Below, in pieces: positions 1 to 64,000 of a stretch of DNA of 64,000 bases; position 1 is the first letter of the stretch, and each line of letters opens with the position of its first letter. The notes below the pieces were generated by a model that had not been told where the DNA came from, searched no databases, and worked only from the letters and a program-made list of their open reading frames with translations. This stretch comes from Candidatus Bathyarchaeia archaeon (GTDB taxonomy: Archaea; Thermoproteota; Bathyarchaeia; Bathyarchaeales; Bathycorpusculaceae): assembly GCA_038883655.1 (NCBI GenBank), contig JAVZLQ010000004.1, forward strand, positions 32,001 through 96,000. Direction: 5' to 3'. The position numbers and the translations under genes were made by a program.

Positions 1-1
1 T

Positions 2-181
2 GTTGGCAAGTGTTTCGATTGTGAAGGTGTCACCGAGCTTGTTGAGTTGGATGTTAAAAGGGGAACAAAAATTATGCGGTGCCAAGTTTGCGGCTTATTC
101 CACTTTTATCAGAAGGATTTTTTGGGTAGATGGAAACTACTAAAGGTTTCAAAAAGCAGTGGTTTTGAACAGACGAAATAG
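2..181 (+). CDS. 3' part of a small Zn-ribbon protein (5' end outside window)
   Basis: Manual translation of frame 2: VGKCFDCEG...MRCQVCGLFHFYQKDFLGRWKLLKVSKSSGFEQTK*. Two CxxC pairs; TAG at 179-181. Not in ORF track. Confidence 0.65.
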   Translation, partial: VGKCFDCEGVTELVELDVKRGTKIMRCQVCGLFHFYQKDFLGRWKLLKVSKSSGFEQTK

Positions 182-187
182 TTTTAA

Positions 188-1930
188 TTATTGTGTGGTT
201 TCCGCTGCTTTTGCCTTTGCGCGTTCCTCTTCCTGCAGCACTCTCCGCAGTACTTTGCCGACCAGCGTCATTGGCAGTTCCTTTCTGAACTCCAACTCCC
301 TTATAGCCTTGTATGGCGCAACCTTCTCGTTCACAAAATCCATAAGCTCCTTCTCTGTGGCCGTCATTCCATCCTTTAACACTATGAAGGCTTTTGGAAT
401 TTCTCCAGCCACCGGGTCTGGTTTACCCACAACCGCGCAGAGTTTAACGGCCGGGTGCTCATAAAGCACGTCTTCAAGCTCTCTCGGGTAGACGCTGTAG
501 CCCTTATACTTGATTAGGTCTTTCTTACGGTCTGTAATGTAAAAGTAGCCATCCTCATCCATCCTCCCAATATCGCCAGTGTAAAGCCAACCGTTCCGCA
601 GAACATCCGCTGTTTCATCCGGCATTTTCCAATAACCCTTCATTACTTGCGGCCCCTTAACGACGAGTTCTCCAATCTCGCCTGGTGCAAGCTCTTTTTC
701 GCCAGTTTCCACGTCCACAATCTTTGCGTCTGTGTCTGGCCATGGTATGCCTATCGAGCCTATCTTGACGGTTTTCAATGATTTGTCCAGTGGGTTGCAG
801 TGTGTTACTGGAGAAGCCTCTGTAAGCCCATATCCCTCAACTAGTACGCCGCCAGTCACTTCCATAAACTTCTTTTGCACTTCTGGCGGTAACGGCGCGG
901 AACCAGAAATGCAGTAGCGCACTGACCTGCAATCGTACTTGCCGAGGTCTGGATGTGCAAGAAGCATAGAATACATTGTTGGTGCTCCGCAGAAGACTGT
1001 AACCCTATATTTTTGTATAGCCTCTAACGTGCTTATTGGGTCGAATCGTGGAAGCAGAACAATTTTTCCAGCTAAGTGTATGGGCGCGTTCATGCCCGTT
1101 GTCATTCCATAAATGTGGAAGAGCGGCAAAACAGCAAGAAAAACCTCGTTTCCTTCGCGAGCGTCTTTAAACCAAGCCTTGCACATTATGGCGTTTGAAA
1201 CGAGGTTCATGTGCGTTAACATTGCGCCTTTCGCTGTTCCAGTTGTTCCGCCCGTGTACTGAAGCGCCACCAAATCCTCTTTCGGGTTAATATCCACGCT
1301 TGGCGGTTTCGCCTCATACTTATTCACGAGCTCTTTGAAGAAGTAAACGTTTGGTTTACGCTCAACTTTGTGCGAGGGAATTTTTCCAAGCAGCGAGCCA
1401 AGAAAGGCTTTAGTTGAGGGCATATAGTCCTTAAGCCCAGTCACAATTACGTGTTTCAGCTTTGTTTTCACCCAAACCTTTTCAATCGTCGGGTAAAGCA
1501 TGTCCAAAACAACGATTGTTTCGGCTTCAGAATCGTTTAGCTGATGCTCCACTTCCCGCTCCTTATACAGTGGGCTTATGGCGGTTACAACTGCTCCGGT
1601 TTTTATTGCTCCATAATATGCCATTACAAACTGTGGAATGTTTGGGAGGTAAATTGCCACTTTGTCGCCCTTTTTAACTCCCAAATCAGTCAGCGCGGCT
1701 GCAAACTTGTCTGTAAGTGAATCCAACTCCTTGTAGGTTATTTTATTGTCAAAGTAAACAAGCGCAATGTTATTTGGATACTTCTCAGCGCTTTTCCTTA
1801 AAAACTCGAAAAGCGGAATCTCCGGATAATCAATGTGCGTTGGAACCCCTTCAGGCCAAACCTTCAACCAAGGCTTTTCCAAAGGCTTTTCGACTTTTTT
1901 CACTTTCTCTTTCTTTTTTCTTGGAGACAT
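188..1930 (-). CDS. fadD: Long-chain fatty acid--CoA ligase
   Basis: AMP-binding motifs YTGGTTGTAKG, EGYGLTE, LYTGD, DRKKD and A10 motif PMTLVGK. ATG at 1930 preferred over TTG at 1960. Confidence 0.92.
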   Translation of the reverse strand: MSPRKKKEKVKKVEKPLEKPWLKVWPEGVPTHIDYPEIPLFEFLRKSAEKYPNNIALVYFDNKITYKELDSLTDKFAAALTDLGVKKGDKVAIYLPNIPQFVMAYYGAIKTGAVVTAISPLYKEREVEHQLNDSEAETIVVLDMLYPTIEKVWVKTKLKHVIVTGLKDYMPSTKAFLGSLLGKIPSHKVERKPNVYFFKELVNKYEAKPPSVDINPKEDLVALQYTGGTTGTAKGAMLTHMNLVSNAIMCKAWFKDAREGNEVFLAVLPLFHIYGMTTGMNAPIHLAGKIVLLPRFDPISTLEAIQKYRVTVFCGAPTMYSMLLAHPDLGKYDCRSVRYCISGSAPLPPEVQKKFMEVTGGVLVEGYGLTEASPVTHCNPLDKSLKTVKIGSIGIPWPDTDAKIVDVETGEKELAPGEIGELVVKGPQVMKGYWKMPDETADVLRNGWLYTGDIGRMDEDGYFYITDRKKDLIKYKGYSVYPRELEDVLYEHPAVKLCAVVGKPDPVAGEIPKAFIVLKDGMTATEKELMDFVNEKVAPYKAIRELEFRKELPMTLVGKVLRRVLQEEERAKAKAAETTQ

Positions 1931-2033
1931 AAGGTTTTTCAACCATTTCTGAATATGCAACTAAAGGTTATAATAACACTTTCCATAAATGGACTCATTT
2001 GAAAGCGAGAAAGGTGAAAATACTGGATTGTGG

Positions 2034-2465
2034 CTATGGTGGTGAAACAAACTCATATGTTAGGTTTCCTTCTTGCGTAACTTTAGCCGTGAGCTTAACT
2101 TTCATGCCAACCTTGACCTGTGAAAGCTTGAATCCCGTAAGCCATGCGAGCACCCTAACGCCTTCTTTGAGTTTTCCGATAGCCACGGTGTATGGTTTGT
2201 TCTGTTGGAAGGATGTTGGTCTAACAACAACATGCGTAAAGGTTTCGATTTCCGCCTCGCTGCTCAGTTCTATCCATTCCATGTTTGATGTTAGGCATTC
2301 TGGGCAATCTGCTGCTGGTGGGAAATATGTTTTTCCACATTTTGTGCATTTTGTTGCGTAAACTTTTCCTTCTTTTAAGCCTTCCCAGAATTTCAAAGTC
2401 TTGCTTATCGGTATGTCCTGCACGATTTTGATCTCTCTCGATTTTATTGATGGCATAGTCGACAT
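2034..2465 (-). CDS. DUF35 Zn-ribbon/OB-fold protein (thiolase partner)
   Basis: CTKC...CPEC followed by an OB fold; directly downstream of the thiolase. Confidence 0.88.
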   Translation of the reverse strand: MSTMPSIKSREIKIVQDIPISKTLKFWEGLKEGKVYATKCTKCGKTYFPPAADCPECLTSNMEWIELSSEAEIETFTHVVVRPTSFQQNKPYTVAIGKLKEGVRVLAWLTGFKLSQVKVGMKVKLTAKVTQEGNLTYEFVSPP

Positions 2466-2470
2466 ACCTT

Positions 2471-3643
2471 CTACCTCCTTAAAATTGTCACATAACAGTA
2501 GTGTCCAGTTCCGCCCACATTATGCGCCAGTCCAACGTAATTTTTAAGTGGAACCTGCCTACCCTTTTCGATGGCTTCTCCTCTAAGCTGTTTTGTTACC
2601 TCGTATATCATTGAGCATCCAGTTGTGCCTATCGGGTGTCCCTTCGCTTTTAATCCTCCGTCCATGTTTACTGGGATTTTTCCGCCGATTTCTGTTTGTC
2701 CTTCGCGGATTAGTTTTGCTCCTTCGCCCTTGCTGCAGAACCCAAGGTCTTCGTAAGCCATTATCTCGGCTATTGTAAAGCAGTCATGAACCACCGCAAA
2801 GTCAACTTGGTTTGGTGTTATCCCAGCAATTTTATATGCCATCTTCGCGGCGTGAACACTTGCCTCTAAACCAACGTAGTCCAGTCTTTTGCTCAGGTTT
2901 GCTGTTCCGGAAGAATAGCCTACACCAGCAACCCAAACTGGCGTGTCAATGCCCAACTGCCTAACCTTCTCTTCTGAGGCGAGAACAATTGCTGCTGAGC
3001 CATCAGTCATTGGGCAGCAGTCGAAAAGTTTGAGCGGCGAAGAGATAACCATCGAGGATAGCACATCATCAATCGTTATTTGATTTCGCAAGTGTGCAAG
3101 CGGGTTCATAGAAGCGTACTTATGGTTTTTGACAGCTACCAAAGCCAAGTCCTCTTCTGTTGTTCCGAACTTTGCCATGTGCGCCGTAGCATACAACGCA
3201 TAATACGCGGGGAAAGTCATTCCAAAATTGTGGAACTCCCAAAGGTAGTAGCCAGCCCTCCCAATCCACTCCATGGCTGTAGGCGTATCAATTTCACGCA
3301 TTTTCTCAACACCCAAGGCCATGGCGATTTCCGCTTGACCACTGGCAACAGCCGAATAAGCCGTGAAAAAGGCAGCGCTGCCGCTTGCACACGCTGCTTC
3401 GCATCGAACCAAACCAGCTTTTGTTAAACCACAATATTCCGCAGCAACAACTGCTGGGAGAAGCTCCTCATACCATGCGCCAGCGCCAACAGAGCCTAAA
3501 GCTACAAACTCTACGTCTTTGGCGGTTATTCCCGCGTCTTCAAGTGATGGCTTAACCGCCTCAAATGCCAGTTCAGCGACATTCACATCGTTTCTAACCC
3601 CAAACTTGGAGTTTCCAACCCCTATAACTGCAACTTTCTTCAT
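2471..3643 (-). CDS. Thiolase (acetyl-CoA acyltransferase, archaeal SCP2-type)
   Basis: Motifs EAACASG, HDCF, KGHPIG, HNVGG. ATG at 3643 follows a GGTG SD-like sequence. Confidence 0.92.
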   Translation of the reverse strand: MKKVAVIGVGNSKFGVRNDVNVAELAFEAVKPSLEDAGITAKDVEFVALGSVGAGAWYEELLPAVVAAEYCGLTKAGLVRCEAACASGSAAFFTAYSAVASGQAEIAMALGVEKMREIDTPTAMEWIGRAGYYLWEFHNFGMTFPAYYALYATAHMAKFGTTEEDLALVAVKNHKYASMNPLAHLRNQITIDDVLSSMVISSPLKLFDCCPMTDGSAAIVLASEEKVRQLGIDTPVWVAGVGYSSGTANLSKRLDYVGLEASVHAAKMAYKIAGITPNQVDFAVVHDCFTIAEIMAYEDLGFCSKGEGAKLIREGQTEIGGKIPVNMDGGLKAKGHPIGTTGCSMIYEVTKQLRGEAIEKGRQVPLKNYVGLAHNVGGTGHYCYVTILRR

Positions 3644-3712
3644 GTTAACACCACTCAATTTTGAAGCAAATTTTGATTGTGAAAAAAATGGAAAAGGGAT
3701 TATTTGACGCTT

Positions 3713-4501
3713 TTATTTGCCTTTGAATTCCGCCTTGCGTCTCGACATGAATGCTTCTACACCTTCTTTTAGGTCTTCAGTTGAAAATGTTAAGCCCATA
3801 AGCCCAGATTCTAGGCGTAAGCCGACCTCCAACGGCACTTGTGTTCCAAAGTTTAAGGCGTGCTTCGCATAGCGCATCGCTATTGGTGGTCCCTCTGCAA
3901 GCCTATTCGCTAAGGCTCTAACTTCATCCCTTAACTTATCAAAATGTACAACTTTATGAACTAAACCTATTTTTAGTGCTTCTTCTGCTTTAATGCGTTC
4001 GCCGAGCATAACCATTTCCTTAGCTTTGGCTAAACCCACGATTCTGACGAGCCTTTGTGTTCCGCCCCATCCTGGAATTAAGCCTAACGCTATTTCTGGG
4101 CTTCCCAGTTCTGCGTGTTCTGCTGCCACTCTGAAATCGCATGCCAATGCGAGTTCTAGTCCTCCGCCTAGGGCGAATCCGTTTATCGCCGCGATTACTG
4201 GTTTTGACATTTCCTCTATTTTTCCGAAGATTTTCTGTCCAAACCTTGAGAACTCTTCGGCTTTTGCCGGCGTTGCCTTTGGAAACATTGTTACATCTGC
4301 GCCTGCGCTGAAAGCCCTATCGCCTTCGCCAGTTATTACTACGCACTTGACTGATGGGTCTTTTTCTGCCGTGTCTAATACATCGCCGAGTTCTTCGAGC
4401 ATGACGTCGTTGAAGGTGTTTAGCCTATGCGCTCTGCTGAGTATTATCCACAAAACGCTTTGTTCTCTTTCCACCTTTATTGTTTCGTATGCTTTACTCA
4501 T
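3713..4501 (-). CDS. Enoyl-CoA hydratase (crotonase)
   Basis: Motifs AFSAGAD, GFALGGGLELALACD, PEIALGLIPGWGG. Confidence 0.92.
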   Translation of the reverse strand: MSKAYETIKVEREQSVLWIILSRAHRLNTFNDVMLEELGDVLDTAEKDPSVKCVVITGEGDRAFSAGADVTMFPKATPAKAEEFSRFGQKIFGKIEEMSKPVIAAINGFALGGGLELALACDFRVAAEHAELGSPEIALGLIPGWGGTQRLVRIVGLAKAKEMVMLGERIKAEEALKIGLVHKVVHFDKLRDEVRALANRLAEGPPIAMRYAKHALNFGTQVPLEVGLRLESGLMGLTFSTEDLKEGVEAFMSRRKAEFKGK

Positions 4502-4561
4502 ATTTTCACCACGCACAAACTTTGTTGTGCATAATTATTATCGTTTTTCTTTTTCATATTT

Positions 4562-5716
4562 CTAGAATTTCCGCAGCAGATACTTCAGCACCGTGAGTTT
4601 CTGAATTTCGCTTGTTCCCTCATAGATTTCGGTTATTTTTGCATCTCTATGATAACGCTCAACGCGGTAATCGCCCAGATACCCGTACCCGCCAAGAGTT
4701 TGTATTGCGAAGTCTGTGACTTCCATTGCCACGCGGCTTGCGTACTGTTTAGCCATGGCTGTTGCCATCGGGTCCATTTTTCCAACGTCTATGAGCCAAG
4801 CAGCCCTGTATGTTAGCCATCTTGCCGCCTCAATTTTTGTCATTGCTTCTGCTAGTCCACAACCTATCAGTTCATGTTGTAGTATTGGCTGTCCGAAGGC
4901 TTCTCTTTGTTTTGCGTATTTGAACGCTATTTCCCACGCGCCTTGAGCCATTCCAACTGCTTGGGCTGCTACGCCTACTCTTGTTTTGTCGAAGAACTCC
5001 ATTGAATGGTAAAATCCCCTGTTTAATTCGCCTACTATGTTTGTGTCTGTCACTTTTACATTGTCAAATTTTACTTCGCCAGTTACTGAGCATCTAATTC
5101 CCATCTTGTTGTGCAGTTTTGTTGTTTCAAGTCCCGGTGTGCCTTTGTCCACCACGAAGAGCGTTTCACCTCTGTACGTTGGTCTCACTTTTGTGTCTGT
5201 TTGTGTTAGGACGATTATGAAGTCGGCGATCGTTGCGTTTGTTATGAAGGTTTTTGTTCCGTTTATCCACCATTCGCTTCCATATTTTGTGGCTGTTGTT
5301 TCCATGCGCGTTATGTCGCTTCCGCTTACATTTGGCTCTGTGAAGGCCGCTGCTGAGAGGAATTCGCCTTTACAAATTGGCGGTAAATATTTTTCCTTTT
5401 GCTCCTTTGTTCCATAAGAAAGTATTAGTTCGCTTCCGAAGTTTCCGCTTGAAACGGCTACGCCAAGTGATGAGTCTGCTCTACACATTTCTTCGATAAC
5501 TAGGCACGTTTCAAGTAGTCCATAGCCTTGTCCACCATACTCTTCTGGGAAAAACATGCTTGTAAAGCCTAGCTGTGCCGCTTTCTTGTATATTTCCATT
5601 GGAAATTCCTCTTTTCTGTCAAGTTCGAGGGCTATTTCTGGTTTGAACTCTTTTTGGCAGAACTCCCTAACTGCGTTTACAATTCCAATGTGTTCTTCTG
5701 TCAATTCAAACTTCAA
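4562..5716 (-). CDS. Acyl-CoA dehydrogenase (copy 1)
   Basis: Motifs AFTEP..SGSD, NGTKTFITNA, EIYEGTSEIQ. Likely TTG start at 5716 overlaps the upstream stop. Confidence 0.93.
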   Translation of the reverse strand: MKFELTEEHIGIVNAVREFCQKEFKPEIALELDRKEEFPMEIYKKAAQLGFTSMFFPEEYGGQGYGLLETCLVIEEMCRADSSLGVAVSSGNFGSELILSYGTKEQKEKYLPPICKGEFLSAAAFTEPNVSGSDITRMETTATKYGSEWWINGTKTFITNATIADFIIVLTQTDTKVRPTYRGETLFVVDKGTPGLETTKLHNKMGIRCSVTGEVKFDNVKVTDTNIVGELNRGFYHSMEFFDKTRVGVAAQAVGMAQGAWEIAFKYAKQREAFGQPILQHELIGCGLAEAMTKIEAARWLTYRAAWLIDVGKMDPMATAMAKQYASRVAMEVTDFAIQTLGGYGYLGDYRVERYHRDAKITEIYEGTSEIQKLTVLKYLLRKF

Positions 5717-6903
5717 TGGTAGAACCCCCTTCCAGCTTTTTTGCCAGTCCAACCCTTGCTAACGTAATCTTCAAGCAGTGGACATGGCTTATACATTTCC
5801 ATGTTATATTTCGAGTATAACTCCTTCAACCTATCCAATATAATATCTAAGCCTACTCTGTCAGCGTACTCGCACGGGCCTGAAGGCCAATAAGTGCCAA
5901 GCTTCATTCCAGTATCTATATCCTCTGGATTTGCTGCGTCGTCGTGGATGAGCCACGCGGCTTCGTTTGCTGCTACTGCCCATGACCTTTCGACATCGTA
6001 CTCCTCGAGTAAGTTGAATGGTATGCGTGGTCTTCCTTTCGTCCAGTCGTAGAAGCCGACGCCTGTTTTTTGTCCGAATTTGCGTTCCTTTATTAGTGGT
6101 TCTATAACTTCTATGCATGGCTTCATTCTTTCGCCATAAGCCTCATACAATATTTTTCCGACTTCGTAGGCTATGTCAAGCCCCACAAAGTCTGCAAGTT
6201 CAAACCATCCCATTGGAAAACCGCCAGTATATTTCACTGAAGCATCTATCCCCTCCTTTGTTGCTTCTCCTCTGCGATAAGCCCAAAACGCCTCGTTGAA
6301 AACTGCACCTAAAATTCTGTTTACTATAAAGCCCCTAATGTCCTTTCGTACCGTTACTGGTGTTTTTCCAAGTTTTTTAGCGAGTTCTACAAGCGTGTTT
6401 AGCGTCTCTTGGCTTGTTTCTTCGCCCTTTATCACTTCCACCAGAGCCATAAGTTGCGGCGGGTTGAAGAAGTGCATTCCAGCAACCTTGTCTGGGCGTT
6501 TTGTGGCTCTTCCCATTTCTGTTATGCTAAGTGTTGAGGTGTTTGACGCTAAAATTGCGTGTGGCGGCGCTATAGAGTCCAATGTTGCAAAAACCTTCTT
6601 TTTTAGGTCTATGTTCTCTGGAACCGCCTCTATGGCAAGATCTATGTCCTTCGCGGCTTGCTCATAACTTGTTGTTGTGCTTATCCTAGCCAACGTAGCG
6701 TCAGCATCTTCCCGCCTAATCCTTTTCTTTTCAACAAACTTATCTAGGCTCCACCTAATTTTTTCAATCCCTTTTTGGAGAAATTCTTCACTTATGTCAA
6801 CCATCGTGACCGTGTGCCCATTCATGGCAAGAAGCTGCGCGATTCCATGCCCCATCGCCCCAGAACCGATAACAGCCGCTTTTTGAATGTTCCCAACAGA
6901 CAA
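5713..6903 (-). CDS. 3-hydroxyacyl-CoA dehydrogenase (duplicated C-terminal domain)
   Basis: Motifs GSGAMGHG, EAVPE, ASNTS, GMHFFNP, GFIVNR. Confidence 0.93.
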   Translation of the reverse strand: MSVGNIQKAAVIGSGAMGHGIAQLLAMNGHTVTMVDISEEFLQKGIEKIRWSLDKFVEKKRIRREDADATLARISTTTSYEQAAKDIDLAIEAVPENIDLKKKVFATLDSIAPPHAILASNTSTLSITEMGRATKRPDKVAGMHFFNPPQLMALVEVIKGEETSQETLNTLVELAKKLGKTPVTVRKDIRGFIVNRILGAVFNEAFWAYRRGEATKEGIDASVKYTGGFPMGWFELADFVGLDIAYEVGKILYEAYGERMKPCIEVIEPLIKERKFGQKTGVGFYDWTKGRPRIPFNLLEEYDVERSWAVAANEAAWLIHDDAANPEDIDTGMKLGTYWPSGPCEYADRVGLDIILDRLKELYSKYNMEMYKPCPLLEDYVSKGWTGKKAGRGFYH

Positions 6904-7003
6904 AATGCTTCCTCCTTTTTGAGAAATATAAGTAATATTGAAAGCGTATAAAAGCTTTGAAACTATGTATTAATTGTGGATTGAAAAGAGAAAAGCAAAA
7001 TGG

Positions 7004-8158
7004 CTATGCTTGTTTCTGTAAGAAGTTAATTATAGTGAGTTTTTGAACTTCAGTTGTTCCTTCATAGATTTCTGTTATCTTCGCACAACGGTGAAAACGT
7101 TCCACGTGGTAGTCTGCTAGATAACCGTATCCGCCGAGAATCTGTATAGCATCGTCAGTTACCTCCATTGCCACGCGGCTTGCGTATGCTTTAGCCATTG
7201 ATGTCGCTGCCGGGTTCGGCTTTTCTTTATCGTAGAGCCAAGCTGCCTTATACGTCATTAGGCGCGCTGCTTCGATTTTCATTGCCATTTCAGCCAGCTT
7301 AAACGACACGCCTTGAAAGTTTATTATTGGTTGACCGAACTGTTTTCGTGTTTTCGCATAGTTTAATGCGCGTTCAAAGGCGCCTTGAGCCATTCCGACG
7401 GCTTGAGCTGCAACTGTTATGCGTGTTCCATCGAAAAGTTCTAAGGTGTAATAGAATCCCTTGTTTAATTCGCCTACAAGATTTGTTTCTGGCACCCTTA
7501 AGTCAGAGAGCGCAAGCGATCCCGTGACACATGGTTTTATGCCCATTTTTCCATGCAGTTTTGTCACGTCTAACCCTGGCATGCCCTTTTCCGCCAAGAA
7601 AAGGCTTTGTCCACGGTGTGGCGGTTGCGCGTTGGGGTCTGTTTGGCACAGTATTATGAAGGTGTCTGCTATCGGCGCGTTTGTTATGAACTGTTTGTCG
7701 CCGTTTATAATCCATTCATTTCCGCTTTTCACGGCTGTCGTGTTCATACGTGTTATGTCGCTTCCATGTTCTGGCTCCGTGAAGGCTGCAGCAGCTATTT
7801 TTTCGCCTTTCGCCAGTGGCGGAATGTACTTTTCTTTTTGCTGTTCTGTGCCATGTTTCAGCAGCACATCTGGAACCATGAGGTTTCCTAGGGACACCGC
7901 CACGCCTAAGCCCGGGTCTACTCGGCAAAATTCTTCTACGACTATGCATTCTTCTAGTACGCCGTAGCCTTGTCCGCCGTATTCTTGTGGGATGCGCATG
8001 CTTGTAAATCCAAGTTGGGCAGCCTTCTTGTACAGTGCCATTGGAAACTCTTCTTTCTGGTCGTATTCCAAGGCGAGTTCTGGCGTAAACTCCTTTTCTG
8101 CGAATTCGCGTGCTGCCTTCTTTATTTCAAGCTGTTCTGCTGTTAGTTTAAACTCCAT
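7004..8158 (-). CDS. Acyl-CoA dehydrogenase (copy 2)
   Basis: Motifs AFTEPEHGSD and EIYEGTTEVQ; paralog of 4562-5716. Confidence 0.93.
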   Translation of the reverse strand: MEFKLTAEQLEIKKAAREFAEKEFTPELALEYDQKEEFPMALYKKAAQLGFTSMRIPQEYGGQGYGVLEECIVVEEFCRVDPGLGVAVSLGNLMVPDVLLKHGTEQQKEKYIPPLAKGEKIAAAAFTEPEHGSDITRMNTTAVKSGNEWIINGDKQFITNAPIADTFIILCQTDPNAQPPHRGQSLFLAEKGMPGLDVTKLHGKMGIKPCVTGSLALSDLRVPETNLVGELNKGFYYTLELFDGTRITVAAQAVGMAQGAFERALNYAKTRKQFGQPIINFQGVSFKLAEMAMKIEAARLMTYKAAWLYDKEKPNPAATSMAKAYASRVAMEVTDDAIQILGGYGYLADYHVERFHRCAKITEIYEGTTEVQKLTIINFLQKQA

Positions 8159-8183
8159 TTTTGGATTTCCTCCTACCGTAATT

Positions 8184-9173
8184 TTATGCCTTTTGCCCTT
8201 TTAACTCTACTATCTTGTTCTTAAGCGCCGGCACAACTTTGAATAAGTCGTCGATCACGCCGTAGTCTGAAAAGTTGAATATTGGCGCGTTTGGGTCTTT
8301 GTTTATCGCTATGATTAGGTCGGAGTTTTTCATTCCTAACACGTGTTGGAAGGCGCCGCTTATGCCAACTGCAATGTAAAGTTTCGGCTTGACCGTTTTT
8401 CCTGAACTGCCAACTTGGCGGTCGCTTGGAAGCCAACCCTTATCCACAACTGGTCTCGAACAAGCGAGAACCGCGCCCAACGTGTTTGCAAATTCCTCCA
8501 TCAACGGCATGTTCGCTTGGTCTTTTATGCCTCTTCCTATGCCCACAAGCTTTTCTGCCGCTGTTATGTCCACTCCGCCAGGCGGAGGCAAGACGTACTC
8601 TATGAAGTGTTTTGTTGTTATTTCTTCTGTTAGTGGCGACGGTTTTTCTATTATTTCTCCGTTTAATGGTGGTTCTGGCTTTTTGGCTGTAAATGCTGCT
8701 TGGCGCACAGTAACCATGTAGTTGTCCGCCTTTTTAAGCGAAGCCTTAACGTTGACTTTGCCGCCATACATCTGCCTAATCACCGTTAGGTTTTCGCCTT
8801 CGAAGAATATGTCTATGCAATCCGTTGCGAGCGGAATGCCTAATGCGGCGGCAAGCCTAGGAGCAAGCTCGACGCCGTAGGATGTGTGTCCAATTATTGT
8901 CAGCAGTGGTTTCTCTTCCTTGATTAGGTTCGAGAGCACTTTTTGGTAAGCTTCTGAATTAAAGTTCTCAAGTTTGGTGTCTTCTACAACCAAAACTTTT
9001 TTTGCATACTCGGAAAGCACTTTCGCCTTTTCTTTAACATCTTTGCCTAATAGGACAGCGGTTAGTTCAGTGTTTGCCTTTTCAGCTATTTCCTTGCCTT
9101 TAGTTAACATTTCATATGTTATGTCTCTTATTTGTCCCTGCCTATGCTCGGCTAAAACGAATATTTCCGCCAT
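8184..9173 (-). CDS. etfA: Electron transfer flavoprotein alpha subunit
   Basis: Motifs QVGSSGKTVKPKLYIAVGISGAFQH and AINKDPNAPIF. Confidence 0.95.
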   Translation of the reverse strand: MAEIFVLAEHRQGQIRDITYEMLTKGKEIAEKANTELTAVLLGKDVKEKAKVLSEYAKKVLVVEDTKLENFNSEAYQKVLSNLIKEEKPLLTIIGHTSYGVELAPRLAAALGIPLATDCIDIFFEGENLTVIRQMYGGKVNVKASLKKADNYMVTVRQAAFTAKKPEPPLNGEIIEKPSPLTEEITTKHFIEYVLPPPGGVDITAAEKLVGIGRGIKDQANMPLMEEFANTLGAVLACSRPVVDKGWLPSDRQVGSSGKTVKPKLYIAVGISGAFQHVLGMKNSDLIIAINKDPNAPIFNFSDYGVIDDLFKVVPALKNKIVELKGQKA

Positions 9174-9962
9174 TTATATGAGCCCCCTCGACTTGAGAAT
9201 TTCAACAATTTTCGCTGCAATTTCGTCTGGGCTTCCCTTGAGGAATTCCGCTTGCTTCTCCACTGGTGGCACGTAAAGCTTCTCTATTCTAATCCATGAG
9301 CCTGCTTCTCCAACATCCGCCTCGCTTAGCCCAGTTTCAGCCAGACTCATGACTTTTATTTCTTTTTGCATTGCCTTGCGTATGCCCATTATCGAAACGT
9401 AACGTGGCTCGTTTATGCCTGTCTGAACCGCAAAAAGCGCTGGAAGCCTAACCTCTAAGACTTCTTCTAGTCCGCCTTCAAGTTCACGGTTAACTCGCGC
9501 TGTTCCAGTGCCCAACTCGATTTTCTTAACAAGTGTTGCGTGTGGTATTCCAAGCATTTCCGCCAGTATTGGACCAACCATTGAGTAGCCGTCGTCTCCA
9601 GCTTGAAAACCAGTTAAAATCAAGTCATAATGTAAGTTTTTGATTACGCTGTGTAGAATTTTTGCGGTTGCGTAGCCGTCTGAGCCCTCAAATTTTGGGT
9701 CTGAAACGCGTATGGCTTTATCTGCGCCGCGGGCTAGGCATTTGCGCAGTGTGCTGTCAGAATTTTCCGCGCCCACTGTTATGGCTGTGACTGTTCCGCC
9801 GAGTTTTTCTTTTATGCGCACTGCCTCTTCAAGCGCGTAGTCGTCCCACTCGTTGATGTCGAAGACCAATCCCGCTTTTTCTATGGTTTTTCCGCTTGCA
9901 TGGATTTTCAGTTCTGCCTCTGCCGTTTCTGGAACATGCTTAACACAAACAATTATATCCAA
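9174..9962 (-). CDS. etfB: Electron transfer flavoprotein beta subunit
   Basis: Motifs IIVCVKHVP, INEWDDYALEEA, INEPRY. Confidence 0.95.
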   Translation of the reverse strand: MDIIVCVKHVPETAEAELKIHASGKTIEKAGLVFDINEWDDYALEEAVRIKEKLGGTVTAITVGAENSDSTLRKCLARGADKAIRVSDPKFEGSDGYATAKILHSVIKNLHYDLILTGFQAGDDGYSMVGPILAEMLGIPHATLVKKIELGTGTARVNRELEGGLEEVLEVRLPALFAVQTGINEPRYVSIMGIRKAMQKEIKVMSLAETGLSEADVGEAGSWIRIEKLYVPPVEKQAEFLKGSPDEIAAKIVEILKSRGLI

Positions 9963-10054
9963 AGTTTTCCCCTCTTAAATTGTGAAGTGTTGATAACAAA
10001 TCGTTTTCATATAACTTTTGCTTGTCTCACTTGCATTTCGAACATTAACTTTTG

Positions 10055-10104
10055 AAAAATCTAGAGGGGGTATCCAATTTGGCTGTTTCTGGAAGCCTAA
10101 ATTG
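10055..10104 (-). repeat. Dispersed ~50-bp hairpin element, copy 1 (overlaps hdrA stop)
   Basis: Minus strand reads CAATTTAGGCTTCCAGAAACAGCCAAATTGGATACCCCCTCTAGATTTTT; similar to 18640-18689 and 60230-60280. Confidence 0.7.
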
Positions 10105-12463
10105 TCAGTTGCTGCTTTATATTGGTTCTTTTTTCCTCCGCGAGAGGTCCAAACTTCTTTATTCTGTCCGTGAACATCGTGAAAAGTTCTGCTGCCTTCT
10201 TGTAAACTGGCAATGGAACATAACTGTAGCGCAGGCGCATTGATTCTACGCCGTATTTTGCTAGGTCTCTTCCCATGTCAATCATGCGTTTCTTTGTGAA
10301 CTTCTCGTCTATTTCCTCTGAGCCCTCAATCACTAGGATGCCGTCCGCTCCATAAGCAAAAGCGTATAGGATATGTTTTAATCCCAAGATTGCTGTTGAT
10401 GGCACAGCAACTATGCGAACGTTTTCCGGATAGTTTGTTCTGTCCAATCCCAAAAAGTCTATTCCAGTGTAACCAACATTTTTGTCGACAAAGGCGATTA
10501 TCCGCACTTCGCCAGCCTCTTTTTCCGCTAGTACGCCTCTCAATGTTGCGAGAATCTGCTTTGTCGTTGCATTCTTAAAGTCTATGGCTTCTTGTGGGCA
10601 CACTGGTATGCATGCACCGCATCCGACGCACTGAAACGGGTCTATTTTCGCTTTTCCTTCAACCATTGTTATGGCGTTCACTGGGCAGATTGGTACGCAT
10701 GCTTGGCAGCCATTGCACAGGTCCGATATGATGTAGGCTTTTTCTGGACTTGTGGTGACGTATTCGCTTTTGAGGAAGAGCGCCGCCCTCGCCGCTGCGC
10801 CCAAACCGTCTGAAACAGTGTCTCTAACGTCTTTTGGGCTTAGAGTGCATCCGCAAGCGAAAATTCCAGTGACAAGCGAATCGACAGGGTCAAGCTTTGG
10901 ATGCTTCTCGGTTATGAAACCGTCTTCGCCAATTGCCACCTTCATTTTTTCGGCAAGTTCCTTAAGTCCCGCTGGCGGAACCATGGGCGTAGCTAAAGCA
11001 ACCATATCATACTCGTCTTCGCGCATCTCGCCAGTTAATGTGTCTTCAGCCAAAACCACAAGCTTGCCATTGGCGTTGTTCTTGTAGATTTCAGCCACCT
11101 TGCCCTTGATGAAGACGACGCCAGCTTCTTGGTCACGCCAGTACAAGTCCTCATAGCCCTTTCCAGTCGCCCTAATGTCTATGTAATAGATGGTTACGTC
11201 TATTCCAAGCATCTTTTTAAGTACAAACGCTTGTTTAAGCGAGTACATGCAGCAGATGCGGCTGCAGTACGGGATGTAGTTTTTGTCACGTGAACCAGCG
11301 CAGAGGACAATCGCCATTTTCCTAACATCACTTCCGTCAGCCCTCTTAACAAAACCACCAGTTGGTCCAGTTGCGGATGTTAGCCTCTCCAGCTCCATCA
11401 TTGTTATTACGTCTTTGTATATGCCATAACCGTAAATCTCCAGCTTCCGCGCGTCGTAGAGCTGGTATCCAGTAGCCAAAATTATCGCGCCAACGTTTAG
11501 CTCAACCACTTTGCCCGCGTCGTCTATGTTTATGGCTTTTGCTGGGCAAAGCTGCTCGCATTTTCGGCATTTGTTGCAAGCGTTGAAGTCTATGGCGTAG
11601 GCTGATGGGACTGCCTGTGGAAACTCGATGTAGGCTGCTTTCCTCTGCGTTAAGCCTTCATTAAACTCGTCTGGAACCGTTATTGGACAAACTTTGGCGC
11701 ATACGCCGCAGCTTCTGCACTTTTCAACGTCCACGCCTCTTGGCTTCATGAAAACCTTAACTTTGTAATTACCTGGTCTCCCGCTTACTTCTTGCACTTC
11801 AGCATAAGTCAGCAAATTCACGTTCGGGTTTCTTCCAACCTCGGCCATTCTCGGCGTCAAAATGCACTGGGCGCAGTCCAATGTTGGAAAAACTTTTGTA
11901 AGCTTTGCCATGTTGCCGCCTATGCTTGGCTTTCGCTCCACAAGGTGCACCTTATAACCCAAATATCCAAGCTCAAGCGCAGCTGTTATGCCGGCTATGC
12001 CGCCGCCAATTATGAGGATTTCCCTTGACCCTTTCTCACTTATAGTTTCTAGTGGTTCAAGTTCGAAACTTCTTTCGTAACCGCCTCGGATTAGGCTTAT
12101 GGCTTTTTTTGTGGCTTCTGCCGAGGCATGTGGACCGTGAACCCATGAGCTTTGTTCGCGGATATTTACAAACTCAAGCATGTAAGGGTTTAGTCCAGCC
12201 CTTTCCAAAACGCTTTGGAACGTTTGCAAGTGCATGCGCGGCGTGCAACTTGCGACTACAACGCGGTCAAGGTTGTTCTTTTTTATGGCTTCAATTATCA
12301 TTTCCTGGGCGGGCTTTGAACACAAGTACTTGTGCTGTTTGGCGACAACGACGCCTTCCCAATTTTTAACAGCTTCAACAACAGCCTTAACATCCACCAC
12401 ATCGCCTATGTTTCCGCCGCATTCGCAGACAAAAATTCCAATTCTCGGCGTTTTCTTCTCCAT
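10097..12463 (-). CDS. hdrA: HdrA-like flavoprotein with a C-terminal cysteine-free MvhD-like domain
   Basis: Motifs CECGGNIG, ASCTPR, GGGIAG, FPTLDCAQC, inserted ferredoxin, CSRICCMYSLK and C-terminal ferredoxin. The MvhD-like tail has no Cys. Confidence 0.9.
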   Translation of the reverse strand: MEKKTPRIGIFVCECGGNIGDVVDVKAVVEAVKNWEGVVVAKQHKYLCSKPAQEMIIEAIKKNNLDRVVVASCTPRMHLQTFQSVLERAGLNPYMLEFVNIREQSSWVHGPHASAEATKKAISLIRGGYERSFELEPLETISEKGSREILIIGGGIAGITAALELGYLGYKVHLVERKPSIGGNMAKLTKVFPTLDCAQCILTPRMAEVGRNPNVNLLTYAEVQEVSGRPGNYKVKVFMKPRGVDVEKCRSCGVCAKVCPITVPDEFNEGLTQRKAAYIEFPQAVPSAYAIDFNACNKCRKCEQLCPAKAINIDDAGKVVELNVGAIILATGYQLYDARKLEIYGYGIYKDVITMMELERLTSATGPTGGFVKRADGSDVRKMAIVLCAGSRDKNYIPYCSRICCMYSLKQAFVLKKMLGIDVTIYYIDIRATGKGYEDLYWRDQEAGVVFIKGKVAEIYKNNANGKLVVLAEDTLTGEMREDEYDMVALATPMVPPAGLKELAEKMKVAIGEDGFITEKHPKLDPVDSLVTGIFACGCTLSPKDVRDTVSDGLGAAARAALFLKSEYVTTSPEKAYIISDLCNGCQACVPICPVNAITMVEGKAKIDPFQCVGCGACIPVCPQEAIDFKNATTKQILATLRGVLAEKEAGEVRIIAFVDKNVGYTGIDFLGLDRTNYPENVRIVAVPSTAILGLKHILYAFAYGADGILVIEGSEEIDEKFTKKRMIDMGRDLAKYGVESMRLRYSYVPLPVYKKAAELFTMFTDRIKKFGPLAEEKRTNIKQQLTI

Positions 12464-12561
12464 GACGAGTAATCTCCACTTTCAATGATATTTTTGACTC
12501 ATAGAAGGGAAAACACTTATTAAAAATCTTACCCCCAAAAATCAGTCAAAGTGACATCTAA

Positions 12562-13671
12562 ATGAACGTTCAAGAACTCATCCAAAAACACAAACTTCTC
12601 GAATGCATACAATGTGGAATGTGCACGGGCAGCTGCCCAGTAGCCAAAAAAGCCAACTTAAACGTCAGGCGCTACATGCGCGAGGTCTCCGCGCTGGGAA
12701 GGTTAACAATTCATCCACAAAACGAGCTGTGGAGCTGTACAACGTGTTCCACGTGCGGCGTCCGTTGCCCGAAGGACCTTAACCCATACGAGTTCTTAAT
12801 AGACATCAGAAGCGTGGCTGTTGAAGAGGGACAAATAGCGCCAACTATACGCGATGCGCTTGAAAGCACATTTAAGAATGGAAATCCATGGGCTAGAATC
12901 CGAAGCAAACGCACTGAGTGGAGCCAAGGCTTAAACGTTAAACACATTTCACAAGGTGCAGAAATCCTCTATTATGTTGGTTGCACACCGGCTTATGACC
13001 CGCGTGTTCAAAACGTGGCTAAAAGTTTTGTTTTGTGCCTCCAAAAGGCTGGAGTAAGCTTTGGAGTTTTAGGCGAAGAGGAAAATTGCTGTGGAAGCGA
13101 AGTTTACGGCATGGGCGAGAAAGGCTTGTTTGAATTTCTAGTTGAGGAGAACATGAAAATCTTCAACAAATACGCCGTCAAACAAGCCGTAACAAACTGT
13201 CCACATGGCTTTCACGCCTTCAAAAACCGCTACAACCAAACAAGCTTTGAGCCGCTTCATCACACGCAGTTGCTAGCCAAACTTGTAGACGAGAAAAAAC
13301 TAACCTTCACAAAAGAAGTGAACAAAAAGGTAATTTACCATGACCCATGCTTCCTTGGCAAACAAAACGGCATATACGAAGAACCAAGAAAAGTTGTTGA
13401 GAGCATTCCAGGCGTGACGCTTTTAGAGTTTGACCGTTCAAGAGCCAGAAGCCTATGCTGCGAGGGAGGAGGCGGAAGAATGTGGGTTGACATTCCAGGT
13501 CCAAGATTGGCTGAAATACGCGTTAGGGACGCTGTAGCTGCTGGCGCTGAAATTTTAGCTGTGGCTTGTCCATTCTGCCTCTTAACGATTGAAGATGCTG
13601 TTAAAACAACTGGCAACGAAGGGAAAATCCAAGTCTTGGACATAGCCGAGTTTGTTACCCAGGCAATCTAG
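12562..13671 (+). CDS. HdrD/FadF-like Fe-S oxidoreductase (two [4Fe-4S] motifs plus two CCG domains), no membrane domain
   Basis: Motifs CIQCGMCTGSCP, CTTCSTCGVRCP, NCCGS, YHDPC, LCCEGGG, ACPFC. Confidence 0.88.
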   Translation: MNVQELIQKHKLLECIQCGMCTGSCPVAKKANLNVRRYMREVSALGRLTIHPQNELWSCTTCSTCGVRCPKDLNPYEFLIDIRSVAVEEGQIAPTIRDALESTFKNGNPWARIRSKRTEWSQGLNVKHISQGAEILYYVGCTPAYDPRVQNVAKSFVLCLQKAGVSFGVLGEEENCCGSEVYGMGEKGLFEFLVEENMKIFNKYAVKQAVTNCPHGFHAFKNRYNQTSFEPLHHTQLLAKLVDEKKLTFTKEVNKKVIYHDPCFLGKQNGIYEEPRKVVESIPGVTLLEFDRSRARSLCCEGGGGRMWVDIPGPRLAEIRVRDAVAAGAEILAVACPFCLLTIEDAVKTTGNEGKIQVLDIAEFVTQAI

Positions 13672-13742
13672 CGAAATTTTACTGATTTATGTTTCAAAAT
13701 GTTTTTACATCAACAAGGCGGTTAAATTACTTAGTGGTCTGT

Positions 13743-13925
13743 TTGGCGAGAGAGAAAAAGAAGCGCAAGGCTTCTAGAGAGGAAAGCGAAAAGAATTTTT
13801 ACTGTGAAGTTTGCGGCTGCGAAATTGACGAGGACGAATACGAGAATTTTGATGGCATGTGTTGGGAGTGCTGGGACGACCAGATGACAGAGGAATCAGA
13901 TGACATGTTTGGGGATGTCATGTAA
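13743..13925 (+). CDS. Small acidic CxxC...CxxC protein (paralog A)
   Basis: YCEVCGCEIDEDEYENFDGMCWECW; basic N-terminus; probable TTG start at 13743. Confidence 0.7.
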   Translation: MAREKKKRKASREESEKNFYCEVCGCEIDEDEYENFDGMCWECWDDQMTEESDDMFGDVM

Positions 13926-14071
13926 TGGACGAGGAAACAGAAGTTTACAGATGCCTATTATGCGGAAAGCAAATCTCACAGGAGGAATACGAGCTTTTCG
14001 ATGGCTTATGCCAGGAATGCTACGAAATTGAAATAAGCGAACTTGACTTTGACATTGACGAAGACGATTAG
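13925..14071 (+). CDS. Small acidic CxxC...CxxC protein (paralog B, 48 aa, not in ORF track)
   Basis: Manual translation MDEETEVYRCLLCGKQISQEEYELFDGLCQECYEIEISELDFDIDEDD*. ATG overlaps the upstream TAA; motif shared with paralog A. Confidence 0.75.
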   Translation: MDEETEVYRCLLCGKQISQEEYELFDGLCQECYEIEISELDFDIDEDD

Positions 14072-14128
14072 GCGCATGCAAAATTGATAAGACTTGACAA
14101 CAAAATATTAGCGTGGAGGCTGCTACGC

Positions 14129-15064
14129 ATGGAAAAGTGGGACCTAATCATTATAGGCGGTGGCGCCGCTGGCTTGGCGGCTGGAATCTACGGCGCAAGA
14201 AGCGGACTAAAAACGCTGGTTTTAGAGGAAAAGATGGTTGGAGGCACAACTGCTGACGCCCCGCTCATTGAGAATTATCCGGGATTCGAAAGTATAAGTG
14301 GTATTGAGCTTGCCCAGAAAATGGCTGCGCACTGCAGAAAAGTGGGCGTGACAATACGCGAATTCGAGAAAGTTTTAGGCATGGACTTGAAAAGTGAAGC
14401 CAAGCTGATAAAAACAAACAAAGCCACCTACGAAGCTAAAGCGGTCATAATTGCGTCTGGCTCGCATTATCGCGAATTGGGCGTTCCAGGCGAAAAAGAG
14501 TTTCGCGGAAGGGGTGTAAGCTACTGCGGCATCTGTGACGGACCACTGTTTAAGGGTAAGCGTGTGCTCGTTGTTGGCGGAGGCAACTCCGCCGTTGTAA
14601 CGGCTTTGTATATGGCTGAAATTGCTAGCGAGGTCAAGGTTTCGCATAGGCGAGATGCTTTTAGGGCTGAGGAAGCACTTGTAAAAGCGTTAAAAGAGAA
14701 AGCCAACGTGGAAATTTTGTGGAACACTGAGGTTAGGGAGATTAGAGGCGAAAAACTCGTGAACAAGGCGGTAATCTTCAACAACAAAACCAACGAAACC
14801 AGCGAGTTGCCCATCGACGGCGTTTTCATACAAGTTGGCGAAGACCCAAACAGCCAACTAGCCAAAGAAGCAAGCGTAGCCACAGACGAGGAAGGTTACA
14901 TAATAATTGACATACGCCAGAGAACAAACATTCCAGGGGTTTACGCCGCTGGAGACGTCACAAACCATCCGGTGAAGCAAGTTGGAACGGCTGTTGGGCA
15001 GGGTATAACCGCCGCGCTTGAGGCTTATGGTTATATTCGCAGACCTTACTATTATAAACCCTAG
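14129..15064 (+). CDS. trxB: Thioredoxin-disulfide reductase
   Basis: Motifs GGGAAGL, GRGVSYCGICDG, VGGGNSA, YAAGDV. Confidence 0.93.
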   Translation: MEKWDLIIIGGGAAGLAAGIYGARSGLKTLVLEEKMVGGTTADAPLIENYPGFESISGIELAQKMAAHCRKVGVTIREFEKVLGMDLKSEAKLIKTNKATYEAKAVIIASGSHYRELGVPGEKEFRGRGVSYCGICDGPLFKGKRVLVVGGGNSAVVTALYMAEIASEVKVSHRRDAFRAEEALVKALKEKANVEILWNTEVREIRGEKLVNKAVIFNNKTNETSELPIDGVFIQVGEDPNSQLAKEASVATDEEGYIIIDIRQRTNIPGVYAAGDVTNHPVKQVGTAVGQGITAALEAYGYIRRPYYYKP

Positions 15065-15153
15065 GTGTGCTCCAAAACCATTATATTATTGGAGTTGCCA
15101 TCAAAAATCTTCTTAAGCCTTTACGCGTTAGGCGTGAGGCAAGTTTACGCTAG

Positions 15154-16395
15154 ATGGTGGAGAAATGGTGCATGAACGAAGCTACGTGCGCTGCTGCTGT
15201 GCGCATAAATCAGGACTATTGTAGTAAATGTGCGGTTTGCTATGCTGTTTGTCCCTATGAGGCTGTAAAGCGGGATCCAGAAAGCGGCAATTTCGAGGTT
15301 GACATTCAAAAATGCCAAGTCTGCGGAATCTGTTATAGCGCTTGTCCATCATTAGCCATAGAAATTGTCTATTACAATTACGAAAATTTGATGGAATATT
15401 TGGAGCATATGCGCGAGAAAGTCAAAAGCGAAACACTTGTTCTGATGTGTCGTGGCAATTCTCCCGCAACGTGTGAAGTTGAGGAAATTCTGAAAGCTCA
15501 TGGCTTAAACGTGAAGGATTACATTCCACTGCGGATTCCGTGTTCTGGTCGTGTGCCAACAGAATTTGTTTTTAGGGCTTTAAATTCTGGCATTAAAAAC
15601 GTAATTTCAATACAATGTGAGGACGAGTTCTGCCGCTTCAAAAGGGGAACAAAAATCAACACGAGGAGGCTTATGCTTGGCAAAGCCGTTCTGGAGCAGC
15701 TGGGCTTCAGCAAAGATGCTTTAAAAGTGGTAAAGTATTCACATAAGGCTGTTTACGACACTGAAAAGTGTGTTGGCTGCGATAAATGCGTTTTCATCTG
15801 CCCCTACGGCGCAATTGAAGCCGAAGAGTTTGCAACGCCACGGATAATCCAAGAGGCGTGTATGGGTTGTGGAGCATGCGCGTTGGTTTGTCCGCACTTG
15901 GCAATACAGGTTAAAGGTTTCGAATTTGAAAACATCAGCAAGCTTGTGAGGCTTTATGGAGAAGCTGCGAGAAAAATGAAGGGAGAAGCTAACTTTCCGT
16001 CAATACTTGTCTTTTGCTGTCAATGGTCAGAATTCTCTTGCCTAGACGACCCAGAATGCCTACTTTTCAAAAAGAAGGCTGTAGCCATGGAAATCCCATG
16101 CTTCAAGGCTTTAGATCCAGTTCACGTTGTCGAAGCATTACATAGCGGCTTCGACGGTGTAATGGCCGTTGTCTGCTCAGCTGAGGACTGCAAACTTCAA
16201 GAGGGAAGAGAAACAGCCGAAAGAAACATGGACGTTCTTAAAGATTTTCTAAAAAAGAATGGTTTACTTGAGCGTTTCGAGCTTTTCACGGTTTCTCCTC
16301 GCTGCGTAGGTGAATTTAACCAGAAATTTGAGGAGTTTTTCAAAAAGATTGCGTCTATGCCGCCCTTGAGGCTTGAGGTTTTGGAGGCGAAATAG
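15154..16395 (+). CDS. Tandem (ferredoxin-MvhD)x2 iron-sulfur protein
   Basis: Four CxxCxxCxxxCP motifs in two pairs, each pair followed by an MvhD-like segment (RIPCSGRV...CEDEFC; FCCQWS...IPC...CSAEDC). Confidence 0.8.
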   Translation: MVEKWCMNEATCAAAVRINQDYCSKCAVCYAVCPYEAVKRDPESGNFEVDIQKCQVCGICYSACPSLAIEIVYYNYENLMEYLEHMREKVKSETLVLMCRGNSPATCEVEEILKAHGLNVKDYIPLRIPCSGRVPTEFVFRALNSGIKNVISIQCEDEFCRFKRGTKINTRRLMLGKAVLEQLGFSKDALKVVKYSHKAVYDTEKCVGCDKCVFICPYGAIEAEEFATPRIIQEACMGCGACALVCPHLAIQVKGFEFENISKLVRLYGEAARKMKGEANFPSILVFCCQWSEFSCLDDPECLLFKKKAVAMEIPCFKALDPVHVVEALHSGFDGVMAVVCSAEDCKLQEGRETAERNMDVLKDFLKKNGLLERFELFTVSPRCVGEFNQKFEEFFKKIASMPPLRLEVLEAK

Positions 16396-16396
16396 G

Positions 16397-18635
<2,239 letters not shown>

Positions 18636-18639
18636 TGTC

Positions 18640-18689
18640 AAATTTAGGCGTCTGCTAAAGCATAAAATGGATACCCTCTCTACGTTTTT
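18640..18689 (+). repeat. Dispersed ~50-bp element, copy 2 (just after nfnB stop)
   Basis: AAATTTAGGCGTCTGCTAAAGCATAAAATGGATACCCTCTCTACGTTTTT. Confidence 0.65.
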
Positions 18690-18724
18690 GGCTTAGTTTC
18701 CAATCAAGAATGACTCTCCCTCTT

Positions 18725-19147
18725 CTAGATTTTAGCTGCAAAATTTCCAATATTTCTAACAGCAGCTTCAAGAAAATCCTCGAATCTCTTTAGACACTTT
18801 GGCGGGACTATTCTAGCAACATTAAATGAAACCAACCTGTAAACTGTCCGTTCTTGTCCAGTCTCTACTTTAGCCACTACCATCGGTCTTTTACAATTAG
18901 GACATAAAGAAAAATAAACTGAAACCTTCTCTTTTTTATCTTTGCTTGTAACTACTAAATATTTAGGTTCAGGGCAAAGATGACCTTTAACATCTTCGGA
19001 GTATAAAGTTTTAACTTCATCAAAAAACGATATGTTGACAATGAGGGCATTTTCCACTAGACCCTTCTTTGTAGGATAATTCTTCCGACAAATCGCATAC
19101 CACTTAATTCTAAATTTCGAATTATTTTTATGTTTTTCACTTCCCAT
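18725..19147 (-). CDS. Hypothetical protein in AT-rich islet
   Basis: 140-aa ORF with ATG start, GAGGTGG SD-like sequence and a CPNC motif; no family recognised. Confidence 0.55.
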   Translation of the reverse strand: MGSEKHKNNSKFRIKWYAICRKNYPTKKGLVENALIVNISFFDEVKTLYSEDVKGHLCPEPKYLVVTSKDKKEKVSVYFSLCPNCKRPMVVAKVETGQERTVYRLVSFNVARIVPPKCLKRFEDFLEAAVRNIGNFAAKI

Positions 19148-19241
19148 TTATTACCACCTCAGCAAGGGATAAGAAATTTTATGTTTTCACTCTTTATGGC
19201 GTTAGGAGACGCTAGGCTTGTTTTCTGATTTTTCAGCTTAA

Positions 19242-19616
19242 CCTTATCCATCAAGCACACATAGCGTCTTTGTTTTAGTCTTTCAAAGCACCATTTCAAA
19301 ATTGTCTTATATTCTTACATTGTTTCTAACTGTTATATCACTTCTGATTGCTTTTCCAATTCAAGGGCTTAACGAAACTATCCAATTAATAATTCGGGTA
19401 ATGCTTACAATTTTTATTGGCGTATTCTTTGTTTATACTATTTGATCTATTAATTCTATTTCAAGGAATTACGAACAAGAACTCCAAAAAATTTCTGAAA
19501 TGCTTGAAGAAGTTAAACAAGGAAATGAGCTGCCAAAACTTGAAGATATTGCCAAAAAATGTCAAAGAAAAAAGGTGTATGAAACTAGCTTCTGCCTTTA
19601 CCATAAACCCAAATAG
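19242..19616 (+). pseudogene. Degraded two-TM membrane protein gene with in-frame TGA
   Basis: Frame reads ...ILTLFLTVISLLIAFPIQGLNETIQLIIRVMLTIFIGVFFVYTI*SINSISRNYEQELQKISEMLEEVKQG...*. TGA at 19443-19445; no ATG start for the N-terminal part. Confidence 0.5.
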
Positions 19617-19698
19617 TAAAGCCAAAATTATAACCGTACAAAATTTAGCTTCTGAAGGCAGATTATAATCTCATAAATCGCAACTATTGCCTTATCTT

Positions 19699-19908
19699 TC
19701 AGCTTTTTAGCGATTCTCCTAATGCCAGCACGCCAGCTGCTATAGTGGCGCCGATTAAGGCGATTATTGCTTGAAAGCCCCCGGGACTAGGCGGGTGCTC
19801 TATTAGTGCTCCTATAAGCCAGCCTGCAAGTGTGAATAGGGCTATGCCAATGAATGCGAAGCTAAACTTCACTTTATCCATTACCAATCCATCCTTTTTA
19901 TCAGACAT
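19699..19908 (-). CDS. Small two-TM membrane protein
   Basis: 69 aa, two hydrophobic helices, ATG start. Confidence 0.6.
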   Translation of the reverse strand: MSDKKDGLVMDKVKFSFAFIGIALFTLAGWLIGALIEHPPSPGGFQAIIALIGATIAAGVLALGESLKS

Positions 19909-20014
19909 AAGTTGATTTTAAAGTTATAGGTTTAATTAACTTTGAAAATGCTGTTTATTTTTAGGTAAACTTTTAATCCTCGCCGCCGAATCTTCAAGGT
20001 GCTGGTGTCTTAGC

Positions 20015-22813
20015 TTGGTTACCCTACATCTCGACAAAATTTTTAACCCTAAAAGCGTGGCTGTTGTTGGCGCCAGCGATGAAGAAGGAAGCGTTGGATA
20101 TGCGCTTATGCGGAATTTTTTGGATTTTGGTTTTGAGGGTAGGGTTTACCCTGTTAACATTCGCAAAACCGAGATTTTGGGTTTAAAAGCCTACCCGTCA
20201 GTTGAGCAAATTCCAGAAACTGTTGATTTGGCGGTGATTGCAACTCCAGCAAAAACTGTCCCAGAAATTGTTGAGCAATGCGGAAGGGCGGGAATAAAGG
20301 GCATAATAATCATAAGCGCTGGCTTCAAAGAGGTTGGTCCAGAGGGCAAAGCCCTAGAAGACAAAATCCTAGAAATAAAACGTAAATATGGTTTGCGTAT
20401 TGTTGGACCGAACTGTTTGGGAATAATCCGCCCAAGCAACAAGTTAAACGCAACATTTCTAAAAAAGATGCCTAAAGAGGGAAACATCGCCTTCATAAGC
20501 CAAAGCGGTGCGTTAGGCTCCGCCATTCTTGACTGGGCTATGCATGAAAATATTGGCTTCAGCAACTTCGTCTCTGTCGGCTCCATGATAGATGTTGACT
20601 TTGGCGATTTGATAGACTATTTTGGAACAGACCCGAAGACAAGAAGCATACTCATGTATATTGAGGGGATAACGAACGCGAGAAAATTTATGAGCGCAGC
20701 ACGTCACTTCGCAAGAACAAAACCAATAATAGTTGTTAAGGCTGGAAAATTCGGCGAAAGCGCAAAAGCGGCAGCCTCACACACTGGTTCAATGACTGGC
20801 GAAGACGACGTTTACGACGCAGCATTCAAGCGTGCGGGCATAGTGCGCGTAGAAGAAATAGCCGACCTATTCAACTGCGCTGAAGTTTTGGGCTTGCAAC
20901 CGCTTCCTAAAGGTCCAAACCTCGCCATAATCACGAATGCTGGCGGTCCAGGCGTTATGGCTACCGACGCGCTTATAGCAAGAGGCGGAAAACTAGCCAA
21001 GCTTAGCCCAAAAACGATGGAGCTTCTTAATGGCATTTTGCCACATTACTGGAGCCATGGCAACCCAATAGACATTTTAGGAGACGCAAAGGCTGACCGT
21101 TACAAGGCTGTTCTCGAAGCTTGCCTAAAAGACGAGAATGTTGACGGAATCCTAATAATTTACACGGCGCAGGCGGTTGCTGAGCCAGTTGAAATCGCGA
21201 AGGGCATAGTTGAAGTTTACAAGAGCATGGCATACAAGAACAAAACGGTACTAACCTCCTTCATGGGTTATGGCGCTGTGGAAGAAGCCAACCGCATATT
21301 TAACGAAAATGGCATACCAACATACGCAACTCCAGAACAAGCCATAAAGACGTATCTTTACATGTACCAGTACAAGCGCAACCTCGAGCTGCTTTATGAA
21401 ACTCCAGAGGAGCTTCCAGTCGACGCTGCCCCGCCAAAGCGTCCAATACAAGTTATAATGCGAAACGCAGCCATGGAAAACCGCGAACTTTTAACAGAAG
21501 CCGAAGCGAAAAAGCTGCTTGAATATTACGGTTTTCCTGTTGCCAAAACCCTAGTAGCAACAACAGCTGATGAAGCCGTAGCCTGCGCTTCGCAGATTGG
21601 CTACCCAGTTGTGCTCAAAATCTTGTCTCCGCAAATTGTCCACAAAACGGATGCTGGCGGAGTCTTCCTAGACCTAAAAAACGAAGTTGAAGTCAGAGCA
21701 GCCTTTGAGCAAATCATGCACAACGCGAAAAACTATAATCCACAAGCGGAAATTCTGGGCGTAACTGTTCAGCCAATGATTAAAAAGAGAGGATACGAAG
21801 TTATACTTGGAGCAAAGAAAGACCCGCTTTTCGGACCAGTAATTCTCTTCGGCATGGGCGGCGTTGGCGTTGAACTTTTCAAAGACTTTTCAATAGGGCT
21901 TCCACCATTAAATCAGACCTTGGTTAGACGCTTAATGGAGGAGACAAAGGTTTATCAGCTTTTGAAAGGCTATAGGAATGTGCCGCCAGCAAACATCAAA
22001 CTTCTTGAAGAGATAATTTTGCGCTTCTCGCAGTTGCTCGTTGATTTCCCACAGTTAAAGGAAGTCGACATCAACCCACTTTTGATTAATGATAAAGATG
22101 CTTACGCACTTGATGCGAGAATCATAATTGACAAAGAACTGGTCTTCCAAAAATTTGAGCCACACCAACACCTGGTCATAAGCCCATACCCGAAGAAATA
22201 CGAAACTTTGTGGCGCATGCGCGATGGACGCACGGTACTGCTGAGGCCGATAAAGCCTGAAGACGAGCCCTTATGGCTTGAAATGTTCAAAAACTTCTCG
22301 GAAGAATCCATACGTTACAGGTTCTTCCAAATAATCAAGGACACGCCACATGAAGTGCGCGTTCGCTACTGCAACATTGACTATGATAGGGAAATCGCTA
22401 TAGTCGCTGAATTAAACGAGAATGGACAAAGGCGGATATTGGGCGTTGCCCGTGTAAGCCTAGAACCAGATAGGCGGGCTGGCGAAATAGCCTTTATAGT
22501 TGCTGACCCGTGGCAAGGCTTGGGCTTGGGCACAAAAATGGTGGATTACACCATTGAGGTTTGCAAGGACATGGGAGTGGAAACGCTTTACGCTATAATG
22601 CTTCCAGACAATTATAGGGCTATAAACCTAACAAGAAAGATGGGCTTTACCCTTAAATATCAAGAGGACGGCACAATCAAGGGCACCTTAAACCTGAAAG
22701 AGGAAGAGTCTGCGTCGCAATGCCAAGAAACTAGGAACATTCAAGAAGCGGAGAGTTCAGCATTAAGTCCCAAAAAGGAAGAACATCGAGAAGCGGAAAC
22801 AGTCGGCGTCTAG
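20015..22813 (+). CDS. ADP-forming acyl-CoA synthetase (alpha+beta) fused to a C-terminal GNAT (Pat/YfiQ architecture)
   Basis: Motifs PKSVAVVGAS, GPNCLG, SQSGA, ASHTGS, ATP-grasp VHKTDAGGV and DINPL. GNAT region LRPIKPED...WQGLGLG. Confidence 0.9.
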   Translation: MVTLHLDKIFNPKSVAVVGASDEEGSVGYALMRNFLDFGFEGRVYPVNIRKTEILGLKAYPSVEQIPETVDLAVIATPAKTVPEIVEQCGRAGIKGIIIISAGFKEVGPEGKALEDKILEIKRKYGLRIVGPNCLGIIRPSNKLNATFLKKMPKEGNIAFISQSGALGSAILDWAMHENIGFSNFVSVGSMIDVDFGDLIDYFGTDPKTRSILMYIEGITNARKFMSAARHFARTKPIIVVKAGKFGESAKAAASHTGSMTGEDDVYDAAFKRAGIVRVEEIADLFNCAEVLGLQPLPKGPNLAIITNAGGPGVMATDALIARGGKLAKLSPKTMELLNGILPHYWSHGNPIDILGDAKADRYKAVLEACLKDENVDGILIIYTAQAVAEPVEIAKGIVEVYKSMAYKNKTVLTSFMGYGAVEEANRIFNENGIPTYATPEQAIKTYLYMYQYKRNLELLYETPEELPVDAAPPKRPIQVIMRNAAMENRELLTEAEAKKLLEYYGFPVAKTLVATTADEAVACASQIGYPVVLKILSPQIVHKTDAGGVFLDLKNEVEVRAAFEQIMHNAKNYNPQAEILGVTVQPMIKKRGYEVILGAKKDPLFGPVILFGMGGVGVELFKDFSIGLPPLNQTLVRRLMEETKVYQLLKGYRNVPPANIKLLEEIILRFSQLLVDFPQLKEVDINPLLINDKDAYALDARIIIDKELVFQKFEPHQHLVISPYPKKYETLWRMRDGRTVLLRPIKPEDEPLWLEMFKNFSEESIRYRFFQIIKDTPHEVRVRYCNIDYDREIAIVAELNENGQRRILGVARVSLEPDRRAGEIAFIVADPWQGLGLGTKMVDYTIEVCKDMGVETLYAIMLPDNYRAINLTRKMGFTLKYQEDGTIKGTLNLKEEESASQCQETRNIQEAESSALSPKKEEHREAETVGV

Positions 22814-22934
22814 CACTTATATGCCACACTTAAACCAAGTATAACGCACGTAGTTTTTTCTCTATTTACTATGGCTAAATTTAAATTACAGAAGCGCGAT
22901 TAGTAATTTTCCATTAAAACAAGCTGGTGCGAAG

Positions 22935-23870
22935 ATGGAGAAACTAAAATTTGCGTTTTATTGGGCTGCAAGTTGCGGCGGCTGCGAAATCGCCGTTCTC
23001 GACATAAACGAAAAAATCCTAGATGTCATAGCCAATGCCGACATAGTCTTTTGGCCAGTGGCAATGGACATAAAATGTAAAGATGTTGAGGCGATGCCAG
23101 ACAAGTACATTGACGTGTGCTTCTTTAATGGTGCAATTCGCAACAGCGAACAGGAATATATGGCGAAACTTTTAAGGCAAAAGTCAAAGGTGCTTGTGGC
23201 TTTCGGTTCTTGCGCATGTGACGGCTGCGTCATAGGGCTTGGAAACCTTTGGAATAGACAAAAAATCTTTGAAAGAGCATACTTTGAAACACCATCAACT
23301 AAAAACCTGCAGGGTGTTACTCCACAACCACGTCTAAAAGTTAAGGAAGGCGAACTTGAACTCCCAGAATTTTACGACACGGTTAAGACTCTAGCTCAAA
23401 CGGTTGATGTTGACTATTTCATTTCGGGATGCCCGCCACCAGTTCCGAGGATAATAGAAACTGTGGAGGCGATATTTAGCGGTAAACTACCGCCAAAAGG
23501 CGTGAGCTTCCTACTAAACAAGTCAATATGCGACGAATGCCCAAGAGAGAAAAAGGACAGAAAAATCACGCAAGTGAAGAGAATTTACGAGATAGAAGAC
23601 GACTTCAAAACATGCTTCCTAGACCAAGGCGTCATCTGCATGGGGCCAGCCACAAGAGGCGGATGCGGCGCCCAATGCCTAAAAGCCAACGTGCCATGCA
23701 CTGGATGTGGCGGACCAACGCCGAGAGTAACAGACCAAGGCGCAGCGATGATAAGCGCCTTCGCATCAATAGCTGCAGACCCAAGCGTAATCGAGCAAAT
23801 AGTGGACCCGATTGGAACCTTTTACAAGTATTCTCTTGCAAACTCCACCTTACGGAGGAAGGTGAGATAG
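22935..23870 (+). CDS. mvhG: Group 3c-type [NiFe]-hydrogenase small subunit (copy 1)
   Basis: Motifs ASCGGC, GSCA, GCPP, CDECP, CMGPATRGGC, CTGCGG. Confidence 0.9.
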   Translation: MEKLKFAFYWAASCGGCEIAVLDINEKILDVIANADIVFWPVAMDIKCKDVEAMPDKYIDVCFFNGAIRNSEQEYMAKLLRQKSKVLVAFGSCACDGCVIGLGNLWNRQKIFERAYFETPSTKNLQGVTPQPRLKVKEGELELPEFYDTVKTLAQTVDVDYFISGCPPPVPRIIETVEAIFSGKLPPKGVSFLLNKSICDECPREKKDRKITQVKRIYEIEDDFKTCFLDQGVICMGPATRGGCGAQCLKANVPCTGCGGPTPRVTDQGAAMISAFASIAADPSVIEQIVDPIGTFYKYSLANSTLRRKVR

Positions 23871-25328
23871 ATGAAGGAAATAATCATAAACCCCATCACA
23901 AGGCTTGAGGGGCACGGAAAAATAACAATATTCCTAAATGAAGCTGGAAATGTGGAAGAAGCCTACTTCCAAGTTCCAGAACTGAGAGGCTTTGAAAGAT
24001 TCTGCGAAGGAAGAAGAGCCGAAGACCTGCCAATAATAACGACGAGGATTTGCGGTGTCTGCCCAGTCGCTCACCACATGGCAGGCGCAAAAGCCTTAGA
24101 CGCGGCGTTCAATGTTGAGCCGCCGCCAGCAGCTAAAAAGCTCCGTGAACTAATGTATTGTGGCTATTACCTCTACGACCACACATTACACTTTTACTAT
24201 CTGGGCGGTCCAGATTTTGTCGTTGGACCCGATGCTCCACCAGAAAAAAGAAACGTTATAGGCGTTATTGAGAAGGCTGGACTTGAAATAGGCAAAGAAG
24301 TCATAAAGCATAGGGCTTACGGGCAAAAGATAACGGAGATTTTGGGCGGAAAGGCGACCCATCCGGTTAACGCGTGCATACCAGGAGGGGTTTCAAAACC
24401 GCTCTCTGAAGAGGAGCGGCGCGAAATTGAGAAGATGGTTAGAAGCTGCCTTGAATTTGCAAAATTCAGCCTAAAACTCTTCGATGACATAGTGTTGAAA
24501 AACACGGACTACGTCAACCTAATAAAAAGTGAAGCCTATACGCTGCAGACCTACTATATGGGGTTGGTTGATAAAAACAACCACGTAAACTTCTACGATG
24601 GCGACGTGCGTGTGGTAGACCCAAACGGAAATGAGTTCGTTAAATTCAAGCCAAAAGAATACTTGGACGTGATTGAAGAGCATGTAGAACCATGGACATA
24701 CGTGAAGCTGCCATACCTAAAAAAGGTTGGATGGAAAGGATTCGTCGGTGGCTCCCAAAGCGGACTATACCGTGTTGGACCGCTTGGAAGGCTCAACGCT
24801 GCGGACGGCATGGCAACCCCATTAGCGCAGGCTGAATACGAGCGAATGTATAAGACGCTTGGCGGAAAGCCAGTTCACAACACTTTGGCATATCACTGGG
24901 CTAGGCTAATAGAACTTTTGTACGCGGCTGAACGCGCACTAGAACTTGTAACAGACCCAGAAATAACAAGCAAAGACATCCGAAATAAGCCAGGCAAGCC
25001 AGGCGAAGGCGTGGGCATAGTTGAAGCCGCACGTGGAACGCTTATCCACCATTACATACTTGACGAGAAGGCATTAGCCAAAAAAGTCAATCTTATCGTT
25101 GCTACAACGCATAATGCGCCGAGCATATGCATATCAATAAAGGATGCCGCGAAGGCGCTGATAAAAAATGGCAAGGTTAACGATGGCATTTTGAACATGG
25201 TTGAGATGGCTTTTAGGGCATATGACCCGTGCTTCGCGTGTGCTACGCACTTTGCAGTTGGGCAAATGCCGTTGCAGGTTGAAATTTATGATTCCGAGAG
25301 GCGGTTAATAAAGAAAATTGGAAGGTGA
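23871..25328 (+). CDS. mvhA: Group 3c-type [NiFe]-hydrogenase large subunit (copy 1)
   Basis: Motifs TRLEGHG, L1 RICGVCPVAH, L2 AYDPCFACATH, followed by a cleavable C-terminal extension. Confidence 0.93.
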   Translation: MKEIIINPITRLEGHGKITIFLNEAGNVEEAYFQVPELRGFERFCEGRRAEDLPIITTRICGVCPVAHHMAGAKALDAAFNVEPPPAAKKLRELMYCGYYLYDHTLHFYYLGGPDFVVGPDAPPEKRNVIGVIEKAGLEIGKEVIKHRAYGQKITEILGGKATHPVNACIPGGVSKPLSEEERREIEKMVRSCLEFAKFSLKLFDDIVLKNTDYVNLIKSEAYTLQTYYMGLVDKNNHVNFYDGDVRVVDPNGNEFVKFKPKEYLDVIEEHVEPWTYVKLPYLKKVGWKGFVGGSQSGLYRVGPLGRLNAADGMATPLAQAEYERMYKTLGGKPVHNTLAYHWARLIELLYAAERALELVTDPEITSKDIRNKPGKPGEGVGIVEAARGTLIHHYILDEKALAKKVNLIVATTHNAPSICISIKDAAKALIKNGKVNDGILNMVEMAFRAYDPCFACATHFAVGQMPLQVEIYDSERRLIKKIGR

Positions 25329-27745
25329 TGGAAATGGAAGAGGCAAAAATTGGAGTATTCCTATCCGACTGCGGAAAACAGTTGGCAGAAATCCTAAACT
25401 TTGAAGAAATAACAAACTATCTGAAAGGCATACCACAAGTCTCCCTCGTGGCTGTTGGCAACGAATTTTGGCGAGGTCAAGGACTAAAAACATTAGTTGA
25501 AGCCGTAAAAAACGGAAAAATAAACCGCGTCGTCGTCGCAGAAAGCATACCAAAAATTGGTGAAATAAACATTGTTGAATCCCTAGAAGCAGTTGGGCTT
25601 AACCCAAACTTCGTTGAAGTTATAGACGTAAAAGACAACTGTGCATGGCCTCACCGTGACGCACCTAAAGAGGCAACGGAAAAGGCGAAGGCTATGCTTT
25701 TGGCTGCAATAGAACGTGTAAAACTTGCGGAGCCAATCGAGAAACTGGAGTTTCCAGCCGTAAAATCCATTCTCGTTATAGGCGGTGGACTGGCTGGAAT
25801 GCAGGCTGCAGAAGACCTAGCGGACATGGGTTTTGAAGTTTACTTGGTTGAGAAGGAGCCGTTTCTAGGAGGGTTAGCCGCGAAGGCTGGGCGTTTCTTC
25901 CCAACAGACGACTGTGCAATATGCATCCAATCGCCAGCTTCAGACGTGAAAACAATAACGCATACTTCGCGAAAATGCGTTTATCGTTCTGGCTTTTCAG
26001 AGATTCCAAACCTTAACGTGCTGACAAACTCTAGGGTTGTAAAGGTTGAGGGCGCGCCTGGAAACTATAAGGTGACCATTGAGAGAAAGCCGAGGTACGT
26101 TAATGAGGAAAAATGTGTTGCATGCGACTTGTGTGCCTCTGTTTGTCCAGTTGAGGTCCTAGACGAGTACAACGCGAGGTTGAAGAGTAGGAAGGCGATT
26201 TACATTAACACGCCGCTTGTTTATCCGCCAGTGTACGCTATAGACGCTAAAGCATGCAAATTCGCCGAGTGCGCCAAGTGCGTTGATGTTTGCCCCACAA
26301 AGGCAATTGAGTTGAACCAAAAAAGCAAGAAAGTTACGCTTAACGTTGGCAGCATAATCGTCGCCACTGGTTTTAAGGAGTATGACCCAAGCGTGATAAA
26401 AGAGTACCACTACGGCGAATATCCAGACGTGATAACGCAGCTTGAGCTTGCAAGGATGATTGACGCCTTCGGTCCAACAAAGGGCATGATAATTCGACCA
26501 TCAGACAAAAAGCCAGCAAAAAGAATAGTCTTCATCCAGTGTGTTGGCTCTAGGGATAGACGCTGGAACCCCTACTGTTCAAGCATATGCTGCATGATAT
26601 CGCTGAAACACGCCACACTGATTAAGTCGGCTTTTCCAGACACTGACATAACGATATGTTACATCGACATAAGAACCACTGGAAGAGAACACGAATACTA
26701 CTATGAACGCGCCCGCGAGATGGGAATAAAATTCGTGAAGGGAAGACCAACGGAAATCTTGCACGACCCAGAGGCAAACCTGCTAATAGTCGATGTTGAA
26801 GACGAACTTTTAAGAAGATTCTTGGAACTGGAAGCAGATCTTGTCGTCTTATCGCCAGCAATGGTGCCTGTTGAAGACGCAAAAGAGCTTGCGGAAATGC
26901 TTGGCTTGGAACTGGACAAGGACGGCTTCTTTAAGGAATATAACGCGAAACTTAGACCTACGGAGACGAAGAAGCGGGGCGTCTTCATCTGCGGTGGAGC
27001 GATATTCCCCAAGGATGCGCCTACAACTTCGCTTCAAGCTCACTCAGCAGCGGTTAAGGCTGCAAAATTCCTATTGAACGGCAAAATTGTCAAAGACCAG
27101 AAAACAGCCTACGTGAACGAGGATTATTGTGGAGACTGCGAATTCTGTCCAGTAACATGCCCATATGGAGCGATAACCCTAACGGAAAAGACTGACGGAC
27201 ACTTTGTCGCGCATGTGGACGATCTCTTATGCGAAGGCTGCGGCGTATGCGTTGGCACATGCCCAGTTGGAGCAATCGAACTTCGCCACTTGAAGCCAAA
27301 CCAGATTTTAGCTCAAATGAAAGCGCTGTTGTCCATTAATGGAACATCAAAACCGCTTGTTTTGGCTTTCTGCTGTTCAGAGTGCGGTCACGCCGCTGTG
27401 GATTCTTCTGGAATGGCTATGCTCAGTTATCCAGCAAACGTGCGCGTGCTGCGTGTGCCGTGCACTGGCATAGTGCAAGTACAGCATATACTGGAAGCCT
27501 TCAAGGCTGGCGCTCAAGGAGTCATGGTTGTCGGATGCAAGCAAGACGGTTGCCACTACGAGGTTGGAAGCCAGAAGGCACAGAAGAAAGTGGAGCTTGC
27601 AAAGGTTTTGCTGAAAGAGTATGGCATTGAGCCAGAACGCCTCGAAATGTTCAACATGGTTTACATAGAAGGTGACAAGTTCGCCGAAGCCGCAAGAGCC
27701 ATGACTGAAAAAGTGGAGAAGCTTGGTGCACTTCAACTAGCCTAA
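25328..27745 (+). CDS. hdrA: HdrA-MvhD fusion with degenerate N-terminal Fe-S domain
   Basis: Motifs GGGLAG, FPTDDCAIC, CSSICCMISLK, ferredoxins and an intact MvhD (FCCSEC, VPCTG, GCKQDGCHY). Confidence 0.9.
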   Translation: MEMEEAKIGVFLSDCGKQLAEILNFEEITNYLKGIPQVSLVAVGNEFWRGQGLKTLVEAVKNGKINRVVVAESIPKIGEINIVESLEAVGLNPNFVEVIDVKDNCAWPHRDAPKEATEKAKAMLLAAIERVKLAEPIEKLEFPAVKSILVIGGGLAGMQAAEDLADMGFEVYLVEKEPFLGGLAAKAGRFFPTDDCAICIQSPASDVKTITHTSRKCVYRSGFSEIPNLNVLTNSRVVKVEGAPGNYKVTIERKPRYVNEEKCVACDLCASVCPVEVLDEYNARLKSRKAIYINTPLVYPPVYAIDAKACKFAECAKCVDVCPTKAIELNQKSKKVTLNVGSIIVATGFKEYDPSVIKEYHYGEYPDVITQLELARMIDAFGPTKGMIIRPSDKKPAKRIVFIQCVGSRDRRWNPYCSSICCMISLKHATLIKSAFPDTDITICYIDIRTTGREHEYYYERAREMGIKFVKGRPTEILHDPEANLLIVDVEDELLRRFLELEADLVVLSPAMVPVEDAKELAEMLGLELDKDGFFKEYNAKLRPTETKKRGVFICGGAIFPKDAPTTSLQAHSAAVKAAKFLLNGKIVKDQKTAYVNEDYCGDCEFCPVTCPYGAITLTEKTDGHFVAHVDDLLCEGCGVCVGTCPVGAIELRHLKPNQILAQMKALLSINGTSKPLVLAFCCSECGHAAVDSSGMAMLSYPANVRVLRVPCTGIVQVQHILEAFKAGAQGVMVVGCKQDGCHYEVGSQKAQKKVELAKVLLKEYGIEPERLEMFNMVYIEGDKFAEAARAMTEKVEKLGALQLA

Positions 27746-27769
27746 ACCAATAAAGGAGCGTTAATCTTG

Positions 27770-28288
27770 ATGGCTGAGGAAACACAAAAGAAAGCGTTGG
27801 CAAAGAATTTTGCAAAAGAAATAACCAGCAGGCTCGGCGGAGAAACAATAACACTATGCTACCAGTGCGGGACATGCGCTTCAAGCTGTCCAGTAGCAAA
27901 AATTACTGACAAATACAATCCAAGAGAAATCATTAGGCTTGCGCTGCTCGGGTTAAGAGACGAAGTTTTGTCTGGCGGCGCCATTTGGCTTTGTTCCTCA
28001 TGCTACAACTGCCAAGAACGTTGTCCACAAAAAGTCGAAATAGCCGACGTAATTTACGCTTTGAGAAACATTGCCATCCGCGAGGGAAACATGCCAAACA
28101 TTTACGCAGAGTTTGCAGCTGGATTAATGAGCGAGGGACGCATAGTCCCTATATCAAAATTCCTCGAGAAAAAACGCGCCGAATACGGCTTACCCCAACT
28201 CAAACCAGCAGGCGTCGAAGCCGTGAAGCGTATTCTCTCAGCAACGGGATTTGACAAAATTCAGTTTAAGAAAGGTGAAGCGCAATGA
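27770..28288 (+). CDS. hdrC: Heterodisulfide reductase subunit C
   Basis: Motifs CYQCGTCASSCP and WLCSSCYNCQERCP. Confidence 0.92.
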   Translation: MAEETQKKALAKNFAKEITSRLGGETITLCYQCGTCASSCPVAKITDKYNPREIIRLALLGLRDEVLSGGAIWLCSSCYNCQERCPQKVEIADVIYALRNIAIREGNMPNIYAEFAAGLMSEGRIVPISKFLEKKRAEYGLPQLKPAGVEAVKRILSATGFDKIQFKKGEAQ

Positions 28289-29160
28289 CGAGCTACGCCT
28301 TATTTTTAGGATGCACAATACCCGCGCGTCAGCCACACTACGAGTTGGCAGCGCGAAAAGCCCTAACAAAACTTGGAATAGAACTCGTCGACCTGGAGAA
28401 TATGACTTGCTGTGCTCCTCCACCGTTGCAATCAATAGATTTGGAAACAAGCCTTGCCATCGCCGCGTACAATATCTGCCTAGCCGAAGAAGCAGACCTA
28501 AATATAGTCACTTTATGCACTGGATGCTTCGAGTCGCTTGCCATGACTAATACCCTTCTAAAAGAGAAGAAAGAGCTTAAGGAAAGGGTTAACAAAATCC
28601 TCGCAGCTGTCGGTAAAGAGTTTAAGGGAAATAAGGAAGTGCGGCATTACCTTCAAGTTTTGATGAACGATGTTGGCTTAAATAACCTGAAAAAGAGTGT
28701 TGTAAAACCACTAAGCAAGCTGAAAGTTGCAGCCTTTTCTGGTTGTCACCTGCTTAGACCAAGCGCGCTCTTGAGGTTTGACGACCCAGAACGCCCAAAA
28801 ATCTTTGACGACCTAATCGAAGCGTTAGGCGCCAAAAGTATCTGGTACAGAAATAAGCTAAAGTGTTGTGGCGGTCTGTTGAGGGGCTACGCTGACGATG
28901 TGGCTTTAGCCATAGCCAGAGACAAAATAGTAAACGCTTTTAAGGCTGGCGCTGACTGCATATCAACGCTTTGTCCATTCTGCTTCTTAACGCTTGATCT
29001 TGGTCAGATGCTCATAAAAACCACGTACAAGGAAGAATATAGCATGCCAGTTATTCACTACGCTGAGCTTTTGAGCATAAGCCTAGGAGTAGACCCAAAA
29101 GAACTTGCGCTCGATTTTCACAAGGTAAAATTGGACCCAGTACTAAGCAAGATCGGCTAA
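28285..29160 (+). CDS. hdrB: Heterodisulfide reductase subunit B
   Basis: Motifs FLGC, TCCA, LCTGC, GCHLLRP, KCCGG, CPFC. Confidence 0.92.
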   Translation: MTSYALFLGCTIPARQPHYELAARKALTKLGIELVDLENMTCCAPPPLQSIDLETSLAIAAYNICLAEEADLNIVTLCTGCFESLAMTNTLLKEKKELKERVNKILAAVGKEFKGNKEVRHYLQVLMNDVGLNNLKKSVVKPLSKLKVAAFSGCHLLRPSALLRFDDPERPKIFDDLIEALGAKSIWYRNKLKCCGGLLRGYADDVALAIARDKIVNAFKAGADCISTLCPFCFLTLDLGQMLIKTTYKEEYSMPVIHYAELLSISLGVDPKELALDFHKVKLDPVLSKIG

Positions 29161-29254
29161 ACTCATTTCTCTCTCTTTTTACCATTCTAATTTTAAAGTT
29201 GGCTGGATAAGTGTTAATAGTGCGAATTACGCTATCACGTTTTGGGAATAAAAC

Positions 29255-29455
29255 ATGAAGGTAACAGCCCTAAAAGAACACAAGTGCTTCTGTTGTGGAG
29301 CAACCATAAAACGTGGCGAGGAATGCTTCGCTTTTTTCGTGAATCCATCTGACCCGAGCAAAAGTGAGTTTGATGTTATCTACACTTGTATAAAATGTAG
29401 TGATGAGGAGAAGTGTAAAATTAGGATAAAGCGTCGAGAGGCAAGCGAATCGTAA
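29255..29455 (+). CDS. Small Zn-finger-like protein
   Basis: HKCFCCG...YTCIKC, 66 aa. Confidence 0.6.
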   Translation: MKVTALKEHKCFCCGATIKRGEECFAFFVNPSDPSKSEFDVIYTCIKCSDEEKCKIRIKRREASES

Positions 29456-29459
29456 ACAG

Positions 29460-29930
29460 TCAGTTTCCTTTTGGAATTTCTATTTCAAGTGCCTCGTTAT
29501 TGTTGCATTTCGTAACCATGCTTTCAATTTTTAGGTGATCAACTGGAAGAGTTATCTTTCGGCATTCGTCAACACAAACATCGTTTCCATCGCCCTTCTT
29601 GTAGCAAACCTTGTTGCAAATTTCTATGCCATCCACATCAGTGTGAACAGTTATTTTTTGTTCTCGGCACTTGCACTGTATTAGAATCCTAATATAATTA
29701 TCGTCCTCAAACACGTCTATCAGGGGTTCTTCAAGTTGTGGTAATGGAATTAAATGCCTAACTGGGCTTGACTCTATTTGCTCGCTGATTATGTACTTCT
29801 TGTATAGAAGTTTCTCCATAGGCTCCACAATGATATCGCTTCTTTCCTCCGCTTCACTTTCGATAAGTTTCTTTACCAAAACCTTGCAGAAAACGTCTAT
29901 GTTTCGGAGGGCTTCCTCAAAACTGCTCAT
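29460..29930 (-). CDS. Cys-rich hypothetical protein, possibly with an Hsp20/alpha-crystallin-like domain
   Basis: EEPLIDVFEDDNYIRIL...ITLP...NNEALEIEIPK resembles archaeal sHsp strands; 8 Cys. Confidence 0.45.
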   Translation of the reverse strand: MSSFEEALRNIDVFCKVLVKKLIESEAEERSDIIVEPMEKLLYKKYIISEQIESSPVRHLIPLPQLEEPLIDVFEDDNYIRILIQCKCREQKITVHTDVDGIEICNKVCYKKGDGNDVCVDECRKITLPVDHLKIESMVTKCNNNEALEIEIPKGN

Positions 29931-30019
29931 TTTATCTCACGCCTCTCCTCATATTTATAATATTTACTTTTAACCATTTAAGGCTTCTTAAACCAGATTT
30001 AAATTAAGTTTGAAGCAAG

Positions 30020-31105
30020 CTATGCTTTCTTCTTCGCAGCCAATGGAATAGACCGTACATGCTTTACCACGCGGACAATATCTTCAACCTCTTTTTTAGG
30101 CTGTTCCAAGGCTCTGTTTATGGCTATGTCAGCAATAGTCGCTCCCTTATCCGCGATTTTGGTTAGGCATGAAATGTAAGCCCTCAAGTATGGAATTTCT
30201 GGGGCTTCGCGCATCAGCCTTTCAGCTTCTCCTTCAAGAACTTCCTTCATTTCTAGTACGCCGTTAGCCACGCGAAGGTCTCTAGTGAAAATGCAGTCCA
30301 ATGCCTTCTGGAATATTGTTTGGGCTAACTCGCCCATGTGGAAAATCCTCTGTACAACATCTGCTGGGATTCTGTTGCGGTAAACTTTAAGCTCAACGAT
30401 TTTTTTGGCTATGTCTTCAGAATAGTCCGCAATTAACTCCAAATACTGAAGTATCAACCGCGTGGCTGGTATGAAGAGCACGTCAGTCGAACCTATTTGC
30501 TCAGCAATTTCAGGTTTAGCCTGCGCAGAGAGTAACAAGCGGACAGCAAGATAATAAATGGTGTCAGCTTCATCCTCGCGGCTCACAGCCTCCATAGCCA
30601 AATCTTCGTTATTTTCTTGGAATGCCTGCATCGCCTCCGAAAGTATTGTTGACGCAATTAGTGCTAGGCGTCTAACGAGCATGTCGAGTTTGAATTTCGA
30701 TGGGTCTACTGAACACTGCAATAGTATGTTTTTTGGCGTTTCTTCGAGTATTCCGAGACCGATTAGTTTTGGAACTATCCGCCTAATTTCGTCGACGTGT
30801 TCCTTGCTTATTCTTGTTGATGACACGACCCTCAAAACGTCTCTTCCAAGAATGTAGCTTCCAACGATTATCCTTTCGAGCATGCCTTTCTCGTCGCAAG
30901 CATCTGCGTTGATGATGTATTCTTCTGCTTCCTCTTTTAGGGCGAAGTGGCTTGGCATAATCTTTAATGTGCCATCTCTTTCTTGCATTAGGAAAACTAG
31001 GTCTCCAGGGTTTATGTTGTTCTGTTTTGTCCATTCGCTTGGAAGCGAAACAGTCAGTGTTGAATAACCAACTTTTTGAACTTTTCTACTTTCCAAAAGC
31101 TTCAC
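30020..31105 (-). CDS. AbrB-PhoU family regulator (archaeal phosphate uptake regulator type)
   Basis: N-terminal RKVQKVGYSTLTVSLPSEW (AbrB); PhoU repeats with EDEAD and LELIADY. Confidence 0.85.
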   Translation of the reverse strand: MKLLESRKVQKVGYSTLTVSLPSEWTKQNNINPGDLVFLMQERDGTLKIMPSHFALKEEAEEYIINADACDEKGMLERIIVGSYILGRDVLRVVSSTRISKEHVDEIRRIVPKLIGLGILEETPKNILLQCSVDPSKFKLDMLVRRLALIASTILSEAMQAFQENNEDLAMEAVSREDEADTIYYLAVRLLLSAQAKPEIAEQIGSTDVLFIPATRLILQYLELIADYSEDIAKKIVELKVYRNRIPADVVQRIFHMGELAQTIFQKALDCIFTRDLRVANGVLEMKEVLEGEAERLMREAPEIPYLRAYISCLTKIADKGATIADIAINRALEQPKKEVEDIVRVVKHVRSIPLAAKKKA

Positions 31106-31111
31106 CGTCTA

Positions 31112-31126
31112 TATGGTATTTACTAT
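31112..31126. promoter_or_regulatory. Operator-like quasi-palindrome TATGGTATTTACTAT (copy 1)
   Basis: Exact 15-bp match to 31451-31465; symmetry ATRGTA-N2-TACYAT; just upstream of the AbrB-PhoU start. Confidence 0.55.
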
Positions 31127-31226
31127 GCACATCAATTTAACGCATAGCCAATATTTTTCCGTTTCTATCATAACAAGACTTAATTAGAATTCCGCAGTTC
31201 TATTTGAATAAAGGAGAGATTTTAAT

Positions 31227-31439
31227 TTGGAGAAACCTATTAGAAGTTTGGTGAAGGCGATTTCTTGGAGAATTGTGGCAACTTTGACGACAATCATTTT
31301 AGTTGTGATATTCAGTAAGGGCGATTGGAGTTTAGGCGGAATTGTTGGTATTTCTGAACTAATTTTGAAAACTGTTGTTTACTACTTTCATGAGCGTGTT
31401 TGGAACTTGTTGAGTTTTGGCAGGGAGTCGAAGCATTAG
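31227..31439 (+). CDS. DUF2061-like small membrane protein
   Basis: RSLVKAISWRIVAT...YYFHERVW. Confidence 0.8.
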   Translation: MEKPIRSLVKAISWRIVATLTTIILVVIFSKGDWSLGGIVGISELILKTVVYYFHERVWNLLSFGRESKH

Positions 31440-31450
31440 CTCTTTTTATG

Positions 31451-31520
31451 TATGGTATTTACTATTCGTTAAAATATATGCATCAAGTATATATTTTGCA
31501 TTTATGTTATATATGCTTCA
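31451..31520. promoter_or_regulatory. Operator-like cluster upstream of the RHH-GcvH/Hdr operon
   Basis: Copy 2 of the 15-mer (31451-31465); inverted repeat AAAATATAT-N9-ATATATTTT (31471-31497); ATATATGCWTCA at 31474 and 31509. Confidence 0.55.
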
Positions 31521-31543
31521 GATGTAAAGGAGGGTGATGGAAA

Positions 31544-32134
31544 ATGTCTGAATGGAAAACCGTAAGTATAAGACAAGAACTAATAAAACAGATTGAAGAA
31601 GCAATCAAAACAGGGCGCTACAGAAGCATATCAGAATTCGTCTCAGAAGCCATCCGCCTACGCCTCGAAGACCTAATGCGCGCAGAAGGCATACCAGCAG
31701 AAAAACGCAAGGAATTGCTCCTAACACCTGAACTTCTCCTATACACGCCAAAGCACACGTGGGCACAAGTAACACCTGAAGGGAACATTCGCGTGGGTGT
31801 TTCAGACTACGCCCAGAGGCACTTGAAGGGTATAGCAAACATAATGACCGAACCAGTTGGAAAAGAAATAAGCCACATGGAGCCTTTCGGCGTTGCTGAA
31901 ACATGGATGTTCATGTTCGACCTTTACGCGCCAGTAAGCGGCAAAATAGTTAAAGTGAATGAGAAGCTAAAGAACGAGCCAAACCTTGTTAACGAAGACC
32001 CATACGGCGAAGGTTGGATTGTGGAGATTAAGCCGAACAACTCGTTAACTTTGGAACAGGAACTTAAAAAGCTGTTGAGCGCCCGTGAGTACAATAGGTG
32101 GGTAAGCAAGCTTGAAGGCAGACTGAGAGAATAA
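31544..32134 (+). CDS. Ribbon-helix-helix domain fused to a GcvH-like domain lacking the lipoyl lysine
   Basis: N-terminal WKTVSIRQEL...YRSISEFVSEAIR (RHH). GcvH hallmarks YTPKHTW, VGVSDYAQ, DLYAPVSG, VNEDPYGEGW. ETWMFMF replaces ESVKA. Confidence 0.85.
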   Translation: MSEWKTVSIRQELIKQIEEAIKTGRYRSISEFVSEAIRLRLEDLMRAEGIPAEKRKELLLTPELLLYTPKHTWAQVTPEGNIRVGVSDYAQRHLKGIANIMTEPVGKEISHMEPFGVAETWMFMFDLYAPVSGKIVKVNEKLKNEPNLVNEDPYGEGWIVEIKPNNSLTLEQELKKLLSAREYNRWVSKLEGRLRE

Positions 32135-32240
32135 ATTATTTCCCCTTTTCTTTACTTTATGTTATTTTTGCGTTAAACTTAACGTGGATGCCCTAATATA
32201 CTCGATGTGTTTCATAAATTTATTCTAAGTTGGTTTGACA

Positions 32241-33962
32241 ATGACAAAGAATAACCAAACAAAAGTAAAGAAACTTCCACCATGCCGCTCCGCATGCCCA
32301 GCCCACGTGAACGTTCAAGGTTACGTCTCGCTGCTCCAAAGAGGCAAATTCAAAGAGGCAGTTGAAATAATCCGCAAGGACATGCCCTTCCCCGCCATCT
32401 GCGGACGCGTATGCTTCAGCCCATGTGAAGACGCATGCGCAAGAACAAACGTTGACCAAGCAGTGGCAATACGCGCACTAAAAAGGCTCGTAGCAGACAT
32501 AGAAAGGGAGCAAGGACGCGTAAAACCAGAACCAATACCCAAAAAGTACAACGAAAAAGTCGCTATAATAGGTGCTGGACCGGCGGGATTAACAGCAGCC
32601 TACGAACTCGCAAAACTTGGTTATCCAGTAACTGTTTTTGAGCGTATGGCTGAACCTGGCGGAATGATGCGCTATTGCATACCCAACTTCCGCCTTGAAA
32701 AGTTTGTTGTGGCGAATGAGATAGCCTACATAAAGGATTTGGGCGTGGAAATAAAGACTGGCGTGGAATTTGGAAAGGGTATAACGCTCGAAAGCCTACG
32801 TAAGGATGGCTATAAGGCGATTTTCCTTGCAATCGGAACACAGAAAGGCATGAAACTTAACATTCCAGGTGAGGAGTTTGAAGGCGTGATAAACGCTGTT
32901 GACTTTTTGAGGGCTATATCTTTGGGCGAACCAATAAAAGTTGGTGAAAGAGTCGCCGTCATAGGCGGTGGAAACACAGCCATAGACGCGGCGAGAACCG
33001 CAAAGAAGCTCGGCGCAAAAGAAGTCATGATATTGTATAGGCGTTCACGCGATGAGATGCCCGCGCTGCCCCATGAAGTAGCAGAGGCAGAAAAGGACGG
33101 CGTTAAATTCTACTTCCTAGTCGCGCCAAAGCAAATAATTGGCGAGAATGGCAGGGTTAAAGCTGTTGAATGCTTGAGAATGCGTCTCGGCGAACCAGAC
33201 GAAAGTGGAAGAAGAAAGCCAATCCCAATAAGCTTTTCAGAGCATCAATACGAGGTTGACATGGTTATACCCGCACTTGGGCAAGTCCTAGAATTGTCAT
33301 GCGTGCCGCCAGAACTTTTAGATAAAGAGGCAAAAGCACCTTCAATAAAAGTTGACTTTACAACAATGGAAACAAGCGTGAAAGGCGTTTTTGCTGGCGG
33401 CGACATGGCTACTGGACCAGCAAGCATCATTGAGGCGGTTGGGGCAGGCAAGAAAGCGGCAGTTTCGATTCACCTTTATCTCCGTGGGCAAGACCCGAGA
33501 AGCGCAAGGGAAGAGAAAATCGAGGAAACGACTTGGGTTAGGAATTGGGGTTACATCAAAAAGAAGGAACGCAGATACGAGCCTCCCTTGGAAAAGCCTC
33601 ACCTAAGCTTTGAAGAGGCTAAAGTTTACCTTGAAAAGCTGAAGCGCGAAGCGGTTTTTGAGGCTTTCCGTTGTTTAGGCTGTGGACCATGCGCGGAATG
33701 CCTAGCAGAACTAGACTTATGCGAGGGGGACAAGGCTGTTGTCGACGAAAACCTATGCGTGGGCTGTAACGTCTGCGCTGTTGTATGTCCGTTTGGGGCG
33801 ATAAAAAAGAACGAGAATGAGATTGCGCAGGTTAATGAGGAGCTTTGTAAGGGATGCGGAATATGTGCTGCGCGGTGTCCGGAACAGGCAATTTCAATGA
33901 AGAAGCTTTCGAATGAACGCATACTGAACCTTGCCTTGCAAGTTGAGGAGGCAAAAGCATGA
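32241..33962 (+). CDS. GltD/NfnB-like FAD/NAD(P) oxidoreductase with C-terminal ferredoxin
   Basis: Motifs PPCRSACPAH, ICGRVCFSPCE, GAGPAG, GGGNTAID, YRRS, FAGGD and C-terminal CxxCxxCxxxCP motifs. Confidence 0.88.
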   Translation: MTKNNQTKVKKLPPCRSACPAHVNVQGYVSLLQRGKFKEAVEIIRKDMPFPAICGRVCFSPCEDACARTNVDQAVAIRALKRLVADIEREQGRVKPEPIPKKYNEKVAIIGAGPAGLTAAYELAKLGYPVTVFERMAEPGGMMRYCIPNFRLEKFVVANEIAYIKDLGVEIKTGVEFGKGITLESLRKDGYKAIFLAIGTQKGMKLNIPGEEFEGVINAVDFLRAISLGEPIKVGERVAVIGGGNTAIDAARTAKKLGAKEVMILYRRSRDEMPALPHEVAEAEKDGVKFYFLVAPKQIIGENGRVKAVECLRMRLGEPDESGRRKPIPISFSEHQYEVDMVIPALGQVLELSCVPPELLDKEAKAPSIKVDFTTMETSVKGVFAGGDMATGPASIIEAVGAGKKAAVSIHLYLRGQDPRSAREEKIEETTWVRNWGYIKKKERRYEPPLEKPHLSFEEAKVYLEKLKREAVFEAFRCLGCGPCAECLAELDLCEGDKAVVDENLCVGCNVCAVVCPFGAIKKNENEIAQVNEELCKGCGICAARCPEQAISMKKLSNERILNLALQVEEAKA

Positions 33963-34702
33963 GTTCCAAAATTGTTTGTTTCATGTGTAATTGGGCTTTC
34001 TGCCTAGAGGAAATGGAAATTCCAAAAAACGTTAACATTGCCCGCGTAATGTGCATCGGAAGGCTTGATCCAACCATAGTTTTGGATGTACTTGCGAAGG
34101 GCGCTGACGGCGTTTTAATGATTGGCTGCAAACCACCAGACTGCCACTACATTGAAGGAAACCTTCAAGCGGAAAGAGCTGTGAAACTTCTAAAAAAGCT
34201 TGTTTCACTTGCTGGTTTGGAGCCGGAACGTGTAAGGCTTGAATGGTACACACCGCTAGAGGGAAAAAGCTTCATTCAACACCTGAAAGAGCTTAACACC
34301 GTTATAACTGCACTTGGAGAATCTCCAATAAAAGCGTCTCCAGAATCAGAACTTATGCTAAACATTTTGGCTGCTAAAAACGCGGCTTCTAACTTTAGGC
34401 TTAGGGTTTTGCTTGGAAGGGAAAGGGAACTCACAGAAAGCGTCAACGTTTACGGAGAAAAAATCTCGCAGGAGGAATTCGACTTTCTGATGGACGAAAT
34501 AGTCAAGGAAGAGTTCCTGCGCCACAAAATCCACTTGTTGACCAAGACCAAGCCGCTTTCGGTTAAAGAGCTGGCTAAAGCGCTTGGAGTCAAGCCCGCA
34601 GATGTTCTCAAACAGATTGTGAACATGCGTAGGAAGAACATGATAACAATAGAACGTTTCATGGAAACAACACCCCTTTACAGGGCGTTGGAGGTGAAGT
34701 AA
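33959..34702 (+). CDS. MvhD-like [2Fe-2S] domain fused to a C-terminal winged helix-turn-helix
   Basis: Motifs FMCNW, RVMCIGRLDP, GCKPPDCHY. C-terminal LSVKELAKALGVKPADVLKQIVNM. Confidence 0.78.
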   Translation: MSSKIVCFMCNWAFCLEEMEIPKNVNIARVMCIGRLDPTIVLDVLAKGADGVLMIGCKPPDCHYIEGNLQAERAVKLLKKLVSLAGLEPERVRLEWYTPLEGKSFIQHLKELNTVITALGESPIKASPESELMLNILAAKNAASNFRLRVLLGRERELTESVNVYGEKISQEEFDFLMDEIVKEEFLRHKIHLLTKTKPLSVKELAKALGVKPADVLKQIVNMRRKNMITIERFMETTPLYRALEVK

Positions 34703-34703
34703 A

Positions 34704-37700
34704 ATGGCGGTTACAAATCAAAAGGTTGGAGCAGTTCTTGTTGTTGGCGGAGGAGTTGCCGGAATCCAAGCCTCCTTGGATTTGGCTGATTCTGGCTTCA
34801 AAGTGTATCTTATCGACGAGGGCGCAAGCATCGGCGGCGTAATGGCTCAGCTTGACAAGACTTTTCCAACAAACGACTGTTCGATGTGCATTCTCTCGCC
34901 GAAACTTGTGGCTACTGGTAGGCATCCCAACATAACAATTTTAACCAACACGGAAATTTTGGGCATGGACGGCGAGGCTGGAAACTTCGAAGTTAAACTT
35001 CGAAAACGCGCCCGTTACATAATCGAAGATAAATGCAACGGCTGTGGTTTATGCGCACAAAAATGCCCAATTGAAGCCATAGACATCTACAACGAAGGCT
35101 TAAGCAAAAGAAGTGCAATCTACGTCGACTATCCACAAGCTGTACCGCTCAAGTACAAGATTGACCGCGAAAAATGCATCGGCTGTGGAACATGCTACGA
35201 AATATGTAAAGCAAAAGCCGTGGCTTACGACCAGCAAGACAGCGAAGCTACTCTAAAAGTCGGCGCAATAATACTTGCACCGGGATTCGAAACGTTTGAT
35301 GCGCGGTTGAAGAGTGAGTACGGTTATGGACGTTACGCAAATGTTGTTACAAGCATAGAGTTTGAGCGTATATTAAGCGCTTCTGGACCATACGGCGGCG
35401 TGGTTTTGCGACCTTCTGACGGCGAAATCCCAAAGAAAATTGCCTTTATTCAATGTGTTGGTTCTCGTGATGCCCAGCTTGGAAACAACTACTGTTCCGC
35501 GGCGTGTTGCATGTACGGAATGAAAGAGGCTGTCATAGCCAAAGAGCACACGCCAACAAAGCTTGACGCCACAATATTCTTTATGGATTTACGCGCTTAT
35601 GGAAAGGAGTTTGACGCCTATTACAACCGCGCCAAAGAAGAGTGGGGAATAAGATTTGTCAGGTCTAGGGTTGCAGGTGTATCCGAAGATCCTCTGACTG
35701 GAAACCTTATCGTGCATTATGTTGAGGATGAAACGCCGAAAACAGAAGAATTCGACATGGTTGTACTCTCCATCGGCATGCAACCACCAAAAAATGTTGA
35801 AAAACTCGCGAAAGCCCTTGGAATAGAGCTTAACAAGTACATGTTCTGCAAAACAAACACCTTCACACCACTAGAAACTTCAAGACCAGGAGTTTTCGTC
35901 TGCGGCGCATTCAGCGCGCCTAAAGATATTCCAGAGAGCGTCGCCCAGGCAAGCGGAGCAGCGGCAAAAGCAATGAGCATAATTGCAAGCGAGAGAGGCA
36001 AGCTTGTAACGGTTAAAGAGTACCCGCAGGAAAGGGACATAAGCCAAGAAGAACCGCGAATAGGCGTTTTCGTCTGCCACTGTGGAATAAACATAGGCGG
36101 AGTCGTAAACGTTCCAGAAGTTGTTGAGTACGCCAAAAAACTCCCAAACGTGGTTTACGCAGAAGCAAACCTATACACGTGTTCGCAGGACACGCAGAAA
36201 CTAATCAAAGAAAAAATTCAACAGTACAAACTAAACCGCGTCGTCGTAGCCTCGTGCACTCCGCGCACCCACGAGCCACTGTTTAGGGAAACCGTTCAAG
36301 AAGCTGGATTAAACCCCTACCTTTTCGAGATGGCAAACATACGCGACCAATGCAGTTGGGTGCACATGCACGAACCAAAAGCGGCAACAGAAAAGGCGAA
36401 AGACCTTGTGCGCTCAGTCGTTGCGAAGGCTAGGCTTCTACAACCATTAAAGAAGCCGCAAATAGCCGTTACGCCAGTAGGCTTGGTCATAGGCGGCGGA
36501 GTTTCTGGAATGACTGCAGCCCTAGAACTTGCAAAGCAAGGCTTCGAAGTACACTTAGTTGAAAGAGAAAAAGAACTCGGTGGACACTTACGTCACATAC
36601 ATTATTTGCTTGAGGGCGACGAAGACCCGCAGCAAAAGCTGAAAGTCCTAATAAGCGAGGTTATGGCGAACAGCAAAATCCACGTTCACCTGGACTCTGA
36701 AGTTGTTAGCATCGAAGGGTTTGTTGGCAACTTCAAAACTAGGATAAGGCGGCATAACGGTGGAGAAGTGGAAGTTGAAAATGGCATAGTGATTGTGGCT
36801 ACTGGCGCAATGGAATACACACCAAAAGAGTACCTTTACGGCACAGACCCGCGAGTGCTCACCCAGAGGGAACTCGAAGAAAAACTTGCAAAAGGCAACT
36901 TCAAAGCCAAAACCGTCGTCATGATACAATGCGTCGGAGCAAGAAATGAAGAAAGACCAAACTGCGCGCGGATATGCTGCGGACAAGCAATAAAGAACGC
37001 CCTAAAAATTAAGGAGTTGAGCCCACAAACAGAAGTTTACGTGTTATATAAGGATGTTAGGGCTTACGGCTTTAAGGAGGATTATTACCGCGAAGCCGCA
37101 GCGAAAGGCGTGCTCTTCGTAAACTATGAAGATGAAAGGAAACCGCAAGTTGTTAATGAAGGCGGCAAGCTTAAAGTGCGGTTCTGGGAACCAGTGCTAA
37201 AAGAAGAAATCGAAATCGAACCAGACCTCGTCGTTTTAAGCGCGGCAACAATTCCTAACATAGACAACAAGCGCGTGGCAGAAATGCTCAAAGTTCCGCT
37301 AACAAAGGACGGCTTCTTCCTAGAAGCTCACATGAAGCTTAGACCAGTTGACTTCGCAACTGAAGGCGTTTTCCTATGCGGGATGGCGCACTCGCCAAAA
37401 TACATTGACGAAAGCATAGCGCAAGCCTGCGCTGCAGCCGCAAGAGCCGCTACGATACTCTCGAAACCAACGCTTGAGATGGAGGGAATCGTGGCAAACG
37501 TAAACGAAGATTTATGTAGCGGATGTAGAATCTGTGAATATCTATGCCCATACGGGGCAATAGAGATGCAAGAGAAAGACGGCAAACTTACGGCACACGT
37601 AATTGAAGCCTTATGCAAGGGCTGCGGCGCCTGCGGAACCGCATGTCCAACAAAAGCCATCATCATGGGACACTTCACAACCGAAGAAATACTCGCCCAA

Positions 37701-37733
37701 GTTAGAGCCGCACTTGTGGAGGCGACAGCATGA
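34704..37733 (+). CDS. hdrA: Tandem (double) HdrA, 1009 aa
   Basis: Two FAD domains (GGGVAG, GGGVSG). FPTNDCSMC occurs in half 1 only; the [14 protein letters not shown] domain is internal; C-terminal ferredoxin. Confidence 0.92.
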
Positions 37734-38167
37734 CTGAAAAGGAAAATTTTGAACCTAAAATAATTGGTTTCCTATGCAACTGGTGTAGCTACGCAGGCGC
37801 AGACCTAGCAGGAGTAAGCAGAATCCAATACCCACCAAACATTAGAATTGTACGCGTCATGTGCAGCGGCAGAATCGACCCAATCTTCATTTTAGAAGCA
37901 TTCAAGAATGGCGCCGACGGCGTGCTGGTGGCTGGTTGCCACCTACCATCAGATTGCCACTACATTAGTGGAAACTTCAAGGCTTTGAGAAGGGTAACAT
38001 TATTAAGGAAAATTCTTTCAGAATTTGGAATCGAACCAGAACGCCTGCGGCTGGAATGGGTCTCTGCAAGCGAAGGAGACCGTTTCGCCGCAATAGTACG
38101 CGAAATGGTTGAAGAAATAAAAAAGCTTGGTCCAAGTCCCCTAAAGAAAATGGAGGTTAAAACATAA
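37730..38167 (+). CDS. mvhD: MvhD [2Fe-2S] subunit
   Basis: Motifs [31 protein letters not shown]. Confidence 0.95.
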
Positions 38168-38700
38168 TGTCACAAGCAGAAAAAGAGCCCATAAGGGCTT
38201 CTGAAATTGACCCCAAATTCAAATACGAAATCGCAAAGCTGCCAGGCGGAGAAAAACTCATGCGCTGCTTCCAGTGTGGCACATGCACTTCAGACTGCCC
38301 AATCGCAAAGTTCAGCGACACTTATAGGCCTAGGCAGATTATCCGCATGACACAGCTTGGTTTACGCGAAAGAGTTTTGAGCAGCGACACATTGTGGCTT
38401 TGCGCCTCATGTTTCACGTGCACGGACAGATGTCCACAAGACGTTGAGGTTGCAAGCGTAATTCGCGTTCTCCGTAACTTAGCGGCTGAAAGGGGATACA
38501 TTCCACAAGTTTTTAAGGAGCAAGCATCAAGCATCTTGGAGTCTGGGTACGCCTACAAAATCCCAGACCTGCGAATAAAGAAGAGGGAAAGTTTGGGTTT
38601 GCCGCCGTTGCCGCGTGGAAACCCCGAAGGCATAAAGAAGATTCTCCATGGCATAAACTTCCTAAAGTTTGTTGAAGGTGAGAAAAGTGCCACAAAATAA
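38167..38700 (+). CDS. hdrC: Heterodisulfide reductase subunit C (copy 2)
   Basis: Motifs CFQCGTCTSDCP and WLCASCFTCTDRCP. Confidence 0.92.
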   Translation: MSQAEKEPIRASEIDPKFKYEIAKLPGGEKLMRCFQCGTCTSDCPIAKFSDTYRPRQIIRMTQLGLRERVLSSDTLWLCASCFTCTDRCPQDVEVASVIRVLRNLAAERGYIPQVFKEQASSILESGYAYKIPDLRIKKRESLGLPPLPRGNPEGIKKILHGINFLKFVEGEKSATK

Positions 38701-39574
38701 ATTCCTAATCTTCCTCGGATGCGCAATACCCTATAGGGTTTCAGCTTACGAAATCTCAGCGCGAAAAGTCCTTCAAAAATTAGGCGTAGAACTCGTCGAA
38801 ATGCCAGAATTCAACTGCTGCGGCTTGCCAATGGACCCCGTAAGCCATGAAATGATGCTTATTTTGGCGGCGAGGAACCTCGCTCTGGCGGAGCGTGAAG
38901 GACTAAACATTTTAACACTTTGTCCGGGATGCGCTGGCACGCTCAAGAAAGTTAATAAGATGTTGAAGGAGGATAAAGCCCTACGCGAAGAAGTAAACAA
39001 GCGCTTGAAGGAAGATGGTCTAGAGTTTAAGGGAACAATAGACGCGAAGCATCTGATGCAAGTGCTCATTGAAGATGTTGGCTTGGAACGAATAAAGAAC
39101 GCGGTTGTAAAGCCTTTAACGGCGCTTAAAGTCGCAGAACACAACGGCTGCCACATTTTAAGGCCAAAAGAATACATTGGTTTTGACGACCCAGAAGACC
39201 CGCAGACGCTTAAGAGGCTTGTGGAGGCTACTGGCGCCACATGCCTAGATTATCTCGACGAGACGGAGTGTTGCGGCGCCCCAAGCGTGGGCGTAAACGA
39301 CAAGATTGCGCTTCAGCTTGCACGGGACAAGCTTAACCACATAAAAGTGGTTGGCGCCCAAGCCATGATTACGATATGCCCGTTCTGCCACATAATGTAT
39401 GACACTAACGAGCTGCGCATAGAAAAAATGTTCAACGAAACCTACGGCATACCAATATTGCATTATACGCAGCTGCTTGGCTTGGCTATGGGAATACCGC
39501 CAGAAGAGCTTGCCTTCAACGAACTTAGAGTTGACGCTTCAAAAATATTGAGAACAGCGTTGGAAGGTGCATAA
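38687..39574 (+). CDS. hdrB: Heterodisulfide reductase subunit B (copy 2)
   Basis: Motifs FLGC, NCCG, LCPGC, GCHILRP, ECCG, CPFC; GTG start at 38687. Confidence 0.92.
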   Translation: MPQNKFLIFLGCAIPYRVSAYEISARKVLQKLGVELVEMPEFNCCGLPMDPVSHEMMLILAARNLALAEREGLNILTLCPGCAGTLKKVNKMLKEDKALREEVNKRLKEDGLEFKGTIDAKHLMQVLIEDVGLERIKNAVVKPLTALKVAEHNGCHILRPKEYIGFDDPEDPQTLKRLVEATGATCLDYLDETECCGAPSVGVNDKIALQLARDKLNHIKVVGAQAMITICPFCHIMYDTNELRIEKMFNETYGIPILHYTQLLGLAMGIPPEELAFNELRVDASKILRTALEGA

Positions 39575-39575
39575 G

Positions 39576-40559
39576 ATGAGTAAGAATAAACTGAAGTTCG
39601 CGTTTTATTGGGCTGCAAGTTGCGGCGGCTGCGAAATCGCAGTTTTAGACATAAACGAGAAAATATTGGACGTGCTTCAAATAGCTGACATCGTCTTCTG
39701 GCCTGTTGCCATGGACATAAAATATAAAGACGTCGAAGCGATGCCAGACAAATATATTGACGTGTGCTTCTTTAATGGTGGAATACGCAACAGCGAGCAA
39801 GAACACATGGCTAAGCTATTGAGGCAAAAATCGAAAATACTTGTTGCTTATGGCGCTTGCGCTCACCTTGGCGGGGTTCCAGGACTTGCGAACTTGACTA
39901 ACCGTGAAGAGATTTTTGAGAAGGTTTATGCTGAAACATTTTCAACTGCAAACCCGAACAAGGCAATGCCAAAGCCCAAGGTTGCGGTTAAGGAGGGCGA
40001 ATTAGACATTCCAGAGTTCTATGACACTGTTAGAACGCTTGACCAGACAGTGGATGTGGATTATTATGTTCCTGGCTGTCCGCCAGCGGTTGAACGCACT
40101 CTGTACGCTTTGGAAGTCATAGCCAAAGGCGAATTGCCGCCGAAAGGCTCTGTACTTGCGCCGCTAAAGTCTGTTTGCGACGAATGCCCAAGAAAGAAGG
40201 AGAACAAGAAAATCTCGAAAGTTTATCGCGTTTACGAGAAGGCTCCAGAACCAGAAAAATGCCTACTGGAACAAGGAATAATTTGCATGGGACCAGCCAC
40301 AAGAGGCGGATGCGGAGCAAGATGCCTGAAGGCAGACATGCCATGCACGGGATGCGGTGGACCATGCCCGAACTCGCCAGAACAAGGAGCCGCCATGATA
40401 AGCGCGCTTGCTTCTATACTCGGCTTGGAAGAGGAAAAAGAAAAGTACACTGAAGAGGAAGTGGAAAAACTAATCAGTCAAGTAAAAGACCCGATTGGCA
40501 CGTTTTACATGTACGCTTTGCCAGCTTCAATTTTACGTAGGAGGATTATGCGAAAATGA
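39576..40559 (+). CDS. mvhG: [NiFe]-hydrogenase small subunit (copy 2)
   Basis: Motifs ASCGGC, GACA, GCPP, CMGPATRGGC. Confidence 0.9.
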   Translation: MSKNKLKFAFYWAASCGGCEIAVLDINEKILDVLQIADIVFWPVAMDIKYKDVEAMPDKYIDVCFFNGGIRNSEQEHMAKLLRQKSKILVAYGACAHLGGVPGLANLTNREEIFEKVYAETFSTANPNKAMPKPKVAVKEGELDIPEFYDTVRTLDQTVDVDYYVPGCPPAVERTLYALEVIAKGELPPKGSVLAPLKSVCDECPRKKENKKISKVYRVYEKAPEPEKCLLEQGIICMGPATRGGCGARCLKADMPCTGCGGPCPNSPEQGAAMISALASILGLEEEKEKYTEEEVEKLISQVKDPIGTFYMYALPASILRRRIMRK

Positions 40560-42010
40560 AGAAGGTTGTTATTGACCCAATAACGAGGCTTGAGGGACAC
40601 GGGAAAATAGCCATATTCCTAAACGACGCAGGCGAGGTGGAAAACGCCTATCTGCAGATTCCAGAACTTAGGGGCTTTGAAAAGTTTTGCATTGGAAGAA
40701 AGGCTGAGGACATGCCGCTTTTGACGAGTAGGATTTGCGGTGTTTGTCCAGTTGCGCATCATATGGCTGGAACAAAGGCTTTAGATGCAGCGTTTAACGT
40801 TGAACCGCCACCAACAGCCAAAAAGCTCCGTGAACTAATGTATTGTGGCTACTATATTTACGACCATACATTGCACTTCTATTATTTGGGCGGTCCAGAC
40901 TTCGTCGTAGGACCCGACGCTCCACCAGAAAAAAGGAACATTATAGGCGTTATTGAGAAGGCTGGACTTGAAATTGGCAAAGAAGTAATAAAGCATAGAG
41001 CCTATGGGCAGAGGATAACCGAAATAATTGGCGGAAAAGCCACACATCCAGTCTGCGGGATTCCAGGCGGAATCTCCAAACCCCTAAGTGAAGAAGAGCG
41101 TAGCGAAATTGAGAAGATGGCTTCTTCAGCAGTCGACTTTGCAAAGTTTTCACTGAAGCTCTTTCACAACCTCGTTCTTGGAAACAGCAAATACGTCGAC
41201 TTGATTAAGAGCGACGCTTACACGCTGAAAACCTACTACATGGGCTTGGTTGACGAAAACAACAAGGTGAACTTCTACGACGGCAAAATAAGGGTTGTTG
41301 ACCCAAACGGTAGGGAATTCGCGAAGTTCGAAGCCAAAAACTACCTTGACCACATAGCGGAGCACGTTGAAGAATGGACTTACGTGAAGTTTCCGTACCT
41401 TAAGAAAATTGGCTGGAAAGGCTTCGTGGATGGTCCAGAAAGCGGAGCATACCGTGTTGGACCGCTTGGAAGGCTCAACGCTGCGGACGGAATGGCAACA
41501 CCATTAGCGCAAGCGGAATACGAGCTCATGTATAAGACTCTTGGCGGAAAACCAGTTCATTCAACCCTTGCCTATCACTGGGCTAGGCTTATAGAGCTGC
41601 TTTATGCCGCTGAAAGAGCCTTGGAGCTTAGCAGAGACCCAGAAATAACAAGTAAGGATGTGCGCAACAAGCCAGGCGAGCCTGGAGAAGGCGTAGGCGT
41701 GGTTGAAGCGGCCAGGGGAACGCTTATTCACCATTACGTTTTGGATGAAAATGCGCTGATAAAAGATGTTAACCTAATAGTTGCAACGGTCAACAATAGT
41801 CCATCAATAAACATGTCTGTTCGGAATGCCGCCAAAGGCTTGATACATGGTGACAAAATTGATCACGGCGTTTTAAACATGGTTGAAATGGCTTTTAGGG
41901 CATATGATCCATGCTTTGGCTGCGCCACACACTTCGCCTTCGGTCAGATGCCACTAACAATAGAAATTTTCAACAGCGAAAAGAAGCTAATAAAGACGCT
42001 GCGAAGGTAA
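40556..42010 (+). CDS. mvhA: [NiFe]-hydrogenase large subunit (copy 2)
   Basis: Motifs RICGVCPVAH and AYDPCFGCATH plus extension. Confidence 0.93.
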   Translation: MKKVVIDPITRLEGHGKIAIFLNDAGEVENAYLQIPELRGFEKFCIGRKAEDMPLLTSRICGVCPVAHHMAGTKALDAAFNVEPPPTAKKLRELMYCGYYIYDHTLHFYYLGGPDFVVGPDAPPEKRNIIGVIEKAGLEIGKEVIKHRAYGQRITEIIGGKATHPVCGIPGGISKPLSEEERSEIEKMASSAVDFAKFSLKLFHNLVLGNSKYVDLIKSDAYTLKTYYMGLVDENNKVNFYDGKIRVVDPNGREFAKFEAKNYLDHIAEHVEEWTYVKFPYLKKIGWKGFVDGPESGAYRVGPLGRLNAADGMATPLAQAEYELMYKTLGGKPVHSTLAYHWARLIELLYAAERALELSRDPEITSKDVRNKPGEPGEGVGVVEAARGTLIHHYVLDENALIKDVNLIVATVNNSPSINMSVRNAAKGLIHGDKIDHGVLNMVEMAFRAYDPCFGCATHFAFGQMPLTIEIFNSEKKLIKTLRR

Positions 42011-42039
42011 ATTTCCCATTTTCAATTACGGCGAATTTA

Positions 42040-42528
42040 TTGGTTAACCAGAAACTAAAGAAGAATTTGAAGGATTGGCTTTCTAATGCCAGAAAAGTTG
42101 TTGTTGCTGGGATTGGAAACCCCATAAGGATGGATGATTTTGTCGGAGTCAAGATTATCCAAGAACTACGCGGAAAGGTCTCTGAGAAGGTTTTTTTGAT
42201 CGAATGTGAAACTGTCCCAGAAAGTTTTATGCAGCAAATAATAGATTTCAGCCCAACGCACGTCTTGTTGATTGACGCTGCAGTTTTGGGGCTTAAGCCA
42301 GGAGAGGCAAAGCTTGTCTATCCACAGGATTTAACGATTTTTCCAGCATTTTCAACGCATATGCTTCCGCTACGCCTGTTTTGTGAGTACCTATCAAAAA
42401 CTTTGGAGGCGAAAATTGCCTTGCTGCTTATACAGCCTAAAAGTGCAGAGTTTGGCGAAGGCTTAACAAAGGAAGTTGCAGTTTCAGCCACCAAAATTGT
42501 TAATCTGCTGCTGAAGGTTCTTCCATAA
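42040..42528 (+). CDS. hycI: Hydrogenase maturation endopeptidase (HycI-type)
   Basis: Motifs GIGNPIRMDDFVG, ETVPE, LIDAA, FSTH. Start is approximate. Confidence 0.88.
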   Translation: MVNQKLKKNLKDWLSNARKVVVAGIGNPIRMDDFVGVKIIQELRGKVSEKVFLIECETVPESFMQQIIDFSPTHVLLIDAAVLGLKPGEAKLVYPQDLTIFPAFSTHMLPLRLFCEYLSKTLEAKIALLLIQPKSAEFGEGLTKEVAVSATKIVNLLLKVLP

Positions 42529-42571
42529 CCGAATAACGTGGATGTGAATAAAGAAAAATGGAGGTTGCGGT

Positions 42572-43081
42572 TTAGGTTCCAGCTGTTACCTTCATTGCTT
42601 CTTGGAAAAGCTTCTTTGTAGCTGCAATCCTCGCCTTCTGTGCTAGGACATCGCTTGTTACAAGGTCTAATGCTTCTTCTGGACACCACTTAACGCATTG
42701 TGGTTCGCCTTTGTCCTTGCAGAGGTCACAGACAAACACGACTTTCTTCTCTGGGTGGATCATTATCGCGCCGTAGTCGCATGCTTCAATGCACCATCCG
42801 CATCCGTTGCACTTTTCCTCGTCAACTATTATTGTACCGTTTTCTTCAGACTGTGAAAGCGCATCCCTTGGGCAAGCGGCAACACATGGAGGATCTTCGC
42901 ATAGCCTACAAGAGATTGAGATGTTGACAAGAGGGTTTAACCGCACAACACGTATCCTTGACTTTAACGGGTTAAACGTCTTTTCCTTCGTGAAAGAGCA
43001 GACGTATTCGCATACTTGGCATCCTACACACTTGTCCGGGTCTGCTGTGACAAATTTTCTCTCGTGAATCTTAACCATCAT
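42572..43081 (-). CDS. Multi-[4Fe-4S] electron-transfer protein (AOR partner)
   Basis: Motifs CVGCQVCEYVC, CRLCEDPPCVAACP, CNGCGWCIEAC, CDLC...CVKWCP. Confidence 0.88.
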   Translation of the reverse strand: MMVKIHERKFVTADPDKCVGCQVCEYVCSFTKEKTFNPLKSRIRVVRLNPLVNISISCRLCEDPPCVAACPRDALSQSEENGTIIVDEEKCNGCGWCIEACDYGAIMIHPEKKVVFVCDLCKDKGEPQCVKWCPEEALDLVTSDVLAQKARIAATKKLFQEAMKVTAGT

Positions 43082-43082
43082 G

Positions 43083-44945
43083 CTACGCTCCTTTTATTTT
43101 TCCTTCAACTATGTGAATTAGGTCTTCCATGCCCAACTCCTTAAGCTTCTCTATTTTTGGTATGCCTTCCCTAGTCCATCCACGTGCTTCGTAGTAATCA
43201 TCCAAAAGCAAGTCCAGCTCCGTCTGTGAAACGTAGGCGCCTTTGGCTGGTCCATCGTCTGGGATTGGCTTGTTCATGACCTTCCATGGCAGTGTGTCGT
43301 CTTTTCTGCTTAAGCCTTCTCTGACGTTGAAAACTCTAGCTACGTTGTTTATTCTTTCGCCGCAGCGCCGTATTTCTTCCGGCGTCATCTCAATTCCGGT
43401 CACCAAAGTGTAAAGTTTTGCGAGGTCTTCTGCCTCTTTGTAGTATGTTCCCCTTGAGAACTTGCAAATTATTAACGAGTCGATTATGGTGTATATGTCT
43501 TCTATGTCCTTAACAATTTTTCCTCGTCCCTTCTCGGCGACTAAGCGGTTGACTTTTCCCTTTACGTCGAAGGCGTAGGCGCCGTGCCTATTGTGATCTG
43601 CTCCTCTAAATGAGACTGCAAAGCCCAAGGCGGCTGTTTTTAGACACCTTAAATCGTATCCGGTGACCTCGACGCCCTTAATGTGCTGTGCGAGTTTTTC
43701 TGCGCCCTTGCCTATTTTTTCTCCAGCGACTTTTACTCCTTCTGCGAGGATGTCGCCTACCCCCTCGCGCTTGCCAATTTTCTCTATAAGTTGAACAAGT
43801 GCTTCATGATTGCCAAAACGTGCATCTAGTCCATCCATGTCCTTCTGTGTCAAAATTCCATTTTCGTAACAGTCCATTGCAAAGCCGACGATTACTCCAG
43901 CGCTGATGGCGTCTATCCCATAATAGTTGCACAGGTCCATGCCCTTTATTATGGCGTCCAAGCGGTCAACGCCGCAGTATGGTCCCATAGCCCAGAGAGG
44001 CTCGTACTCCATTCTTGTCATAGCGCCCTTGTATGGTCCCTCTGTCACCACGCATACGTGTTCGCATCGCATTGCGCATGAGCTGCACCCAATTATTTTT
44101 GCGACGTAACGCTCGTTTAGTATTTCTCCACTCACTTTTTCGGCTGCCTCAAAATGCGCGTTATTATAGTTTCTTGTCGGCATGCAATGCAAAGCGTTGT
44201 GCACCAAAACGTTTTCCGGCGTGCCCAGAGTCCTATATTTCTGTGTGGCTGGGCCCTTCATTCTTTCGTGGAACTCTTTGACGAACTCCATGAACTCGTC
44301 TGGTTTTGCCACCGTGATGTCGCGTGTTCCGCGGACGGCGATTGCTTTAAGGTTCTTTGAACCCATAACCGCGCCTAATCCAGTTCTTCCAGCAGCCCTG
44401 GTCTTTTCATTTATTATACATGCTATTCGAACGAGTTTTTCTCCAGCTGGTCCTATGGCTGCCACACGAATGTAATAATCGCCAAGCTCCTCCTTTATTG
44501 CGTCTTCGGTGTCGGCTGGCGACTTCCCCATCAAGTGTGAAGCGCTTAATAGCTGAACGGAGTCATCGTCGATCCAAACGTAAACGGGTTTTTCCGCTCT
44601 TCCTTTAAAAATAACAGCGTCGTATCCCGCCCTCTTAAGCTCTGTGCCAAACGAGCCGTGTGATTTAGCTTCGCCTACACCATAGCTTTGAGGAGACTTC
44701 GACACAAAGGCATGACCGTTTCCGCCAGTTGGCCAAACAGTGCCTGACACCGGGCCTGTTGTAAGAATTAGCGGGTTTTCTGGGCTGAATGGGTCTACTC
44801 CCGCTTGTGAGTGGTCAAGCCAGAGGCGCATTCCTAGACCTATTCCGCCAATGTATTTTTTTGCGTAGTCTTCGTTTAATGGTTCAACATGGGTTTTTCC
44901 CGTTGTTAAATCTATGTGGAGTACTCGACCAGCATAGCCGTACAA
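43083..44945 (-). CDS. aor: Tungsten-type aldehyde:ferredoxin oxidoreductase family protein
   Basis: Motifs MYGYAGRVLHIDL, AAGRTGLGAVMGSKNLKA, CSSCAMRC, EYE, RGADH, DSLIICKF. Confidence 0.9.
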   Translation of the reverse strand: MYGYAGRVLHIDLTTGKTHVEPLNEDYAKKYIGGIGLGMRLWLDHSQAGVDPFSPENPLILTTGPVSGTVWPTGGNGHAFVSKSPQSYGVGEAKSHGSFGTELKRAGYDAVIFKGRAEKPVYVWIDDDSVQLLSASHLMGKSPADTEDAIKEELGDYYIRVAAIGPAGEKLVRIACIINEKTRAAGRTGLGAVMGSKNLKAIAVRGTRDITVAKPDEFMEFVKEFHERMKGPATQKYRTLGTPENVLVHNALHCMPTRNYNNAHFEAAEKVSGEILNERYVAKIIGCSSCAMRCEHVCVVTEGPYKGAMTRMEYEPLWAMGPYCGVDRLDAIIKGMDLCNYYGIDAISAGVIVGFAMDCYENGILTQKDMDGLDARFGNHEALVQLIEKIGKREGVGDILAEGVKVAGEKIGKGAEKLAQHIKGVEVTGYDLRCLKTAALGFAVSFRGADHNRHGAYAFDVKGKVNRLVAEKGRGKIVKDIEDIYTIIDSLIICKFSRGTYYKEAEDLAKLYTLVTGIEMTPEEIRRCGERINNVARVFNVREGLSRKDDTLPWKVMNKPIPDDGPAKGAYVSQTELDLLLDDYYEARGWTREGIPKIEKLKELGMEDLIHIVEGKIKGA

Positions 44946-45069
44946 GATTTTTCCTCCAAACTTAGCTTAAACGGAATCATATAATTTACGTGATAAGTTA
45001 TATTAATGTATCTCTAAATTTTTGCAACTATAAAGGATAAAAGGGGCAATTAAAAGGTGCACAATTGAG

Positions 45070-46638
45070 CTAAAGCGCCTCCTTCACTAGTTCGAGGATA
45101 TCCCTAACGGCGATTTTGCCCTCAACATCCAACACTTTCACCGCGTCTTCAAGCGTTGTGATGCAATATGGACATGCCACAGCTATTGTGTCGACGCCTA
45201 ATTCAAGCGCTTCCTTAACCCTTTCAACGCATGGTCTCTTTTCAGCAGGTGCCTCTTCGGTCCAAACTCTTCCAGCGCCCCCGCCGCAGCAGAAGCTGCT
45301 TAGCCTCGTCCTTTTCATTTCAACGAGTTCTAAGCCTTTTATCGCTTGCAAAATTTGTCTCGGCTCTTCGAATATGTTGTTGCGTTTGCCTAGGAAGCAT
45401 GGGTCGTGGTAGGCTACGCGCCTATTTATGGCTTTTGAAAGTTTGAGTTTTCCAGAGTTTAGGGTTTCTGCCAAGAACTGTGTGTAATGTTGAACGTTCA
45501 AGTTTGCTTCGCTGTATGGTTTGTCGCTTTTAAATGTGTTGTAGCAGTGCGGCGACAAGGTTACGATTTTTTGGGCGTTGAACTTTTTGAACATGGCGAC
45601 ATTGTGCTCAGCCAAGACCTCAAACAAGCCTCGCTCGCCCATCCTCAGGATGTGGTCTCCACAGCACCATTCTTCAGAGCCTAAAGTTGCATAATTTACG
45701 CCTAGCCTTTCGAAGATTGAAGCCATGATTCGTGCTGTTTCCTGGTTTCTTGCATCAAAAGCGTTTGAACAGCAAACAAAGAACAGCACTTCCGCTTCAG
45801 CAACTGTTGGATAAGTTTTAACGTTTAGTCCCTTCGCCCAGTCCATCCTCTTGCTTTGGTGTGTCCCCATTGGATTGTTATATTTGTAAACGCTTTCAAG
45901 CACGTCCTTGACCGTTCTTGGGATGTTTCCGGCCTCAACCAGCAAACAGTGATCGTTAACCAAGGCGTTTGCACAGTCAACCTGCTTTGGACAGAAGAGC
46001 GTGCACGCGTTGCATTGCGTGCAGAGCCATATGTTTTCCGTCATTGGTTTTAGACGTTCATCTGCCCCTTCATCTCTCGAATCTGCAATGAATCTGTAGT
46101 TCGCTGTTAGAGCTGAAGGCCCTAGGAACCTTTCGTCTATGGCTGCGGGGCAAGCCGAATAGCATATTGAACATTTTGTGCATAAGGTTAGGTCCCAGTA
46201 CTTTTTGAGGTCCAGCGGTGACTGTACGAACTCAACCATCTTCACGAGTTCTGATTCAGGCTTTATTAACACGGTTTTAATCTTCTTAAAAGTGTCAAAG
46301 AAAGGTTCAATGTCGACAACCAAATCCTTTATCACCGGCAAGTTTGAAAGTGGAGCAATTTCAAGCGAATCAGTATTCAAGTCAAGCACTTGCGTGTAAC
46401 ACGCGAGCATAGGTTTTCCGTTTATATTAACCCCGCAGCTTCCACATATGCCCATACGACATGAATGCCTAAAGCTTAATGTACCGTCAAGGTTGTCCCT
46501 AATATAGCTTAACGCGTCAAGAACGGTTGTACCCCTTCGTATTGGCACCTTGTACGTGGATATGTAACGCCTCTTACCCTCTGGGTCATAACGGTGAATG
46601 TGGAACTCGACAATTTTTTCAACTTTTCCGCTCATCAT
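45070..46638 (-). CDS. tfrB: SdhB/FrdB Fe-S domain fused to HdrD-type CCG domains (TfrB-like)
   Basis: SCRMGICGSC, CTKCSICYSACP, CTQCNACTLFCP, then WCCG, YHDPC, FCCGGG, ACPYC. Confidence 0.85.
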   Translation of the reverse strand: MMSGKVEKIVEFHIHRYDPEGKRRYISTYKVPIRRGTTVLDALSYIRDNLDGTLSFRHSCRMGICGSCGVNINGKPMLACYTQVLDLNTDSLEIAPLSNLPVIKDLVVDIEPFFDTFKKIKTVLIKPESELVKMVEFVQSPLDLKKYWDLTLCTKCSICYSACPAAIDERFLGPSALTANYRFIADSRDEGADERLKPMTENIWLCTQCNACTLFCPKQVDCANALVNDHCLLVEAGNIPRTVKDVLESVYKYNNPMGTHQSKRMDWAKGLNVKTYPTVAEAEVLFFVCCSNAFDARNQETARIMASIFERLGVNYATLGSEEWCCGDHILRMGERGLFEVLAEHNVAMFKKFNAQKIVTLSPHCYNTFKSDKPYSEANLNVQHYTQFLAETLNSGKLKLSKAINRRVAYHDPCFLGKRNNIFEEPRQILQAIKGLELVEMKRTRLSSFCCGGGAGRVWTEEAPAEKRPCVERVKEALELGVDTIAVACPYCITTLEDAVKVLDVEGKIAVRDILELVKEAL

Positions 46639-46647
46639 CTCTTCCTC

Positions 46648-48348
46648 CTAATAGGTTCTTGCGGCTGGAGGCCACTTCGTAATTGTAACTGGAATATACA
46701 CGAGGCGAGGGCCTTCACGTGTGCAATACGCCAACGTGTGTTTAAGCCAGTTAACGTCATCCCTTTTTGAGTAGTCCATTCTTGTGTGCGCTCCGCGGGA
46801 CTCTGTTCTGGCAAGTGCACAGTAAATTGTGACTTCAGCCAAGTCCAACATGAAGTCAAGCTGTAATGCTTCTGTGAGCCCGCTGTTGAAGGGGCCGCGT
46901 TTATCCTCAACCTTTATTCGCTTAAACCGTTCTTTGAGTTCCCTAATTTTCCTCAACGCATCTTGGAGATGGTCTCCTCTTCTGAAAATCCAAACCTTCT
47001 CGTTCATTGTGCGGCGCATTTCATCCCTAATAACTGGAACCCTCTCGTCGCCCTCGCTTCCTAAAATCCCATCATAAACTCGTTTTTCCTCCAAAGAAAG
47101 GTTTTCTTCTGGAATTTCTTTGAAACTTGTTGATAAAGCGCGTTTAGCTGCTTCCTCTCCGGCAACCGCGCCGAAGACTAGGCATTCGGCAGTCGAGTTT
47201 GTGCCAAGCCTGTTCGCTCCATGAATACTTATGCATGAGCATTCGCCGGCAGCGTATAAACCAGCAATTGGCGTTTCAGTCTTAACATTAGCTTTTATCC
47301 CGCCCATGGAGTAATGCGCCGCTGGTCTTATTGGTATGTACTCCTTAACTGGGTCGACTCCGCCGAGTTTTATGGCAACTTCGCGTATCAGCGGCAAACG
47401 CTCGTTTATTTTCTCCTCGCCGAGATGCGTCAAGTCTAAGGCAATGTATGGACCGTAGGGTCCCTCGAAACCTCTTCCTTCAAGTATTTCTGTTTGCTCC
47501 GCCCTTGAAACGACGTCGCGTGGGGCAAGCTCCATCTTTTCTGGAGCGTAATTCTTCATGAAGCGTTCGCCCTTGGCGTTTAATAGGTATCCGCCTTCTC
47601 CCCTCGCGCCTTCTGTTATCAGCACGCCTGATGGAACAAGTCCTGTCGGGTGAAATTGGACGAACTCCATGTCTTCAAGCGGTGCTCCAGCGCGGTATGC
47701 CATTGCCATTCCATCGCCTGTTGTGGTGTGGGAGAATGTTGTGAACTCGTATATGCGTTCGTGTCCGCCCGTTGCCATTACTATTGCCTTTGCTTTGAAG
47801 GCGTGCATCTCGCCAGTTTTAAGTTCTATGGCTGTAAGGCCTATTGCCGTGTTATCTTCAACTATCAGCGAGGTGGCGAACCATTCGTCATAGAACTTCA
47901 CGTTGTTGTAGGATGTGGCTTTGCCATAAAGCGTGTGCATCTCGTGAAAGCCCGTCATGTCCGCTGCGAAACACGCTCTCGGAAAACTGTGGCCTCCAAA
48001 TGGGCGTTGGTCTATTTTTCCGTCTGGTGTTCTGCTCCATGGCAGCCCCCAATGTTCTGTTAGTATTATCTCTTTAGGCGCTTGCTTCACAAAGAATTCC
48101 ACAGCGTCTTGGTCTGCAAGGTAGTCCGCGCCCTTAACGGTGTCAAAGGCGTGAAGGTCAAATGAGTCTTTTTCGCGCATCACCGCGGCTGTTCCGCCCT
48201 GCGCACAAACAGAATGTGAACGTATCGGATGAAGTTTTGATATTACTGCAATGTCCAGTTTTTTGCTGGTTTCGGCAGCGGCAATCGCTGCTCTTAGTCC
48301 GGCCAGTCCAGCGCCAACTATAACAATGTCGTGCGTGTACGTTTCCAT
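46648..48348 (-). CDS. sdhA: Succinate dehydrogenase/fumarate reductase flavoprotein (TfrA/SdhA-like)
   Basis: Motifs [50 protein letters not shown]. Confidence 0.9.
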
Positions 48349-48487
48349 TTAAAGTCTCCCCGTTTGAGAGAACCTAGATTTTGTGACCTAGGCTTTATAG
48401 TTTTTCCATAAATTTTGGCAACTGAATGTTTGCAAAAGGCGTAAATACCAATTTTGCACATAAACCTTAGTGGAAGCATTGAAACAT

Positions 48488-48823
48488 ATGGAAAAGCGTA
48501 TTCTAGATTTAGGTTTCATTTTTCTGTTGCTTCTTAATGTTCTCTCGCTTACTGGTCTAGTCCTTATTGGAAACGTTTGGGTGTTCCCGTTTAGTCTAGC
48601 CGTGTTTGCGGTTGACTTTTACTGGTATTATGTTAGACGCGTGAAAGGTAAGAAGCCGCGTTACCCGTTGGTGCCGCCAGAAGGAAAGGCAGATGTTTTT
48701 CTTCCGAGAACTGACATTCCAAGACCAGTGATTGCGGATTTTCGTGAAATTGAAGAGAAAAGGCGCAGAATGGCGAAAATTAAAAAGCTGCAAAGTGAAA
48801 CGACTCGACGCAAAAAGAAGTAG
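48488..48823 (+). CDS. Hypothetical membrane protein
   Basis: Two hydrophobic N-terminal segments and a basic C-terminal tail. Confidence 0.55.
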
Positions 48824-48893
48824 GTTCCAGCAAGTTTTTATATGTTGTATGACATGGCTTTTAACGTCTATCTGCAAAAGGAGTTTAGGCGTC

Positions 48894-49298
48894 ATGTTTG
48901 TCGGAATCGACCATGTGGGCGTCGCCGTAAAAAATCTCGATGAGGCTGTAAAGGTTTACGGTGAAATTTTAGGTTTTAAGCTTGAAGGCATACACGTTCT
49001 AAATGAGCGAAAGGTTAAGGTTGCATTTTTCTCTTCTGGCGGTGAGGGACGAATAGAACTTCTCGAACCTATTGGCAGCGACAGTCCAGTTGCAAAGTTT
49101 CTTGAAAGCCGCGGCGAAGGCATACACCACATCGCAGTTAAAGTCAAAAACATAGAGAAGGCTCTGGAAGAGTTTAAGCGTGAAAACGTGATGCTTGTTG
49201 ATGAGAAGGCACGAGTTGGCGTTGAAGGAGCAAAAATCGCCTTTATTCACCCGAAAAGCACGAGAGGCGTTCTACTAGAGCTTGTAGAAAAGCCTTAG
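48894..49298 (+). CDS. mce: Methylmalonyl-CoA epimerase
   Basis: Motifs [38 protein letters not shown]. Confidence 0.9.
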
Positions 49299-49313
49299 GA
49301 TTCGTATCTGTCC

Positions 49314-49985
49314 ATGAATGTTGACAAGGTCCAAGAAGGTTTACAAACAAAAAAGCTTGGTAAAACAATAATTTTGCTGCGTAGGGTGGATTCCACAAAC
49401 AATTTTGCCAAGAAATTGGCGCGTTATGGTGCCGTTGAAGGCACGGTTGTGGTTGCTGAAGAGCAAACTGCTGGGCGTGGAAGACACGGGCGAAAATGGT
49501 TTTCGCCAAAAGGCGGACTATACTTTTCTGTGATTTTGAGGCCGAAAATGAAGGTTAATAAGACTGTTGGCGTCATTGTGGCTGCTGGTTTGGCTGTTAT
49601 CAAGGTTTTAAGCGAAAATTACGGTTTAAGGGTTGAAGCTAAGTGGCCTAACGATGTTCTGCTTGATGGGAAAAAAGTTTGCGGAATACTCACAGAGGTA
49701 AACAGCACTGGCGAAAATGTGAACTACGTCGTGGTTGGCATAGGCATAAACGTCAATTCCGCAACTGCGAAAGAGTTTCCAGAAGAGCTAAAGCCCATCG
49801 CCACATCGTTAAGGGAGAAGCTGAAAAGGAAAGTAGAGCTTGAACCGCTACTGAAGCAATGTCTGGAGAAGCTTGAGGAAGTTTACGAGGCTTATATCAA
49901 GCTAGGCTTCCAGCCAACACTGGAAGAATGGATGAAATATTCAAGCGATAATACGCGTATTGATTACAAATCAAAATCTAATTAA
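49314..49985 (+). CDS. birA: Biotin--protein ligase, apparently C-terminally shortened
   Basis: Motifs DSTN, QTAGRGR, KWPND, KKVCGILTE, GIGIN; ends before the usual small C-terminal domain. Confidence 0.85.
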   Translation: MNVDKVQEGLQTKKLGKTIILLRRVDSTNNFAKKLARYGAVEGTVVVAEEQTAGRGRHGRKWFSPKGGLYFSVILRPKMKVNKTVGVIVAAGLAVIKVLSENYGLRVEAKWPNDVLLDGKKVCGILTEVNSTGENVNYVVVGIGINVNSATAKEFPEELKPIATSLREKLKRKVELEPLLKQCLEKLEEVYEAYIKLGFQPTLEEWMKYSSDNTRIDYKSKSN

Positions 49986-50006
49986 TGTTCGGAGCTTTGC
50001 GATTTT

Positions 50007-50549
50007 ATGGAGGACTTGCGGGTTAAGGTCAGCAGGTACATGAGTTATCTGTTGAGGCATAATCCCCAAGGATTAAGCATGGACGAGCATGGCTTCGTGA
50101 ATTTGGACAAGCTTGTAGAAAAAATTAACCAGCGCTTCAGGGTTAACAAAATTTTCGTCTTAGAAATTGTTGAAAGAAGCGGTAGGAAACGCTTTGAGGT
50201 CGTTGACAACAAAATCAGAGCATTATATGGGCATACGGTTCCGGTGAAGCTTGAGTTTGAAGAGGATAAAACCGTAAAGGTGCTTTACCACGGAACAACG
50301 CCTCAAGCGGCTTCAAAAATTTTGAGGGAAGGCCTTAAACCAATGAAGCGAAAATGGGTTCACTTGTCTCCAACAATCGAAGTTGCAAGAGAAGTGGGAA
50401 TGCGCAGAACTGACACGCCAACCATTTTGGAAGTTGACGTCGAAGCCGCTAGAAAGGATGGACTGAAATTTTTCAAGGCTACAGATAAGGTTTACTTGTG
50501 CAAAAACGTCCCACAAAAGTACATTAGGCTTGTTCGAGCTGATGCCTAA
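50007..50549 (+). CDS. kptA: RNA 2'-phosphotransferase (Tpt1/KptA)
   Basis: Motifs SYLLRH, KRF, IRALYGH, LYHGT, VHLS. Confidence 0.92.
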   Translation: MEDLRVKVSRYMSYLLRHNPQGLSMDEHGFVNLDKLVEKINQRFRVNKIFVLEIVERSGRKRFEVVDNKIRALYGHTVPVKLEFEEDKTVKVLYHGTTPQAASKILREGLKPMKRKWVHLSPTIEVAREVGMRRTDTPTILEVDVEAARKDGLKFFKATDKVYLCKNVPQKYIRLVRADA

Positions 50550-51750
50550 ACTGCCAAGCCCTGAGCAACAAAAACATTGCCACTAATTGAAGTATAACTG
50601 CATAGCAAATTATTAACGTGAATGGAACTCTCAGTGCTATGAATAAGCCGTATAATCCGCCACTTATGAGAAAGCCGACGCCGTAAACAGTGTTGAAGAT
50701 ACCGTAAGCCATACCCCTAAAGGGGATAGGCGCAAATTCTGACACTGCCGCGCGGTAAACTGACTCGTGCATCCCAAGGACCAAGCCGAAAAATGCGGCG
50801 GCAACCCACAAAATAGGCAGTTCGTTGCCAGTTATTGCAAGCACGGATGGAATTACCGAAATTAAAAAAGGCGCAACGAGGATTCTTATCCCAAACTTGT
50901 CATAGGCATATCCAGAAACCAGAGCGGATGGCGCGTCCACGCCTTGAATAAACGTGTACATTAATGGTATAATCCACTGCTCACCGATTGGCTGAAGAAC
51001 ATCTGAGGCTTTAGCCAAGATGATTGTGTATGGGATAAGCCCCACAGTGTTCAAGAGAACGGCAAATGTGTAAATGTAGAATTCTATTCCAAGCTTTGCC
51101 TTTTCGCTTGTCTTCCGCGTCTCTGCAACAGCCGCCTTTGAGCCTAGCCTCTTGTAAGTGTAAGCCAAAACAATTAAGAGCACGGCGAATGGCACGAAAA
51201 GAAAAGTGAAGGTATAACCGTAGTTGTTGGCGCTCACAAACATTAGGGCGGCAACCATTATTGGCCCTATTATTGCGCCTATCTGATCTAGAAGTTCGTG
51301 TAAACCAAAGGCTTTTCCAGCGCCAACATCCTTGCTAATTATCGATAGAAGCGTGTCGCGCGAAGGCGACCTTATGGCTTTGCCAAACCTCTCAAGCAAA
51401 ATTAGGGTTATGACTGTTCCTAAACCAAAAGTGCCTGACGGTCCTAAAAGTGGAATTGAAACTATTAGTCCGTAGCCTAGGAATATGAATGCCCAGTAGG
51501 CGCGTGTTGTGTCTGCCAGATATCCGCCTAAAAGCCTCATTGTGTAGCCTAGAAATTCGCCGATTCCGCCGACAAAGCTTACTATGGCTAGTGACGCGCC
51601 GAGAAACGTTAGGTAGTCTGGAACTATGCCTCTTGAGCCTTCATAAACTATGTCGCCCATCAGGCTTACTATGCCAAGCGATAAAATTCCAAAGTAGGCA
51701 GCCTTTCGGGCATTAGCATTTGACTTCGCTCTTTCTTCAGCCAAATCCAA
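50524..51750 (-). CDS. MFS transporter
   Basis: About 12 hydrophobic helices; motifs GYLAD, RFGKAIRSPSRD, GYAYDKFG. Confidence 0.85.
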   Translation of the reverse strand: MDLAEERAKSNANARKAAYFGILSLGIVSLMGDIVYEGSRGIVPDYLTFLGASLAIVSFVGGIGEFLGYTMRLLGGYLADTTRAYWAFIFLGYGLIVSIPLLGPSGTFGLGTVITLILLERFGKAIRSPSRDTLLSIISKDVGAGKAFGLHELLDQIGAIIGPIMVAALMFVSANNYGYTFTFLFVPFAVLLIVLAYTYKRLGSKAAVAETRKTSEKAKLGIEFYIYTFAVLLNTVGLIPYTIILAKASDVLQPIGEQWIIPLMYTFIQGVDAPSALVSGYAYDKFGIRILVAPFLISVIPSVLAITGNELPILWVAAAFFGLVLGMHESVYRAAVSEFAPIPFRGMAYGIFNTVYGVGFLISGGLYGLFIALRVPFTLIICYAVILQLVAMFLLLRAWQFRHQLEQA

Positions 51751-51806
51751 ACCTTCTTGTCCAATTTACGAACACTACCATTATGTAGAACTTAAATTTA
51801 ATGGAT

Positions 51807-52607
51807 TTACTTTGTTTGAGTGGCTTGACGTTTTGCTTCTTCCCAAGCTTGGATTATTTCCCGGGTGATTTGGGGATAAAACTTGAAAATGTCTGTTGCA
51901 TTTTCAACGTAAATGTAAATTCTATAGTTTCTGGCGAAGGCCGTTATCCCAAGCGCTTGGTAGTCTGGCTTTCTTGGCATTTGTCCAGCATATTTTTCAA
52001 GAACCATGTCCAGCACTTTCTCAAGTTCGCCGACTGGTAGAGCGTGGTCGAAGGCTAACTCGAATCCGTAACGGTACATGTTTGGCTCTTCTTCCATAAA
52101 TCGGTAGTTGACTATGTCTCGGTCCAGTATCCTCTGAGTGCTTATTGAAACAATGTTGCCTGAAATAGTCAAAATTTTCGCGTAGTTCAGCGTGATTTCT
52201 TGCACTACCCCTTCGATGCTGTCTATCCGCACATAGTCGCCCACACGGAACGGGTGCGTTGCAAAGAGGAAAATTCCAGCCATAATGTTTCCAATCGTTC
52301 TAGTGGACGCAAATCCAACGGCCGCGCCTCCGATGGCGGAAAAGCTTATGATAGTTTCTGATGGAAGCCCTCCTACGTGAAGAAGCGCTATCGTGACGCC
52401 TATTAATATTATAATCCTTTCAGTTAGCACAATTCCGTTTACAATTTCTGGCGGAATCTCCTTCTTCCTTGTAATCTGTCTTAGCCATCTTGTGAAAACT
52501 CTTTCAATAATTAGCGCGGCAGCGGCAATGACGATGACCCATAATATCGTTATTAGGTATGGGTTTTCTGCGAACAAGTCTGTTAGACTTAAGTTTGGGT
52601 TTATCAT
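51807..52607 (-). CDS. mscS: Small-conductance mechanosensitive channel family protein
   Basis: Three TM helices, then GFAS...NIMAGI...PFRVGDYV. Confidence 0.82.
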   Translation of the reverse strand: MINPNLSLTDLFAENPYLITILWVIVIAAAALIIERVFTRWLRQITRKKEIPPEIVNGIVLTERIIILIGVTIALLHVGGLPSETIISFSAIGGAAVGFASTRTIGNIMAGIFLFATHPFRVGDYVRIDSIEGVVQEITLNYAKILTISGNIVSISTQRILDRDIVNYRFMEEEPNMYRYGFELAFDHALPVGELEKVLDMVLEKYAGQMPRKPDYQALGITAFARNYRIYIYVENATDIFKFYPQITREIIQAWEEAKRQATQTK

Positions 52608-52714
52608 TGCAGTTATGATGAACGCAACAGTCTAATAAGTTTTAGCGGAAGGGTGAAGAAAGTTTTTATTATAGTTTAAAGCTACATGCAATGCCATAAA
52701 AGGAATGAGAGAGC

Positions 52715-53425
52715 ATGTCTTTACAAAAAGGAGACTTTATACTAATAGACTACACCGCAAAGGTTAAGGAAACAGGTGAAGTTTTCGACACGACGATAGA
52801 GGATGTAGCCAAAAAAGAACGCCTATACAAGGAAGGAGAAATCTACGAACCAAAACTTGTCGTAGTAGGCGAGGGATGGGTTCTAAAGGCGTTGGATGAA
52901 AGCCTAACAAGCATGGAAGTCGGCAAACAATCAGTCGTTGAAATACCGCCAGACAAGGCTTTTGGGGCGCGAGACCCAGAAAAAGTTAGGCGTGTTCCGC
53001 TTAGGCACTTAACTGATAAGGGGATAACCCCAAGCCTTGGAATGCGTGTTGAATATGACGGAAAACTTGCCACGGTGCGCGCCATAGGAGCTGGAAGAGT
53101 ACTATTGGACTTTAATCCGCCTCTTGCTGGGAAAACATTGGTTTACGAGGTTACCGTTAAGAAGAAGCTTGAAACTGTGGAGGAGAAAATAGAGGCGCTT
53201 ATCCACCGAAGGATTCCAGCGGTTGAAGGCAGTAAGTTCAAGTTCACGGTTAGAGCGAAAGCCGTTAACATTGAAATGCCAGAAGAAGCCTTCTACTTGG
53301 AAGGGATTCAAGTTGCGAAGCGCGGAATAGCCGTTGACATACAAAAGTTCTTCCCAGAAATAACTACTGTAAAGTTCAGCGAGACGTTTAAAGCGGCTGA
53401 ATCCAAAAAGGAAGCATCCAGCTAA
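52715..53425 (+). CDS. Archaeal long FKBP-type peptidyl-prolyl isomerase
   Basis: Motifs GEVFDTT, IPPDKAFG, DFNPPLAGKTL. Confidence 0.9.
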   Translation: MSLQKGDFILIDYTAKVKETGEVFDTTIEDVAKKERLYKEGEIYEPKLVVVGEGWVLKALDESLTSMEVGKQSVVEIPPDKAFGARDPEKVRRVPLRHLTDKGITPSLGMRVEYDGKLATVRAIGAGRVLLDFNPPLAGKTLVYEVTVKKKLETVEEKIEALIHRRIPAVEGSKFKFTVRAKAVNIEMPEEAFYLEGIQVAKRGIAVDIQKFFPEITTVKFSETFKAAESKKEASS

Positions 53426-53443
53426 CCAAACCCAAACTCTCTT

Positions 53444-54511
53444 TCATATGACCCCGGTTGTTTTCGCAACTTTCTCGTAGGCTTCACTACTCAAATTAAG
53501 CTTGTTAAGAATCGTGTACCTTTCTGGTCTTAGGGTTGCGGCAAGCTTCAGCGCCGTTATCACATCATTTTCTTTCACGCTTAAGCCTTCGGCGTTTGTC
53601 GGCGCCCCGATTTTCTTCAATGTATCCCTTATGTGCTTCCAATTTGCCCTATGCAAATAAGCCATAATTACCGTTCCGACGCCACATTGCTCGCCGTGAA
53701 GCCCATGCGAAGAAGAGGCAATAATGTCTAGAGCGTGGCTAAAAAGGTGTTCTGACCCGCTACATGGGCGGCTGCTTCCAGCAATGCTCATCGCCACTCC
53801 ACAGCTTATTAATGCTTCAATTAGAATGCGCAATCCTTCTTCGTTGTCTGGCTTAATTATATCAGCATTTTCAATCACAAGTTTTGCGCTCATCAGAGCT
53901 AGGCTTGCGGCGTAACCCCCATAATACTCGTTTTTCTCTTTATGCGCAAGTTTCCAGTCTCTCACCGCAGTGAATTTTGCGATTACGTCTCCGCATCCGC
54001 TTGTTATTGAACGCCAAGGAGAACGCATTATTATGTCCGTGTCTGCGATTATAGCTATTGGCGCTTGAGCCATGACTGAATATGGCTTTTCGAAACCCTT
54101 GATAGAAGATAGCGGACTCGCTATCCCATCATGAGAGGCTGTTGTTGGAACACTTATGAATGGAACATGCTGACGAGCTGAGCTTAACTTTGCAACATCT
54201 ATTTTTGTTCCGCCGCCCACTCCGAAAACAACTTGAGGCTTCAAAATTTTGATTTTCTCTTCAACAGCCTCCACGTCCTTAACAGTTGCGGACTTAACAA
54301 GAACAGTGTTAACTTCCATTCCGTCTTTTTCAAGGAGTTTCTTCACGGTTTTTCCTGCGATGTCGTAAGTGCGCAAGCCAGCAACTATCAGTGCGGATTT
54401 TGTGAACCCCAGCCTCAGAGTGATTTCTGGAACACGTTCTAAAGTGCCGTTTCCAACAATTACTTCTCTTGGAAGCTGCATTTGGTGATGTTTTAGGGGC
54501 AAATCAACCAC
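53444..54511 (-). CDS. egsA: Glycerol-1-phosphate dehydrogenase
   Basis: Motifs GVGGG, SVPTTASHDG, SRPCSGSEHLFSHALD, HGEQ. Confidence 0.93.
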   Translation of the reverse strand: MVDLPLKHHQMQLPREVIVGNGTLERVPEITLRLGFTKSALIVAGLRTYDIAGKTVKKLLEKDGMEVNTVLVKSATVKDVEAVEEKIKILKPQVVFGVGGGTKIDVAKLSSARQHVPFISVPTTASHDGIASPLSSIKGFEKPYSVMAQAPIAIIADTDIIMRSPWRSITSGCGDVIAKFTAVRDWKLAHKEKNEYYGGYAASLALMSAKLVIENADIIKPDNEEGLRILIEALISCGVAMSIAGSSRPCSGSEHLFSHALDIIASSSHGLHGEQCGVGTVIMAYLHRANWKHIRDTLKKIGAPTNAEGLSVKENDVITALKLAATLRPERYTILNKLNLSSEAYEKVAKTTGVI

Positions 54512-54683
54512 TCTGAACTTTAATTATCACTTTTAATTCTCGCTGCCTAAACCTTAGATTAGTGGGTTTTTCGCCATTTAAATGCTATTGATTTCTCTCC
54601 ACTTTAACCGTAATATTAATAAATGTCACGGTGTGATTACATGATGCTGTTTCCTAGCAAATTAATCCCGCGTTGTTTAGGTT

Positions 54684-55337
54684 TTGGGAGAAAACGAGAT
54701 GATAAGCAAAGACGCAGTTGATAAGTTGACACTGAAAGGGACAACAACAATAGGCGTGGTATGCAAGGACGGCGTAATCCTCGCCTCAGACACGCGAGTG
54801 ACTATGGGTTATTATGTGGCTCACAAGCATGGTAAGAAAATATACAAGATAGATGATCACTTGGCAATGACTATTGCTGGTTCGCTTGCAGATGCCCAAA
54901 GAACAGTTGACATACTAACGGCAAACGCACAGTTATACAAAATAAACATGGGCAGACCAATACCAGTAAGTTCTGGGGCAAGGCTCATCGCTAACATCCT
55001 ATTTTCAGCCAGATACTTTCCCCTTTTAACACAAGTTCTGATAGGCGGGTTGGATGAAGAGGGACCGCACGTTTATTCCATAGATCCGTTTGGCAGCCTA
55101 ACTGAAGAAAAATGCGTTGCAACTGGTTCTGGTTCGCCTATAGCCTATGGAATTTTGGAGGACAGATACCGCGAAGACGTGACTGTTGAGGAGTTTCTGC
55201 CAATAGTTGTTAAGGCCGTTAACTCCGCCATGAAGCGGGATGCTGCAAGCGGCGACAGCTTCAATGTTGCAGTTATAGACGGTAAGGGTTACCGCGAATT
55301 GGACGAGAAGGAAAAGAAAAGGCTGTTATCAAGTTGA
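54684..55337 (+). CDS. psmB: Proteasome beta subunit
   Basis: Propeptide then KGTTTIG; motifs ATGSGS and RDAASG. Confidence 0.95.
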   Translation: MGENEMISKDAVDKLTLKGTTTIGVVCKDGVILASDTRVTMGYYVAHKHGKKIYKIDDHLAMTIAGSLADAQRTVDILTANAQLYKINMGRPIPVSSGARLIANILFSARYFPLLTQVLIGGLDEEGPHVYSIDPFGSLTEEKCVATGSGSPIAYGILEDRYREDVTVEEFLPIVVKAVNSAMKRDAASGDSFNVAVIDGKGYRELDEKEKKRLLSS

Positions 55338-55348
55338 GGATGTAGGAA

Positions 55349-57268
55349 GTGACACCTAACTCTGACAAAGAAAAAATCGAAATAAGCCACTACATACTAG
55401 AGCACGTGCCAAAAGAAGTTGAAGTAACCAGAATAGAGTATGAAGGTTCAACGTTAGCCGTTTACACGAAAAAACCTGAACTGCTCGTTGAACAAAGCAG
55501 CTTAATTGCAGACATAGTTAACGTGATAAGAAAGAGAATAGTTGTCCGCTCGGATCCATCCGTGAGGCTTCCAGAAAACGAAGCTGAAAGGATAGCCAAA
55601 TCAATAATTCCAGCCGAGGCGGAAGTGACGGACATAAACTTTGACCCAAGCCTGGGCGAAATAATAATTGAAGCAAAAAAGCCTGGACTTGTTATAGGAA
55701 AAAATGGTGCTGTGCTACAAGAGATAATTAGGCAGACAAAGTGGCGCCCCCACGTTTTGAGAAGCCCACCATTGCGTTCAAAAATTGTTACGCACATGAG
55801 GCATTATCTCCATTCAGAAAGCAAGGAAAGAGAGCGCATACTCCGCACAATAGGCGAAAGAATATTCAGACCAAAAATTTACGATGTTGGAGACTTGCGA
55901 ATAACCGTTCTTGGCGGAGCCCAAGAGGTTGGCAGATCAGCCATTCTCGTACAAACACGTGAAAGCAGTGTGCTACTTGACTGTGGCATAAACCCTGGCT
56001 CCTCAAAGCCCTTCGAGTCTTTTCCAAGGCTTGACAATTCGCAGTTTGAGCTTGATTCTTTGGACGCTGTTGTTGTAAGCCACGCTCACCTTGATCACTG
56101 CGGGCTTGTGCCATTCCTTTACAAGTATGGCTATGACGGACCAGTTTATTGTTCTGCTCCAACGTCTAACTTGATGACGCTTCTCCAACTTGACTATTTG
56201 GACGTTGCCAGCAAGCAGGGCATTATACCGCCATACGATCAGAAAGATGTGAGAGAATGTGTTTTGCATACTATTCCGCTGCGTTACGGTGTTGTGACCG
56301 ACATAGCTCCAGACATTCGCTTAACGCTTCATAATGCTGGGCACATTTTGGGTTCTTCGCTTGTGCATTTGCACATAGGCGAGGGACTACACAACATTGT
56401 TTATACCGGCGACTACAAGTTTGCGCGAACAATGCTTCTTGAAGCAGCGACAAGAGAGTTTCCAAGAGTTGAAACAGTCATAACCGAGTGCACCTATGGT
56501 GGTCCGGAAGACGTTATGCCTTCGCGTGTTGAAGCCGAGGAAAGGCTAACGGCAATAATAAACGAAACTTTGGAACGCAAAGGAAAAGTTTTGATTCCGG
56601 TGCCAGCGGTTGGGAGAGCCCAAGAAATAATGCTGATAATTGATGGTTATATGAAGCGTGGGTTGATGAAGGAAGCTCCAGTTTTCATTGAAGGCATGAT
56701 TTCCGAGGCAACAGCCATACACACAGCTTATCCAGAATACTTGGGCAGAGAAGTGCGCAACAGCATACTACACGAGGGCGTTAACCCATTCCAGTCAGAC
56801 TATTTCACGATTGTTGAGCACCCAAACGTTAGACAAGACATAATCGACGGCGAACCATGTGTTATTTTAGCAACATCCGGCATGCTCGAAGGAGGACCAG
56901 TAATAGAATATTTTAAGGCGCTGGCTGAAAGTGAGGCAAACACCATAATCTTCGTCAGTTACCAAATAGAAGGAACTCTAGGAAGACGTGTACAGAAGGG
57001 CTTGAACGAGGTTACGCTTTTGAACAGTGAGGGCAAGCTTGACGTAATAAAGGTTAGGCTACGTGTAGAATCAATTGAAGGGTTTTCTGGGCATTCGGAT
57101 AGGAAGCAGATAATAAATTACATTTCAAATTTGAAGCCAGAACCAGAAAGGGTTATCGTTTGCCACGGCGAAAAAGCAAAGTGCCTAAGCATCGCGAACT
57201 TCTTTCAGAAGAGGATGGGACTACAGGCTTTCGCGCCTTCTGTTATGGAGACCTTTAGGCTGCTGTAA
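55349..57268 (+). CDS. fttA: beta-CASP ribonuclease aCPSF1 (FttA)
   Basis: KH domains (KPGLVIGK), SHAHLDH, AGHILGS, GFSGHSD; conserved psmB adjacency. Confidence 0.95.
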   Translation: MTPNSDKEKIEISHYILEHVPKEVEVTRIEYEGSTLAVYTKKPELLVEQSSLIADIVNVIRKRIVVRSDPSVRLPENEAERIAKSIIPAEAEVTDINFDPSLGEIIIEAKKPGLVIGKNGAVLQEIIRQTKWRPHVLRSPPLRSKIVTHMRHYLHSESKERERILRTIGERIFRPKIYDVGDLRITVLGGAQEVGRSAILVQTRESSVLLDCGINPGSSKPFESFPRLDNSQFELDSLDAVVVSHAHLDHCGLVPFLYKYGYDGPVYCSAPTSNLMTLLQLDYLDVASKQGIIPPYDQKDVRECVLHTIPLRYGVVTDIAPDIRLTLHNAGHILGSSLVHLHIGEGLHNIVYTGDYKFARTMLLEAATREFPRVETVITECTYGGPEDVMPSRVEAEERLTAIINETLERKGKVLIPVPAVGRAQEIMLIIDGYMKRGLMKEAPVFIEGMISEATAIHTAYPEYLGREVRNSILHEGVNPFQSDYFTIVEHPNVRQDIIDGEPCVILATSGMLEGGPVIEYFKALAESEANTIIFVSYQIEGTLGRRVQKGLNEVTLLNSEGKLDVIKVRLRVESIEGFSGHSDRKQIINYISNLKPEPERVIVCHGEKAKCLSIANFFQKRMGLQAFAPSVMETFRLL

Positions 57269-57614
57269 CCACAGTCTCTTTTGAAACTGGGGTTTTCTCG
57301 CGCCAAATCCTAACGTTTGGTGGGCAGACTACAACGCGTTCTTCTCCAAGCCTCGCTATGTCTCCGCCGAGGGATTCGGCGAACTCGCATAGCTCGTTCA
57401 CGGCGCGTTTAACATCATCTATGCTTTTGTTTGCGAGAGGAGTTATCCTAAGTATGAGTATGTTTCCAGACTTAACCTCAGCTTTTATGCTGTCCAGGTC
57501 TGACAAGTCTCGGAGGGGCATAGCCTTCAAGTAAGTCTTGCCAGAAACGCCTTTAAGCTCCTTCTCTTTTCCTTCCTTCTTCGACTTGCGCAGTATACCG
57601 CTCAAACTAGGCAA
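57255..57614 (-). CDS. sepF: Archaeal SepF-like cell division protein
   Basis: SGNILIL...AVNEL...GGDIARLGE...VVCPPNVRI. Confidence 0.8.
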   Translation of the reverse strand: MPSLSGILRKSKKEGKEKELKGVSGKTYLKAMPLRDLSDLDSIKAEVKSGNILILRITPLANKSIDDVKRAVNELCEFAESLGGDIARLGEERVVVCPPNVRIWREKTPVSKETVVTAA

Positions 57615-57728
57615 ATTTCTCCTCTCTAAACCTTTATTCTGCTCTTCTAAAGTTTAAGTGTTTCTTAATTCCAAGTCTAAATTTCTAATAAGGATAATTG
57701 CTTTATGAATCTAAAATCCAGATTTTAA

Positions 57729-58229
57729 CTAACCGCCAGCCTTTTTTATGGCATTCCAAACCTCGTCGCCAACAAAGTGGACATTTTTAATAACTTTGCC
57801 ATGCTTAACTGTGCCTGCATCCGCCTTGTCAAAGAGTGCTTCGCCTATAGCCAAAGGCTTGCCATACTTCTCATCCACAACCAAAACGAGGTCGCCGTTT
57901 CTGAAATCTCCTATAAAATGTTTGATTCCCGGAGCCATCACATCCGCCCCGTTGCAAATGTGTGGAACAGCGCCCATGTCAACAACAACCTTGGCGATTT
58001 TTTCCAGATACTCCGTGGAAAGCAGTGTTGGAAAGAGTTTTTCTCCAACCCTAGCCAGAAGCGGCTTACCATTTAGCAAGTACACTTTTGCCTCATCAAA
58101 CTCCATAACTTCAACGTTTGCTTTTCCCTTCAAAAGCTTTTCCAAATCAATGCCAAGCTTTGAAGCTTCATCCAAAAGCGTCCTCGCCTCTTTCGTTTTT
58201 AGGAAGTGCCTCCTAAACTTTTCAGACAT
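57729..58229 (-). CDS. DUF1947/PUA-domain RNA-binding protein (MCTS1/Tma20-like)
   Basis: Motifs VVDMGAVPHICNGADVMAPGI and HFVGD; ATG at 58229. Confidence 0.88.
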   Translation of the reverse strand: MSEKFRRHFLKTKEARTLLDEASKLGIDLEKLLKGKANVEVMEFDEAKVYLLNGKPLLARVGEKLFPTLLSTEYLEKIAKVVVDMGAVPHICNGADVMAPGIKHFIGDFRNGDLVLVVDEKYGKPLAIGEALFDKADAGTVKHGKVIKNVHFVGDEVWNAIKKAGG

Positions 58230-58304
58230 TGCTTTCTCCTTAGATAGGTTTAAATTGTATAAGTTTAAGTATAAAAGACATAAAATATAGCTTGAGGGTT
58301 TCAA

Positions 58305-58532
58305 ATGAGCGAGATGACAACAGAAATTCTTGAACAAAACCTCGGGAAAATAGTTCTCGTCCGCCTGAAGGGTGGAAAAAGCCTACGCGGGAGATTGAAG
58401 GGTTTCGACCAACACCTAAACCTCGTTTTAGAGGAGACGGAAGACACAACAAATAGTGAAAACGTGAAAAAACTGGGCTTAATAATCGTACGCGGGGACA
58501 ACGTTGTCCTAATTTCGCCGCCGCCAAGGTGA
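58305..58532 (+). CDS. Sm-like (Lsm/SmAP) protein
   Basis: Motifs [14 protein letters not shown] and IVRGDNV; upstream of L37e. Confidence 0.93.
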
Positions 58533-58537
58533 ACGTT

Positions 58538-58726
58538 TTGGGTAAAGGAACACCATCCTTCGGCAAACGTGCTGGAAAAACATTGCACATACGTTGTAGA
58601 CGCTGTGGAAGAAGGGCATATAATGTAACCAAAAAACGCTGTGCAGCTTGTGGTTATGGCGAAACAAAATCCATTAGAGAGTATTCATGGCAAACAAGAA
58701 ATCTCCATAGGGAAAGGCTTCGCTGA
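58538..58726 (+). CDS. rpl37e: 50S ribosomal protein L37e
   Basis: GKGTPSFGK...HIRCRRCG...CAACGYG. Confidence 0.95.
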
Positions 58727-58738
58727 TTTTACCGCGTT

Positions 58739-59380
58739 TTAACGCGTCATATTGTAGTAGCCCTTATCAATTTTGACGTAAATTAACGGTCCCTTACTTC
58801 TCGCCAGTTCCCTAGCCTTTCTCAATGTTGTGTTCACCATCTTCACCATGCTTTCTGCGTTACCAATTTCATATGCATGCCTCTTCTCTCCAAGCTCCAT
58901 CTTTAAGAGGTTCTCAGCCAAAATTGCTGTGCCACAAATCTCACCGTTCCTAACAAGCGTTGAAACAACAACTTCTTGCATTTCTTGACGGTTTGAGAGT
59001 CTCCGCCATAATGGTTCCGCGTCGATTAATATACGCGAAACTTTGTCCCATCGTTTTGAATTTTCGTTTCCAATAAGCAGTTTCACGCGTTCCTTCCACT
59101 TTTTAAACCACATTTGAGTCCATACGTCTAAGAATTCTTCCAGCTCTCTTGGGCTTTCGTTGAAAAATTTTTCTAAGCGTTCGGCTATTTCGCACTCGTT
59201 TGCTTCCTTGCCTACGAGATCCCAGTGCACCTTCAAGTAGTTTGTCAGGTCTTGGCATGCGACTTGTAGCACTTTGCGGTCTGAGCCGAATATATCCAGC
59301 GCTGGGTTTATGTTTTTGAGCCTTTCGGACAACAGTATTTCTATGAAGTTCATTTGCTTTCGCTCCGAAGCCTTCTCCAT
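58739..59380 (-). CDS. Hypothetical protein
   Basis: 213-aa ORF with ATG start filling the intergenic space; no family recognised. Confidence 0.65.
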   Translation of the reverse strand: MEKASERKQMNFIEILLSERLKNINPALDIFGSDRKVLQVACQDLTNYLKVHWDLVGKEANECEIAERLEKFFNESPRELEEFLDVWTQMWFKKWKERVKLLIGNENSKRWDKVSRILIDAEPLWRRLSNRQEMQEVVVSTLVRNGEICGTAILAENLLKMELGEKRHAYEIGNAESMVKMVNTTLRKARELARSKGPLIYVKIDKGYYNMTR

Positions 59381-59496
59381 GTTAATTTAGGCGTTGAGGT
59401 TTTAATTAAGCTTTATTTGTATTTGCTTCTATAAGATTTTTAGGTAATTTTCAGTTATATTCCAGATAACAGAATATTTTAAACGTTTTTTGAGGT

Positions 59497-60141
59497 CTAT
59501 TCAACAAAATCTGGAAGGTTCGCGATGCTTTCAATTATTAGGTCTGGATTTTCAGCTTCTAGTTCTTTAAGAGAAAAAATTCCAGTTAAAACAGCAACGG
59601 TTTTCGCGCCAGCTTTCTTTCCAGCCCTAATGTCCGCAACGGAATCTCCAACAACTATGCACTGGCAAGGTTCGACGCAAAGCTGTTCGGCACATCGTAT
59701 TAGCGCGTCTGGGGAAGGCTTTGGGTCTTGCGTGTCAAGAGCCGTAATAACATACTGAAAATATTTTGACAAGCCAAATCTCTCAAGCTCTGCGATGACT
59801 TTTTCTTTTGGAACGTGGCGCATTGTTATTAAAGCCAACTTCGCTCTCTTTGATAGTTTGTCTAGGGTCTCCGAAATTTTCGGCATGGGCTTCGTTTTTG
59901 TGGCAGTTGCTCCATAGTAAGATTTAAGGTAGACTTCCAAAAACTGTTGTGTGTCCGCACCTTCTATTAAGTCGTCTATTGGCAAGTTTTGCTCAAGTCT
60001 CTTTGGAATCTCAAGTGCTGCCTTTTCATTCGCAAATTCTTTTCCAATTGCTTTGAAAGCTGACTTTAACGCTTCAAGGTAGGCCTCCCGCGAATCAACT
60101 ATTGTACCGTCCAAGTCTAGAAGTATAGCCTTCACCCTCAA
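59497..60141 (-). CDS. HAD-superfamily hydrolase (phosphoglycolate phosphatase-like)
   Basis: Motifs DLDGTIVDS, KPSP, VGDSVADI. Confidence 0.88.
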   Translation of the reverse strand: MRVKAILLDLDGTIVDSREAYLEALKSAFKAIGKEFANEKAALEIPKRLEQNLPIDDLIEGADTQQFLEVYLKSYYGATATKTKPMPKISETLDKLSKRAKLALITMRHVPKEKVIAELERFGLSKYFQYVITALDTQDPKPSPDALIRCAEQLCVEPCQCIVVGDSVADIRAGKKAGAKTVAVLTGIFSLKELEAENPDLIIESIANLPDFVE

Positions 60142-60229
60142 CTTTTCCTCGCCATCCTAATCTTTCGCTTTTCTCATCATTAACGCAATCCTTCATTAAA
60201 ACTTTGCATGTGCTATGCCGCCAATTGTT

Positions 60230-60280
60230 AAAAATCTAGAGGGGGGATCTCAATTTTGGTTGCGTGGCAATCCAAAATTT
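60230..60280 (-). repeat. Dispersed ~50-bp hairpin element, copy 3
   Basis: Minus strand reads AAATTTTGGATTGCCACGCAACCAAAATTGAGATCCCCCCTCTAGATTTTT; 16-bp exact match to 10055-10070. Confidence 0.7.
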
Positions 60281-60396
60281 ACGTGGGGCAAGCGCTTGCG
60301 TGGTTAAACTGAAATGTATGTCGATAAGTTTTTATTTTTGGTCTGTTGTTGTAAGGTAATCACCAACAAAAGTCATAAAAGTTGAAGGAATAAGCG

Positions 60397-60705
60397 ATGG
60401 CTAAAATGGCAAGAATACGCCTAACAAGCACAGACTACAAAAAACTGGAAGAGGTATGCGCGGAACTGAAAGCCATCGCCGAGAAAACAGGCGTCAAAAT
60501 GAACGGCCCGATACCATTGCCAACCAAAAGGCTTCGTGTTCCAGTTTTAAAGTCTCCATGCGGTGAGGGCACTTCAACATGGGATAAGTGGGAGATGCGC
60601 ATACACAAACGCGTCATCTACATTGATGCTGAAGGCAACGTTATGAGGCGCATCATGCGCATTCGTGTTCCAGAAGAGGTTCACGTTACAATAGAGCTTT
60701 CCTAA
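60397..60705 (+). CDS. rps10: 30S ribosomal protein S10 (uS10)
   Basis: Motifs ARIRL, GPIPLPTK, KSPCGEG, WEMRIHKR. Confidence 0.95.
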   Translation: MAKMARIRLTSTDYKKLEEVCAELKAIAEKTGVKMNGPIPLPTKRLRVPVLKSPCGEGTSTWDKWEMRIHKRVIYIDAEGNVMRRIMRIRVPEEVHVTIELS

Positions 60706-60714
60706 ATCCTTTTG

Positions 60715-61002
60715 TTAACGCTTCTTTTGTTTGTTCCAGTGGAATAGTAGGCAGTCGGCGCATTTCTCCATGAATTTTAAGCCCTTGTCCGTTGTCTTAA
60801 TTTTGTCATTTTCGATTTGCAGCAAGCCTTTCTGGAGTAGCATGTTAAAATACTGTTTTGACTGCGTGTAGGACAAGCCGACTTCCCTCATAATCTCGGT
60901 TTTTCTCTTTCCAGAAACCGCCTTCTTCAGAACCTCGAACACTATATCATGTCTATCCCTGTTAACCATCTCATATTCCACGAAAACTTCACATGCAATC
61001 AT
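60715..61002 (-). CDS. Small winged-helix DNA-binding protein
   Basis: RDRHDIVFEVL...KTEIMREVGLSY...L..KGLL...TTDKG. Confidence 0.8.
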   Translation of the reverse strand: MIACEVFVEYEMVNRDRHDIVFEVLKKAVSGKRKTEIMREVGLSYTQSKQYFNMLLQKGLLQIENDKIKTTDKGLKFMEKCADCLLFHWNKQKKR

Positions 61003-61040
61003 TAGCCTGATTTAGTAAATAACCTTTCCCAAGCGTCAAG

Positions 61041-61868
61041 CTAGATGGCTGCTATCAGTGTGTAGGAGTACCATGTTAAAATTAGGCTTGTAGTAAAAGC
61101 TGAAGCCCAAACATGTTTGTTCCACAAAAACACTTTGAAGCCATCCAATATCCCCAGTGGAATGAGGTTGAATAGTGCTATCCAAGCGTTGAAAGCCGCG
61201 CCGAAAATGAACATTGGAGCTAATGCGCCTTGAGAGTTAAAGAAGTAAGCAACCAAAAGCGTCATTGACAAAACAATGTTGGTTGCGGGTCCAGCAATCG
61301 ACATTTTGCCTAAATCCTCTTTGTCTGCAAGACCCGAGACGATAACTGCGCCGGGCGATATCACTTTGAAGAGGGGCGAAATAACGGAGATTAATGTTAA
61401 TATTGCTCCCATGAGTGTTAGTCTGAACTCCGCCCAATAGCCTTGTTTTTGTGCTGTTATTTTGTGTGCCAATTCATGCGCGAAAAAAGATGTGACTACT
61501 GTTACTGCTAACGCTGCAAATATAATTGAGTCCATAATTGTTACCCTAAAATCTGGGGAAATTGCCAGCGAAAGGGCTATACCCACAACAAGTAGGGCAG
61601 CGACGGTTAAATGTTGAATTTCCTTTATGCTAAAATGGATTTTTCCCTTCTTCGGCGGTTCAACGGAAATGTATGTAACGGAGTATTCATATGGCTCATG
61701 TTTTTGAATGATTACTGTTGGCGTTGTCGTCCATACTGGTGTTCGCGCTTTTTCCATTTGTTTGCATTCATGATTTTCTGGCAAGCGATGCTCAGAACAG
61801 AAGTAGCCTCCACAGTATGGGCACCTGAATGGTAGGAACACCTCTTTTTGACACTTTTCGCACAGCAT
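61041..61868 (-). CDS. AN1-type Zn finger fused to an M50 (site-2) membrane metalloprotease
   Basis: CEKC...CPYCGGYFCSEHRLPENHEC; then HELAH, AGP, FNLIPLGILDG. Confidence 0.85.
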   Translation of the reverse strand: MLCEKCQKEVFLPFRCPYCGGYFCSEHRLPENHECKQMEKARTPVWTTTPTVIIQKHEPYEYSVTYISVEPPKKGKIHFSIKEIQHLTVAALLVVGIALSLAISPDFRVTIMDSIIFAALAVTVVTSFFAHELAHKITAQKQGYWAEFRLTLMGAILTLISVISPLFKVISPGAVIVSGLADKEDLGKMSIAGPATNIVLSMTLLVAYFFNSQGALAPMFIFGAAFNAWIALFNLIPLGILDGFKVFLWNKHVWASAFTTSLILTWYSYTLIAAI

Positions 61869-62028
61869 CAGCCTTTATATTCCTTTTTCCTTTTAACGCT
61901 TAAAGTTTGTAGGATTACCGTTTATACATTTCTGTTCTATCACGATAAAGCGCTTGCAAATGCTCAGTATATTTTAAAATAGTGCTTCAACCAATTTTAA
62001 ACGACAAAGCAGGAAGGAAGGCGAGGGG

Positions 62029-63234
62029 TTGAAGGCTTTCAGTTTCATCCACGCCGCAGATTTGCACTTGGGCTACGCGCAGTACGGCTTAGAAGAGAGA
62101 CGCGAAGATTTTGACAGAGCTTTCAGCGAACTGGTGGATAAAACTATCAAGTTGAAACCGGACTTCATAATAATTGCTGGAGACCTTTTCCATCAAGCGC
62201 GCCCGTCAAACGCCACGCTGGAGGCAACCATAAAAAATTTCAGCCGCTTACGAGACGCTGGAATTCCAGTGTTAACGGTGGACGGTTCTCACGATTCAGC
62301 GCCAAACATCGTAACAGGAACAATTTTAAATCCTCTCGACAGCGCTGGACTTATTTATCACCTTCCAAAACATGAAGGCGCATGCTGGAAAAAATCAGAA
62401 TGCTGCTACGTTTACGGCGTACCAAACTTTAGGACGAGGCGCAAAACAGAAGAGCAACTTACAGCATTCATGGAGCAAAACAAGCCAAAACCAGATCCAT
62501 CCTTATTCAACATTTTCGTCTTCCATATGGCATTAGACATTCAAGGCGTTAAACCACCATATATGGAAGCTGAAGCACCACCAGAACTATTACCAGAAGG
62601 TTTCGACTATTATGCCGCGGGACATGTGCACTCGCCATATGAAGGAAAACTTAGGTCTGGAATGCTCGTTTACAGCGGATGCACAGAAACCGTAAACTAT
62701 GATGAAGCTGGAGTTAAGAAGGGCTTTTACCACGTTAGGGTTGACGAGGCGAAAAGGGTTTCACTTGAATTTGTTGAACTTGAGTCCACACGCAAATTTA
62801 TAGTTTTAGAGCATGACTTCAGCGGGCTTATCCCATCAAAAATAACCGACTTGGCAGTTCAGCTTGTGAAGGACGCAGATAAGGAAGGCGCAATCGTGAT
62901 ACCAATCTTGAAGGGGACCCTCCCAACAGAGGCAAGCCGCGCTGAAGTTGATATAACAAAGATTAGAAGCGCTGCAGAAAAGGCGTTACTTGTTCACCCG
63001 ATTGTTCTGCTGCGTGAAAGCGAAGTTTCGGAGGAAGTTCTCCGCTCAATATTTCAAGGCGAACTCAAAGATTTGAAAACCAAATCCTTCGAATACTTTA
63101 TACAAATTTTCTCAGAACGCTATAGCCGCGAGGAGGCTGAAAAGATAGCGCACATAGCCGTCAGCCTAATCGAACCCCTAACCAAGAGACAGGAGGAAAA
63201 GGTTAAACAAGCAATAGAGGCGCTTTTCCAATGA
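62029..63234 (+). CDS. mre11: Mre11 DNA double-strand break repair nuclease
   Basis: Motifs ADLHLG, AGDLF, GSHD, GHVH. Confidence 0.9.
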   Translation: MKAFSFIHAADLHLGYAQYGLEERREDFDRAFSELVDKTIKLKPDFIIIAGDLFHQARPSNATLEATIKNFSRLRDAGIPVLTVDGSHDSAPNIVTGTILNPLDSAGLIYHLPKHEGACWKKSECCYVYGVPNFRTRRKTEEQLTAFMEQNKPKPDPSLFNIFVFHMALDIQGVKPPYMEAEAPPELLPEGFDYYAAGHVHSPYEGKLRSGMLVYSGCTETVNYDEAGVKKGFYHVRVDEAKRVSLEFVELESTRKFIVLEHDFSGLIPSKITDLAVQLVKDADKEGAIVIPILKGTLPTEASRAEVDITKIRSAAEKALLVHPIVLLRESEVSEEVLRSIFQGELKDLKTKSFEYFIQIFSERYSREEAEKIAHIAVSLIEPLTKRQEEKVKQAIEALFQ

Positions 63235-64000
63235 AAATCGAGATTGTGCAATTGGAAAATATACGCTCTCACGTAAAGTCGACAGTGCCGTTCACAAGAG
63301 GCTTCAACTGTCTGGTTGGCGGTCTAGGCTGTGGAAAATCAAGCATCTTATACGCAATAGACTTCGCCTTTTTCGGCGAACCGTTGGGGAAGGGATACGA
63401 TTACCTTTTAAGAGAGGGCGCCGGAAGCGGCAAAGTTGAAGTCCAGTTTTCTCAAAATGGCAGAAGCTACAAAATAATTCGTGGTTTAAAAAGGCGTGGG
63501 AAAGGCATAAGCCAAGACTTTGACGAGCTTAAACTCTTCGAGGATGAAACCCTAATAGCAAGCGTAAAAAGTGACGCTGTCACCGAACAGCTTAAGGCGA
63601 TAACAGGCTTTGATAGGGAGCTTTTCCACGAAATAGTCTGGGTTAGACAAGAACACCTAAAAGAGCTTTTAGACATCACTCCGCGAGAAAGACAAAAACG
63701 CCTAGATGAGCTTTTTGGGTTATCCGACTACGAAACTGCATGGAGCAACCTCGCTGGATACGTGAAAGAGTATGAAGTTAAACGTAAAACATACGCTGAA
63801 GACCCAGACGTCATCGGACTTGAAAGGCTGAACAAGGAATATAACTACATGGTTGAAGAGCTGTCCGCCATAGAAATTGAACTCCAAGAAAAGAGCAAGG
63901 AGCTGGAAAAGGCAAGAAAAGCACTGGAGGATGCTAATTTAAGGCTTAAGAGGCTTGAGGAATTGAAAGCTCAAGTTGAAGAGCATCGGAGAAAGGAAGC
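63231..64000 (+). CDS. rad50: Rad50 ATPase, 5' part (runs off window)
   Basis: Manual translation MKIEIVQLENIRSH...VGGLGCGKSSIL, Q-loop WVRQ, start of coiled coil; ATGA overlap with mre11. Confidence 0.9.
   Translation, partial: MKIEIVQLENIRSHVKSTVPFTRGFNCLVGGLGCGKSSILYAIDFAFFGEPLGKGYDYLLREGAGSGKVEVQFSQNGRSYKIIRGLKRRGKGISQDFDELKLFEDETLIASVKSDAVTEQLKAITGFDRELFHEIVWVRQEHLKELLDITPRERQKRLDELFGLSDYETAWSNLAGYVKEYEVKRKTYAEDPDVIGLERLNKEYNYMVEELSAIEIELQEKSKELEKARKALEDANLRLKRLEELKAQVEEHRRKE

Follow-up and report, generated by a model that had tools for sequence, protein, structure and literature searches.

A putative RHH regulator with a lipoate-less H-protein fold beside a hydrogenase/heterodisulfide-reductase operon of Bathyarchaeia

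Bathyarchaeia are abundant and uncultured, and to our knowledge it is not established how their electron-bifurcating complexes of the Hdr/Mvh type are controlled or what their physiological substrate is. In the stretch of DNA analysed here (the window, 64,000 nucleotides of a Candidatus Bathyarchaeia archaeon), a row of genes for such a complex is directly preceded by a gene whose product joins an RHH motif to an H-protein fold. This raises the question of what a carrier fold that has lost its lipoyl lysine does in front of these genes, and why it is fused to a motif of the DNA-binding kind. The product, here called RHH-GcvH, is most likely a local regulator of the hydrogenase/heterodisulfide-reductase operon.

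Domain make-up and the lost lipoyl lysine

31544..32134, plus strand: RHH-GcvH gene, 196 aa; RHH motif at residues ~4-45, linker at ~46-62, Lys-less H-protein fold at ~63-190
31553..31573, plus strand: predicted RHH beta-strand WKTVSIR, codons 4-10, which aligns to the NikR beta-strand
31898..31918, plus strand: remodelled lipoylation hairpin E119-T-W-M-F-M-F125, with Met122 in place of the lipoyl lysine

The gene starts with an ATG preceded by an AAGGAGG box. A sequence-only reading had described its product as an RHH N-terminus joined to a GcvH fold, and Pfam bears this out, as both parts score above their cut-offs: PF01597 (GCV_H) covers residues 65-188 (E 2.5e-31; 108.6 bits, cut-off 22.2) and RHH_1 covers residues 6-42 of the whole protein, if only marginally (E 4.2e-4; 20.6 bits, cut-off 20.5). 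The N-terminal 60 aa alone reached 24.7 bits with RHH_1 (cut-off 20.5), the N-terminus ranked 4th, above cut-off, among the 7 RHH_1 matches of the whole genome, and 8 of 15 N-termini of the family matched RHH_1 at E<=0.01. A profile of 15 N-termini found Helicobacter pylori NikR first in the PDB (E 0.005) and a CopG-family protein next (0.033), followed by CopG/Arc/MetJ antidote, HicB3 and ParD chains amid unrelated chains at E 0.078-0.98. The strand motif WKTVSIR is present in 109 of 120 homologues and reads WKTVSLR, WKTISIR or WRTVSLR in the remaining 11; its residues T6, S8 and R10 presumably face outward and read DNA bases. In the AlphaFold model (pLDDT 83.3) an extended N-terminus is followed by helices at 9-22 and 29-47 and then by an H-protein-like fold, which Foldseek places at TM 0.85-0.93 to the solved H-proteins 3a8j_E, 3hgb, 3ab9 and 1onl. 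The RHH region of this monomer model has a pLDDT of 58-82, and the RHH strand cannot form in a monomer.

The residue that should carry lipoate is missing. Sequence and alignment place Trp121 at TGG (31904-31906) and Met122 at ATG (31907-31909), and the change from Lys to Met with remodelled neighbours, as read earlier from the letters, recurs throughout the family: the hairpin is ETWMFMFDL in 115 of the 120 closest homologues and ETWMF[VLI]FDL in the other 5. This conservation of the remodelled hairpin in 120/120 rules out both a sequencing error and a recent pseudogene; the earlier reading had called a single-base error unlikely. Lys at the lipoyl position occurs in none of the 120 closest homologues and in none of 21 RHH-bearing representatives at 50% identity, and is kept in 105 of 128 representatives without RHH. 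As also claimed before, the protein is devoid of Cys, which is likewise absent from 118/120 of the closest homologues. Because the Lys became Met, the H-protein fold is no longer able to carry lipoate, and judged by its sequences RHH-GcvH is a conserved family and not a lipoyl carrier.

The glycine cleavage genes found lie elsewhere in the genome. The window, which lies on contig C4, was said to lack gcvP and gcvT, and GcvT (PF01571) indeed matches solely contig C3 and GcvP (PF02347; GcvPA/PB) solely C2; a separate canonical GcvH of 136 aa with its Lys lies on C1, and the window itself holds an LplA-like gene (49314-49985). With the GcvH equivalog model TIGR00527, RHH-GcvH scores 102.9 bits, below the cut-off of 115.85, and it passes the looser subfamily model PRK01202 GcvH (122.6, cut-off 117). 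Source names were present on 63 of the 120 closest database clusters, and 55 of these 63 read 'glycine cleavage system (protein) H/GcvH'. This naming is a systematic misannotation, here corrected, and metabolic reconstructions that count RHH-GcvH as GcvH would overstate the capacity for glycine cleavage.

Gene neighbourhood and distribution

30020..31105, minus strand: AbrB/SpoVT-PhoU fusion protein, 361 aa, divergent (Pfam PhoU and MazE_antitoxin, AbrB-type)
31227..31439, plus strand: small membrane protein (DUF2061), its gene placed between those of the two regulators and found at only part of the orthologous loci
32235..42528, plus strand: putative target operon, delimited by Pfam domains and synteny
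32235-33962, plus strand: GltD/NfnB-like flavoprotein
33959-34702, plus strand: MvhD-like protein with a C-terminal extension, its tail weakly wHTH-like
34704-37733, plus strand: HdrA, 1009 aa
37730-38167, plus strand: MvhD
38167-38700, plus strand: HdrC
38669-39574, plus strand: HdrB
39567-40559, plus strand: MvhG
40556-42010, plus strand: MvhA
41911-42528, plus strand: HycI protease

In the window the RHH-GcvH gene lies 100 bp upstream of this row, GltD-like/MvhD-like/HdrA/MvhD/HdrC/HdrB/MvhG/MvhA/HycI. The linkage to hdr genes holds for its homologues: the row from the GltD-like gene to MvhA begins within 250 bp downstream in 65 of 79 assessable loci, and in a smaller set the GltD-like/Hdr/Mvh row follows directly in 18 of 20. 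The divergent AbrB-PhoU gene is found upstream in 71 of 76 loci (19/20 in the smaller set), and AbrB-PhoU is a second candidate regulator that accompanies RHH-GcvH. There are exceptions. At L112, L123 and L128 matches to the small and large hydrogenase subunits lie 4.4-4.5 kb downstream, and at L128, the one of these three that was scanned, TauE and NuoE/F/G-like genes come before them, so that RHH-GcvH also stands ahead of a different, NuoEFG-type hydrogenase operon; at L109 and L134 it stands without a nearby hydrogenase or hdr gene.

Of 168 genomes sampled from one Bathyarchaeia order, 44 encode a full-length member, and none of 233 from other orders does. A protein-atlas search returned nothing beyond the family's own clusters and ordinary GcvH, and the literature searches gave no paper describing a fusion of RHH and GcvH, although annotations in supplements are possible. 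In 61 of the genomes sampled, MvhD-like marker genes are present and RHH-GcvH is not; the value of this as a test of co-occurrence is weakened by the build of the operons, as in the four loci examined from such genomes the marker sits in a differently laid-out operon without a GltD-like gene. Since MvhD-like operons can lack it, RHH-GcvH is not a general Hdr subunit.

Adjacent pairs of RHH-GcvH paralogues (L044, L052, L053, L054, L056, and L057) and seven natural tandem fusions of 397-417 aa are, as far as gene structure can tell, consistent with a protein that works as a dimer. Structure prediction adds little here: a homodimer prediction scored 0.20 (mark 0.42), was run without controls and bears neither way on dimerisation, and the single-chain model of the tandem fusion P0121, for which the alignment mid-chain holds two rows, has a mean pLDDT of 66.2 and falls below 50 over most of both RHH segments and the linker. 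At locus L038 RHH-GcvH is 87% identical, compared with 90% for MvhA and 83% for HdrA, i.e., its conservation is on par with that of the catalytic subunits, which is unusual for a regulator.

Promoter elements and transcription

31493..31526, plus strand: own-promoter element, GTTATATATGC then TTCAGATG, which overlaps the probable TATA/start region of this gene (RHH-GcvH)
32140..32169, plus strand: T-rich stretch after the RHH-GcvH stop codon; C/T-rich runs follow the stop in most of the orthologous loci compared
32159..32192, plus strand: candidate operator of the GltD-like/Hdr/Mvh operon, with a TGTTA box (32160-32164), the dyad CGTTAAACTTAACG (32171-32184) and TGGATG (32185-32190)
32193..32201, plus strand: probable TATA box of the operon, CTAATATAC (TTAATATAT in most orthologues), 34-42 bp before the GltD-like start codon

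The 58 distinct orthologous operon promoters have G-Y-Y-A / G-Y-Y-A-A / T-R-R-Y / TTAGRTG columns in common upstream of the TATA box, which gives an element with the consensus GYYAA-N2-TTRRY, dyad-like, plus TTAGRTG. Columns 34-42 are invariant or nearly so across the same promoters, and 32193..32201 presumably acts as the TATA box. The two halves of the dyad are complementary in 185 of 290 cells in register, against 15-98 in slid registers, yet orthologous promoters share descent and their conservation by itself overstates constraint; covariation beyond composition is almost nil, with one column pair standing out (39 observed, 31.5 expected; reached by 61 of 2000 shuffles). When a matrix was built without the window, L058 and L059, the operon promoter of the window was the top site in the genome (31.3 bits), and apart from the gene's own promoter the scan returned no other one, the sites ranked 2 and 3 lying inside coding ORFs. 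The own-promoter element is the genome's 4th best match (13.6 bits) to the matrix from the orthologous operon promoters, it is conserved in orthologues and forms a perfect dyad in L109, all of which makes it a candidate autoregulatory site. The element was found neither in loci of the tandem-paralogue lineages nor ahead of the NuoEFG-type operon. Comparison of half-sites with the RHH strand gave no signal of a specificity swap, as the strand is invariant and the Y/R positions are free to vary. Taken as patterns in DNA, the conserved dyad-like element of the operon promoter and the related one over the RHH-GcvH promoter lend indirect support to a transcription factor.

The gene had been said to head the Hdr/Mvh operon. 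It does lie directly upstream of the row, but it is probably separate from it: because it has its own promoter-like region, and because a T-rich stretch, likely an archaeal terminator region, follows its stop codon, RHH-GcvH probably precedes the operon here and is not its first cistron. In the tandem-paralogue lineages the RHH-GcvH gene is 66-121 bp from the GltD-like gene, and no TATA-like anchor was seen in the two intergenic stretches checked (L136 and L137), an arrangement that looks more like co-transcription. The sequencing runs listed as holding this DNA were three, all from a single hot-spring study and none on record as RNA. A raw RNA run, X3, contributed a single read pair, at 31407-31808. 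The contig runs X1 and X2, which carry a metatranscriptomic label and a 'probably DNA' flag, gave a summed depth of 360-1290 over RHH-GcvH and 1-193 in other bins; no stretch is more conserved than this gene, contigs of relatives accumulate on it at 90% likeness, and the depth says nothing on expression, on where transcripts end or on how the operon is built.

The close spacing in the tandem-paralogue lineages and the lack of a TATA-like anchor at L136 and L137 would also fit a protein that serves the GltD-like/Hdr/Mvh complex as an accessory or assembly subunit, with the H-protein fold docking an Hdr-type subunit and the RHH part solely dimerising. Such a subunit could be expected to be conserved as strongly as the catalytic subunits, as RHH-GcvH is, and it would have counterparts in Anaerolineae, where GCV_H domains without the Lys occur as fusions with FAD/Fe-S/CCG (HdrD-like) oxidoreductases, and in the GcvH-like LbpA that partners sHdr systems (PMC6067878). 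On the other hand, the near-invariant WKTVSIR strand and start of helix 2 are what is expected of an RHH that reads DNA, the gene in the lineage of the window has its own promoter-like region and T-rich stretch, and the protein is also found with the NuoEFG-type operon or with no hydrogenase or hdr gene nearby, while related MvhD-like/HdrA operons do without it in 61 sampled genomes. We therefore regard a role as subunit as unlikely, though it deserves to be kept in view.

It is also conceivable that RHH-GcvH binds DNA and regulates only itself or other targets, the promoter elements belonging to AbrB-PhoU or to the MvhD-like protein. The motif analysis assigns the element to no one protein and either of these could equally bind it; AbrB-PhoU is the more constant neighbour (71/76 loci) and remains beside RHH-GcvH at loci that lack the GltD-like operon (L048, L055, L116, L118, L121, and L134). 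Yet L127, L129 and L131 keep both the element and RHH-GcvH without an adjacent AbrB-PhoU, and the dyad with an extra direct repeat matches the operator layout usual for RHH proteins (Arc/MetJ/omega/NikR), which leaves another owner of the elements quite improbable. It is scarcely credible that RHH-GcvH is an RHH protein of the type II antitoxin kind or a true H protein of glycine cleavage, for which a weak match to an NCBIfam ParD-family antitoxin (E 1.1e-5), the PRK01202 GcvH score and the source names could be quoted, as this is contradicted by the missing lysine and by the gene neighbourhood: no toxin-like gene was seen among the adjacent DUF2061/AbrB-PhoU and GltD-like genes, TIGR02606 gave 25.4 bits with a cut-off of 46.2, TIGR00527 stayed below its cut-off, and a canonical GcvH is encoded elsewhere.

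A probable transcription factor compared with known systems

We thus consider it fairly probable that RHH-GcvH is an RHH transcription factor in which the dead H-protein fold serves as an oligomerisation or partner-sensing module. The N-terminal RHH would dimerise and the beta-ribbon, with T6, S8 and R10 of WKTVSIR, would enter the major groove of the GYYAA-N2-TTRRY dyad, which is flanked by a direct-repeat box 11 bp upstream and the TTAGRTG box downstream and precedes the TATA box of the GltD-like/MvhD/HdrA/MvhD/HdrCB/MvhGA operon by 7-11 bp; binding to the related element over its own promoter would result in autoregulation. The C-terminal fold, with its hydrophobic, Trp-bearing hairpin tip, would be the effector module, and it may either assemble RHH dimers on the multi-box operator into a higher oligomer, in the manner of the NikR C-terminal domain, or dock on a protein partner. 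The sensor or decoy role that the earlier reading gave this fold, and the lipoyl-protein connection to the Hdr complexes at which it hinted, are inferences, as is DNA binding itself. An RHH transcription factor with an H-protein fold is a new architecture, and may be read as an example of a cofactor-carrier fold recruited as an effector domain. The family also offers a concrete handle on the Bathyarchaeia complexes, i.e., a small soluble protein, an operator-like DNA element and a defined operon.

It is tempting to speculate, although we give the idea a small chance, that the dead fold docks an Hdr-type or flavoprotein subunit by mimicking the way a lipoyl H protein or LbpA presents its hairpin, so that its assembly or redox state decides whether the enzyme complex captures or releases the RHH factor. 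The neighbouring GltD-like protein, of the pyridine-nucleotide-disulfide-oxidoreductase fold, and the CCG subunit HdrB are candidate docking partners. If true, a cofactor-less carrier would provide a feedback like that of PutA, through which the operon senses its own product, and H-protein-like domains would be ancient partners of Hdr-type modules far beyond sHdr/LbpA, as the Anaerolineae fusions hint.

Compared with GcvH, RHH-GcvH has the complete H-protein fold and keeps the D-L-Y-A-P-V-S-G motif after the hairpin, but the lipoyl lysine is replaced (by Met, and in paralogues by Trp, Leu, Phe and others) with a Trp preceding it, the N-terminus carries a fused RHH motif, the gene is unlinked to gcvP/T and the protein falls below the TIGR00527 equivalog cut-off. 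NikR, which controls metal- and hydrogenase-related genes, is the best sequence match of the RHH part in the PDB and has the same layout, with the RHH at the N-terminus and a domain of about 80-130 aa that does not bind DNA at the C-terminus; the NikR models of NCBIfam matched this part at E 0.024-0.092 only. The C-terminal domain of NikR is an ACT-like, nickel-binding tetramerisation domain, whereas that of RHH-GcvH has the GCV_H fold. A role as nickel sensor, prompted by the likeness to NikR, was dropped as the protein has neither Cys nor a conserved His cluster. PutA is an RHH fused to a metabolic flavoenzyme that reports redox state. Both proteins join an RHH to a protein of primary metabolism, which would tie gene control to the state of a pathway, but the fused part is an active flavoenzyme in PutA and a cofactor-less carrier fold in RHH-GcvH.

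The LbpA proteins are lipoate-binding GcvH-like proteins of sHdr sulfur oxidation (PMC6067878) and share with RHH-GcvH a GcvH-like fold genetically tied to Hdr-type complexes. In LbpA the lipoyl lysine is retained and required, a DNA-binding domain is lacking, and the accompanying genes are those of sHdr and not Mvh/Hdr genes. RHH-GcvH is not an LbpA, as it has no lipoyl Lys and its neighbours are Mvh/Hdr-type genes and a GltD-like flavoprotein. The Anaerolineae fusions (the P0132 family, 15 clusters) combine one to three Lys-less GCV_H domains with FAD_binding_4, Fe-S and CCG domains, the Lys being absent in 32 of 33 aligned domains, and here too dead H-protein folds are joined, in this case physically, to an Hdr-type (CCG) redox module. 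They differ in being bacterial, in the lack of an RHH and in hairpins that are Arg-rich where those of RHH-GcvH are Trp-tipped, at an identity of about 34%. These fusions suggest a wider, unrecognised partnership of H-protein-like folds with Hdr-type modules.

Domains, fold and relatives of RHH-GcvH

A reading from sequence alone had described RHH-GcvH as a ribbon-helix-helix (RHH) domain fused to an H-protein fold that cannot be lipoylated, and this description proved correct in all checkable details. The gene lies between two Mvh/Hdr rows, beside the divergent AbrB-PhoU gene and a DUF2061 gene:

20015-22813, +, acetyl-CoA synthetase-like (ADP-forming)/GNAT fusion, 932 aa (CoA_binding, Succ_CoA_lig, ATP-grasp_5 and C-terminal GNAT), immediately upstream of the first row
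22935-29160, first Mvh/Hdr row: MvhG, MvhA, HdrA-MvhD fusion, HdrC, HdrB
29255-29455, +, Cys-rich protein, 66 aa, no family match, by eye a possible zinc ribbon
29460-29930, -, Cys-rich protein, 156 aa, no family match
30020-31105, -, AbrB-PhoU, 361 aa, AbrB/SpoVT-type N-terminus and two PhoU repeats
31544-32134, +, RHH-GcvH, 196 aa, ATG start preceded by an AAGGAGG box
32235-42528, +, second Mvh/Hdr row: GltD/NfnB-like, MvhD-like, HdrA, MvhD, HdrC, HdrB, MvhG, MvhA, HycI
33959-34702, +, the MvhD/FlpD-like protein of the second row, extended at its C-terminus by about 120 aa
49314-49985, LplA-like gene

In Pfam, residues 65-188 match GCV_H (E 2.5e-31) and residues 6-42 match RHH_1, for which the whole protein scores 20.6 bits, barely above the gathering score of 20.5; the N-terminal 60 aa by themselves score 24.7 bits, and a six-frame genome scan places this N-terminus fourth among seven RHH_1 matches. 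When a profile of 15 family N-termini was compared with PDB sequences, H. pylori NikR came first (E 0.005, strand and both helices aligned) and a CopG-family protein second (E 0.033), with CopG/Arc/MetJ antidote, HicB3 and ParD chains lower, amid unrelated chains (E 0.078-0.98); the NikR/CopG-type matches support an RHH motif at sequence level. An AlphaFold model from an 18-row family alignment (mean pLDDT 83.3) has an extended N-terminus, helices at 9-22 and 29-47, a short helix at 52-58 and then a beta-rich domain. Its top Foldseek matches in the PDB are all H-proteins (3a8j_E, 3hgb, 3ab9, 1onl_A, human, bovine; E about 1e-13, target-normalised TM-scores 0.85-0.93). A natural tandem fusion folded as a single chain gave low confidence across its RHH parts.

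The C-terminal part lies above the loose GcvH subfamily level of NCBIfam (PRK01202, 122.6 bits, cut-off 117) and below the TIGR00527 equivalog (102.9 bits, cut-off 115.85). As had been claimed, Met122 (31907-31909) occupies the lipoyl-lysine position, directly after Trp121, and Cys is absent from the protein. At E<=1e-3, 1352 proteins of comparable length are related to it; the best 120 are 85-100% identical, 196-202 aa long and, wherever the source gives an organism, labelled Bathyarchaeia or Bathyarchaeota. The ETWMFMF hairpin, whose conservation had been proposed as a check, reads ETWMFMFDL in 115 of these 120 and ETWMF[VLI]FDL in five; 109 have the WKTVSIR start and 118 lack Cys. A wider alignment took in 149 of the best 150 representatives of a 50%-identity library, leaving out one 1391-aa protein. 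The lipoyl Lys is present in none of its 21 RHH-bearing members and in 105 of the 128 without RHH, and several of the remaining 23 are fragments of the RHH-GcvH family. More distant paralogues retain the hairpin-tip Trp with a longer loop (e.g., ET-x2-3-W-P-L). Source names exist for 63 of the best 120 clusters, namely glycine cleavage H protein (55), CopG-family RHH protein (two) and hypothetical (six); GcvH is functionally the wrong name for this protein. A 148-aa ORF in another genome (G062:C65:18082-18501) matches family profile positions 59-197 only, the H-protein part (E 4e-52); it could be a truncated gene, or a free-standing copy lacking both RHH and the lysine.

A search of the genome for a lipoylatable GcvH and for lipoate ligases, also suggested beforehand, found a canonical GcvH of 136 aa with the usual V-E-S-V-K-A-V-S-D hairpin, GcvT and GcvPA/PB, in addition to the LplA-like gene; no LipA (TIGR00510) turned up, the genome being 93% complete. 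In the stretch L001 121-1893 (G000 contig C1) the canonical GcvH is neighboured by a 448-aa ORF which by eye resembles a pyridine-nucleotide-disulfide oxidoreductase and may replace the L protein.

Distribution and gene neighbourhood

Full-length RHH-GcvH (best E<=1e-60, covering the profile from position 1 to 189 or beyond) was found in 44 of 401 sampled genomes of the class Bathyarchaeia, that is, in 44 of 168 within the order of the window and in none of 233 from other orders. The positive genomes belong to five families (f1 24, f2 11, f4 6, f5 2, f8 1), and a further genome, G302, has a copy truncated at a contig end. The range may extend slightly beyond the order, because a divergent cluster of 180-aa proteins includes one that its source labels Baldrarchaeota. 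Two adjacent paralogues occur in nine genomes (G350, G306, G077, G397, G354, G118, G223, G392 and G357), and a search for longer forms found seven tandem fusions of two RHH-GcvH units (397-417 aa).

The linkage to the Hdr operon, likewise part of the sequence-only reading, held up across genomes. The second-row genes are directly downstream in 18 of 20 loci from diverse genomes, with AbrB-PhoU divergent upstream in 19. A one-genome-per-species collection supplied 80 further loci, which overlap in part with the 20. Where enough downstream sequence was available (79 loci), the GltD-like gene is at most 250 bp away in 65 and 668-1191 bp away in three, and the available sequence has none in 11, three of these with a flank below 2 kb. 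In three GltD-less loci (L112, L123 and L128), matches to the small and large hydrogenase subunits lie 4.4-4.5 kb downstream, preceded in L128, the only one scanned with Pfam, by TauE-like and NuoE/F/G-like genes; downstream of RHH-GcvH in L109 and L134 there is no hydrogenase or hdr gene. AbrB-PhoU is the most constant neighbour (found upstream at 71 of the 76 loci that could be assessed). It accompanies RHH-GcvH even at loci without an Hdr operon.

Within the second row, the GltD/NfnB-like flavoprotein has an extra 2x[4Fe-4S] domain and HdrA is 1009 aa long. In the orthologous locus L038 RHH-GcvH is 87% identical, compared with 90% for MvhA, 83% for HdrA, 82% for the GltD-like protein, 70% for AbrB-PhoU and 61% for the MvhD-like protein, and its conservation is thus on par with that of catalytic subunits.

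Some further features of the locus were observed. In most orthologous loci the two Cys-rich genes are also found after the first Hdr row and before AbrB-PhoU. The extension of the MvhD-like protein gives weak winged-helix-like matches (IF2_N, E 6e-4; PF0610-like_N, E 1e-3), and it is conceivable that this protein, as the third of the locus, serves in DNA binding or docking. Its homologues occur in 97 of the 401 genomes, and in some lineages (loci L051, L114, L120 and L136) the MvhD-like/HdrA pair is tandemly duplicated within the operon (GltD-like, MvhD-like, HdrA, MvhD-like, HdrA, MvhD and so on).

Promoter elements

The 58 distinct intergenic stretches between RHH-GcvH and the GltD-like gene, aligned on the TTAATATAT box, share four invariant or near-invariant blocks in the order G-Y-Y-A, G-Y-Y-A-A (11 bp downstream of the first), inverted T-R-R-Y and T-T-A-G-R-T-G, the last ending 3 bp ahead of the TATA box. 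In the window, where the GltD-like start codon is TTG at 32235, the promoter reads:

32160-32164, upstream box TGTTA
32171-32184, perfect dyad CGTTAAACTTAACG
32185-32190, downstream box TGGATG
32193-32201, probable TATA box CTAATATAC

In several orthologues this position, 7-11 bp from the TATA box, is occupied by a perfect dyad that differs in sequence. Of the 290 cells in the five core column pairs of the dyad, 185 are complementary in register, while slid registers give 15-98. Beyond what composition explains, the columns covary weakly (an inverted pair at 39 where 31.5 is expected, a direct pair at 45 where 31.4 is expected), and the element is therefore a dyad at the level of the consensus, with co-evolving half-sites not proven.

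A weight matrix built without the window, L058 and L059 was scanned over the whole genome. It ranked the operon promoter of the window first (31.3 bits); ranks 2 and 3 (22.4 and 17.2 bits) fall within coding ORFs, and rank 4 (13.6 bits) is 31493-31526, directly upstream of the RHH-GcvH start codon. Most orthologues carry G-Y-T-A-T-A-T-A-T-C-A-n-T-C-A-G-A-T-G at the latter place, which in L109 is a perfect dyad. One element thus lies just upstream of the target TATA box and one over the TATA/start region of RHH-GcvH itself, a layout that would be expected of an autoregulated local factor. Both are candidate sites, for which AbrB-PhoU and the MvhD-like protein are possible binders as well.

A putative transcription factor with a dead H-protein fold

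RHH-GcvH is probably an RHH transcription factor. Its N-terminal motif would dimerise, and the NikR alignment suggests an invariant strand in which hydrophobic residues pointing inward (V7 and I9) take turns with outward-facing polar or basic ones (T6, S8 and R10). The base-reading ribbons of NikR, MetJ and Arc show such alternation. A dimer as the working unit agrees with the paralogues found side by side and with the natural tandem fusions. The H-protein fold, lacking the capacity for lipoate, retains the remaining H-protein surface and displays the hydrophobic, Trp-tipped hairpin. Its role would be either to join dimers on the three-box candidate operator or to engage a partner protein by docking.

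It is less likely that RHH-GcvH is an accessory subunit that does not bind DNA. Its unusually high conservation would suit such a role, as would the short, TATA-less spacing in lineages with tandem paralogues and an independent bacterial set of GCV_H/FAD_binding_4/Fe-S/CCG fusions from Anaerolineae. These fusions (15 clusters, P0132 and P0316-P0329; 950-1400 aa) combine one to three GCV_H domains with FAD_binding_4, FAD-oxidase_C, a 4Fe-4S dicluster and two CCG domains (GlcD/HdrD-like), Lys is missing in 32 of 33 aligned GCV_H domains, and they are a second, independent link of dead H-protein folds to Hdr-type modules. The RHH strand is, however, invariant, the gene has a separate predicted promoter, and it is also found alone or ahead of other operons. 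That the promoter elements belong to AbrB-PhoU or the MvhD-like protein instead is quite improbable, and an antitoxin or a true GcvH is hardly credible, being contradicted by the neighbouring genes and the loss of the lysine. Anaerolineae also have a 264-aa protein (P0256, source name GcvH) with a TIR domain and a GCV_H carrying Leu for the lipoyl lysine.

No paper on an RHH-GcvH fusion was found in the literature searched, where article supplements could still carry annotations. NikR and PutA exemplify a known kind of RHH factor, with an effector domain at the C-terminus; what would be new in RHH-GcvH is the use of a dead H-protein fold as the C-terminal effector domain of such a factor.
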